DNA of 64,000 bases from Takakia lepidozioides (lineage: Eukaryota; Plantae; Bryophyta), in the NCBI GenBank assembly GCA_030704615.1, contig CM060732.1, forward strand, positions 13,268,001 to 13,332,000, written 5' to 3'. The notes below the pieces were generated by a model. That model was given only the letters and a program-made list of their open reading frames with translations, did no database searches and was not told the DNA's origin. The translations under genes and the position numbers were made by a program. This document shows, piece after piece, positions 1 to 64,000 of this stretch. Every line of letters begins with the position of its first letter. Position 1 is the stretch's first letter.

Positions 1-519
1 GTTCAAGGTTTCTGGACTTGGACCTCGGTCGCGAAGGCGTTTCTGCCACCATTGTTGAGCATAGCCCCTCAAATAGGTGGGAGCCACTTCCACCCGATCC
101 TCGTCACTTAACTTGGCCGCCCGGAAGTACTGCTCTAGCTCCAAGAGCCAGGTGTTGAGTGCCTTCCGATTTCGGACGCCCTCGAAGGTGCCGGGTTCCT
201 TAGGCTTCACCTTAAACTTTGCCTTAGTGGAAGTGGCATTAGCCGCCCTCAACACGTCTTTTAGCGTCCCGCCAAACTGCGCCAACAACCCTTCCCAAAA
301 GGCTGCCGGCATGGGAGGCATCTGTTGGTCGGTCGCAGCTCTCACGGATTCCTCGGACTCCGACTCCTCGGATTCCTCCCGCTCTTGAGCGGCCTCGTTT
401 TTGGAAACGTGCATCGCTCCCTCAAACGGCCGCCTCGGTGACACGTCGCCCCCATCGGGCTCACCAGGATCATCATCTTTTGGGCCGTTCCGCTTTCGCT
501 TTGGCTTGCCCGACCCCAT
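1..519 (-). CDS. gag: Ty3/gypsy gag, N-terminal part (element A; runs off the window's left edge)
   Basis: Manual minus-strand translation from ATG at 519: MGSGKPKRKRNGPK...KVKPKEPGTFEGVRNRKALNTWLLELEQYFRAAKLSDEDRVEVAPTYLRGYAQQWWQKR, a typical retrotransposon gag pattern (PxxFxGxR...W). Lies just downstream of the PBS. Confidence 0.85.
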   Translation of the reverse strand, partial: MGSGKPKRKRNGPKDDDPGEPDGGDVSPRRPFEGAMHVSKNEAAQEREESEESESEESVRAATDQQMPPMPAAFWEGLLAQFGGTLKDVLRAANATSTKAKFKVKPKEPGTFEGVRNRKALNTWLLELEQYFRAAKLSDEDRVEVAPTYLRGYAQQWWQKRLRDRGPSPETLN

Positions 520-560
520 GATGAGGCCAATCCCAAGGACGATCGCGTACTGAACTCTAA

Positions 561-572
561 GCTCTGATACCA
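561..572 (-). promoter_or_regulatory. Primer binding site (tRNA-iMet) of element A
   Basis: gctctgatacca is the reverse complement of TGGTATCAGAGC and lies 2 bp from the LTR end. Confidence 0.9.
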
Positions 573-574
573 AG

Positions 575-1303
575 TGTCACGCACCTCACTTCGGTAAGCT
601 CCCCTTCAAGTCATAGATACTCGCTTTGATGCGCGCGCCTGACTCCCAACCTGGCTGCCCGGGCCAACTTGGAGCTTCGGCTGCTCACCGGGACATAACG
701 GTCCCCCCTTTGCTCTCCCACTAAACCCTCCACCTATTTGGGCCTAGTGGAATTCCCTTTGGTTGATGGCAGTCCGGAACAGCTCCCCACTCTTTGGTCG
801 TTTTCCGACTCGCACGCTTACTCACTAGCTTTTGGTCACCAACGGGCTTGCACCGTTCTCGGGGTTACTACTCCCTATATATACTTCTGTAGCTGTCCGC
901 AGGGGTTTCACAACCAGCCATGCCATTTTATGGCGAACCACCACGAAAACCCTCGACTCCCGGTGATGAGTCGCGGTGAGTCTTGGCCCACTCACCACGA
1001 CCCCTATGGACCGTGATGAGTCCCAAGACTCCCCACGACTCCCACCACGAGGTCTCCGCCCCCATGGTGAGTCCTATGCCACCCCCACTAAGTCCCGCTA
1101 AGCTACCACCACCCCTTGTGGAGCCACCCCCACCGCAACCCGGTGTGCGGGGCTCCACCTAGTGAGCGCCTCCGCCTCCTTGAGTGCCTTGGGCACTCAA
1201 GGGTGCTTTAGCCCCCCCATACCTATCGCTGCCGCTGCCCCCACCACAGGGGCAGCCCCTCATGTGTCTCGACCCCCTGCCCTTAAGGCAAAGGGCCGTG
1301 ACA
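575..1303 (-). mobile_element. 5' LTR (729 bp) of gypsy element A, inserted into the RT of element B
   Basis: 7-bp inverted termini TGTCACG...CGTGACA; adjacent PBS; TATA-like tatatata near 876-883; the RT frame of element B resumes right after 1303. Confidence 0.85.
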
Positions 1304-3717
1304 TTTAGTGCTACGGTGGAGGAGCATGAGAGACACCTTCAGGGGGTATTTGAGCGCTTGAGGGCGCACGGATTGAAGTTACATCCGGGAAAGTGCAAGT
1401 TTTTCCACAACCAGATTGAGTATCTGGGTCACATGATATATCCTGGAGGATTGGGGGTACATCAGACTAAGGTAGAGTCCATTGCACAGGTTCCACGCCC
1501 CACGGATGTGAGCCGAGTTCGAGCTTTCATGGGGTTAGCAAACTATTACAGACGGTTTGTTAAGGGATTTAGTGCCATTGCAAAGGCTCTAACCAAGCTG
1601 ACCAAGGTGGACCAGGAGTGGCAGTGGGAAGATGAGCAAGAACAAGCTTTTGAAGAGCTCAAGGCGAGGTTGACCTCGGCACCCATCTTGAGACGACCTA
1701 TCAGGGGGCGTCCTTTTCAGCTGCATACAGATTGGAGCATGCTGGGGCTTGGAGCAGTGCTCTTACAGGTGGATGATGAGGGAAGAGAGTTCGTAGTGGC
1801 TTATGCTAGCCGCTCGAACAATGCTGCAGAGTCTAAGTATAGCTCATATGAGGGAGAATGCTTAGCTGCAGTGTGGGCCGTGGCACACTTCAAGTGCTAT
1901 CTATACGGCAATCTCTTCACCCTTGTCACGGATCACCAACCACTCAAGTGGTTGATGGAGTCAGACAAGGTTACGGGGATGCTTGCACGGTAGGCACTCA
2001 TCCTTCAAGAGTATGACTTTCAGGTGGTGCATCGACCGGGTTTAGTCAATCGCAATGCAGATGGGTTGAGTCGCAATCCATGCACGAGCCAGCAGGATGA
2101 CACTGGAGCTCGGTGGCATGGTGAGACGGACGAGGAGATGGTGCCCGGATGACATGCATCTGCATTTCTGTGTATCTTGGTAGCGGAAGGCCAGGTTGGA
2201 CCTGCAACAGGGATGACTATAGATCAAGTGTCTGAGGACCCTGAGGCCAGCAATGAGCAAGGTGGCGCCAAAGATATACATGAGGATTCAGTTGTGTTGG
2301 ACTACCTCCGCACTGGAGACACTGCAGCCACTGTGACTGCCAAGGAGAGGGATCGGATCCTACAACGAGCCAAGAGGTTCAAGTGGGAGGGGACACACCT
2401 GCTCCGAGTGTGGGAGGATGGTCGAGTGAGGATTGTGCCTCACCCAACACAGCGGGCACAGTTAGTGCGGCATGCCCATGAGGAGTTGGGGCATTTTGGG
2501 GTGCGACGCACTCATAGTCTACTGCAGGGGCAGTATTGGTGGCGTGGTATGCACACAGAGGTGCAACAATTTGTGGCTAGGTGCATGGTGTGTGACAGGG
2601 TGCGTGCTTCATTCAACGCCCCTACTCCACAATTGCATCCTCTTCCGATCATGGGATTGGGCTACAGGTGGAGTCTTGACTTCGCAGGGCCGTTGCCACT
2701 GACCATGCGCCACAACAAGTACGTGTTGGTGATGGTGGAGCACTTCTCCAAGTGGATTGAATTGGTTCCATTGCCTGATAAGGCTAGTGAGGGAGCTGCG
2801 TATGCATTCTTGGATTGTGTGCTTAGCCGATTCGGTGCTCCAGCTGAGGTACTCACAGACCAAGGGAGAGAGTTCTTGGGGGAGTTTCAGGTTTTGTGTG
2901 ACAAGGCCTTGATAGACCACCGCACCACTTCTCGGGATCATCCTGAGGCCGATGGCTTGGCAGAGAGAGTTGTTCAGACAGTAAAGAGGGATTTGCGCAA
3001 GTATGGCTTGCAGAAAGGACACCTAGGAGATTGGGACCTTCAGTTACCCTGGTTAGCCATGGACTACAGGTTCAGCAAGCAAGCATCACTTGCCTCTTTC
3101 TCACCATACTTTCTTCTCTTTGGCCGAGAGCCGGATTTGCCTACATCCATTCGCAGAGAAGCTGCTACAGTTCTTAACCTTGACGATCCGGACGTGTGGG
3201 CACGTGCATGTGAGCAGCGTGCAGAGTTGTTCAAGAGAGTCATGCCCATGGCTTTCAAGAACCTTGCCATTGCACAACACCATGAACGTTGAGGTATGCT
3301 ACCATACGTGGTGGGGGCTATCGTCCTGGGGTTCGGAGATTCAACCTTGGTGACTATGTCTATCTGCAGCAAACTGCTCCTACGACCTTTGATGTGACTG
3401 TAGGACGTGTTATTTTGAGGGTTCGAGAGGTCTTGCCCTCAGGCGTCTTGGTCTTGGAGGGTCGGGATGGCATAACTTGGAAGGACCATGTGCGTAATTG
3501 TGTGCCATGTCACCTTCCAAATGTCGATGGCAGGATAGACCCAAACTTGGCAGTGGTATCTACAGGTTTGAGGTGCATGTTGTGTGGGTCTGCTAGAGGA
3601 GCAGCCACCATGCTGGTGTGTGATCGATGCTCTAGAGGTTGGCATATGGGATGCTTGACTCCACCTCTTGAGATGGTTCCGGATGGGGATTGGTTATGTC
3701 CACATTGCATTGGATAG
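1304..3717 (+). pseudogene. pol: Ty3/gypsy pol (RT C-terminus, RNase H, integrase, C-terminal PHD finger) of element B, with stops and a frameshift
   Basis: RT: KCKFF..IEYLGH, FMGLANYYRRFV. RNase H: LHTDWS..GLGAVL, VTDHQPL. Integrase: HHCC (HEELGH..CMVC), SLDFAGP, VLTDQGREF, GLAER. PHD: CMLC..LVCDRCSRGWHMGCLTPPL..VPDGDWLCPHC. Stops near 1991 and 2150; frameshift near 3290. Confidence 0.92.
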
Positions 3718-3977
3718 TGGGAGTGGATACAACCATGGAAGGCTAACAAGAAACGCAAGGCCCAGCTACTAGGAGACCTTGAACACACGAGGTCCTGGCT
3801 CAAGTTCACAGATTGCAAGACGACGACTAACGATGGGGCTACTCTTGTACCCGACCTCTTGGTCTATAGGGTTTGAGTGCAATAGGGACAGTGATAGAGG
3901 ACTTAGTACGGCTGTGGCTATTACATCTTGTAGCTATCTGGAGGTAGAGGGACCTATCCACCAGCTAGGGGGGCGAT

Positions 3978-4505
3978 TGTGGTAGACTACTTTATTGTGC
4001 ATATATGTGTGGTGTGGTTTGGACAGCGATGTAGTTGTGTAGCGATATGTATGCGCACGACAGCTGTCAAGTTAAATAAGCACAGTGTGAAAACAACTAG
4101 AATAAAGCTAGTTATTTGTATTTAACACTTGGATTTAGGTCAAGTGTTAAATCAGGTGTCAAGTTTAGTTTGACACCTGAACCGCCTTATCTTCACGAGA
4201 GCGGCAGTCGCGCAGCTCATCTCTCTCGAGTTGAGCCTGCGCGACCGAGCTCCTTCATGCGTTTAGATTTGAGTGTGCTTATGATGGGAGTGTAGGTTGT
4301 TGTGGGGTGGAGTCCCCATAGCTTGGGGTGCCCCTGGCTCGACTTCTGTTTTAAAGAGTGATAGCGATGGATTCATGTTGTTTCTGGTGTGAGCAGTGTG
4401 TTTTCTAGTTTTCTTATCATTGTGGTAGACTACTTTATTGTGCATATATGTGTGGTGTGGTTTGGACAACGATGTAGTTGTGTAGCGATATGTATGCGCA
4501 CGACA
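3978..4505 (+). mobile_element. 3' LTR of gypsy element B with an 85-bp direct repeat at both ends
   Basis: Polypurine tract at about 3967-3976 precedes TGTGGTAG; 3978-4062 and 4421-4505 are identical except for one base; ends in ...CACGACA. Confidence 0.7.
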
Positions 4506-4519
4506 TAGGTCTCTCTGGC

Positions 4520-4800
4520 GAAAAATGGTGCCGAATTCCGCGGCTATAGGTCCCCTCATGACAGGTAATTCGGCGCCATTTTTCCAGTACATGTTCGGAC
4601 TTAGCCAGTTTTCGGCGAAACATAGGGAAATTCGGCGCCATTTTTCCAGACACTGTACCAGTGCATGTTGGGACTTAGCCAGTTTTCGGCCCAAAAAAGA
4701 GAAATTCGGCGCCATTTTTCCAGACACGGTACCAGTGCATGTTGGAACTTAGCCAGTTTTCGGCCCCAAAAAGAGAAATTCGGCGCCATTTTCCCAGAAA
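4520..4800. repeat. About 4 x 59-bp tandem subterminal repeats of the MULE (core GAAATTCGGCGCCATTTTTCCAG)
   Basis: Directly visible tandem units sharing the AAATTCGGCGCC core with the palindromes at 8.8-10.4 kb. Confidence 0.85.
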
Positions 4801-4961
4801 TGGCCCCACAACTGCTTCTGTTGGATCTCAGTTTGAATGGAATATTGTCTCATTTCAGGAGTTTTCGGGTGCATTTCATTACACTGCAAAAAAAAGTCCG
4901 ATACAGCAAAATGCAATTGAAAATATCCATATGGAGGATTCCCTTTGCCCCATCAATGATT

Positions 4962-7900
4962 TCAGGAATCCCTAAGGAGGAGTTTGTGCAGCTCGTTCAC
5001 GCTCAACGTCGGTGCATGAATAAAGTCATCAATAGTCACGTTCATCCTCAACCTCTTCAGGTAAATGTAATACAGATGCTTGCACGGATAATACTTCGAA
5101 CCCTTCTTTGCTTCCATCAACGAGAAGTCCGTACAATTGCAAGTCAGCTCCACTTCAATCGTAATTGTGTATACATCGTCGCGTACAGCCGAGCCGGCCG
5201 TTGCCATCCGATACACACGCCCCAGGCCGGGTGGGGGTACGTCCACGGAGCTCTGAATAGTGCAAGCCATCCCAAGAGGATTGGCAATCCGAGTCTCATT
5301 CAACTTGTTGGGAGGGTGTCGTCTCTTCACTCTTCCGAATCGCATTGTGGGATGTGCAGAATTGTCCAATCCATCTCTACTGGACCGAGCAGTCTGCAAT
5401 GGCTGGGTCTGAGGAACCGGAAATGCATGGGCCGGGATGTCTGTGCGTTGCACCATTCAAAATCCTGCTGCAGATAGAGCATCCGCCTCATTCTGAGAGA
5501 GGCTGCAACCCGGTGCAACAGGCCAGACGCCCGGAGGCTCCGGCATTCCCTGAATCCCGTACTTGGGCTTGCCAAATACACAGGTCATTATGTCGTGCCT
5601 ACAGAACCAAATGTCTACGTTGTGGCGTGAGCAAATGTGAGAGTCAAAAATCTGCCGCTGAAACAAGGTGCAGGTACAGCACCGTGTGGGTTCCTCCGAA
5701 TCATCTCACCACAGCGTGCTCTCGTATCCACCCGGATGGCGCAGCACTTCCCTCGAAATGCCGGCAATGTCCTCGCAATTCTCCACTGTGACTCCGACAC
5801 TCTTGTCTCCACAATGGGAATGTTGTACTGCTTTACTACAGATGGCTCGTTATGTTGCCGGGGCACGCACCCTGTGCTCAAAGGAGATGGCGATCTTGAA
5901 CGTGCAGGACTTGCGGTGCTCGACGAGACCTCCTCGGGCAACATCACCAGACCACGAGGGAGCGTGCGAATATTCTTGTCAGCTCGCCATGAATCCTATT
6001 CTCCGCCAGGTGCCTCGTCAAGTCTTCGTCTCACTGGACGGGTATGAACATCTCCTTCCAAATGTTGGCCTCTTCGCAGCAAAGGCGTGTCCCGAAGGCC
6101 CTCTCGCAAGGCCGCCGCCCACTTCCGAGGATTCTTCGATCTAGAGGCAGTCCGCATCAGCATTTCCTACCTGTTCGGCCCTAAGCCCCACTGTTTCCCT
6201 TTCAAGAACTTGTTGTACCTGCATTGCTGCATAATTGACCTCACAATATCCTCCGTTGTGGCAGTGAGGATGTCCACCAGATGCGCCGCAGAGGAGGCAC
6301 GCCAGGAAGAGTGCACTGATTCGGCCATGTTTGTCGTGGGCATGTCGGTGTCGGAGTCGAGACATATTTCCTGCACAAGCACATGTTGAGGTTACAAGCA
6401 AGTTACAAATATGGCCAAGAATAATATTCAACGGGACGCGAATTCGTGCAACTCACCTCCCGCATATAGTCGCCGAACTGGAGGAAACGATAATGCCACC
6501 ATGCTAGCCAACTGACCATTGCTCCCTCGTCTGATTTCCTTACAGCACCTGATGATGTCCACCAAGCCCGTATACATGCAAACTGTGTCTCTGCATCATC
6601 CAAGGTGGGAGCGCGCTTCCACGCAAGGCACATGGAACGGTGCTCCTCTCTGAAATCTGGCGCCACGAGCCTGGTTGTGTACTGCGAAAGGCTCTGCAGA
6701 AAATGGAACCCACAAGATCTCTCCTTGCCTTCCATGGGAACATTGGGGTCTTGCCCGTACACCCTTCGGATGGCAGCCCAATTTGCTTGTGCGTTGTCCG
6801 CCATGAAACCACGGAAATTGGGAGGGGGCAATCCCGCCTTGGCCATCTGTTTGTTTATTCCCTGCCAAAGAAGCATCTCTGATTGTGTGTCCTCTTCTTT
6901 CATCTCACAAATAGCAATTGTCATTAGCATCCTGCAGTGGGTGTCGTAGACATGTGCACCCATTGTCACCCACTGGTGATTTGTAATTCGCTTGATATGG
7001 TCGAACATGACCCAACTGTTTGACAAGTCCCCACTCGTCATCCTGTCAACCAGTTCGACGCCGCTGCCAGGTCCACACGTGGACATTTTGAATACGAAAC
7101 AACGATCTGCCTCAGTCCCTTGTCCTGGAAACCTACTTCCATGAATGTAGTCATATCCACATCGTCGCTTCACCTCCAGAATGGAGTGCATATCCGAGCC
7201 ACGCCCAATTTTCTGTTTGCATGAGACAATGTGGTTTTGGACATTCGATGAACATACGTGGGACACCGACTCCAGCAATGCCTCCATTTCCTTCTCATCG
7301 AGAGGAACTCTATTGGAGCCATCTTCCGACATAATTCTGGCCAATGCCATCTTATGGGCGGCTTGGAGCTGTATCTGTTTGGGTTTGGCACCCGGTCTCA
7401 ACTTAACCTCCTCCTGAACGAGCTGCTCTGCCTCGTGGGCAGCCTCCCACGAGTTCCCCCTCGCCAATTTGTGACAATGGGAACCAACGTGTATGCAAGC
7501 TCGGGTGAGGTCAGGGAAACGGTGCAACACATAGAACTGCTTGGCATTACAAACAGACATGCAGTGTGGTGGTTCTTTGCAATGCGCACACTTAAATGTG
7601 GAGTTCGGAACCTTCTCCTGAGCTCAAAATGGTTGATGAGCTGTGCCTGTCCAATCGGTCTCGTTCCTGTGACCTCTGGATTTCAAGTGGAAGCAAGTTG
7701 GGGAGAAACACCGCAACGCGCCCGCACAAACAATGTAGCGCACCCGCACACCATCGAGCATCTTCATGCTGGTGGTTTTGGTAACGCACCAAGGATGACC
7801 GTCATGTTTTCTATCCATATCTGTCAACATTCCGGACGCCCTCGAGTAGTCCGCCCGAGGAGGGAACTCAAAGAAGATATTACCGTCGACGTCGGCGGGA

Positions 7901-8481
7901 AGGCATGTAACCGATTTAATTGCGAACTTGCTGTAGTCCAGCCCGGCCAGCTCCGACCGGTGTCCCTCCAGGTGAAGCCCTCGCAGAATTTCAAGAATAG
8001 ATCGAACTGCGGTGCTCGTGCTGGGAATATGACTCCCTCCTCCACTGACGTCCATTGAGGACTTGCCTGATCTCCAGGACGACCTCGGAACTTCCATGAC
8101 CTCGTCTGAGTCGGACAGGTTGTGAACAACCCGGTTCTCGCTCGTCTTCATGGATGGGTTCGGCTCTAGATTTACTTCGTTGCAGACTTCTCTCTTTGAG
8201 GTAGCCACTCTCTGATTCGCGGATTGTTTTGTGGAAGGCGCCAGGATAGAAGGTGCATTTGGTGTGCAAATGAAGTCCCCAACAGCCCTGTATATGACGC
8301 TGTCCGATGGTGGAACTCGCCATTCCTTGCCATCGCCGAAATCATCGTGGAGCACAACAATACTCTCGACAACAAGGCCGTTTGAGTCCTTCTTTTCCTC
8401 CTCCAAAAAACCGACCCCGGTTTCAGGTGGTATCGAACGCACAGATATTTCTCCATCACCCGGCAGATGTCCCCTCTGCAC
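4962..8481 (-). pseudogene. MULE DDE transposase with N-terminal WRKY/GCM1-like Zn domain and C-terminal SWIM finger
   Basis: Cys/His N-terminal region DGHPW..CAGALRC..CAHC..C..HVGSHCH; catalytic motifs VMFDH, FMADNAQA, ERSCGFH (CxxH) and TTNMAES; SWIM LTCNCTDF..PCKHLYYI. In-frame stops at 7624-7626 and near 6167; GT-AG intron at about 6371-6456. Confidence 0.82.
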
Positions 8482-8844
8482 GGAAATGAAGCTCTATGCT
8501 CGTGAGGAGGGCAGTACAGTGTAGCGCTCGGGTTTTCCACCATGGGAGATGTGCACACAAGACTGCCAGGATGGCGTGCGGGGAAGCTCCCTGGTAGAAG
8601 GGGGATGCAGCGATGGGAAGGAATGCGGTGCCGATTTGTCCGAGCGACGAAGCCTGATCCAAATCCAGGGAGCCAACTATCTCAAAAATCCACAGTCAGA
8701 GTGTTAATGAACCTTGTCTCCGGAATGCGGCCCCTGGTCTTTGCGCAATAACTGCCAACGGTATGCAGTCAGAAAGTGGGGGGCCGTCCGGATGATGTCG
8801 GCTGAAGGGGAGAAGCCGGCACTGTGCCGTCACATTACTACCCC

Positions 8845-10430
8845 CGAATGGAAATTCGGCACCCAATATCCAACAGGGGCCGCACGGATGAAGTCGTTTG
8901 GGGCAGAGATGCCGGCACCTGTCCGACAGAGAACATCCCCCGGATGGAAATTCAGCGCCGAATTTCCATTCGGATCCCCCCAAAGGATCCATCTGGCCCT
9001 CACATTACAACCCCCGGACGGAAATTCGGCACCGAATATACAACAGGGGAAGCCCGGATGAAGTTGCCTCGGGCGCAGAGGCCGGCGCGCCTGGATGGAG
9101 ATTCGGCGCCGAATTTCCATCCGGGCCCCCCCAAAGGAAGTCGTGTCGAGGGGTCAGGCCAAAAACTGGCCGACATAAAAACCTCCCCAGATGGAAAAAC
9201 GGCGCCGAATTTCCATCCGGGGCAGTTCGGATGCAGTCGGGGAGGGGGGAGAGGCCGGCACCTGGCCGTCACATTTCAACCCCCGGACGGAAATTCGGCA
9301 CCGAATATCCAACAGGGGACGCCCGGATGAAGTCGCCTCGGGCATAGAGGCCGGCACGTGTTCGACAGAGAGCATCCCCTGGATGGAGATTCGGCGGCGA
9401 ATTTCCATCCGGGCCCCCCCAAAGGAAGTCGTGTCGGGGGGTCAGGCCGAAAACTGGCCGACATAAAAACCTCCCCAGATGGAAAAACGGCGCCGAATTT
9501 CCATCCGGGGCCGTTCCAATGCAGTCGGGGAGGGGGGAGAGGCCGGCACCTGGCCGTCATATTTCAACCCCCGGACGGAAATTCGGCACCGAATATCCAA
9601 CAGAGCGGCGGAGAGGCCGACACCTCTCCGACAGAGACCATCCCCCGGATGGAAATTCGGCGCCGAATTTCCATCGGGGCCGCCTCAAAAGAAGTTGTCA
9701 AAACCTCCCAGAATGGAAAAACGGCGCCGAATTTCCGTCCGAGGCTGTTCCGATTTGCCTCCAGCAGTCAAGGATTCCAAGAAAAACGTGTCTACAAGTG
9801 CACTTCAGCCACAAAACAAACAGTTTAGTTTGTTTTTCTCCGAAAAATCAATCGGACACGCTCAAAATTACCTGCAGGAAGGTAATTCAGCGCTTCGAAA
9901 TACCTGACGAATGGAAATTCCACGCCGAATATCCATACGCCGGCGATCCGACTTACCTGCTGGATGGAAATTCGGCGCCGGATTTCCATCCATCCGCCTC
10001 CGAATTACCTGCGTGAGGGAAATTTGGCGCGCCGCCCTACCTGCGCGGATGGAAATCCGGCGCCGGATTTCCATCCATCCACCTCCGAATTACCTGCGTG
10101 AGGGAAATTTGGCGCGCCGCCCTACCTGCGCGGATGGAAATCCGGCGCCGGATTTCCATCCATCCGCTTCGGAATTAAATGCGTGAGGGAAATTTCGCGC
10201 GCCGCCCTACCTGCGCGGATGTAAATCCGGCGCCGGATTTCCATCCATCCGCCTCCGAATTACCTGCGTGAGGGAAATTTGGCGCGCCGCCCTACCTTGC
10301 AGGATGGAAATTCGGCGCTGAATTTCCATCCTGCTGCGCTCCGAATTACCTGCAGGATGGAAATCCGGCGCCGGATTTCCATCCTGCAGCACTCCGAATT
10401 ACCTCTACGTTGGAAATTCCGGGCCGAGTT
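8845..10430. repeat. Array of about 18 near-perfect 30-bp palindromes (GGATGGAAATTCGGCGCCGAATTTCCATCC)
   Basis: Copies at 96-bp spacing (9093, 9189, 9285, 9381, 9477, 9573) with a 288-bp higher-order unit, then about 85-bp spacing (9962-10302). Confidence 0.92.
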
Positions 10431-10827
10431 CCGTCGTTTTTCATCCGACATGGAGGGCTTCATCCGACATTTAATTGCGCAGTTGGGCAATAAATGTCCA
10501 CCGCTGTCCGTTTTCATTCGGGCTGGCGACACATGGCTTCCTGGATACGTACCCTAAATCTGATGCTAATCTTGGCTTAACATGCTATTCGAGGCATGTA
10601 CCCCAAAAACGGAGATCTTTTTCCATTTTGGCTGGGACTTATGCCGCCTGAAGGGCGTGGCTCTCCTGAGAGAGACCTCACATCCAGACCGCGGCGGAAT
10701 TTGAAAGCTCTGTACTACGGACGACGGCCAATCTCTCGCATGGCCAAACTGAAGCTCCAGCAGGAGATTCCAGTGTCTTGCTCACAACCCGCGCCAACTG
10801 AAGCCGACTACTCTCAGGCAAGCCACT

Positions 10828-10882
10828 TCTGCTTTCGCTTTGTTCGATTTCGCTTTTGCTTTCGCTTTCGCTTTCGCTTTGT
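10828..10882. repeat. (TTTCGC)n-like hexamer repeat
   Basis: gctttcgctttgttcgatttcgcttttgctttcgctttcgctttcgcttt. Confidence 0.7.
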
Positions 10883-11199
10883 TGCCTCGCTTTGTTTTTG
10901 CATCTTCATCCTGGCTTCGCTGGATGAGTGAACCTTAGATAGTTGAGTGAACCTTAGATTGTTTGCAATGCGTGTGCAAATCCGGCAGCTCTGGAGAAGG
11001 CTGCTTGTGCATGTCATTCTCAGGCAATGGTTGCATTTGTTTTCATTGTTGTTGCATGGCTCTCCATACTTCCTAAACTTGTTATGTTTTCATTTTTGTT
11101 ACACGATTGTTGCTATGGTGGTTGCGATGCTGGTTTTGGCACCGATGTTGGTTTTCACGATTTTGGGAATGACAGAGTGACGATGAGCTCGGCACGCTG

Positions 11200-13857
11200 G
11201 TGGTATCATCGACTGCTGCAACTCATCGCATGTTTGAACCGCCCACCTTGGAGCGAGAGGGCAAACTTCAACCTTTTGTTGGTGGACGGGAGGACCTGCA
11301 GCGAGAGTACGACAAAATAGGCATTGGGGAGGTTGGTGCAGGCCTCATGGCAGGTGAAGGGCGTGAGGAAGTGAGAACAGCAGATCCGGCAATGGAGGTT
11401 GTTGATGCAGAAGCAGTAGGGCCCGTCCAAGCAAAGAAGAAGAAGAAAGCCAAGCGCGTGCAATCCCCGGCGCGAGAGCCGTCACGGGCTGCGGAGGGGG
11501 GAGTTCGCAGTGCGCGCGAGGGTGTCAGTTCGCCTACCTCAAAGGTGGTCGTCCATCCGGGCTCCCCTGCTGCTAGCCCTAATAAGAAACAGAGAGCCCG
11601 TGAGAGGGCAAAAGAGATGGCAAAAGAACAGGCAAGACACAAGGCTAGCCAGAAGGAAAGAGAAAAGGCCACTGAAGAGGCCAGGGGTTCCGAACTGACA
11701 GATTCCCATGTAAGTGAGGGACGCACAGAGACGGTGGATCCCTCCAAGACACCACAAAGAGGCAGCAACACACCGGTTAGACCATCGCGGGCAAGAGCAG
11801 CCCCTGCAATTACCCATACGGTGGACCTTAGTGTTGATTCCGATAGCCATATGGATCCTACTTGGGACTCGGGTGTCCCTAAAATTGTGGCATGGATGCC
11901 TGGGGGATACTCCAGAGATATTCAGCAAAAAGATAAAGTTATCTGAAAGCTAATTATCCATATTTTTGGGAGAGAGGAATAGACATAGGGGAATCATCTG
12001 GACCTCTCACACCATTAAGATCAGAGAGTACATCACCCATACCGAAAGAACTAGAGTTGGATGCCACTCATTCTTTTTCTTTGCAAGAAAGATTAAGGGA
12101 ATTGGTACAGGAAGAAGATCAACCACGAAGTGAAAGATCTGAGGTACATCCCTGGATAAAAGATTTGACAGAAATCTTTGATAAGAGTTGGCATGGAACA
12201 CCAAAAGCAGGAACTCCAGTTTCTGAAACAGAAGATGAAGAAGGAGGAGAGGATGTGGCAGAGTCAACGGAGAGTTCAAATTCTCCAACACCATTGCAAT
12301 TGAGTTACATGAGTGAAGAAAGAGAAACCCAAGGGCAGAACTTGGAAGATGAAAACAGGGAGAAGAAATTGGAAGATGAAGAGTATGAAGAAGTAGACCC
12401 AACAGCTGAGGTTGAGACTACAACCAGGACATCCCAACCCGTTGGACTTGGATCAAGTGGAGCACTTGGATCACAGGCCAACGAAGGTGTCGGCTCAGGG
12501 GGATCAGGCAGGCAGCCTAGATCTGGCTCTGGGGGGGACAGGGAGTGTGAGAAGTAGTGCAACTGGAGTTGGGAATACTGTGAATATAGTGAGGCCAGTA
12601 GCAGGGAGTGCTCAGGGGCCAGCACTTGGTGGAAGTTCCACCACAACTACCACAGGTCCTCAAGGACCAGCACCAGCAAGGGGGCCAGCACCTGTCAGTG
12701 GGCAGGGGGTAGGGCCACAGATGACGTTACAACCAACACGGGCAAAACCACCTTTTCCAATATATTCAGGAAAAGGGGATCTTGATGTACACATTAGCCA
12801 ATTTGAGCACATGTGTGTTGTGAACAATGAGAATGGCGATGATGCCAAGATGAGACTGTTTCCTTGTTCACTTATAAAGAAAGCAAGTGAATGGTATGCA
12901 AGATTCCCTGATAATCATTTTCTAACCTAGAATGGCTTGAATACAGCATTCCGAAATAGGTTCAGGACAAGTTAAACTGAGGATGAAGTGTATGGAAGTT
13001 TACAACAGTTAAAGCAAAAGAAGCATGAAACTGTTGAGGAGTATATGGAAAAGATGGAATTGATGATGAAAAAGCTGGCTGCTGTACCAGCACCAGGTTT
13101 ACATAAGACTTGGTTTGTGAGTGGACTAAGACCAGAGTTGCAAAAGAAAGTGGATATGTTACCCCATAATACAGTGGAGGAGGCAATTGAAATAGCGAAC
13201 AGAATTGAGCAATTGGGAATGCTCAGGAGAGAGAAAATGGATGATGAGGACTTTGAGGATGAGTCAGATGAGGAAGAAGAGCAAGAGCTTAAGAGGAAGA
13301 GTAAGAGGAAGGAAAAATTGAAGAGGGATAACTATGAGAAAAGATTAGAAGAAATCTTGAAGAAATATGCCACAGAGGCTGCAACACATTGGAGGAAGGA
13401 TGTTTGGTGTGCAAAATGCCAGAATAAAGGCCATACCACCACTGAATGCCACATGAAAAAGAAACACTGTACTATCTGTAAAATGGATAACCATTATACT
13501 GAGAATTGCTACTACAACAGAAGGACAGCAGCAAAAGAACCTAGGCAAGTAAGGGTGCATCAAGTGCAGCCCCAGCCAAGAAGAAACAGTGATCGGGACC
13601 ACTATGGTAGGCCTGGTGGTTATAACAATGGCCTGGAAGGGAGAGGTAACCCAAGAGGGAATTACCAAGGAAATTCCAGAGGCAATTATCAGGGTAACCC
13701 AAGGGGGAATTACCAGCCAGGGAATCAGGATCACAGAAATAACCCCAGAACACACCAAGGCGAGAACCTAATGGGGAAGAACTGTGTTACTATTGTAATC
13801 AGGCAGGACATCGCAAGGCAGCCTGTCCATTCTGGATCAAACACCAAAATGAGATGA
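11200..13857 (+). pseudogene. gag: Gypsy element C: low-complexity upstream ORF region plus gag with CCHC knuckles
   Basis: PIYSGKGDLDVHISQFE..MRLFPCSL..ASEWY; LKQKKHETVEEY; CAKCQNKGHTTTEC and CTICKMDNHYTENC, plus a frameshifted CYYCNQAGHRKAAC; several stops and frameshifts. Whether the 11.2-12.4 kb ORFs belong to gag is uncertain. Confidence 0.8.
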
Positions 13858-15806
13858 GAGCTCCTGTGAATGAGGGGCCAGTGGTGGCAACTCACATGGT
13901 TAGGCCATGTGTTGTACTAGAAGTAAGTACAATGATAGTAACCAGAAGCAAAGCCAAAATAATACCTCCAATAGATGAGGAAGGTGATGATAATGAAGAT
14001 GGCAGTGATGTGCCTGAAGATGATGAGGCTTGGAGAGATGAGAAGGAACTGCACAAGGAAGTGGCAGATACCATAAGGGAAATGCAGAAGAGTACTGATA
14101 TTCCTATGGCAGATTCCTCTAATTTTGAAAGAGAAGAGGAAGTGAGTGAGGATGAAGGGAAGAAAGAAGCTGCAGAAATGCAGAGTAATGAAGGGACTTT
14201 GGCTGAAGTAATATGCTAGTCCAAAGCGGAGATTACCATTGGACAGCTATTGGCTGTGGCACCTTATTGTAGACACAGGCTGTATCAAGCAATCAATCGA
14301 ATTGCCCATGTGACAGGGAACACAGACCTGAACAGCAAGGTGACCAGTTATAATGTGAAGCCGGAAGGGCGAGAAACAGTCATGGACTTTGATGATTCTA
14401 TGCCAGTAATCCAATTGAGAATTGGAAGCACAGAACTAACTGATGTACTGATAGATGGAGGCTCTGGAGTGAATATCATGACAGACCAATTAAGGCAGAA
14501 GCTTGGTCTAAGTAACATGAAACCAGCCCCATTTACAGTAACAATGGCAGATCAAAGAAGTGTTCAGCCATTGGGATTGATAAGAGGAGTTAAGATACAG
14601 ATTCAAAAGATGATCTTTAAGATCACAGTAACTGTGTTGAAAATGGATGAAGTCATGGAAGCTTACTCATTATTGCTGGGTCGACCGTGGCTGAAACAGG
14701 CCAGGGTATTCCATGACTGGAATTCCCAGTTACTAACTATGCATGATGGGATGCACAAGATACAAATCACCACTAAGAAATCTAGTAGACCACCTGCTAC
14801 GAGAAGACCTCGAGGGGTCAGGGAGTATGACTGGAGGGGAGGACTTGATGAGGAGCAGGAAGCTACCCTGTTCGCTGCACACCCAAAGTGGGAGCAGGTT
14901 GCAGAGATGCAACTGGAAGGCCTAAGTTGTTTAAAAGGTATCTGTTGTGGTGTAGTGACAGCAACACCAATTGAGGGTGAAACAAGCAGTTACCCACCAC
15001 ATTTCTATGAAGAAAGAGAGGGAGAAATGGTAATACTAGAGGAACCAGCCACTGTGAGTTTACAGGATGAAGTGGTGTCTGGTTGGACAATCACAGCTGA
15101 TGAGCAGGTGAGAGAAGTGAATGTGGGAACTGAAGAGGAACCGAGGATGGTGAAGGTAGGGGCTGATTTGGAGCCAGAATTCTTTGAGGAAGCTAAGAGT
15201 CTGTTCATCAAATACAGAGATGTATTTGCTTGGAGCTACGAGGATCTGAAAGGGATACCACCTGAGATCTGTCAGCATAAGATTGAACTGGAACCAGGGT
15301 CAGTACCAATCAAACAGGCAAGGTACAGAATGAATCCCAACTATGCACAGAAGGTTGGAGAAGAGATCAAGAAGTTGGCTGAGGCTAAGTTTATATACCC
15401 GATAGAGTATACAACTTGGTTGTCACCCATTGTGATAGTTCCCAAGAAAAATGGTAAACTGAGAGTTTGTGTGAACTATAAGAAGTTGAATGCTTGTACG
15501 AAGAAAGATCCTTTCCCTTTGCCATTCACAGAAGCAGTATTGGACACTGTGGCAGGCCATGAGATATACTCATTCATGGATGGCTTCAGTGGTTATAATC
15601 AAGTGCAAGTGGCAAAAGAAGACCAGGGAAAGACAGCTTTCATCACAGACTGGGGTGCTTATGCATACAAAGTTTGTAATGCACCAGCAACCTTTCAAAG
15701 AGTGATAAGTGAATCTTTTCATGAGTATCTGGATGATTTCATGCAGGTGTTCTTGGATGATTTCAGTGTGTACAGCTCTAAGAATGAGCACTTGCATAAG
15801 TTGTAG
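13854..15806 (+). pseudogene. pol: Gypsy element C protease and reverse transcriptase (truncated after the YxDD-equivalent motif)
   Basis: Protease VLIDGGSGVN and LLLGRPWL; RT SPIVIVPKKNGKLRVCVNYKKLN, MDGFSGYNQV, NAPATFQR, VFLDDF. Confidence 0.92.
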
Positions 15807-16139
15807 GAGCTCATGAGTTTCTGTCTCAGGCAGAAGCTTTCAGCTTTCAGAGTCTGTCTTTTCACTCATTTTACACATCATGTCTTGTCACAGGGCTTCA
15901 AAGATGAGAAGACAACTATGTCCTTTCTGAAAGCGCGTGCCAGATGCACACAGAAAGCAAATGAAATCAATAAGGCCCATCATCAAGGTATTGCTCTTTC
16001 ACATTTTCGTTCAAAATTGTAAGTTCTCAAAAGGTTGTCAGTCATTAGCAAACTCACTTAATGTGAGGTGCTTCCATTGCCTCTATGCTACATCAAAATC
16101 AAAGGGTTGTACATGTTGGAGATGATATCCAGTGAAGGG

Positions 16140-16990
16140 TCAGAAATGGGGACTAGACTTTGTTGGACCAATTAACCCACCAGCCAAGAATACACAGAAC
16201 AAGCACTGATTATACTACAAAGTGGGGAAGCTAAAGCTCTGAGGGACAAAACAGCTAAGTCCACATCAAGGTTCTTGTATGAGAACATACTTACAAGATT
16301 TGGCTGTCCCCTGGAATTTATCAGCGACCAGGGAAGTCACTTCATTAATGAGACCATAGAACTATTGACTAAAAAGTTCATGATTGTGCATAGGAAGAGT
16401 ATAACTTATTACCCACAGGGTAATAGGCAGACAGAGGCTACCAACAAAATACTATGTACTATCTTGGCTAAGATAGTCAATGCAAACAGAACAGATTGGG
16501 ATACAAAGCTGTTGACGGCTTTGTGGTCATACAAGACTTCATATAAAGTCACCACTAAGTATACACCATTCCAATTAGTTTATGGTATGGAAGTTTTACT
16601 TCCAGTGGAGTTCTTGTTACCGACCATGAGAACGGAATGGGGAAGGAGAATGGAATTGGAAGATTCAATTAGGGTCAGGAAACATGAATTATATCATGTG
16701 GAAGAAGTACGTGCTGATGCAGCAGATAACATGACCAGAATTCAGATTAAGAGGAAGGATCAATTTGATGAAGGTAAACTGAAAACTTTTAAGACGGGTG
16801 ATTTGGTTCTGTGGTTGTAGAAGAAGGGGAAGATTAAGGCTTCTAAGCTTAAATCACCATGGAAAGGACCTTATGTCATACAGAAGATGTATGATAACAA
16901 CACCGCCATGTTACAAACCATTAACAAAGAGATGTTGGGAAGAGTCAATGTCAATAAGTTGAAAGGATATAGTGGTATCCATGACAAACC
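16140..16990 (+). pseudogene. Gypsy element C integrase core and GPY/F region
   Basis: KWGLDFVGP, TRFGCP..ISDQGSHF, YYPQGNRQTE, WKGPYVI; frameshifts and stops. Confidence 0.88.
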
Positions 16991-17119
16991 ATTGCAACAC
17001 GATTTGCATATTGAAACACAGACACAGTCACGGGCTGCACCGGTAATACCAACGGAGCATGAAGCATTTGTCGTAAAGCCGAATGTATATGGCCTGAGCG
17101 GAGAACACGGGTGTTCGCA

Positions 17120-17235
17120 CAGTTATCACAGCCCACCACAGCATCACACAGCCTATCACAGCCCATCACAGTATCACACAGCCTATCACAGTCCACCACA
17201 GTTAGACACAGCCTGTTACAGCCCAACACAGCCTT
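17120..17235 (+). repeat. 10-bp-period CACAGC repeat downstream of the integrase
   Basis: cacagcccac cacagcatca cacagcctat cacagcccat... Confidence 0.8.
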
Positions 17236-17804
17236 TGCGGGTTACACAGTCCATAGGGTCAGTGACAGGTGGACGCGGGTTAACGTCAAAAAAGTGGTCG
17301 TCAAGTGAAAGAGAAGTTTGGAAGTCAAACTCGGAGAATGTGCCACGCAAACAGGGGAAGTCGGAGGCATGTCTAAAAACGAACACGTGGTCACTAGGGC
17401 GAAGCACACCGCTGTGCATAAATTGCAGAAGTGGGTATCATCATGCAAGAGAACAAATCGGGCCGTCAAAGTACCTACCCAGTACATCAGCCAAAACTAT
17501 TTGTGGGCCCATTAATGCATTTGGGGCAGGGGTAACGGAACCCTTTCCAAGTACAGAAAAGAGGGATTTTTACCACATGTGCTGTCCTACTGGACATTCC
17601 AGGTGGGAATGTCCACGAAGGGGGGTAGAATTAAAAAGTTACCTATGCAGGCAACAGCCAATCAGGAGCGAGAATTTCATGCAGGTGGTTCCCTCCAAGA
17701 AACAAGAACAAGAAATCGGAAGAGTTATGAGTGGAAGAGTCGGGGTGGCTCCGAATAGCCCGTGTCTCGACGGGAGGGGCAATCAAAGCTATAGCTTTGT
17801 AGCT

Positions 17805-20800
17805 ATGGCGGATATAACGGATTACACGCTCGCTTTACTACTCACGCAGTGGCGCAAGGACGAACGAATTGAGAGTACATTCTCTCTCACTCGATACTTG
17901 CAAGCCCCACAGGCTTACACGCTCTTACCTGTTCCATTCTGTGCCAACCATACCTTTATGCTCTGTGCCCTGCAAGCTTTTCTTCAGCTATTTCAAATAA
18001 GGCCTTTTTGTTTGTCTAGAATGAAGAGAGTGAGGGGAATGGAGGATATCAGGGTGAAGAGCACCACGATACTGCAGAAGCAAACAATTGCTACACCGCA
18101 GGCAGTGCAGCTGCTGAGGGAGTTGCGATTGGAGGGGCTGCTACGCAAGGACTAGTCCTTGCATCATCAGCAGTATTTGCTTCAATTTCTTCAGAACTTT
18201 GAGCCTAGGACGGGAGTAACCCAGGTGAGGGGAGTAGATATAGAAATTACTCCCCAGTACCTGCAGCAATTGTTCAAATTGCCATCGGGTCATGTGGATG
18301 TGGATGAGCACATGGCAAGATTGCAGATAGGGACTCTGTTCCAAGAAAGGAGTTTCTTTAAGACTCAAGGTTACGCTTGCACCAAAGCCGAGTACCCAGG
18401 GCTCAGAGATGTTGGCCAAATACTGAACGTTCTGTTTGCCATGAAACAGAACCAACAGTATTTGAGCAGGTCATTCACAGAGGACATACTGAAAGCCTTG
18501 CGAGGAGAGGATGTAGCTTGGGCAGAGGATGTACAATGGTCTGGTGGAAGAGATGAAGAGGTTACAGGGCACTGCTGCTAAGTCTCCGATCATCGTGTCT
18601 GGCCCAGTCATTGCTCAGATTATTCTTGACTCTTGCATACTTGATGCGCGAGAACATAAGGAGATGGGAGTGTTTGAGGCAGCAACCACTGCAATGGAGG
18701 AGCATGGTTCTTCACATAGTGAGGGTGGACTGGCAGAGCAACACCAGTCTAAGAGATAGAAGAGGGGTATGACTATAGTGGCGGATCCACTGGCTTCAAG
18801 AAAGCCGCAAGATGATGTTTCCCAAGCTCTTGTGCAGGATGGGGCACAGCAGCACAGAGGGCTGTTATTACTAAAAGCACGACCTTTGGAGAGGGAAGAA
18901 GAAGTCACTTTGGTACCACAACCATCACAACCAGTTGAATCGGTTGTCTCAGAGGTACCTCAGTTAGTACATGTTGTTCCACCAGAGCCTATTGCTCTGG
19001 AAAGAGAAGGGTTGGACATTCCCACTATAGAGCAGGTCGTGGCAGAAATTGAGAAGGGTGACCTTCTCTATGAAAACTCTGGCTTGGTCAGGGAATCAGT
19101 GGTACCAGAGGTGTAGAGTCTGTCCAGGGAAATCCTTGCTGTGCATGTAATACCCACACCTGTGACGGAGGTACCAGGGGTAGAATATAAGGACACTGCA
19201 GCACCTGTGGAGGATGAGGTGGTTCAGGAAGAGGATCTGGTGGGGGCAATGGCCTAAATGGTTGGTGAAGCATCACACTGTGGAGGATCAGGGAGAACAG
19301 CAGCAAGTTCACCATGATGACCCCCAGCAGGCCATGCTTATGAGTTCCATAAGCAGGACACTCAATTTGTTGGGCACTTATGTAAAATCCCATGTTCCAT
19401 CTACCCAATTGGCAGCTTTGAGGGAGGAACTCAGGAAGGAGTTTGAGACTCGAATTGCCACTGAGTGTGCTAACAAGGTAGATGAGGAGATCAATCTCAA
19501 GTTACAGCAAGAGTTGGAGGACACAAAGGCTGCCTTGCAGTTGGCTAAGGGACATTTGATTGAAGCAGGTCTCGAGCAGGACCAGTTGCATGAAGCACAT
19601 AAGCAACAGTTATACCAATTGCAGGTGAAGCATGAGGGCAAGTTGCAAGAAGTGAACGTACTACATACAGAGTTGGAGGCAGTACATCAGAGGATGACCA
19701 TACAATGTGCTATACTAACAACTGCTCTAGAGCAAACTGCATTAGAAGTTAACAGACAAGGGGAGAGATGTATGATGGCAGAAGCTGAGATAATAGAGCA
19801 AGAGAAACTCATTGTTGATTTGCAGGCTACAATCTGTCGCAATGAGAATACTTTCCAACAGTACAGACAGGTTGAGGCTGACCAGGAGAGGTACATCCTG
19901 GAGTTGCAACAAACAGTCATGGTCAATAGAAATGAACTCTCTGTGGCTAACAAGGCTTGGAAGGAAGCCAATAATCTGGCTGCTGCCTATGCGAGCCTGG
20001 TTGAACCTCATGCGAAGCGCATGGAGGCTTTACAGCAGTAGTTAGATGTGTACAGACTCACGGATGAGCAGATTCTCAGGTTTGCCACATAGGACTTGGT
20101 AGATAACCACCTTATGCAGGTATGGTTAGCACAAGGGCCGGTAGAAGGCAAAGCACCAAGGAAGCTCACCCAAGGCGAGATGAATGAGCTCAGATTGCAG
20201 GTGCAGAACATTGCCACAACTACTATAGACAATGTCTATAGTAGAATAGCGGAGCTACAGGAGGATGTGGAAGGCCTGCAAACTCAAGTGGATGATCTGA
20301 GTTCAAATATTGACAAGAGAGTCTTTGTTCCTGAGGAGCAGCCGATGGCTACTTATTTACATGCCAAGACTCTAATTTTTCAGTCTTCTTCGCAGGGGGT
20401 ACAGGAGATGCCAGTGGTAGAAGGGCCAGTGGTACCAATACCACAGCAGGTGCCTGTGCAGGTAGCTGACCCTGTTGCTACTACAACAAAACCACAGCCT
20501 GAGGTATGGGGGGATGCTGCTTTTAACCCACCTAGGACTCCTGATGCACGGGAGTACAGTCAGGCTATGATTATGCCTTTCAACCAAATTCCCATTGTGC
20601 TGGATTTCGCTTGGAAGGAATTTAGTCCTCCGCAGTCGTTGGCACATTACTACCAGATCATGCGCATTTGGTTGCCAGTGGCAACTCGGACTAAGGTTCT
20701 TCCGAACAATCGACCTATTGAGGATCATCACTTTGCAAGGTACTGGTCTGAGGCAGGTACCATGCTGAAGGAATTAATTGCCTTCCAGGTTGTACATGGG

Positions 20801-21579
20801 TACATCTATACCAAGATCAATGAGGTATCTAGTATTGTCATGGGGGCTGTGGATTATACTATGCTGCTTGTTTTATGGCACGTTATCACATTGAGCAGCA
20901 GAAGATGCAATCATGATTTCTGAGTTATTCCAGTGGGGATCATTGGGTCTTACCTTCAGTGCCACCTCATATGTACTTGTATGATGCAAAAGTTATGATG
21001 CAGAAGGATTCCCAACTTCGTTCATGGTTTAATTCGGCTTGGAACAATTTGGCAACAGAGAAATTCGGCCCTGATGATATTTTCTTTAAGGGACATGAAG
21101 CCTGGAAATACTTACACTGTTCCAAAGTCATTGGCACACCTCTCACCTATACGGCTAAGGAGTTCAGGGCGTTCACTAATTTTGCTTGCAAGCGCTTACA
21201 ACAAGTCGTACAGTTTAAACTTCCAGACATGGTGGGCCCACATTGTATGCCACGCAGGATTCCCGAGAAGCCACTTAAAGTTCGGCCGTTAAAACACCTA
21301 AGGGGGGACGAGGATTCTGATACTACTGGTTCTTCAGAGGACTTTTTTGACATGGCAGAGGACTATGCACTTCAGATGGCAGAGAAGAAACGACGGGGAT
21401 CTCCTATGCCTGAGAGGTCACCTCGTTATCAGCCAAAGGAGGGTCAGACATTTCCAGGTAGTGCTCAATCACCTCCATCAGCCAGTGACAGGACTCGGGC
21501 TCGCACACGGAGTCCTTCACGAGACTCTCACCGACAGAAGGGTGCTCGCTCACAAAGGTTTGCTTATCCCAAACAGTAA
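17805..21579 (+). pseudogene. Large extra ORF region of gypsy C (between integrase and PPT): plant-transposon-protein-like motif, coiled coil, Arg/Ser-rich tail
   Basis: Chain of same-strand ORFs broken by stops and frameshifts; VRGVDIEITPQYLQQLFKLP motif; heptad-rich 19214-20041; ends about 20 bp before the PPT. Confidence 0.65.
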
Positions 21580-21617
21580 ACCGTGAGGACACGGTTTTTT
21601 GAGAGGGGGAGGGGTAA

Positions 21618-22540
21618 TGTTAGAGGGCTGCTTGGGACTTAGACGCTTTTACGGGTTCTGTGGGGTCCCCTTAATTTTTGCGCAGATTTATGAATGGTAG
21701 AATGAGACCAACAGGAGCCTTGGGGGTGGCAGACGCAGGCTTTAGGGGGGGTACACAGCTTGTCACAGTCTATCACAGCTAGACACAATCTGACACAGCC
21801 CGACACAGCTTTGCACAGCCAGTCACAACCCGACACAGCTTTACACAGCCCGTCACAGTCTATGACAGCCAGACACAGTCTGAAACAACCGACACAACTT
21901 CGCACAGCCAGTCACAGCCCGACACAGCTTTACACAGCCAGTCACAGCTCGGCACAGCTTGACATAGCCTGTCACAGTGTACATGGAGAACAGTTATCAT
22001 TGACAGGGAACGACTATGTGGGAACGACATCTGCAGAGGGAACGTGTTACTTCAGGGGTGACGGTTAGTTAGTTAGGTGGTTAGAACAGCTTGCGGGTAG
22101 ATTAGGCAGGGCGGCAACAGGAAGAGGATCACTTCTTGAGGAGGGCGACTTGTTCAGGAGAGGAGGAGACGTAACGGAGAGCGGAAACAGTGAAGAGGAG
22201 ATGATGACTTGATTGAGGCTTAATTCATGCAAGCTGTAAAATTATACAGTAGGGTAGATTAGGGACACCATGGCATAGGCATGATACATGATTAATCTTA
22301 ATCCGATACTGAATCGATACAAACATACTGTGTAGAGAGACATGATAGAAGCTGTGGAATGAATGCATGATTAATTGGAACTTAGTAGATACTGAAGCAA
22401 TCTGATGCTTCAGTATACACGGTAAGGTAAATTGATAACATGAAGGCAAGAATGAATACAAATAGGAAGCACAACCATGATTCACTAGCTGTAGGTCATG
22501 ACTGATTGTTCTGAGCGGGCTGAGTGCTTAGAGATATCCA
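21618..22540 (+). mobile_element. 3' LTR of gypsy C (right boundary uncertain) containing a 10-bp-period CACAGC array at 21755-21978
   Basis: PPT gagagggggagggg at 21601-21614, then TGTTAG; no matching 5' LTR found in the window. Confidence 0.65.
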
Positions 22541-22579
22541 ACTCTTCTATCTTGGAGTTTCCACCTCGGATAGCGAAGG

Positions 22580-24910
22580 GATGGGTGAGTAAAAGCCGCT
22601 CGACACGGTGGTGGTGAACTTGGGAGGCCCCGACGATAGACCAGTCAATGTATCGCCTATGCCACAGTTCACGGGTCTACAAGGATCAGACCCCGATCGG
22701 CATTTGGCCCAGTTTATGACGGCTTGTATTGCCAACAATGCTAGGACATAAGATTGGTGGCGAACGATGTTTCCCGCTACGCTGCGTGAGCTGGCTTTTC
22801 AGTGGTACGATTGTCAACCTCATGGCATCTTTACTGATTGGAATGCCCTAAAGATAGCCTTTCTGACTCAATTCAGGCCTTTGGGTTTTACCAATCCGTT
22901 GCGTGAGCAATTGACCAAGCTCCATATGGTAGAAGGAGAATCAGTCGGCTCCTTTGCAGGACGATTGGAAGATATCCTCCAGCGATGGAATAACCATAAT
23001 ATCCTTGACCATATGCAGATGGGCCTTTTTGTGGAAGGATTGATGCCACAGGAATTGAGCGGTTTGTAAAGGAGGGAGTGTCCATTGAACCCAGTGACTA
23101 ATCCTATTAATGGAGCTGGTGTCAAATGTGGATATTGTGACAAAACAGGGCATGTGATATTACAATGTTGGCATTTGCAATCAGCTATGGGTCTAACGCT
23201 AGCCAATAATAACCGCAAAACAGGATGGGACGTCAATCAGGTTGGGTTATCAACAGCACCCGTAATACAGATACGCCTGCACCATGGCCGGAATCATCTC
23301 CTCATAATCAGCAACCTTGGCGACCAACCCATGGACCACAGAGCTGGTATCAGCCAGCCAATCAGCCTGCCAAGCCACAAAGGGGAATACCACCCCAAGG
23401 GGCTGTGGCTTCCACCAAAGCCACTGCAGCAAATTGTCGAAAAGCACAATACTACATGGTGCATTAATCCACTTGGATTGATGCCGTAGTGCTAGGCCAT
23501 CACATTCTGTTCCAACTTCTATTGCTCTTGACAAATCTACCAAGTACACTAGTGTTCTTCGTTCAACCTTAAGTCTGTGGTTAGGGTTTTGGGTGTGAGG
23601 ATGAGGCAGGAGTGGATCCATTGGTTCACCATAGACCCGCACAAAAAGGATGGTGTTCAATGCAATCTTTGTGCATTGAAGCTGGCGGGTCGCAAAGATC
23701 GCATGTTATATCACATCAGCTACAGACATGGGAAGAATGCAGGGGTTAGTTTGTACCCAAAAGCCTCCATGCGAGTGAAAGCCCACTTTGCCCAATGTGG
23801 AGGCAATATGGAGGCAATCAACAACAGATGTACTCACAGCAGCCTAATCAGTCCTATTGACCACCTGCGAGGCGATTGAGGAACGGACAATACCCTGTTT
23901 GTTATCAATGTCATGAGATGGGCCATATCGCCAATGAGTGTCCTAATCCTAAGGCCCTTGTCAATTATATACCATCATGTGGCCGCAATGGTGGCCAGGG
24001 ACATACTGCGGTACAGTGCGAGAGTCCATACCCACAAGCTCCCTTGCACCAACAATCACAATCGGCGCCTATGCCACCAATGTCGAGCACATCTCCATCC
24101 GCTGCAGGACCATCACATTCTTTTGGAAATATTAATACCAATCGAGCTGTAAATTGGGTGACGATGCAGGACTCTAAGGAGGAGAGGACTTGTAATATGG
24201 GTATGGTGTTAGCTGATAATAAGACTGCCCTGAAAGGCAAGGGCAATATGAAGTAAACGATATTCCCCTGCAATCGTGCGATTCCCTTGCAGAGTTAGAT
24301 GTTTCCATGGTCAAGGAAGTGACTACAAGAGGTCGAAAGCTATTACCAATGGACCCTATTGTAGAGGAATCTGTTCCAAGGAATTCCGATAGTGTGAATC
24401 CCAGACAAGGCGATGAGGTGTTAGAATCGTTACCAGCTGTTCTTGATATTCATCCGATACCTCCGATGATATCGCCTAGTTTGGTAGTCCATCCACCTTC
24501 CACTATCGTTGATCATATCGACCTTGAACCTGTAATATCAGTTGCTATACCCCAATCTAGAACGGAGCCAGTGCAGCGGAGAAATCGAGGGAAATATACT
24601 GGTGCGATAATGGGTAGTGGCAAAGCATGACATCTTAAGGGGTCACGGCGGAAGCGGGTTATGGCAATGACTAAGGGCTTGGTCCATTATGATATTTTGA
24701 AGGATCTAGACTCTTTACAACCTACTATTTCCTTGCGACAACTGTTGGTTATTGCGCCTCAATGTTGATCATCTTTACAGTCTTCTTTGGTTAGGAGACA
24801 ATCATCAAACAATGACATCCATGAAGTCAACATATCGATACTAAATCCAGATCATGGCGCCCCTGTGCTTGATGTGACGATAGATGGTGTTGTCATACTT
24901 GTGGTGCTCT
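22580..24910 (+). pseudogene. gag: Degenerate gypsy gag and protease start (element D)
   Basis: PQFTGLQGSDPDRHLAQF..MFPATLRELAFQWY..WNALKIAFLTQF; knuckles CGYCDKTGHVILQC and CYQCHEMGHIANEC; APVLDVTIDGV then truncated. Confidence 0.78.
23577..23830 (+). pseudogene. BED zinc-finger fragment (hAT-transposase-like) inside element D
   Basis: EWIHWF..VQCNLCALKLAGRKDRMLYHI matches the W..F..CxxC..R..H BED pattern. Confidence 0.55.
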
Positions 24911-25317
24911 CAATGGGAATTCAGCTGGCTAATTTTGAGTTTCCAGAGCAGTTGACAATAATTTGGTCACATGGAAAATTGACTTAAAATTTATAGGCCG
25001 GTGCTGCCACCAATATACTAAAAAGAATCATCTTCCTTAGCCCCCAATTCAACACACAATCTGGCGAATCGCCAGATTTCGACCTGGAAAATGGGTCAGC
25101 TACTTTTGCTAAGGAATTATGGGAATAAAAATCAAGAAAATCGCCAGAAAGCGCCAATGGTTAGTTACTAGGAGCCAGATCTGTCCTACGTGGATCTGTT
25201 AAAATATGACACCTATTATATAGCCACTTTTCTAGCTCTGTCACCTCGTTATTCTCACCACATGGGCGCTAGGTAGAATTTACATGTCGCCCTGCCTGCG
25301 ATTTTGGAAAAGTGAGG

Positions 25318-25627
25318 GTGAAAAGGGTAAAAAAAGAACAAGGGATCGAGGACAAGAAATCGCCTAAATCTAGACAAAGTACCATAATATCATATACCTA
25401 TGTTATAATTTTATATTGTTCTTAATGCGAGAACTTTACAAAGAGAAGGTGAAAAGGGTCCAATAAGAACAATGGATCGAGGACAAGGGATCGCCCAAAT
25501 CTAGACAAAGTACGGTAGCCGTAAGGTGAAGTGGCTCTTAGTTACGCCGGCTTCAGCCGGAGTCTTTTCTCTCTCTAGACAGTACCATAATATCATATAC
25601 CTTGTTATACTTTTACATTGTTCTTAA
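25318..25627. repeat. Tandem duplication (about 110-130 bp); the second unit carries a ~70-bp insert with a hairpin
   Basis: gtgaaaagggt...ctagacaaagtac and cataatatcatatacct...tgttcttaa each occur twice; insert at about 25514-25584. Confidence 0.7.
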
Positions 25628-25784
25628 ATTTTTTTTCGCATAGTATATATGGAATGATTGTTCTCAAAATTTGTCGCTAGTAGTGTAGAGCAACTCGAAG
25701 CCCTAGTATAATTTTCCGGAAAAGTCTCTGAATACCCATCCTTTGCTTGTATACTAGACCAACATTGGATGAAATAGGCACATT

Positions 25785-26002
25785 GGTTGGTAGCTCAGCT
25801 GGTAAGTGCACAGTGTGTCGCCCTGGTGGTTTGAAGTTCAAACCAGCTGCCCTGCCCCGTGTGTGGAATTGTCCGTGACTGTATGTTTGGGCGTTGATCA
25901 TCGTGAAGGGCCCATAAATGAAAGGGGTTAATTTTCCCCCCTCCTCAAAGGCCTGAATTGTGGGCTGTCACTCCCAGGTTTCCTTTTAAAAAATAAAATA
26001 AA
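25785..26002 (+). mobile_element. tRNA-derived SINE
   Basis: A box TAGCTCAGCTGG (25791-25802), B box GTTCAAACC (25836-25844), non-tRNA body and A-rich tail; no TSD identified. Confidence 0.7.
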
Positions 26003-26589
26003 TTCATGTAATAATAGTAATAATAATGCCACTCAAAAAATGCGTTGTTATTTATCATATGGTCCACTAGTCAGGGTACAAGGCACTCAGTTTAAACCCA
26101 GATAGGTGTATGTTGGATATCACCCCTTATGGCCAACCTACCTATAAGATTATACCTTGGGATTTAATTTGAGTCTTTAGGATGAGGGCTACGCAACCAG
26201 GGTCATTAGATTGTATCTATCTTTCAGAATTCAAACAGTAGACAATAGTCATTTAGGATGAAGTAATCACCATAGGTTACATAAGTCACACACCCTCTCT
26301 ATTGTGATGTAACAAGGCGTGAGATACACGGAGGCCCTGCCATTGTTTTATTGATATGAAGTTTTATGGAATGATGTTAGGGCTAACAAGGCGTGACATA
26401 CACTTAAGCCCGGTTGTTGACTAATTTGGTATTTAATAGCAGTGCATATGCCGTGCATATATCAGTCTTTCACCTATATACCAATACAACACTGGTCTCT
26501 ATTTTTAAAAGCAAAAAAATAAAAATCGTTAAAATAAAAATAAAATACTAAAATAATGATATGTACTATTTATTATAGCATATTACATA

Positions 26590-27063
26590 TCAATATATGA
26601 AGCGAGATGTTTGTTTTGTTTTGTTTGTTTTGTAGATTTGAGATGTCCCCAACCGCGAGGCCCCAACCCCTGGTGCTTTGTACCATTGGAAAGCCCTCGA
26701 CGAGGAGGGGTGCACGGGCTTAGTCTCATGCTTTTTGGACATGCCGTGTGGGAGATGTGGAATTTCAAGTACTTTGGGTCGCTGGAAATTGCCAAAAATA
26801 GCAAAGTGGGAATTCTTGGGACAATGGTTGGAGCCTCGAGAGGAGAGATATCAAGGGAAAGGTCTCCGGTTCAAATCTGGTCATAGGCTCTGTGGAAAAG
26901 AAAATGCATTTGGACTTAGATGACATTGGACCCTTGCGCCAATGACAAAGGCTACCCTAGAGGTCGCACTTGGGCCTTGACATAGGAGACTTGCATACAG
27001 AGGAGATTGCACTTGGGCTTAGATGACACTTGACACTTGGGCAAACGACACGGGCTACCCTAG
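26590..27063 (+). mobile_element. Non-autonomous Helitron, copy 1
   Basis: A|TC start followed by (GTTT)-rich sequence; 3' imperfect hairpin then CTAG|T; an earlier internal hairpin+CTAG near 26930-26960. Confidence 0.72.
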
Positions 27064-27102
27064 TATGTCTTCATATTATATTATGTTCCCATTCATTACT
27101 TA

Positions 27103-27480
27103 CTAGGGTAGCTTGTGCCATTGGCCCAAGTGTCAAGTGTTATCTAAGCCCAAGTGCAATCTTTTATGTATGCAAGTGCGTCTTCTATGTCGAGGCCCAA
27201 GTGCGACCTCTAGGGTAGCCTATGCCGTTGGCCCAAGGGTCCAATGTCATTTAAGTCCAAATGCATTTTTTTTCCACATAGCCTACGACCAGATTTGAAC
27301 CGGAGACCTTTCCCTTCATATCTCTCCCGTCGAGGCTCCAACCATTGTCCCAGGAATGCCCACTTTGCAATTTTTCGTGAATTTTCAGCGACCTTAAGTA
27401 CTTGAAATTCCACATCTCCCACACCGCAGGTCCAAAAATCGTGAGACCAAGCCCGTGCACCCCTCCTCGTCGAGGGCTTT
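27103..27480 (-). mobile_element. Non-autonomous Helitron, copy 2 (5'-truncated, inverted)
   Basis: Reverse complement of about 26690-27063; ends in hairpin CTTGGGCCAATGGCACAAG then CTAG|T on the minus strand. Confidence 0.72.
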
Positions 27481-27646
27481 GGAGAGGCGACATAGTGCGG
27501 TGGGGCCAACCTTCTCATCAGGAGCAGGGCGACAGCCGAATTTGCTACCTGGTTGCGACAGGGTGTGCGGGGATTAGAACGAAGCCAACGTGTACATAGT
27601 CCGGCGATTAGAGGGATTCCGGTACTAAACCCATTGGGTGCTCATC

Positions 27647-28396
27647 ATGGCGACAAAGGGTGGTACATGTTCTGTAAAAATGGATGCAGGTCCTGTAAAA
27701 ATGGAGTCCATGAAGACATTGGCTAGGGATAAAGCCATTGCAAACAGACGCTTAGGGAAGAAATTGCTTGAAGTAAGCGTCACTATAGTGGTAGCAGGAG
27801 TAGACATCGATCCAGGTTGTCTCTCGAAAATGGAGTGTTTTCTACGAACAAAATGCGTCTCATGTGTTTGTTTGTTGGAGAGAGGAGGGACTCTGTTTCA
27901 TGCCCACCTACAAATGGTGTGTAAAGTTTACGTATCCAGTTTAATCATGCTCAACAAACGAATAAAAAACGCTTTAGGTTGGAACAATCCAAAATCTGCA
28001 CTAGCCGGACCACATGTCCATTGCAAACTATTATGAGGTAAAGGCCTACAAACAAACATTGGCATGATCGGGTACTGCCTGAAAGACATCGACGAACCCG
28101 ATTTCCACTTCGTCTACGTGAGTGTCAGCGATGACGAAATGCAAGATGGAATGGACGAGGATACAAAGTTTGGTGCCTGCTTCGGAAAAGCAAAGGTTTG
28201 CCTCTCACACCAAAATGTTTTGGAACGAGCACGGATGTGGTGCAAATACAAGATGAGAGGGCAATTGAATGCAACACTGCCTCGTGTTCTCTTCCACATG
28301 ATGAAGTCTAGTCAGTATTTTCTTTCTGCCAATTGGGTTGTACCAGAATTAATACGTACTGCAGCTCAAATTAGGCATTTTAATCCATACAATTGA
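27647..28396 (+). pseudogene. Y1 HUH endonuclease (Rep) transposase, Replitron-like, copy 1
   Basis: Motif I-like VSVTI; motif II ERGGTLFHAHLQ (HUH+Q); motif III GMIGYCLKD (single Tyr, YxxK); then LSHQNVLERA; no helicase motifs; one in-frame stop at 28034-28036. Confidence 0.8.
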
Positions 28397-29374
28397 AGGG
28401 GGATTGCTAAACCGAGAGCGAAAAATTCCGTGAGCAGAATTCTGCTCACACTTCTGCATGTGCTCACCTATAACCGCGGACACCTATTCGGCCTAGAAGA
28501 CCTATTACTGCGGGTTGTGTCTAGTATATCATGCATACTTCATTCATCGTTATGGATGAATGATGGATGAATGATGGATAAACGATGGATGAATGGGGGA
28601 TGAATGTACGTTCGACGAATGGCACATGGATGAATGTAGTTTGTGGATGAATGCAAAACTAAGATGCATTTTTGAGTAATGGTTGCTAAATCAACCTAGC
28701 TCTAGAGTGAACCTCTGCCCACTGGTGAGGGTTGTGATTGTCCTTTCACCAGGTATCAGAAGTCGACATAGTTGCTGACACACAATTGCAAAGAAGGTGG
28801 AGAGGCCATTTGGTGCTTCAAACTAAATAGTTTAAAAATTGCAGATTCATTCCGACGAAGAATATTCTATGCTACTGGAGTCGGCGTCCAAAGTGAAGGC
28901 AGAACTGTCTATGAAGACACTAGCCCTGCTTTGCACAAAACCCTTTGAGAGGAGACTAAATTCCGAAGCTGCAGCCTCCGCATAACATGACAATTTAAAA
29001 TCTGCTTTCGGACTTGGGAAAAATTGCGGGTTTGCAAAGAAAGGGAGGAACCGTGGCGACCTTGGGCTCCTGTACACACACACAAACAATGTAAGTCCAC
29101 ATACATTCTGCTGGCCCAACTTGTGCAAGAAAGATGGAAATAGAAGGATGCGCCGTCGTGTCAGTGAAGTGCCACAACTGAACTAGCACTTACTCACATG
29201 AGAAATCAGAATCAACATCCAGAGCATTGGGCTTTTGCAGATCCTGCTCCATAACAATGTTCTTAGTCTGGGTCGAATGCGATGAACCCCCAGACAGAGG
29301 TGCGATGATTTGAGAGTAGAACTGCTTGTCCTACTCCATCCCAAAAGATCCCAAAATGGCTGCAATTCACTCTT

Positions 29375-30518
29375 AGGATTAAGGTGTCGTCAACGACATC
29401 TTAATCCAGGCACTACGAGGCAGGACTCCATAACTGATGTTGGCAACTTTCAAAAAAATCTGACCATGTAAGATCCTCATTCATGGCAAACTCATCCCAA
29501 GAGGGCATGGATTTAAGGTATCGCCAACGACACCTTAATTCCATCTCTCAAATAGCAATCAAACAAGAGAATGACACAACACAGAACAACACAAGACTAC
29601 ATTGAAATTGAAAGCAGAGGTGCAGAGTTGAGGCCACCAAGGTTGAGAGAAATGCTCACACCCAAATCTAAAGAAGGCAGAGAGGTGAACTCGTGCTTTA
29701 TAAATAAACATTTCAAAACACGTACTAGGAATTAAGATGTCGTTGACGACAATTTAATCCCCAGCACCTGCACACACACTGCCTTACCGCCAAGGCTTGT
29801 TCGCCATCAGATTTTTTCGGGTGAATTTTTTTGGGGTTTTTGATTTTTCCATGAATTGTCATATGGAAAAAAAAAAAAAAAAAACTTGCTGGGAATTAAG
29901 ATGTCGTTGACGACACCTTAATCCCCACCACCTGACACCGCCTTACCGCCAAGGCTTCTTCGCCTTGAAAGTTTTTTGGGTTGAAATTTTTTTGGTTAAT
30001 GTTTTTGGGAAAAACAATTCAGGGATTTTGGTTTTTCCGTAAGCTGTCATGTGCCAATTCGTACTGGGAATTAAGATGTCGTTGACAACACCTTAATCCC
30101 AAGCACCTGCACACGCACCATGGTTCATTCATGTCGCTCATTTTTCATCCAAAGTCATTCAACATTCATCCATTCATTTTTCATTCATCTCAAAACCATT
30201 CATCCGACAGCTTTTCATCGCACATTCGTACCATATGGTCGTCACCCATGAAGGATTCTTCCGTCGGATGGGGTGGAGATTCTGCCCGTACAGTGTAGTT
30301 TTTGTCCATGACAATAGGCCATCTTCTTCCCTCGGTTGTAGGCTCCCATTCGCTAATATGCTCACGCTTAAGGGATTCTGCTCACGTTTACCACTTAAAG
30401 CGTGAGCGTGCTCACGTGAACTGCTCACACGGTAGCTACTCTCTTGCAAATGAGACCGGTCACTCTTCATGGATCCACTTTGTTCTAGTAAACCCAAACC
30501 TTTCTCCATTTTTGGGCT

Positions 30519-30549
<31 letters not shown>

Positions 30550-30762
30550 TTTTATCCTGTTTGGTGAAATTCCCATGTCCAAACAGGGCAGGGGATTAAG
30601 ATGTCGTTGACGACATCTTAATTCGTGCTTCCCTGAGCAGGATTACAACTCCCCCCTATGGTTTTTTCCAGGCAAGATTTTTTTTCTTGCAACGATTTTC
30701 ATGGGTTCATTTCTCATTCTGAGCATGCGATTTAAAATGTCGTTGACGACATCTTAATGCCT
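29375..30762. repeat. Seven dispersed ~30-bp palindromes ATTAAGATGTCGTTGACGACATCTTAAT
   Basis: Copies near 29377, 29509, 29728, 29892, 30067, 30592 and 30728. Confidence 0.88.
30519..30546. repeat. (TA)n microsatellite
   Basis: Direct observation. Confidence 0.95.
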
Positions 30763-33700
30763 GGTCCCTGCGTTTTCTGATCCCTCACGAGACATGCTCA
30801 TACAGTCGTCCATAGTCCCCTCATCTGGACAACTTTTCATCCGTGCTTCATCCAACGTTCATCCATTTCATTTTTACGTCCATCCCAAATCCATTCATCC
30901 GTGAATGTTTCATCGTGCATTCGTGCCACTTTGTCGTCATGGAGTCTGTCTGTCTTCGGTCCGATGGAGCGGAGATTGCGTCGTTGTAGTGAAGTTGGCG
31001 TCCACGGCAATAGGTCCACTTGTTACGATCTACCTCAGTCCCTTGTCCTGGAAACCTACTTCCAGGAATGTAGTCATATCCACATCGTCGCTTCTCCGCA
31101 TCAAAAAATCTGCTCACGCTTTGAATTTACTCACGCTTCGGGGAATCTGCTCACGCATCCAGGAATCTGCTCACGGCTTTGCTGCCCTCCAATTGAAGGG
31201 AAAGTCTGTTTCCTACTCTTCATCTGTACGTTTTATCCAATACCGGAAGATGTACTTTAGATGACTCTTTCTCTTATGGTAGAGAGCCTTTCTCTCAGGG
31301 ATTATAGGAATAAGAATGTCAGTCAAGTTTAGATAATCATTTTCATCTTGAGCAGCACCCTAAATTTAAATCCTTTAGAACCCTCCATCTCTTTTCTAGT
31401 TGTCCAAAAACATTCTTAACTTTACTTTGTCATTTCAGGAAATTGTTTTCTGCCAAATAGCATAGTAATATATGGTGCATCATGACCATCATATCATCCG
31501 TGATGTGAATGACATTGAAAGGATATGGACCATGTCATAGCATGGAACATCTCTACATGCATTGTCCATGTATACATACAGCAGCATCATGTATCCATGT
31601 AGTATGCATGTCACGCATGTGGGCCATGCGTGGGCGCAGGCCCGCCGTGACGGGAGTATTGCTACAGCCAAACATGCACTGGCCACCGTTCCGGCACCTG
31701 AGGAAGAAACAAGAAACCAACGGTGAAAAATAATCAGGTTTTTTATAGAAAATAATTAGGTTTTAAATGCACAGAAATGAAGAAAGTGTGCCGTCCACCA
31801 ACACAATTGCATACTTACTTTTCTCATGTGCGAAAGTGCAAAAGGGAACGCCCAACACAGGCCCGGCGACGGATCGCCTTGCCCCGTAGCCATGGCCCGA
31901 ACCTGGAAGGCCCGGCCCGAACCTTCCATTGCGAATCACAGTCTAGTACTTTATTCTTACAGTTCCTTTAGGAGGGTCCCCCTCTGACCAATGACCCTCT
32001 TTTGCTTGTAACTTAGTTAAATGAAAAAACCCGGCCAAAGGAGTTCTCATCCATCGAAACCGAACAGATTTCATGCAATAAAACAGAAACATCATACTCT
32101 ACCAACTCACCCTTGCAAATTCCATGGATGGATCATAACAGTGAAAGTTTTTGCTGCCCATCCTTGCCTCGCTCTCCAGCCGCCCCCCCCAACTGCCCGA
32201 AAAACAAAGAAACCAAAAGCCACGCTTTTGGTTTGTTTCCCGTGAAGGAAGGACGGGGGGCGGTAAGGCGCGCTCAAGGATGGCCACGCCATCTTGCTCA
32301 TGTCTGCAGCGGCGTAAGAGATGGTCTGCGACTGCGGGGAGACGTAGCTGAGCAGGTAGAGACTAGAGACTCTGTTTCCAAGGAGAATTTCATGGATTTT
32401 TGAAAAAGTTGAAGCATGTAGAGATGTGTGCAGAAGAAATTGTTGACTTGCGCAGAAGGTTTTATGTGCGTGTGTGAGGTCCCCTCGCGGGCTCCGATTA
32501 TGGTAGAGGGGCACGAGTTTTGCTGACGGGCGGTTGGAGTGCTGCTGCATGTCCACATTCGGGTCAGCGCGTTTAATGTGTCTGCGTTGTAAGGCGGATG
32601 GTTGTCTGGGACATACATGTTGGACCGGGTGGCAAAGGTACTTTGTTGGATGCGCTTGGACTTGGTTCGTTTTCAAGAAGGATTCCTCGTTTAGGCTGGA
32701 ATTCTGGTTTGTGTTGGCGAGGAAAAGTAAGTTGAGAGATTAGCGATGAAGCATCAAGTTGGACGCAGTAGTTCGCAGTTCAAGACTCTGCCATAGGCTT
32801 CTGGATAATTTTAAGCACAGGAATTGAAGCCTTCCCTTCGTGGAACAAATGTGTTCGACCAACTTTCAGAGATGGCCCCGGAGTTGCACTTCTTGCGTTT
32901 TATCAATGTTTTATCGCACCTGAAGACATGGAGGGATTGAAATTTAGAAGCGATCAGCAAATTGGAATGGATGGATAGTCTTAAGTTTGATGCAAACCAC
33001 CTTTGGGAAATATCAGAGTCGGCACCCGAGTGCATTCGCATATTTTCTTGTCGCTAGACACTCTGAAAGTCTTTGGTATCGCTGCCTTGGACAAAAGCTT
33101 ACAGAAATCTGAAAAACATGTACAGACCAATTTACCTGTCCACCTTTAAACTACATTTAGCAGACTGGGAGTGAAATGGACAAAAGAGTTTTCGTGTTCT
33201 GGGTTGGCAGGGGACTAATTATTTTTCCTCTTTGAGCGCAGAGTACCGGTAGATGGCACTGTATGCTCTGTATGCTTGGACAAGCAATTTCTGGCTGAGG
33301 AAGTAGCAAGGCACCAAATAAACAAGAAGTAGGTGGAGGCAGATCTTTGTCTTTTGTCTTTTGTCGAGTCGAAGGGAAAACCTTCCTCGAAGAAGAGAAC
33401 ACTCCGTTCTTTTGCGGTAAAGTCTTGGGCGCTGATTTTCCTGCTTTTCAGAAACATGGGATTTGTTTTCCAATTTTCCTTACTTCTGCTAACAAGGAGG
33501 GATATAGCAAGACACTGATTCCGGAGAGGTTTTTTCTGTCTCAGTTCTTCTGCAATTATGTCATCGTCCAATTGCAACACATTACCCATGTCTTACTCAA
33601 GTTTTCTTCCTGATTAAAAAAGAGACATTAACGTTCGGTTATCTCTCTGAAAGCGATGAACATTAACTAGGCAGGATTGTGGTTGGTTGTGTATCTAGTT

Positions 33701-34071
33701 TGGAGCTGGTGTATGCATCAAATGTCTTCAGAAATGATAGAAGCATCCACATCAAAGCCTCAGTCCTGAGGCTGTAAGCATCCTGCAACCATGTCCCCAT
33801 GATGTATCCATGTTGGAGTCTCTAGCGTTTGTGTGTTTGTATCTGGCTATTTATATTGTTTCATGATGGCTTGCATACTTTTGAGTTGTTCACCTATGTA
33901 GAACCTTCTGAAGATACAGTCATGTTGTCCAGGTTGGGAGTTGTTCAGGAATTTTAGGTGGAAAGATATTGACATGAGTCAAATTAGATGTTGCCTCGAG
34001 TTTGACGGCCTGCTCTTGAGAAGGCTTATATTTGATCACCACTTGCATGGTAACAGGTTGCAGTGGACACT

Positions 34072-34277
34072 ATGGCCTCAGTAAGACCTAAGATATTTGA
34101 AGGCTTTGGAGCACACGTTTTTTGTCTTACACACTACCTTTTTGAAAGGGTTAGGCATTTGCCGTTTCCATTGGGATCAACTTTTCAGGTCATGGAAAAT
34201 GTGGTTTACCCACACTATGAGCCTTTGGTCACCAGTGTCGAGACCCAAGCCTTGCGCTTACTATCTTTGGTTGATGA

Positions 34278-34315
<38 letters not shown>

Positions 34316-35297
34316 TCCACAAGGCTATGGCAAACAACGTCTTATGAGTACAATCTCTCTCTCTCTCTATTTTGATTTAGCTGGGCGCAGGTTCTACGGC
34401 TGCAAGGCTATGGCAAACAACGACTTATGAGTACATTCTAAGTTTGTTTGCCAATGATTTTGCTTTTAAAATTGTGGTTTCTGCGTTTTCACTGTTTCTC
34501 AATGATTACAGGCAAGATAAGTGAGACATTACTTGTGGTGTTGGTGGATCTAGTTGTATGTGGTGGGTGGGCAGGTTGAGAAACGAGTACCAATGGTCTC
34601 TATGCTTGCGCACAAAACTTGGGAGCTCTATGATCTATCAGGACAGGCTGCAAGCATTTTGTGGACTACAGTTGGAAGGGTTCGCAGGCAGGGATTGATC
34701 GGGGCTGCGGCCGATACTTGGGTCAACAATGAACTTGTGATGAAGAGCAAGTCAGAAGAGGGGCTAAAGTTTGCCAACAAAGTGCCATTGTTGAATATGT
34801 TTGTTCCCATTGTTCATACGATTGGTTCTCCCTTGGCACAGTTGGTCTCTGACTGGCTCGTAAGGCAAAGTGAAGTGCAGGATACGTATCTTTTAATTGA
34901 CAAGGAAGAGTCATCCGAGCAGCCTGAACTCAAGGATAATTGGGAGGAGAAAGACCCTACCATTCTTCAGCAGTCAGGAGTGGACAGCCATACTGAGGAG
35001 AAGGCCAAACAGCTGAAGAGCAATACACCTACTCGCACTCCAGAGGAGAAAATATGTGCTGGAAGTTCAAATGCCAGTGAAACAGTGGGCGGAGGGTACA
35101 GTGTGGAATCAAGTGAAGAGGGTGAGGCTACTGAGATCTCTTACGACGATGGTGGGAAAGAGAAGGCTGATATGCAGAGCCCCCCGCCCAGCAATGACTC
35201 TGATGAGGAGTCAGATGACCTGATGGATCTATTTGATTCAGGTTGGAGCTTGGGGTCAACTTTGGTTCCGAAACCACGTAGTCCTGGAAGAAGGTAG
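34072..35297 (+). CDS. REF/SRPP (lipid-droplet-associated) family protein; exons 34057-34281 and 34575-35297, with a possible upstream exon near 32.3 kb
   Basis: MENVVYPHYEPLVTSVETQALRLLSLVDEQ|VEKRVP resembles the REF domain; GT-AG junctions in frame; acidic C-terminal tail. Start codon uncertain. Confidence 0.62.
34310..34440 (+). mobile_element. Two very short 3'-end copies of the LINE family within intronic (CT)n
   Basis: caaggctatggcaaacaacg(t/a)cttatgagtaca occurs twice and matches the LINE 3' terminus at about 41958-41995. Confidence 0.8.
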
Positions 35298-36391
35298 AAG
35301 GAACTGTACCTGGTCTGAATCTGAACAGACTTTTAGTGCGTAGGGTTTCTTCATTAGTTTTCTACTTTCTTTTTTCTTCTTGGCCTTTGGCACCACCTTG
35401 AAATCCAGTCACAAAGACAACCGGTGAATCAGTGTATAGTTACTGTCAATCTTTATATATCTCCATTTGTAAACCATCAAGTCTCCTTTTGTACAGTGAC
35501 TGAGTAAAACTTGGATTTTCAACTGGCAACTTGGATTTTTTTCAACAGATTTTCAGTAGTCAACAGTGAGGTTGATGCTTCTTGGGAAAAGCTGGGTAGA
35601 CCCCATAAGGATGCGGTAGTCGTGCCGGTGTCTGGATGTGTGTGGTAATACTGTGTATAGATAAGAGTGAATCTTTGGATTCTCATCAGTGAGATGAATT
35701 CTCACCTCCTGTCTGGGCTTCGGAGTGTCCTTAGCAAGTGGAAATATAGTCGTCTCTCACTTGACTAGTCCCTTGAGGTATGCATGACCTGTTGCTTTCC
35801 CTACAAACCAGCATGCTCGCTCACAGCCTTCTTGAAGACATACTTTCTGTGTTGGTGGGAGGCTGTGCCCATGCCAGCAACAAGCATTGGATTGGGCTCC
35901 TTCCAAGCAAGATGGAGGATTACCAGCTTCCAAGTTGAGATCCGATTATTATCTAGTTGTGGGCTGAAGGTTGGTGGCAGAATTCCCTTTAGTCCATGGA
36001 TATCCTGTACCTTTTCGGGGGTAGCATGCGCATATTACTGGATCCTTGGAAGGTTGGCTTCCTCCAGGAGCTTTTCAAAAGCTTGTGTCCTGCTGAACAC
36101 GTATGGTATTAGGAGTGCTGTAAAAATGATTCACATGAAGATGGCAATTCCTTGAATTTAAGTACTGGAGGCCCTTTGAAGCTAAAATGTTATTCACAAA
36201 GTGGCAAATCTCATCAGTTCTTTGCCTATACTGTGTTCCAAGACGTGCACTCTACACAAGTCTGCAAAGATTCATGAGAGAATGGAAATAAAGGGATCAT
36301 GACAATCAAGCAAATAAGAAAACAGGAAACAAGAGCAGACTTCCAATTGGAAAGCCCAATTATTATTCAAAACTGATAATACAACAGCCCA

Positions 36392-39300
36392 TCAAAAGCC
36401 AGCACCATGGACAGTTTCCCCTATTGTGGTGCCAACAGAGGGACCACCGGTACGGTATGCATACAAATGCTCGATGGCTACCCCCGCAATTTTATGGGCT
36501 GTTATACCCAGATCCACCAATCCCAATGCTGTTCCCCATCCAAAATCACAACATAAACATCTTTCAGTAAGAGCTTCACATCACTAATTTCCCCACAATG
36601 AGGACTGTCGGTATGGCACACATACCAACTAACACCTATAACATGTACAGAAAGAGGTGTCCGTTATTTCACACATAAGGTGCACCATGGCGAGAATGAC
36701 CCTTTAACTCTTCTGGAAAGCCTTTCCTCTGGATATGCTGATTGACAGCTACTTAACGCAATCCTCCAGCAAGCGTTCATGTCAAGACCTCTTGAGAGTA
36801 CGAGAGAAGGTGAATGATATCAGGGCCCGGAAGAGAAAGGAAACCACATGATCAACTCCAAGAGGGAAGAGGTGAGATAATACCATCTGGAGAAACAACA
36901 GAATCAACAGCCTGTTGGTCCAGGTAATCCTTGTAAAAAGTTGGTGAAAAAGGAATCGGAAAACCTTGCTTCAACAAGAGCTCCCGCGGAAGTGCAGCCA
37001 GCTGGACACATGAAACAACAAAGCTTGGACCAAAGCAAACCAGAAACTCCAAACACAAGGCTAACGCATTGTTGTGGTCCTACAAAGACGGAACTGGTAC
37101 GAATTGATCCTTCATAACTATGATGGAATGACTCAAGTAGATTGCCAGGAGATAAAAGAAACTATGAAATACCTTGGCAATAGACATCGGAATATGGAGA
37201 ATACGTGGATGCTCACGGATGGTATCAAACATTAAGTGAACCTGCAAAAATCAACCTTAAAGCTCTGTATGTCAACTGGGCTAATCAGATGTACAACAAG
37301 TTGATATTACTGACAAGATGCAGTCTGCTGTTCCCACCCATAGTACTCCTATTTCCCCCTAGAAATAACTGAAGTCGAATACAAATGCAGCACTCACTCC
37401 AAGGCTAAAACTGAAATTAGTCATAGCTATTGAGTGAGGGCCTCTACAGAACCAAGCAATTGCAGAAGTAGAGCTGCAGCAGCTTACAACTGCTTGAGCA
37501 CCCACATCTGCAGTGACACTCACAGAAGTAACGGCACAGAAGAGCATCCTTGAACTTTGTGATTGGGGCTCAAAGGTCATTATGCAAAGAAATGCAAGTA
37601 CCTCCTAGATCTGTCTTACATCTTAGCATGTATTTTCAAAATCTATTTCCTCCCAAGGCATTCCATAATGTCGTAAGGTTTAAGTTTTCATTTTTACTGT
37701 CAAGTAGACCCCAAGGACACTGCAAATAATATTCCTTAAGCATCTTTAGGTAGGGGTACGGGATGTACAAGTTCATTGACAGTGAAAACATCAGGTCCTC
37801 CAAGCTCAAAGGTCTTGCCCATGCTGAAGCCCTGGTCTCTGACAGATGCTACGATAGCGGCTGCCACGTCTATCACAAGCACAGGCTGCAACCTGCCAAC
37901 CATAACCACAACAAAATATATTGCTGTGTCATGCCATGAAGTAGGTACTCTTTCATGTCAGTCGGTGTACAGGTCAGAGACAGAGAGAAACAGACAATCC
38001 ACAGTTCCTTCTTAGCTTTTGTGGCACTCCCCACATTGACCTTGCAACGCCCTCATGCCCAACATCCTCATCCCCAAGAACAACACAGGAAATCAACAGG
38101 ACACAGTCGCATAGACTGCGAGTACAAACCTCTCTTGCCTGTAAAGGGCTGCCCTGTTTTCAAACAAGGCCTACGACCCATGAAGAATTCCCACAAGAAA
38201 TCATTTGACAGTATCTGGGAGCATCGAGGTTACTCAACAGATCAAACATGATGAGGTGAGGGCTGCTTTCCAATGCCACATGCTCCATAAACTTACATTA
38301 CATAGCCTAGGTGGCTATTCTACCAGTTGTTAGGGAAAGGCACATGCAGTTGGAAAGTTAACTCAAACTACAATCAAGGCATGTTCAACCATCCAAAAAT
38401 CGCCACTTTGACTCCACAAAACACGCTTCCATAAACTGATTTGAGAATGTTACAGTTGTTCTCTCAGAAGTAATTGCAAATAAACAATCTACGGTTGACC
38501 CTGTAGAGCCATACAATTTTAAGAACCTCTTTCAGTCTAAAGGCCATGGAAACAACAAAACAGCAGAGAGGAATGCGTACTTGTTGCGGCCATCCCCAGG
38601 GATAGGCACGACAGGAAGTTTCTTGGCTTGGGCTGCCCATCTGTTCAACAGCCGGTCTTCGGTGCCCACCAGCAAAGATGACCTCATTATGGTAGCCTGC
38701 ACCACTCCCAGCTCCGTTAGTCAGGCCTGAAAACCTGACAGGCGTAAGATATCTTATGTAATGACAGGCTATCGCCCTTCATGTCAGCAAGTGAACGAAG
38801 AGGACAGTACAAAATAATACAGAAGATTGCAAAAGCTGAGAAAGAAAGAGACCTCAGGAAAGTTCTGCGTTGTCACTTGTTCACCGGCAGCCTTGGTGCG
38901 TAACAACTTGGAGGGGGAATCTGGCGATGCACCTAGGGATGACACTTGGATATACTTAGTGATGCCTCCATGCTCCTTTGCCAGCTGCCACGGCAGAACA
39001 TCCATACCATATTTTCACAAGAACTATATAGAGCAAATTGGGCTGAAAGGAGAACCAGTATATTCGAGAGCATCAGTTATGGACTTCAGGTACTGCACCT
39101 ACTGGTCCACCCAATATGCCAACTTCGAGATGCCAACACATCAGGATTCACAACTAGCGACAAATCAAGCATCCAAACACCCACTAGGGCGTTGATTATA
39201 ACCAGCAGACAGGGAACGAACTGCCCTTTTGCATGTCAACCACAACTCCAGAGAATGTCAGTATCGCTAGTAAGTACCCGTGACAGAAGATCAGCCGCAT

Positions 39301-42300
39301 GAAAGTTGACATCCTCGAACTTGAAATTGCGTGTCTCATACTCCTTTCCTGCCATTTGTAAAAGGAATTGACAAGAATTGATGACAACATAGCTAGGTCA
39401 CGATTCCTTTGAATTAGTTGACTTTCGGACACCTTACTGGCTGCAGTTGCTTTATGCAAAAGAACAAAAACATGTGGATCTGGGGAATAATTAGGGATTC
39501 TCCACTTACCAATGCAATTTATTACAATGTTGGAACCTGCAATAGTTGTTTTGATGGACTCCTCATCCCTTACATTGTACCTGATGGGCACAATCTGACC
39601 TTACATCACAAGAAGAACAAAGACAGTGAGAAGGCCAGACACAGCAGTCTCGTACCTGCACAAGAGAGATATACTCCTATATATTCCCTGCAAGTTGGCC
39701 ACAGATGTGAACTCTTTATATCTACAAAGGAGCAGAGAAATTGATTATGCCAACAAGAGGCCAGAGAGAAAGTCATAAAGATAAAATAAAACTTTACAGA
39801 ACCTCAAAGCAAAAAAGAGAGAGAGACAGAGAGAGGGTAGTGGGTTTATGTGTCTGTGTATACTGCATGTATAGAGAGAAGTAAATTGCTTCCAAAAAAA
39901 TGAGGTGTGCACCACACTAGACAAAGTGGGGCATGATACAAAAAGGGGAAAATAGGGGAAAATAGGAAAAAGAGGATAGAACCTGTCCCAAGTCACCCAT
40001 TAGCTTGAGATGCCTCCATTCCTCATCCACCCCTCTGAAGGGTACAATGACCTGGGACCCCATCCTTGCTGCAACGTACAACAACCATATCAGCAACTGC
40101 TGATTCCCTATTCTTACTTCTCAAAATGCAAAAGGGTACTCACCTCTCTTTCTCATCCTGACCCTGTGAAGGAGAGTAGCAGCTGAAATTTTGACAAAAT
40201 GGTAGAACTTTCCAATTGAAATGTCTTCTTACTCAACCTCACAGATGTTTGGGTAGATGAGGGATATCCTAGGCTTTGATACTTGAAAGAGATTGTCTTT
40301 AAGTGAATTTGAAGCACCAAGAGAAAGGACGCGATTTTACCAAGCTGCTGAACAACGTAACGCCCTAGGAAGCCAGTAGCTCCAAATACGGTTGCGACCA
40401 CCCCACTATACACAATCCATACACAGTTCCCACCTTCTCTTGAAATAAGCTCAAGTCCAGAAAGATTACACACCAACTAGTTTAGAATTTGCTTGGTTTT
40501 CATGATTAATCTTTATTCATTTACAATAGAGAGAAACCAGTCATCACCAGACATATCCTCACCTGTCCCATCCAGAAAGTGTGAGATATGCATGCTGAGA
40601 TGAAGATACAATAACATACACAATTGAACCCTAAACTTGCGGGCTGGATCAATTGAAGGCTGATTGGCAGCCACACAAAAAGGACAGATAAAACAGGAGG
40701 GAACATTTCGCGAACAAATCAGATGAGAGATGATGTACTCTTAAAACATTGCTGCCTGTAGGCCTGTTCTCATAGACTCAGTGGACAGAGCACAAAGCAG
40801 GGGAAGGGGACAGGAGGAAAGCAGAAACAGGGCTACTACTGTTGCAGAAGGCTCCCTCCTGTATTGGCAAATGCCATAGCCTTGTTGCTGTAGACCCTGG
40901 GCCTAGTTTGGACGGACCAGGGATGCCCAAGGAAAGAGAGAAAAAACTCGGTCGCCACCCTTAAGGAAGGCTCACTCCACCAGTGAAACTTATCTTACAG
41001 AAATAAAGGTGATTTCAGCCTTGCAGGCTTTCTCGAGAAAGATAGGATAGCATTAACGAGATATGAGTATTCAACCCAAGGTTTAGATCCATGGCCAACC
41101 ACAGCTCTTCTCAAACTGAGCAAACAGAGGTGCAGTAACAGTCTGACTGATGATTTCCAAGAGGGCCTCTGGATCAGAAGAATACCCTTTACAATGAAGC
41201 AGAAAGTGTCAATTATCTCACACCCTCTGCCACAAGGTTTTCCCGGCTGGAAGTACTGTGGGCAGGAAGGCCTATTCTCAGTCACCAGTGTGAGGAAGTC
41301 CTTTCAATTGTTGGTGAGTCATAATTGAACAACGAGATTACAAAGAGAGAGAGAGGGAGATGTACTCATAAGACTTCGTTTGCCGTAGCCTTTCTGGCCA
41401 TAGACCCGCACCCAGTTTGGCCGAACAAAAGGGACCAGAAACTACCTTTGGGAGGGGCTCACCCGGGTAGTATGACTGACCTTGATACAAAAATATATAT
41501 ATATGATGTCAGCTGGAGCTAGCATAAATAAGAGCCTCCACCCCTTGCGGTACTGCCCCTTTCAGGGGTGGGCTCTATCAAAACCGGAACCACCTCAGAT
41601 ACAAACAATTAGTTTGGGCTTTCCAGATATCCTCTAGGAAGCCCTTCACACAAGCATCCATCTGCTGTGTGTGAGCAGCCCAAACTGTGAGGGAGTACCC
41701 ATTGGGTTGACAGGGATAATCATCCAGAGAGAACACATTCCAAAGACGCAAAAATAGGAATTGTTTTAAAGGGGGGAATAGAGAATGTACTCATAAGAAG
41801 TTGTTTTGCCATAAACCCCACACCTGGTTTGTGGGAAACAAAAGGGAACAGACACTACCGTGGGCCCCACCATGATATAAACCATTGGTTTCCTCGAGGA
41901 AGCCCCTCACACAAGCATCTATCTGTAGTGTGTGATTTTGCCCAACAGGGGAAGAGATTGTACTCATAAGACGTTGTTTGCCGTAGCCTTGTGGCCATTG
42001 ACCCCGCGCCCAGTGTCGAGCGGGAACAAAAGGGACATAACCTACCTCTGTCAGGGGCTGACGTTGGTAGTAAGACTTACCTTCATATATAGAATTAATC
42101 CGGGTTTTCCAGATATCCTCTGGAAATCCCTTCACACAAGCATCAATCTGCTGTGTGTGATTTGCCCAAAAACTAGGCCTCAGGAGGGCCTGGGCTTTTG
42201 GCTCAGCCTCGAGACTTTCAAAGTTGGTAAACAGGGGTACAGGCACAATTCCCTTGATAGATTTGAAGAGAGCGTCTCTTTGGTGAGAGAACCCCGGACA

Positions 42301-45300
42301 GTGTATCAGAAAATGAATACTGTCTTCAGATTGCCCACACAACGGGCAATTGCACTCTCCCTTTCCTCTCTGCTTCTGTTTGCTGTTCAAAGGTAGGCTT
42401 CCTGCCCTGAGTTTAAATTTCAGTCTAGTGCCGAGAGTGGGTAGACCCTTGAGGTCATCCAAGATGTCCTCCCCCATGTCACAGACTGGAAACAAGTTCA
42501 GGGAAGTTTTCTGCCTAACTTCATTTTCATCAGACAATCTCATGGCAACAGACATGGCTGAGGACACTACAGCCTCTAAGTCAGATTTATCCAGCAGGGT
42601 CAAGACTTGCGGATCCAGGTCCAGGTCCTTGAGGATCTCTTCTACTCTCTTCTGCCAGGACTTAGCCTGTTTGACAGGGCGGTCCTGTTTCCAAGATATA
42701 GAGTCGATTAACTTAGGATATCTGGTGTTGGGCATATGTTGCAGCTGACCCCACCATCTGACCTTGAATTCATCTCGTCGGGAGCTTAAGGACGGAATGC
42801 CAAACTCACCCCGAACAGCCACATTGGCTGTTTTGGAGCATGCTGACATACACTCCTTAAGCACCCCCACTTGAATGGATTCTAGAGACTTAGCCTGGTT
42901 GGAGTTATCAACCCATATAGCAGATCCGTACTCCAAGGCAGGTCTAATAACGCGACAAAGCATGGTTTTCTTAACCTCAGAGGTGACCCCTCTGCAGTGG
43001 AAAAATTTAGTGAGCCCCAGAGCTTTGCCCTTGCCAGTTTGAACAACTTTCCGGATATGTGCATCCCAATTACAATTGGAGGAGAACTCCCAGGTAAGTG
43101 TAGGAAGGGAGGACCGGGATCTCTTGGCTACCCCACTGCCACTTAAGATCACTTCCTCCCTCTCCTCTGTCGTTGAATGCTACCACTGCACATTTGCTGA
43201 CATTAGCCTCTAGCCCCCAAAGATCAAAGTATCTCTTCGCGCAATCAATCAATTCCTGGAGATTGGTTGGAGTCTCCCCTATGCCTGCGAAGTCATCCGC
43301 AAACATAAGGGCTGGTATGGTGGTATCACCCACCCTTAACCCAAATCCCTCACTTTCCACATCCTCGAGGAGTTAATTGATGAAAACATTGAAGAGTAGA
43401 GGGGAGAGAGTACATCCTTGAGCTACACCTTGGTCTATGTCAAAGAAGTTGGACTTCTGTCCATTAACAGTGACACAGCTTTTGGTGTGAGCATACAAGT
43501 TGTGGACAACTCTCCACATCTTTCCCTTGATCCCACAAGACCAGAGGCGGAACCATAGGCCATCTCTCCACAGTGTCATAAGCCTTTTTGACATCCAGGA
43601 AAAAGACATAAGTGGGTTTCCCTTCTTTTTTCCTTCCCTGGATAATCTGGCTTAGAGTGAAGATATGATCCACACAGCCCCTGTTTCGCCGAAAGCCAGC
43701 TTGGCCTTCGTGGAAACAACCTCTAGACTCCAGATCAACCTCGAGACGAGTACTTATAACTCTGCAGAATGTCTTGCCAACAGCATTGAGGAGCGTGATG
43801 CCACGGTAGTTCCCCGGTTCTTCTCTGTCACCCTTCTTGTATAGATTGACAATGACCCCCTGTCGCCAGCGAAAGGGGATCATTTCAGTCTTCCAGATAA
43901 GGTTAAAGAGGAGAACTAGGGCCTCTATCATGGGATCGCCACCGTGTTTGATAAGCTCGTTGACAATACCATCAGGTCCACCAGCTTTATATCCATTTAA
44001 ATGTTCAATTGCATCCACAATCTCAGAAGAACTAATGGGAGCATTATAAGCCATTGAAATATACTCCAGTTCATCAGGGCTGTTTTGAATCATAGGAACA
44101 ACATTGCCAATATATTCAGGTAGTGAGGTGTCTTGTCATTTGTATCTTACTCTTAGAGGATGGCACTAATATTCCCATATCATGTCCATGTGTAGGCTAA
44201 GACAAGTGGTCGTCCTCCACTTCTATTCTAACTGTGTCCCTCCATTCAGCAGAAGACCCCTCACTGTTAGACCTAGAAGTTCTGCCAAGGATACTGTAGT
44301 GAGTTTCAAAGGTTTTGACAATGTCAACCGATGAAGTCACCACTGCACCTTTAGTAGTCTTCAGCGCTTGTACTTGCTGACCGTTTTTCGGCTTGTACAA
44401 ACGTTGAAGGGCCAACCAGAATTTCTTGTCATTACCACCATGGTGGTTTGAGTTCATTTCACTGTATAACTTGTCCCAGTATAATTTCTTCTGAGACCTA
44501 ACAAGCTGATTGATATCTTTACGGAGCTGGTAGTACCTCACCCACAATTCTCTGTTGGTTTCCAAATTGCAGCACTCTTTATAGAGGGCTCGTCTCTCAG
44601 CTATCTTGAGTTTAATCTCATTAGTCCACCAATTAACTGCTCTACCGCAGACAATTAGTTTCCTCCCAATGATCTTGTCAGCCACGGAGGAAACGAAACT
44701 CTCCCAAGAGTCCACTGCCCTTTCGACTTCATTTCTTGCGTTAACAGAGCGTGACTGAAGTTCTTGGAGCGATCGGACAAAATGAGGGAGAGCCTCTTGC
44801 AAGGCCTGGACGTACTCAGCCTTGACCTCCTCATTGTGGAATTTTTCTATGCGCCACTTCCGAATCGAACGTTTCACAGATCTCTTGGTGGTGGGAAAAC
44901 ACCTTTTGATCTCAGTCCAAACCAGGAAGTGGTCAGAGGTACCAATATCAGTTCTGTCGATCAACACATTGGCACACTGGGGGAACAAAATTTTGTCCAT
45001 TATGATATAGTCCACAATGGAACGTTCCCCAGTTTGGGATTTCTCACGAGTCCACTGCACTTGGTCACCTCTTGTCCTGTTATTCAAGGTCAAAAGCTGA
45101 AGCTCTTCTAGACAGTTAATTAACCGTCTGCCATTAGAATTCAGCTCGTCCTCACCAAAAGGTCCAATGGTATCGTCCTGATGGATCCCTTTGCCCACCC
45201 GGGCATTGAAGTCCCCCAATAGTACCACCTGACCTTTGGCAAGGAACGAAGCACAGTCCAGCTTTACATCTTCGAAGGCCTTGTCTGCGTCAGCACTAAG

Positions 45301-45828
45301 GGTCCCCTCTGTGGGCATGTAAACACAACCAACAAAGAGGTCCTTTGTACTCATGCCGCCCTTCAAATTCAGTTTTAGCCAGATACTATGCTCGTACCTC
45401 AAACCCTTGTTGATAATTTCACAATTGTCAAACAAGAAATCACGGACAAAGAATCCGACCCCTTTTTGACCGCGTTTGGCAGAGGCTGCCTTGAGAGTAC
45501 ACATCTTACCTGCCCATTTATAACCAATGACATCTTCAACCAGTTTATCCGACGTTTCCCATGTTTCTTGCCCAGCACAGATATGAATATCATTAGTCCG
45601 AAGAACTTGTCCCACTTCAAGTTGTTTCCTTTGGTTGGTCAACCCTGAGAAGTTGAAAGTGGCCAGCCGCAAGCCAGCCCTTTGCGTGTGAATTGTTTGT
45701 CGTCTAGGTAGCTTGTGATTGCTCCTGGACGGCCAACCGTTCTGCAAAGGGGGGACAGTTACCCCATGTGTAGATTTTGCTCATCTTGTGTAAACTTTGA
45801 GAATTGGTAAACCATTCAGGAGAACAGG

Positions 45829-45883
<55 letters not shown>

Positions 45884-46786
45884 AAGGAAAAAAGATGGGA
45901 AGCAATTCCACCTGACAGATGATCTTCCTCCAGTACCCCTCTTACTGGGATGTTGACTGCTCCTCACTGCAAGGGAGGAAGAGGGGCGGACAGCTCCATT
46001 CCACAGGTCTGCAAATGCTTTGTGGTTAAGATCACCAGGTTCAGTCTCTGGATTTCAGGTCTGATAACGCAAGCTTCTGAGCTAACCTAACAACAATGCC
46101 CCACAGAAGTCCCCAGAAAAGAGGCCATATCCTGCCCAAACAAGGCAGGCTATGGTTTTGTCTCACACTCCCTTTGGGGTCTGTCAGCCTCGAGCATATT
46201 ACGGTTTAAATAATTTCGTTAATCGTATCCCCCCTCTCTCTCTGTCTCTCCCCCTCTCCAACCTTCCCCCACCCCGTGCGAGAGCATTAATTAATAGACA
46301 ATTATCCCTCCTCCTTGCGAAGCAACAGAGCAGTGAAGAGTGATGCGATCACGAGAGTTTAGCTGACGTGGGTCTTTGAAGTCGTATCAGCCAGTGCTCT
46401 GGGTGGTGGTCCCATTTGTAATTGACCATGGGAATGAGCTCAACTTCGGTTCCATATCGACTGCTTCATTTCGGTGCATCTTATGCTCGACCCGTATATA
46501 ATTACAATCCAGTGCACTGGAAACCGAATGTGCTTCTATTCCCGAAATTTGGACACACATTCAGTTCAATCCGGATCCATCCCATGAGTCACCCAACATC
46601 CCCACATCACAAATCCACTAAGAAAGCAAATCGTCCCACCTCCTCAACTTTCAATATCTTGAGACAGCTCTACTTACCAGAAGAAGGCTCAACCACAACA
46701 TGAGGATCCAGAGAATCGTGGAGAGATGGTGCAGAGAAACGCAAACCCAGCAGACGAGATCGCCCCGCCTTGCCCACCGCCTGCAT
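36392..46786 (-). CDS. NDUFA9: NADH dehydrogenase (ubiquinone) 1 alpha subcomplex subunit 9 (39-kDa subunit), about 12 exons
   Basis: Spliced exons give KRGTGGRSSVS|GVVATVFGATGFLGRYVVQQL|ARMGSQVIVPFRG..LKLMGDLGQ|..YETRNFKFEDVN..GTEDRLLNRWA..LQPVLVIDVAAAI..FELGGPDVFT..YRTGGPSVGTTIGE..GAGF*. Confidence 0.95.
41345..41943 (-). mobile_element. Two older short 3'-end copies of the same LINE stacked at the same site
   Basis: The 3' terminus tgtactcataag recurs at about 41361 and 41786; gcccttcacacaagcatc-type sequence recurs near 41641 and 41902. Confidence 0.75.
41958..45822 (-). mobile_element. Near-full-length single-ORF LINE (APE endonuclease, RT, C-terminal Cys/His finger; RTE/RTEX-like), frameshifted, in NDUFA9 intron 2
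   Basis: APE: ATFNFSG, GQETW, LLGDFNAR, VDYI, SDHFLV. RT: KAGGPDG, NYRGITLL, QAGFR, FLDVKKAYDTV, GVAQGCTLSPLLFN, MFADD. Finger CPLCGQSEDSIHFLIHC. 14-bp TSD AACAGGGGAAGAGA at 41944-41957 and 45823-45836. Confidence 0.93.
45832..45880. repeat. (GA)n microsatellite overlapping the LINE TSD
   Basis: Direct observation. Confidence 0.95.
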
Positions 46787-47276
46787 TGTGTACAGCCTGC
46801 AATTTCGCTTCCAAAGATTCCCCCTCCGATTGTCTTCCCCTCTCTTTTCTCTCTCCCTCTTCCCTTTCCTCAGTTTCACCGACGAGTCCACTGCACTACC
46901 TATCTGACTATGGTCAAGCTTATAGCTTCACTGATTAGGGTAATCTGCTATGTTCCCATCCAATAGAGCATAAAGAGAACTCCTTTGGGAACTCGGTAAC
47001 CTGGAAGGATGACAAGCTGCACTGCAAATCCCTGTCTGTGGATCTGAGTTTGGCCCACCAGCGGAGGGCTTCAGCGATTCTCTTCGGCCATATCAAGTAG
47101 AGTCTTCACTTGGGTCACTCAAAAATAGTGTCAGGAAACACTGGGTGGAAAGAACATTAGGTGGCATCCTCTTTCTCTGTTTTCTGCTGCCGGATTGTGG
47201 CCTTGATTTGGTGTCGGACATCGAGGTGTGTTTGCTTCCAACACCGTTTTTGTTTCCAGACAATTTGCAGCGCAAC
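46787..47276. promoter_or_regulatory. Probable bidirectional promoter and 5' UTR region, NDUFA9/CRIPT
   Basis: Head-to-head start codons 490 bp apart; site II-like TGGCCCA near 47051. Confidence 0.55.
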
Positions 47277-48323
47277 ATGGTGTGCGAAAAGTGTTAAGTG
47301 CCCTCACCGCCCTTTCATATTTTATCAGTTTTGCATTTGTGATGCTGTATGTTTGCTGAATAGTGTGTGTTCTCTAATTCCTCGTTATTCCGGTCTTTAC
47401 TTTTATTCGGCATGTGTTTTCTGACGAAGATCGAGGGGAATGAGTTGGCTTCTTTTTTAGTAACTCGGTAGTCAGGGATTTTGGATCTGCTTACTTCCAC
47501 TTTCTGAGCAGTGATCCGAAGTAGGGTTAAGGTTATAGTGCTTAGAGCTCGCTTTCTGGCCCACAGACCCTGGGGTGCTTCCTTGTAAGCAATTGCAACG
47601 TTCTGTCATGAGTGATTGGTTAGGTGAGCGTGTGCATGAGCCTCCCTGGACATATGGCCCATCATGAGCACAACGAGATTTGTGATGGCTCCAAACTGGC
47701 TGCAGGAACAAGCAGCCTGTTCAACTTGGCAGCATTGAGTTTCATGACAACTTTTCCTGTTTACAAACAAAGGCCACTGACAAGAATGGTTGATGGTTGC
47801 AATCACCATTGGCATAGTTATTGGGTTGACAGCCTCTAAGAACTTGTAGTGATGACCAACCCTTATGAAAGGCATCAAACCTCCTTCGATCATGCCCACC
47901 ACTGTACTGTGGACTCTGTTTGTTGGTTATCGACTATATCAGATTTAGAGTAGCGAGACTAACAAGGTGGAAGGTATTGGAGCAGGCCAGAAGAAGCTGA
48001 GTAAAGTCATAGTGCCTGACAAATGGAAGGAAGGTGCAAGCAATACTACTGAAGGTGGGGGCCGCAAATTGAATGAGAACAAGCTTCTTAGTAAAAAACA
48101 CAGGTGTGTCCTCCTTCTCTGCGCTAGTCTGTCATCGTCATGTTAGCAATTGGAAAATATAGGACTAGAAGAACGGCCACAGTGGGCTTGAGCTTCCTTT
48201 ACTCTCCTCTTCCTTCTCTCTCTCTGAAAGTGACATACTTAGTTATTGGGGGCAAGACTGTCAGTAGAAGCAATCACTCTGCAGGAAATAGTCTATTAGC
48301 ACACACACACACACACACACACA

Positions 48324-48357
<34 letters not shown>

Positions 48358-49467
48358 GCAAATCACACACAGCAGATTGATGCTTGTGTGAAGGGATTTC
48401 TAGAGGATATCTGGAAAACCCGGATTAATTCTTTATATGGAGGTAAGTCTTACTACCAACGTCAGCCCCTGACAGAGGTAGGTTCTGTCCCTTTTGTTCC
48501 CGCTCAAACTGGGCGCGGGGTCAATGGCCACAAGGCTACGGCAAACAATGTCTTATGAGTACAATCTCTCTCTCTCTCTCTCAGATTACGACAGAGGCAT
48601 GAAGGTTTGCAATACTGTACCAATGCCTGCGATCTACATGGTTACCTCCAGCTGTGCAGGCTGCCATGTGGCTTTCTGCTCAACACCACCTCACAGCCAG
48701 GATAATTTGATCATTCTAGATGTTAAGGGCAACGTGAGTTCCAGGTCATATGGTAACCTTAGTCTTAGGAACTGCCATGAAGAGGTGGTATTTTTAGACT
48801 GCAGCGTGTGTCATGTGCCTTGCTAACTAGCTTCCACACTCTTTGCTAGGGGTTTAGGGTTGGGACTTGTGGATTGTGATTCTCGTGGAATTATTCACCT
48901 GTGTTAGACATGGAAAAGCGTAGAATATTTGAGGCATGACTTCAGCTCTCATTTTACACCTTGTAGCTGCCCTAATGAGAGCAGTATCAATATTCTGGCA
49001 GTTTTCCTGCTGTGTCAACGGGTAGGTGCTACAGTGGCCAGTGTAGCATGAACATGTCCTCACCAAGGTACTGTGGATATTGCCAAGGATCAAGACACAT
49101 TATACAATTGTCAATGGTAAATTTCGGGCTCAATTGATTCTCAATGTATCACGAATTCTATTTTGATCTTAACCTTGGATTTACTGTGGGTGCCTATGTA
49201 GATGGACCCCATATGGCACGACAAAGTGTGTGATATGCAAACAACAGCTGCACCAGGAGGCAAAATATTGCCAGTCTTGTGCCTACAAGAAAGGTATGCC
49301 TTTCTGGTGATAAGACAAAAAAAAGTTCATTTCGGACGATGAGAAGTGGAAGTACTTGATCTTAATCCAATATCTGCTGACACTTCGGTGGTTGGCTTAC
49401 AGGTGTGTGTGCCATGTGTGGAAAACAAGTTTTGGACACAAGTTCGTACAAGCAAAGCAATGTATAA
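47277..49467 (+). CDS. CRIPT: Cysteine-rich PDZ-binding protein (CRIPT), 4 exons
   Basis: MVCEKC|QKKLSKVIVPDKWKEGASNTTEGGGRKLNENKLLSKKHR|WTPYGTTKCVICKQQLHQEAKYCQSCAYKK|GVCAMCGKQVLDTSSYKQSNV*. Confidence 0.95.
48356..48566 (+). mobile_element. ~210-bp 3'-end copy of the LINE between two (CT)n tracts in CRIPT intron 2
   Basis: Near-identical to the reverse complement of about 41958-42167; (AC)n(TC)n before and (TC)n after. Confidence 0.9.
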
Positions 49468-50664
49468 AACTTGAGGCTGACAAGGATTGATGAGGGACAA
49501 ACGATGATTGACATGGGTCCCTGTGTACTATCTCTGGCTCTGCTCCACCGAAATCTTCACAAACCCTTGGGAAAAGTTGCGTGTGGTTGTTAGTGATTAA
49601 GCCACAAAATTGGCTTCTAAAGCAGTGGACTCATCTTTGTGCCTTGACTGAATCAAGTCATGCTAATTTGGTCAGCGGTGTACTGAAGCTGTGCCAGAAA
49701 ATATCACATGACCTTGTGTCACAAGAAGAGCCTCATGGCCTGGCCTGGCTTAAGACTTTGTTGGTAGAAGTTGCTGATTCAAGAGTAAAAAACATGGCAG
49801 TCTCAACTCTTGATTGTAAATTGTAGCACTTATTCTCTTACTTAGTTTGCATCAGCTATCTGTGAGGTGATAAGGCCCTTGAAGAAGCACATTTGTGTAG
49901 TCCTCAGCCTACAAGGTGGGAATCACTGAACCAAAACAGCATTCTTCCCAAAACTTATGTTCAAAACAATTAAAGCTTGTTCAGGCACACTGTAACATTT
50001 TTCTTCTTCCTGTCTGTGTGGATGGCAAAAAGATTCTTCCCTCCTGCCTGTCGTCCCTTTTGTTTGCAGCTGTCCGGTCCTTGTATATGGTCGGGTCTCT
50101 GTCTGCTGCACTGACACTGAATATGTGAAAAAAATAAAAAATAAAAAATAAAAAATAAAAAATATGTGATATGAAGTAGATCCTCCTTTAGCAAGTAACT
50201 ATCACTCTCCAAGGGTATAAGAGAACTGGTTCACAGAGAGATTTGGGTGCATTTTTTGGAGTTTGGCTGCAAGTGTGACTGCTGCTGCAGCATGTCTACT
50301 TAATAACTTCCATATACTAACCAGGATACTGATCAAGCAGTACTTGAGAGACATTGTCCCGCAGCAGAAGGTTGCTTCATCACGGCAAGAGTGCAAACCG
50401 GAATTTTGAACTATTCAACGATGACAAGCACTACTTTTCAAAACATCTCTTTGGACCTCATCGCTAGCATCAGTGGACGATCTCGAATCACAGTCTACAG
50501 GACCTTGAGCCGGACTGGTTGCTTGGAAATGATACTCTTTTAAGCAGTGGATGCTTTGATTATGGTGCGAGATACAAGAAGACGAGAGAAAGTAGTGGAA
50601 AACAAGCCAATTCCCCTACAGTTCGGAAGAATGGGTGGCTCCAGGGTTTATACTCAGAGCTGTA

Positions 50665-51849
50665 TCATGATGTATATGGTACAGATTGAGGGGAGAGCTG
50701 AAGTCTTTGAAGTTGCTCTCTGAGCACTTGGAAAGCTAGCGAGTCATTGGCACTGCTGCGTGGCCTGCACCACTCTTCTTTCAGCATAACATCAACATCT
50801 GCGCGCAAACTGAGGACTTGAAAGTTCCTGCGTAGAGCGGGGGCATGCGTTGTGAGGGCATCCTGAATGTATGGTTTTCCCACAGTGCGCGTAGCAGCAG
50901 CATTGAGCAGTTGATCTAAGGATCCATGTTTCTTCATCAGCTTCAAGGCTGTCTTCCGCCCAAACCCTGGTGCGAGCTCCGGCAGGCCTGGAATGCTGTC
51001 GGAGGCATCCCCCAGCAGGCACCGCATACCAAGCTCCAAACTAGGGGAGTATTCATGTTGTGCTACATAATGCTGGAGTGTGTAGAAAGACCACCGCCCA
51101 AATTCGGGAAGAGGGAGCAGCATGTGGATCTGAGGAGAGAGAAGTTGGCGCAAGTCCATGTCTGGTGAGGCCACAACCACTCTAAGGTCACGAGCGAGTG
51201 CCTGCTGCGCCAGTGTGGCGACGACATCGTCAGCCTCTGCCGTGTCCACCGTCACCACGGGGACATGACAGAGAGCAAGGAATCCATGGATCAAGGGCAG
51301 ACACTCGCGCAAGTCCGCTTCGGGACTTCTGTGGGTATGAGCCCTCACAGGCAGGGGTCGGTACTTGTTGCGACTGGCTTTGTAATTGGGCATCAATGCC
51401 TGTCTATACTCATTGCCTCTCTCCCCGTCCATCACTGCAATCACAGGGTCATGCTGCGTAACTTGAGTGAACAGCAACCGCATCCACTCCACCACTGCGC
51501 TCGGCCGCACCTTGTCACCTTCATAGCAGAGTGGGTGCATGTCAACCAAGTACAATCTTTTTCTTGGCCCTCTCTCATCATCCGTACTCGCATGCAGTCC
51601 TGTAGAAGGCTCTCCGCCCAGTCTTGGCCCTTCATTCCTCTTCTCGCAACGCCATACATCACTCCAAACTCCCCTGTTCTTTCTTAGCTCGCTAACATTT
51701 TCCACAACCCTGCCTACTTTGCCACTATCGATCTGTATGGCGCCACCGGCTGGAACTCGTGCGTTGACATCTGCTTGATTGCGGGTGCAGGGTCGCGGAA
51801 CATGGCGGGGAAACGTGAGGGGCCTAGATTGGAATGAGGAATGCAGCAT
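50665..51849 (-). CDS. Organellar 5'-3' exonuclease (Pol I N-terminal/FEN-like; OEX2-like), intronless, probable transit peptide
   Basis: LVDMHPLCYEG, DPVIAVMDGE, YKASR, EADDVVATL, ASPDMDLRQL, and H3TH GDASDSIPGL..GFGRKTALKL; likely start MLHSSFQSRP. Confidence 0.9.
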   Translation of the reverse strand: MLHSSFQSRPLTFPRHVPRPCTRNQADVNARVPAGGAIQIDSGKVGRVVENVSELRKNRGVWSDVWRCEKRNEGPRLGGEPSTGLHASTDDERGPRKRLYLVDMHPLCYEGDKVRPSAVVEWMRLLFTQVTQHDPVIAVMDGERGNEYRQALMPNYKASRNKYRPLPVRAHTHRSPEADLRECLPLIHGFLALCHVPVVTVDTAEADDVVATLAQQALARDLRVVVASPDMDLRQLLSPQIHMLLPLPEFGRWSFYTLQHYVAQHEYSPSLELGMRCLLGDASDSIPGLPELAPGFGRKTALKLMKKHGSLDQLLNAAATRTVGKPYIQDALTTHAPALRRNFQVLSLRADVDVMLKEEWCRPRSSANDSLAFQVLREQLQRLQLSPQSVPYTS

Positions 51850-52408
51850 TGGGCAAGCCTCCGTGTCAGTCAGTCTTCCACAAGAAACCCGAAACCCACT
51901 ATAGATCACAAGAACATTCTCTCCTTCATCTCACAAGCTTCAGATTTCTCAAGCTCCATCTACTTCCAAATCGTAGTTTACTCTTCCCCTTTGCGTCCCT
52001 CGCAGCTCTCGAGGCTTGAAGCTGCGCAGATTGCTGATTGCCATGGCTCAGCTCTCACGGCCATGCATAACCAGCTAGAAGGATGGATGACAGAACTGTT
52101 GCTGGATGAATCCAAGGTTGACCCACAGAGCTGGGAAGAACCCGCAGATTTCAAGCATAGAATTGATCAGAGAGATCAGAGAGAGCAGAGAGGGAAACTG
52201 GGCAAGTCGGGGAAATCAGAGTTGGAGCGACCCTCGTGGAGAGATTTGCGTGGGGTTGTGTAGGGACCACACATCTGTTTCCTTGGTAAGGGCTCAAGTG
52301 TGCCTCTAAAATGATGAGGCCGAATGTGTGTTTGTTGAGGGTAAGAGGGAGGGATCGAAGGAAGTAAAGGGAGGTTTGTGGAACACAAGATTGGTGGAGT
52401 TATTAGCT

Positions 52409-55400
52409 ATGGAAGTGGGATGGGCGGCCAGTAATAAGGCCGTCGCCAAGCCCTCCACCATCCCCTCTGCTGCTGCTTCGAGCGATGGGCCGGCGATGAC
52501 GCCCGAGCAGATAAGGCGGGAGCGGTACTTGAAGGGCGTCAAGGACCGGAAGTGTATTGTCTGTGGCAACCAAGCCCAAGCCCGGTAATGCTCAACCCAC
52601 GCTAACCGGGTGCATCCTGCAGGTTTGAATTTCGGGTTGGGCACATCGCTTGCACTCGTGGTAGAGTGGGCGGAATCAGCTGGAGAGAACGACAGAGAAG
52701 GAGGAGGTTCAGGGGAGGGGAAGGTAGTTGAGTGTATTGCAGGGTGTTGCAAGACGATTGTGAGGGGAATATTGCAGCGTCGTTGTTGTCAAACATGGGG
52801 CGAGTAGAATGCAATTGTTGGGAGACTCAGTGCTTTGGTCCATCACACGGAGCATCTACGACAATGCAATACTTTGTTGTATTTCTCGCAGAAGTGGGCT
52901 TCAGCTAGTGTAACCACTCAATTTGATTGGATGTAGTCTGTGAAGAGGGTGAGAGGTTTTCGAAGTGGTTTGCAAACATATAGATCTTGCAAAGTCTCTA
53001 TGAAGATTGCGTAATGTTTAGTTGAAACCTTCAATTTCGAGTCCTTGAACGGATGTAACCCTGTTGGTTCAACATGCATATCGCTGTGACCACATGATAT
53101 TGATCACATGATATAATCGACTTCTGTTAGAGTTCTCTTTGATACTTTGCAAGTGGTTAGTGCAGGTGCCCTTTTCGGGCCTGCAAAACATGCTGCACTA
53201 TGGCCAAGAATGATTGCACCGTCCATGGTATGTCAAAGATGTTCAAGCAGACATTCTTATATGGATTGGTATGGTTGTATCTAGGAGCCATGTTTGGTTT
53301 TGGGGAGTGCTCCGAATGGAGAGGATGTCAAAGTCCTTTGAAATTTGATTGTTTTCTTCCATTACTCCTTGAAATTCACCTGTAATCTTTGGAAGCGCTT
53401 ATCTAACATATGAATGACTACAATGCAGTGTATAAGCCAAACAAACCGCGTGGTGCACCCGTTTGGAACCCACGTGATCCACATAGGTAAGCCACTCAGT
53501 GTTTTGTGAGTTTCTGGCTTGTACTTTTACAGATGCATACTCTTCTCCAGCATAGCCCTCTTGTATACTATTTTGTTGTATTCAAATATGCTGTGCTACT
53601 ATTTTGATGTAAATCTCCATTGCCAGAACCTTGCTGTTGGGGGATTGTGCTCCCAGTCTAGGAAGAACAGAATATGAGAGAGGGGGATGGGAATGAGGAG
53701 ACTCGGAAGGCTCACACCAGTAGTCTCTGCAAGAATGAAGTTGGTAACAGTCTTGGAGGTTCTCACAAGAAAGCGTCTAGTCAGTGCCCAAATTTTCAAG
53801 AAATAGTAAGGCATAAGAGACTTCTTTTAATGGACCATATGCCAGTGACAGAGAGAGTTCCAATGGAAGTTAACTTATTTTCAAGCCAAGTCTTGAAAAG
53901 TCCACCCAAAATACACATGAGTGATTTTGCATGCAGGTGTCTTATTGTGGGGATTCTTTTAATTTCTAAAGGCGAGTACAAAGTTCTGAGTTTCTCCTAT
54001 TTCCAAGTTCTAAGAGACATGTGGATCTTTGGTATCTATGCTGTGGAAAGCGTAGGCCTAGTGCCATTTTGACATAATTTATCCTGGACTGTTTTGCTTC
54101 GGCCGGTTGCTGCAGGTCTGCCTCAATGGGCCCTCCATCTATGAAACCTTCATCCACTCCAGCATCAGGATATGCCAACTCCTCTGCCATGAGAGCTCAA
54201 GTTGGGTATGGAACCCAGCACTCTGGTCATAATCTTTCTTCTGCGCGGCCATGGGGAGCTGGGGGTGCCACTCCTCAGCAGCAAGAGTTGTACAGGTTAA
54301 AATCCGTCAAGGCTGCTATGCAAGCTGCTCAAAGAGTATGTACCTTTTCCTTGAGCTTTCTGTATCATCTGGTAACTGGAATGTTGGTGGTAGTGCTTTA
54401 CAGCTAGTAGACCTATCTATGTAGGAGGGAGAAAGTGCAGTCTTTAAAACGGAATTTTCATTGCAACAGGAAGCAGCCATGATTAATACCTGGAGATTCC
54501 AGAAATTGCGGGAGCATTTGGCTGGTGAGACTGCCATTGAAGATGAAGCTTTTGACCGTTACATGCACAACATGTCATTGCTGGAGGAAGTTTTCAGTGT
54601 TACAACATCGGGGGGACTTTCTTCACAGAGTGATCTGATTGCAGAAGAGAATGCAGCTCAGACTCAATTCGAGGACAGGATTGGTCCAGATTCATTGATA
54701 CCTATAGATGATATACTACTGCGTGAGGAAATGAATGCAGACAGGAGAAAGGGTAGCCAGAAACGGATCAAACGGACAGTTGAGAAGCGCTTACAGATGC
54801 TGACCAGAGAAGAGCAGGAGATGCAGGATGTTATGGAGGATGAAAACCTTAATCAGGTTCTCTCATCTCTTTTATCTATTATCCAGAGTTTTCCATGTGA
54901 AACCCATGTAGATTTCATGTAGATGTTTAATTTTGGAGTTGTCGTGTAAGTGCCAGGCTGCAGTAGGACTAGCTGGCCCCAATTGTTCACACCTTCAAGT
55001 TGATCCAGATGACATCTCCCAAATCTGGCCACATTGAGCCTGCAAAAAATCGGCTCAAATACAGTTTCATAGGCTTTATGGGGCCAAACCGTTCTGGAGT
55101 CTCACATTTTCTCCGTGCCCAAACTTCAACCAGCCTGTGTTGCATTTTTTAGACTGGACTGCAATGTAGGTGGAAATCCTGAATGTTACTTTTGAAACAT
55201 GGCCAGATTTACGTCTGAATGGGCCATCATTTGCCAAGGCAGCTCTTTCCTTGTTCAGTGTTCTCAAGACATCTCCTCGGGTCAATCCGACAGTATTCGG
55301 AGCCGTCCACAGTAGCAGGTGCTATTTTGCTGCTGTCCTCCCTCCCTCCTTCCCTCCCTTCTTATTCTGATCAGCCACTCCACATGCAAGGTCTGAGACC

Positions 55401-57151
55401 CTAAGCCTGTGGCAAAGCAATGTGCAACAGTACATCCTCTCGTAAGGACAGACACTTAGGGCTGCGAGTAAAGGAGTTTTCTGTACTGGCATGGTGAGTA
55501 TCCAGCTGGCTTCGTAATCGAGAGTTGCCTATTTCCTCGGTGGCTCATTAGTGCAACTGTGATCCAGGTAGGGGCAGCCGGAGGTCCACGGGGGTCTAAA
55601 CGGTTGAAGGCAAATACGAAGGATGGAAAACAGTGTTTGGAGCGCATGTACCTGTTCGAAGCTCTAGTGCAGAAGACCAATCAGATTCAGACTACTATGG
55701 ATGTTGATCTGTGTGTAGACATGTATAGGCAGAGCTTTGGGCATGGACTGGATAGTCTCTTGTCAAGGAATGTGGAGAATTTTCTGCGTGTTGATGTCAA
55801 GCAAAAACATGACGTTGACAGTGTTCTAGTGAGGACCTTGGATGTACAGAAAGAAATGAAGAAACCCTTGCTTTCCAAAGATCAGCAGACAGCAATGCCT
55901 ACACTGTTGCCTGATGAAGTAGACAGAGTTGCAACAGGACAACTGAACAAAAGTGAGGGGAAAGACCTTGAGCCAGAAATGGAGGGCAAGAGATTGACAA
56001 TTTCTGAGACTAAGGAACTGAGTGGGAAAGCTGATCGGGTTCCCTGCTTGAAGTCACAGGAAGAAGTGGTGATGAATCCTTTACTTTCCAAAGAACAGCT
56101 GGCAAGAATGGATGCACTACTGGTTGATGACAGAGAGAGGGTTGCAACAGGGCAGGTGAGTGAAAATGAGGAAATAACACATGGGGTAATAGACCTTGAT
56201 CCGGAAATTGAAGTCCAGAGTTTGAAAATGGGTGAGAAAGATGACGGAGTTCCCTCAGCTGACACCACCTTGGAGTCACAGGAAGAAGTGGAGAAGATTT
56301 CCTTGCTTCCCTTGATTTCCTTGCAGGCAATGATGGATACACCATTGACTGATGAGAGGGTCACAACAGGGCAGATGAATGGAAGTGAGGAAGTACTAAA
56401 ACACCTTGAGCAGGAAATTGAGGGCAAGAGATTGACAAGAGATGAGACTGAGGACCACAGTGGGAAAGGTGACTGTGCTCGCTCAGCTGAAAGCACCTTG
56501 GAGTCACAGGAAGAGGCGAAGAATGCCTTGCTTTTTACCGACCAGCGAGCAACAATAGACACCTCTTTGCCGGATGAGAGAGAGAGGGTTGCAACAGGGC
56601 AGGTGAATGATGAGGAACTAGTTCATGAGAGAAAAGACCTTAAGCCGGAAATTGAGATCAACAGAATGAGAAGAGATGAAAAGGAGGATCAGCAAGGTGA
56701 TCAGGCTGCCCCAGGTCATGAAAGCACCTTGGAACCACATGAAACAAAGGCGAAGTTGCTTTCCAAAAACCAGCAGGCCACGACGGACTCATCACTGGTT
56801 GATGAGAGAGAGAGGGTTGCAAGGCAGGTGACAGAAAGTGAGGTAGCACTTCAAGCTGAAGACCTTGAGTTGAAAAGTGAGGGCAAGAGATTGGCTGGAT
56901 ACGAGACTGAGAATCAGAAGGAGAAAGGTGTTTGGGTTCCCTCAGCGGCAGGAAGCAGTGGGTTGTCCATCACTGAAGCAATCATAACCATGGAAAGTAA
57001 GCAACAAGATGCAGGAAAGCGGCACTGGTCCCACTCGCTGGAAGGGTTTCTTATAGGTCGAGGTTGGTGGAAGGTAGACTGTGATGAAAACAATGCTCGG
57101 GTAGCATGTCAAAAGTTTTTGAATTCAAGTCAGGTATCATATGTGTTATGA
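52409..57151 (+). CDS. Plant protein with a SHI/STY-like RING-type zinc finger (At1g32730-like), about 6 exons, repeat-expanded C-terminus
   Basis: KCIVCGNQAQAR|CPFRACKTCCTMAKNDCTVH across exons; WRFQKLREH..EDEAFDRYMHNMSLLEEVFS block; GT-AG junctions. The family assignment is from recall only. Confidence 0.7.
55845..56950 (+). repeat. About 4-5 degenerate coding tandem repeats (about 65-80 aa each)
   Basis: Recurring LLSKxQ..D..L.DERERVATGQ..E...DLEPEIEGKRL..ET..SGK..SA..TLESQEE. Confidence 0.8.
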
Positions 57152-58260
57152 TTCCTAATGCCACCAAAGGTAGATTTAAGCAGTTTATGGCATGATGACA
57201 ATGTGAAAGGCCCTTTTGTGGGTGCTTGCTTGTCCAAGCAAAATACTACCTAGGGAATCCTACACTAAAATCCCTCCTGTAAGCTCAAAATCGGAGCTTG
57301 ATTCATACTTTCATCCATCTATTTTGAGCAGGCAGCCCGGGTATATTTGTGCCTTGCATCTGCAGTGTGCTCTTGGGTTCAATCCTAAAATGTTACTTTA
57401 ATTCATCACTGTTGAGATGTAGGCTCTATAAACTTTATCTTTTATCAAAGACTCACATTGCTGGGATTGGCTAGTGAGTTTAGTTTCTACTTGACATGTT
57501 GAGATCCTCTTATAAAATGATGGTATGTTGTCCAAGGTTCTTGTTCGGAGGAGTCAAGGTTGTTCCTTCTGTTGGAGGGGTGGCATTGTTGAAGATGGTT
57601 CCATATGTTCTATGAAGAAGTTCCGGGTAGCAAAACGGGTGTTCAATGATGTGGATATGCACCTTCGACATATTGATTGCTACACTTGGCACATTTTTGA
57701 ATCTGATTGTTGTACGTTCAATGACGTTGAGGAGATATGAGTTATCTTCTTCCTGTCGGTGCACAATGTCGCTTGAGCAAGGTGCATACATGCTACATTG
57801 TCTGTAAGATCCTTAACAACATATTCTAGCACAACAAAAAGGAGTGGCACCATTGGATCGCTTCCGGTTCAGCAAGCATAAGACGAGGCACTAGGCTGGG
57901 GCGTTTCTGCAGCTTGAAGGCCGATTTACACATCATCCTTGGAAACATAGACGAATTCAGATCACGCTTATATAGCAGGTCGAAGACCGAGACAGGAATT
58001 TCATACATCGCAGGGACATGGTGGTTGCTAGCTGGTCCTCACACTTGCACTTCTCTCCCTATCCTTCCTTACAATCGAGAGACTGCTGTTGGTTTGGAAG
58101 ATGAATCCAACACAGACAGCACCAAAATTCGAGCAAAATTCGTTCATTTATTCGATAATTGTTCAAATTGCAAGACAGCGTCAGGCCTGCATGCAGTTAG
58201 AAAATTGCAGAGATCTAGCGCTTGTTGAATGTAGACGGGCCAGGTAGTGTTTTCCGAATT

Positions 58261-59989
<1,729 letters not shown>

Positions 59990-62604
59990 TGCTACAGCAG
60001 CCACTTGCAAATGGCGATCGATATAATCCTGAGGAACTCTTGGATCAGCTTCACCTGATCGGACTCTAGTCAGGCTTGCAAGTTCCTGATATGGGTTTCC
60101 AACATGCAGGAGGAGACATATACGTAATATTTATTTGCATATACTAGAAGGACTTGAGGAAGTCCTTCATGATCTTGACATCAATATCAAGTTCAATCAG
60201 CTCCCCCAATATTTCAGCTCTATTTCAGCTGGTTCTACTCACTCCTTAACTGCTTGTGTAATCCTACCATTGCATGAGACCATTACTACTGAAAAGCTGC
60301 TATGGTAACCACCACAACCTACTATCATCTTGCAAATGCCTTGATCAATCTGGAACAAACTTGCGACTCTAATAAGAGAAAAACCACAGAAATTTTTGTA
60401 CAAGGAAAGCCACATTAGAAACAGAGTGAAACACAGTTAAAAGCGTGATCGCAAAAGCAGTCACAGACGGCGATGGCCGAAACTTCGGGAAAAGTGGAAC
60501 ATCCATGTACCTCTTACTCAACACGCCCAGAGTGACCGTATCCTTGTAATTTTGCGTTGAACTAATCTGGCTGGACCATCAGTTGCTTTTGCATGCGCTC
60601 TGTATGATTTAAAAGCTTTGCACACCCGAATCCCAAAAGAAAAATGCCAAGTTATACAAAGTCAATCTTCATGCATAAGATTGTACATATCGACATTGCA
60701 AGCAGTTGCAGTGAACTTCGAAATGTTTCGTCACGTGTAACAGAAATGAACTGTTGAGGTGTATAAATCTGACTTGTCTCCCTCACTGATCTCTCCTGAG
60801 TTCGCTAGAATCATCATCGACAGCACTCTGTCTCTCAAGCTAGCAATCCCTCACCCACGCGCTACGTCCTGCGTGCTGTCTATGCCTGGCTACATCTCTC
60901 TTATAGTACTCCGCGCACTCTGCTCTGTTCGCAGTACTGATCACGAGCTTCCCCGCGGCCGCCGCATGTCGACCTCCTTCCGTCACCTTTTCAACGGGCC
61001 GTATTGGTACCATATTTTTGCGGTACCAGGATGCCACATACAATAACGCTCGCGAGCCTAGGAACTGAGAGTTGAGCCCAGGACCTGGGGGCTCGCGTGT
61101 TGACCGAGGCCAGTCTCTTAACGGTACCGGTTAGGTGCATCGCATCTGCTTACCTCACTGGCTGTTACTACTAACTACCGTTACTACTAACTACCGCCCT
61201 CCGTTCCTCCATCGTCATTCCTTCGTCCGTTGGCAGACGAAAGTCGTCCGACCGCAACGGCGAAGTTGCCGGACGGGTGGCGGAAGCGCGTGGCGATTTT
61301 CCTGGTCAGTCCAACACGTTTTTGGCGCGCTGCCCGCGTTCCGAGTTTCGCCATTTTTGAAATCTGATATATATTATATTATCCGACGAGTTTAAGGCAA
61401 GCGTGTGAGGTGGTGGGGCCCGCAGGCCTAAGCTCAGGGAGGCTCCGGCATACTACCTGTCAAATCTCTTCCCCCGCTGTGTAGGTGGGGAGCGCTCCAC
61501 ACCTCCTAATCCCTCCTCACGTCCCCCATTTTTAGGACCATGTTCCCAAACATTCTCCAATTTTGCTCTTATGTTCTCGGTCCAAGATCCTTGCTCCCCA
61601 TAGTGGGACAGGGGAGCAGGGACCACGAACAGGGAGCGAGCCACATTCCACAGGACAAGGAGCGAGCGAGGACCAAGAAGGAGAGCGAGGACAAAGGACA
61701 GGGATAGGGGAGGAACAATGAGGGGAGAGGGAACAGGTAGCGTAGTGGACTTCGGATTATTTTGGAGATGAAAAAAATATTATTAATCAATCCCATGTGC
61801 ATCCACATCAGTCTACACAATTTCAGTAATCGAACTTCAAACTTCAAGTTCTCAACATGCAGTATCTAACCACCGCACTACCATCTGTTTTCAAGAATAC
61901 TTGTAATTTCCTAATCCTTTATTCTACAAATACAGTCTAGAAGTGATAGTAGCCAAGGGGGGGGTGGGGATTTGACAGCGCGCTCGCCGGAACGTCGCCA
62001 GTACGGCCATCCCCGGCGACCGTACCGGCAAGGCTCCCACGCTTCGTTGGGTAAGCGTAGTCTCTCTGCTCCTATATATACATGTATTTATTTATTTATT
62101 TTTAAATTTAGACTAGAATGTTATGGAACTTAAGTAAGTTAGTACCCAGTTAGTACGAAGTATTTTAATCTTATTTTTTAAAATAAGGGGAAAAGGGGCG
62201 AAGTGCGATGTGAGTCTTTGGCGCTCCACAATTTGCAGTGAGAAATGTTCAATGGCCTTTTCGTCTTTCTCGTATGTGGATCAAATGCTGATCAACAATG
62301 AGCTCCACCTTGGATCAGAAAGGCCTTCTGAAGCAATTCTTGGGCTGTCACTCGGAAATACAGACTATTTCTCAAACTCCACCACCCTGCCAAGCTTCTT
62401 ATATTCTCCCCGATTAAGCAAAATTCGAGTCTACACACATATGCGTTGAATTGGAAACGTATGTACAGATAGATAAAGATGTTACAAAAACTGGTTACAA
62501 AAACTGGTTCGACAGGTCCAAAGTGTAACGGAACATACTCCTGTTTGATAACACCATCAGCAAATGCACCAGTATATCCAACACTATGATCAAATACGCC
62601 GTTG

Positions 62605-63465
62605 TTTATCTGGTGTTGCTGGATTGAAATAACGTACGTCGATGATGCAAATTGGAATCAAAAAATAATTTCTTCACCTGTTCAATTCATGTATCCTTCG
62701 GAAATAACATGGAACGCAAGAGCGATTCACATTTGCTCATATCCATCCCATTTCGCAAGAAGGCTCCATATGCATAGAATGTGTCAGATTTTAACATAGA
62801 TAATAAACATCCGACAAATGAGCTTGTAATGCACTTTCACAGCGTGGATATGATAGATAAAGGCTCGTTCAAAAACATTTGTTGGTGTAAGACAAATACA
62901 TTTCTTCAACTCTGCACTGTACTACCATATAAAACATACAACTCATTCCCCTCTTCCATTTCTTCCGCAGTGATGTTTTCATAAAAAAATTGAAAATGAG
63001 GTTGACCAAAATCTTTCAACCAGTAACCTAACATACATTTCCAGGTATGCAACAATCTTGCCTGAGTTTCTTGCACATTACTGTATGCCCAGGTGGCGGA
63101 GGTGGCGGACGTCTGTCCCAACCCAAATAGGATTTGATCAGTATGTTTGCCTGTATGACACTTGTTGCTAACAACCTAATAACCATCTGAAAATGCAAAT
63201 TATGAGACCGACTCCCACCTTTGTCAATCGCAAAAAACCTTGCCATGCACTTCTCTTGAATGAACTTCTGCAAATGTTGAAACAAATCGAGATTTACATC
63301 CTGTCCACCGACTCCAACGGTGCAAGAAAGCTAAAAAATAATTTGCCCCTTCTTGTCTACACTTGGCTCCTTTTTTGGACGACCTCTATGCTTCACCAAC
63401 GTTGTAGTGGCTACTGGCATACTCTCCATTTCCTCGATTCTCTACTTCTTCTCAACTATCGACAT
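62605..63465 (-). pseudogene. Y1 HUH endonuclease transposase, Replitron-like, copy 2 (divergent, frameshifted)
   Basis: LSCTVGVGGQDV; DKGGSRSHNLHFQ; LGW..GHTVMCKKL; MLGYWLKD..PHFQF..NITAEEMEEG; ICLTPTNVFERA; GMDMSKCESLLRSMLFP..VKKLFF. Collinear with copy 1. Confidence 0.78.
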
Positions 63466-64000
63466 TTATACTGTCGCCAAACTAACACGCCCTCGTATAA
63501 CTTTGAAAGATTCTAAATATCTCCAAACCACGATATCACCAAGTGGCCTTAACAATGCAATAGTGCATTTTTCTTGTACATGCAATAGCCAGGTGGGCTG
63601 TACATGTACTAGCCCTGTAGACCCTCTGAGCATTGACCATGTGGGTGCCACTTTAATTGAGACATCCTTTAACACGTTTAGCCTCCATTGGCTATATTTT
63701 AATTTTTGAAAGGATGGGGATACAATATGGCTTAATTTTTAATATCACCTTTTACCACATCTAGTGACATATTTCCTTAACTTCATCTCACCATCCCCTC
63801 TCCTTCATCCTCACTAGCCTCCACATTAAAAGCAGGGCTCCCACAAGACGGGCCCTTCCCTTCCCATTGACACCATTCCTTACCAAGCCGCCATTTATTA
63901 ATGGTTTTCAACCCATCGCTAAATTCTTCTGCCACCTAATACTCAGTCGGCTGTGGTTTACCGCCAACTTTCCACTAGACAACCCAAGACCTCTTCTCAC

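Follow-up and report, generated by a model that had tools for sequence, protein, structure and literature searches.

A probable Replitron transposase pseudogene and its repeat-bearing 3' flank in a 64-kb stretch of transposon-rich DNA

The locus and its reading frames

The window, by which we mean the whole 64-kb stretch of DNA that was analysed, is rich in transposons. An integrase is encoded at 2177-3292, a protease together with a reverse transcriptase at 14250-15806 and, on the minus strand, an endonuclease of LINE type at 44197-45747. A 216-nt inverted match (48355-48569 versus 41953-42168, 97% identity) adjoins LINE-like ORFs, and a 530-codon ORF at 55559-57151, internally repetitive over 55832-56946, is without a Pfam match. 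The only clear host-type gene noticed in the window encodes a 5'-3' exonuclease (50665-51909, minus strand), an intronless ORF of 414 codons with the Pfam domains 5_3_exonuc_N and 5_3_exonuc. Its best named matches come from Physcomitrium, Ceratodon, Marchantia, Riccia and Calypogeia at 60-65% identity, with seed plants at about 50%. A maximum-likelihood tree, which held no hornwort, placed the exonuclease as the earliest branch of the moss clade (97/89 support), apart from the liverworts. Judged from this one gene, the host is probably a non-seed plant of an early-diverging moss lineage. Replitrons, the transposon family to which the rest of this account is devoted, are reported in mosses, liverworts, lycophytes and ferns, and not in hornworts or seed plants (PMC10288648). 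A preliminary description of this DNA had brought forward their abundance in non-seed plants; the exonuclease groups with mosses, where Replitrons are known.

The gene under study (copy 1, plus strand) consists of two ORFs in the same frame, 27638-28036 and 28064-28396, with a single TGA at 28034-28036 between them. From its first ATG at 27647 to a TGA at 28394-28396 the frame has 250 codons, in accord with the preliminary description, which had spoken of two ORFs, one in-frame stop and a protein of about 250 residues. That description had, however, begun the gene at 27481. This position marks where a 791-bp palindrome ends, and in-frame stops occur upstream of the ATG at 27575 and 27626; we place the start at 27647.

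A short N-terminal region of about 43 residues precedes motif I, SVTI (27776-27787). It is followed by ERGG (27878-27889), whose Glu is a putative metal ligand, by motif II, HLQ (27905-27913), which is of the HUQ form and lies within HAHLQ, and by motif III, GYCLK (28070-28084). The residue next after the Lys of motif III is Asp, leaving one Tyr, the Y1 rather than the YxxKY arrangement. The Rep motif order and the single catalytic Tyr of GYCLKD are thus as first described, and the four motifs occupy the same columns as in 71 relatives (see below). By sequence and by its match to the Pfam family PF21859, the first pseudogene piece (27647-28033) holds the N-terminal region, motif I, ERGG and motif II. 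The in-frame TGA (28034-28036), which falls between motifs II and III, is crossed by both tBLASTn and profile alignments. The second piece (28037-28393) holds motif III, what is left of the Rep domain after it, and an early portion of the Replitron_C domain, up to the residues WVVP. The second stop (28394-28396), together with the same-frame tail that runs from 28394 to 28570, is a possible decayed C-terminal remainder, one without statistical support.

The earlier claim that no helicase motif follows the Rep domain is borne out: a Walker-A pattern was absent from all frames of 26000-32000, save one isolated match at 31184 that has no domain behind it and is a chance occurrence. The ORFs adjoining copy 1 are without any Pfam domain. 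An exact-product lookup of the 110-residue ORF of copy 1 showed that it is not on record.

Family assignment and decay

We searched the two pieces, 27647-28033 and 28037-28393, separately in every tool. A read-through sequence was used in scripts only, with X at each stop and, for the second copy described below, at each frameshift join as well; no spliced model was involved and no residue was put at any break. Against Pfam PF21859 (Replitron_HUH), piece 1 matched profile positions 2-68 (18.7 bits, E 2.4e-3) and piece 2 matched positions 90-126 (26.8 bits, E 7e-6). The two matches are collinear, and each is below the Pfam gathering score of 28.5 bits. No other Rep family appeared in the Pfam scan of both pieces at E<=10, and piece 2 was not matched by Replitron_C (PF21860). 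A word-index protein search with each piece returned nothing, a null subject to a limitation of length and word. An exhaustive search of about 15 billion sequences with piece 2 recovered 196 relatives at E<=1e-3 (28 at E<=1e-10), the best of them 45% identical. Their matches span residues 1-105 of the piece, past the HUH model and into the second domain. Named relatives include proteins of Riccia sorocarpa and R. fluitans, entered in UniProt as "Replitron HUH endonuclease domain-containing protein", and a protein of Adiantum nelumboides.

The relatives of at least 240 residues, 71 in number, were submitted to a Pfam domain scan together with the two window pieces, giving 73 rows. Replitron_HUH was present at E<=0.001 in 71 of the 73 rows (among the relatives, in 70 or 71 of 71) and Replitron_C in 42 of the scanned rows. 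A fused helicase or capsid, for which the relatives were to be checked, was found in none of the 71, nor did the scan return any further Pfam family in them. The alignment of the relative P0005 to the window by tBLASTn ran in a single frame across the stop, with 38% identity over 218 residues (E 1.6e-41). A profile built from the 71 relatives matched the read-through of copy 1 with 243 bits (E 3e-76) over profile positions 24-227, corresponding to 27722-28351 of the window, and the stop at 28034-28036 falls in a weakly conserved column of this profile. On these two scores the match of copy 1 to the family is far beyond chance. In a quick FastTree phylogeny, which is rough and whose supports were not inspected, copy 1 was nested among land-plant Replitron proteins and grouped with unnamed metagenome-derived proteins. 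The window had no nucleotide similarity to the contigs that encode the closest relatives (L001 and L002). Nine contigs encoding another relative, P0154, represent one single locus.

A second, divergent copy (copy 2) lies at 62612-63402 on the minus strand and is the only other Replitron copy within the 64-kb window. It was located by tBLASTn with the copy 1 pieces, by the profile and by PF21859. The profile scored 86 bits in one frame and 104 bits in a second, with a 15-bit detour into the third, a path over three frames that implies at least three frameshifts; several stops are present as well. Its motifs are SCTV (63327-63316), HFQ (63195-63187) and GYWLK (63028-63014). It keeps the full Replitron_C region, and one of its pieces alone exceeds the PF21859 cutoff of 28.5 bits, with a score of 36.5. 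The two copies share 24-31% amino-acid identity, and a comparison of their flanks gave no similarity. In the same rough FastTree analysis, copy 2 fell in a neighbouring clade with the Adiantum protein. As its sequence reads, copy 2 is a different Replitron lineage and is more broken than copy 1.

The evidence argues strongly for the Replitron assignment that the preliminary description had proposed: PF21859 is the sole Rep family matched, the relatives number 196, the profile match is of 243 bits, and the Riccia proteins bear the family's name. We consider it very probable that 27647-28396 is a decayed Replitron transposase gene, which once probably reached about 28570. Copy 1 is a further member of a family that is already described. 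The expectation that standard annotation would miss the family is out of date, as PF21859, PF21860 and the UniProt names now cover it.

On the reading frame, copy 1 is a pseudogene and not an intact transposase. The TGA at 28034 separates motif II from motif III, so that a product ending there would lack the catalytic Tyr. The profile homology ends past WVVP-EL, at about 28351 (WVVP itself being encoded at 28334-28345), and the family consensus runs about 45 conserved positions farther, with the pattern GRGM..RA..LW...FF. The tBLASTn alignments of P0008 and P0040 showed a 14-codon insertion after WVVP and then continued through the second TGA (28394). The same-frame tail carries RG, RA and LF in ungapped register with the consensus to about 28510. 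The profile of 71 relatives gave no score on this tail in any frame. The C-terminal third of the second domain thus looks degraded, by decay rather than by absence, and the tail hints at an ORF of copy 1 that formerly extended to about 28570. We considered and rejected a clean boundary of the element at CAATTG (28391): the pairwise alignments and the register suggest a longer frame, at a level that is not significant. An intron around the first stop was likewise rejected, since intact relatives align collinearly and without a gap across it. L003, the relative of the closest clade for which DNA is at hand, has three stops in the matching part of its gene and no intron there.

The pattern of decay bears on a first alternative: that a Replitron transposase was domesticated into a host gene, and that the stop reflects an error in sequencing or a lesion confined to one strain. 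Copy 1 has a single nonsense codon and no frameshift over about 210 conserved codons, and all its catalytic motifs are intact, as such a gene would have them. Against this stand the decayed end of the second domain, with its insertion and second stop, and a transposon-rich setting that includes pieces of an LTR-retrotransposon and a LINE as well as the dead copy 2. Nothing closer than 45% identity was found among the roughly 15 billion sequences, and there is thus no sign of a conserved orthologue. We regard a domesticated gene as very unlikely.

Predicted fold and competing explanations

The fold was predicted for the relative P0008, whose identity to the window frame is 37% across 235 aligned positions. 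AlphaFold2, run on P0008 with the family alignment, gave a core (residues 115-350) with pLDDT above 90. In the model the elements follow the expected order, strand 1 carrying motif I, strand 3 the His and Gln of motif II, and helix 3 the Tyr. The same placement of the motifs on strands and helix is described for Replitron-1 (PMC10288648). The structural check that had been proposed for the stop-repaired protein was thus made on P0008, whose model shows the HUH-type order of elements.

Foldseek comparison of the P0008 model with the PDB gave matches that were all weak (E 2e-3 to 4e-2, all above 1e-3) and had unrelated proteins mixed in. Those of high probability were the papillomavirus E1 DNA-binding domain, SIRV1 ORF119, the Muscovy duck circovirus Rep, a human smacovirus Rep, the JCV T-antigen origin-binding domain, pMV158 RepB and AAV5 Rep. 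The target-normalised TM-score was 0.5-0.6 for the small Rep domains and 0.33-0.36 for RepB and AAV5 Rep. The family sequence profile found nothing significant among the PDB chains. [quoted passage not shown]

The structural neighbours of the model, which include circovirus and smacovirus Rep domains, lend some colour to a second alternative. Copy 1 would then be a fragment of an endogenised Rep of a CRESS-DNA virus, geminivirus-like or circovirus-like, whose SF3 helicase was lost by truncation. HUQ and GYxxK are found in circovirus-type Reps too, and copy 1 is indeed truncated or decayed at its 3' end. The Pfam scan at E<=10, however, returned no viral Rep family, no Walker A follows the Rep domain of copy 1, and not one of the 71 long relatives has a helicase or capsid domain. 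Past the Rep domain, copy 1 matches the Replitron-specific second domain up to WVVP. Among 2.9 million viral contigs, scanned with one family peptide pattern, there were 0 relatives. A viral origin is on this evidence most unlikely. A third alternative would make copy 1 a piece of a Helitron (RepHel), or else of an IS200/IS605 or IS91 transposase of the prokaryotic type. It draws on the motif order common to all HUH enzymes and is almost certainly wrong, as copy 1 has one Tyr and not YxxKY, no Pif1-type helicase is near it, no Helitron or Y1_Tnp match was returned by Pfam, and the relatives found are all Replitron_HUH proteins.

Flanking repeats, proposed mechanism and known systems

The 791-bp palindrome upstream of copy 1 (26690-27480) has arms of about 390 nt that are 87% complementary and are joined by a short spacer. 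Internal sub-repeats and a stretch resembling a tRNA T-arm are seen within it; tRNA and Rfam searches of the window returned nothing. The palindrome could be a foldback, a SINE-like insertion or a part of the left side of the element. A Replitron would be expected to bear a short direct repeat at or close to each end and, as a rule, to lack a target-site duplication. Copy 1 is the one copy of its lineage in the window; its candidate ends, on the left at 27430-27660 and on the right at 29360-29730, had no words of 8 nt or longer in common.

The 3' flank of copy 1, from 28429 to 29542 on the plus strand, is possibly the right-hand part of the element and holds three repeat motifs. These are a 20-nt palindrome, GTGAGCAGAATTCTGCTCAC, at 28430-28449, a tandem array of ATGGATGAATG at 28552-28653, and two perfect hairpin palindromes of 34 nt at 29375-29408 and 29509-29542. 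The 34-nt palindrome (consensus GGGATTAAGATGTCGTCAACGACATCTTAATCCC) is present in seven copies between 29375 and 30761, of which the first two share an orientation and the remaining five are inverted, and was found nowhere else in the window, nor in the JGI metagenome contigs. As single-stranded DNA the hairpins are predicted to fold with -6 to -13 kcal/mol. The five inverted copies belong to a tandem pair of units, each about 700 bp long (30480-29690 and 31240-30560, minus strand), which are about 70% alike and repeat the three motif types of the copy 1 flank in an unchanged order: CTGCTCACG iterons, GGATGAATG repeats and the five hairpins. The iteron-like CTGCTCACG repeats are set at 20-nt spacing over 31097-31175, and a sub-array that repeats about every 165 bp occupies 29721-30118 inside the region of the units. 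The interval 28429-31175 contains 7 of the 7 hairpin matches of the 64-kb window, 6 of the 6 for CTGCTCACG and 8 of the 9 for ATGGATGAATG, the numbers expected by chance being 0, 0.33 and 2.1, respectively. No trace of Rep coding and no protein matches were found in the two units.

Strong homology between the flank of copy 1 and the inverted units was rejected, as the comparison beats shuffled sequences only through the motifs. A 73-nt segment at 31025-31097, inserted in one unit relative to the other, is 96% identical to 7102-7174 and is probably a small dispersed repeat. We also considered, and rejected, a conservation of hairpin or tandem arrays past the Rep gene in the loci of relatives, there being no shared hairpin system. 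At the locus of the relative P0004 (L002:6819-6956), a 15-nt tandem array resembling TTGCTGATGTGGAC is situated about 230 nt past the Replitron ORF, a position that recalls the ATGGATGAATG array after copy 1.

The inverted units may be non-autonomous or truncated relatives of the element, or an unrelated repeat. One could go further and propose that the hairpins, CTGCTCACG and GGATGAATG form a cis apparatus of the kind found at a Replitron right end or origin, and that the Rep-less units are non-autonomous or one-ended rolling-circle products. We hold this to be unlikely. Were it true, it would offer a first concrete picture of the DNA signals read by a land-plant Replitron transposase.

The mechanism of the Replitron transposase is taken here from the family (PMC10288648), and the catalysis, multimerisation and mobility ascribed to the ancestor of copy 1 are inferred from it; what the present data show directly is the identity of the sequence, its place in the family and its lesions. 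The ancestral protein would have been a Y1 Rep-class HUH endonuclease of a eukaryotic DNA transposon that spreads by copy-and-paste. Motif I (SVTI) would lie on strand beta-1, and the Glu together with the His and Gln of motif II (HLQ), on strand beta-3, would coordinate a divalent metal. The enzyme would recognise a specific terminal site of the element; in HUH systems such a site is often a hairpin. Helix alpha-3 would carry the one Tyr of GYCLK, which would nick single-stranded DNA and stay covalently joined to its 5' end. The helical domain that follows would multimerise the protein and so provide two Tyr residues for cleavage and strand transfer, the second one, from the other subunit, performing the transfer at the target and thus giving copy-and-paste spread. 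Having no helicase of its own, the enzyme would obtain single-stranded DNA from host replication or from a host helicase. Copy 1 as it now reads cannot make a working transposase, given the TGA between motifs II and III and the degraded end of the second domain. It could be mobile only with the enzyme supplied in trans, and only if the ends of its element are intact.

Replitrons were defined in 2023 and are little studied, and each new lineage helps to map the second group of eukaryotic HUH transposons. Two divergent dead lineages within 35 kb fit the long vertical persistence reported for Replitrons in non-seed plants. Copies 1 and 2 leave the knowledge of the family unchanged; the adjacent hairpin and iteron repeats might alter it, and only if they are a recognition signal.

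Among known systems, the IS200/IS605 transposase TnpA likewise has a single Tyr and no helicase, acts as a multimer and recognises subterminal DNA hairpins, but it is prokaryotic and much smaller, has another second domain and shows no sequence relationship to copy 1. Helitrons are, like Replitrons, eukaryotic HUH transposons and are presumed to spread by rolling-circle copy-and-paste; they have two catalytic Tyr residues and a fused Pif1-like helicase, neither of which is seen in copy 1. The CRESS-DNA Reps, such as those of porcine circovirus 2 and Muscovy duck circovirus (PDB 7kij), appear from the model to share the Y1 HUH fold, an HUQ-type motif II and YxxK, with target-normalised TM-scores of 0.56-0.60 against the P0008 model. 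Unlike them, copy 1 lacks an SF3 helicase and a capsid gene, and its sequence gave no significant match to theirs; they belong to small circular genomes, whereas copy 1 is chromosomal and transposon-like. Replitrons (Craig 2023, PMC10288648; PF21859/PF21860) are multicopy elements of about 2-4 kb with a second domain of about 90 residues that is putatively for oligomerisation, and their hosts are in the green lineage (non-seed plants and algae), the stramenopiles, the cryptophytes and the haptophytes. Copy 1 differs from the known members in the stop between motifs II and III, in the decayed end of its second domain, in its short N-terminal region and in its identity of at most 45% to recorded proteins. 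With the Replitrons of Riccia and Adiantum nelumboides, for example, it shares SUTU, the Glu, HUQ and GYxxK, a single Tyr without a helicase, a match beyond the Rep domain to the conserved second domain as far as WVVP, and a probable non-seed-plant host.
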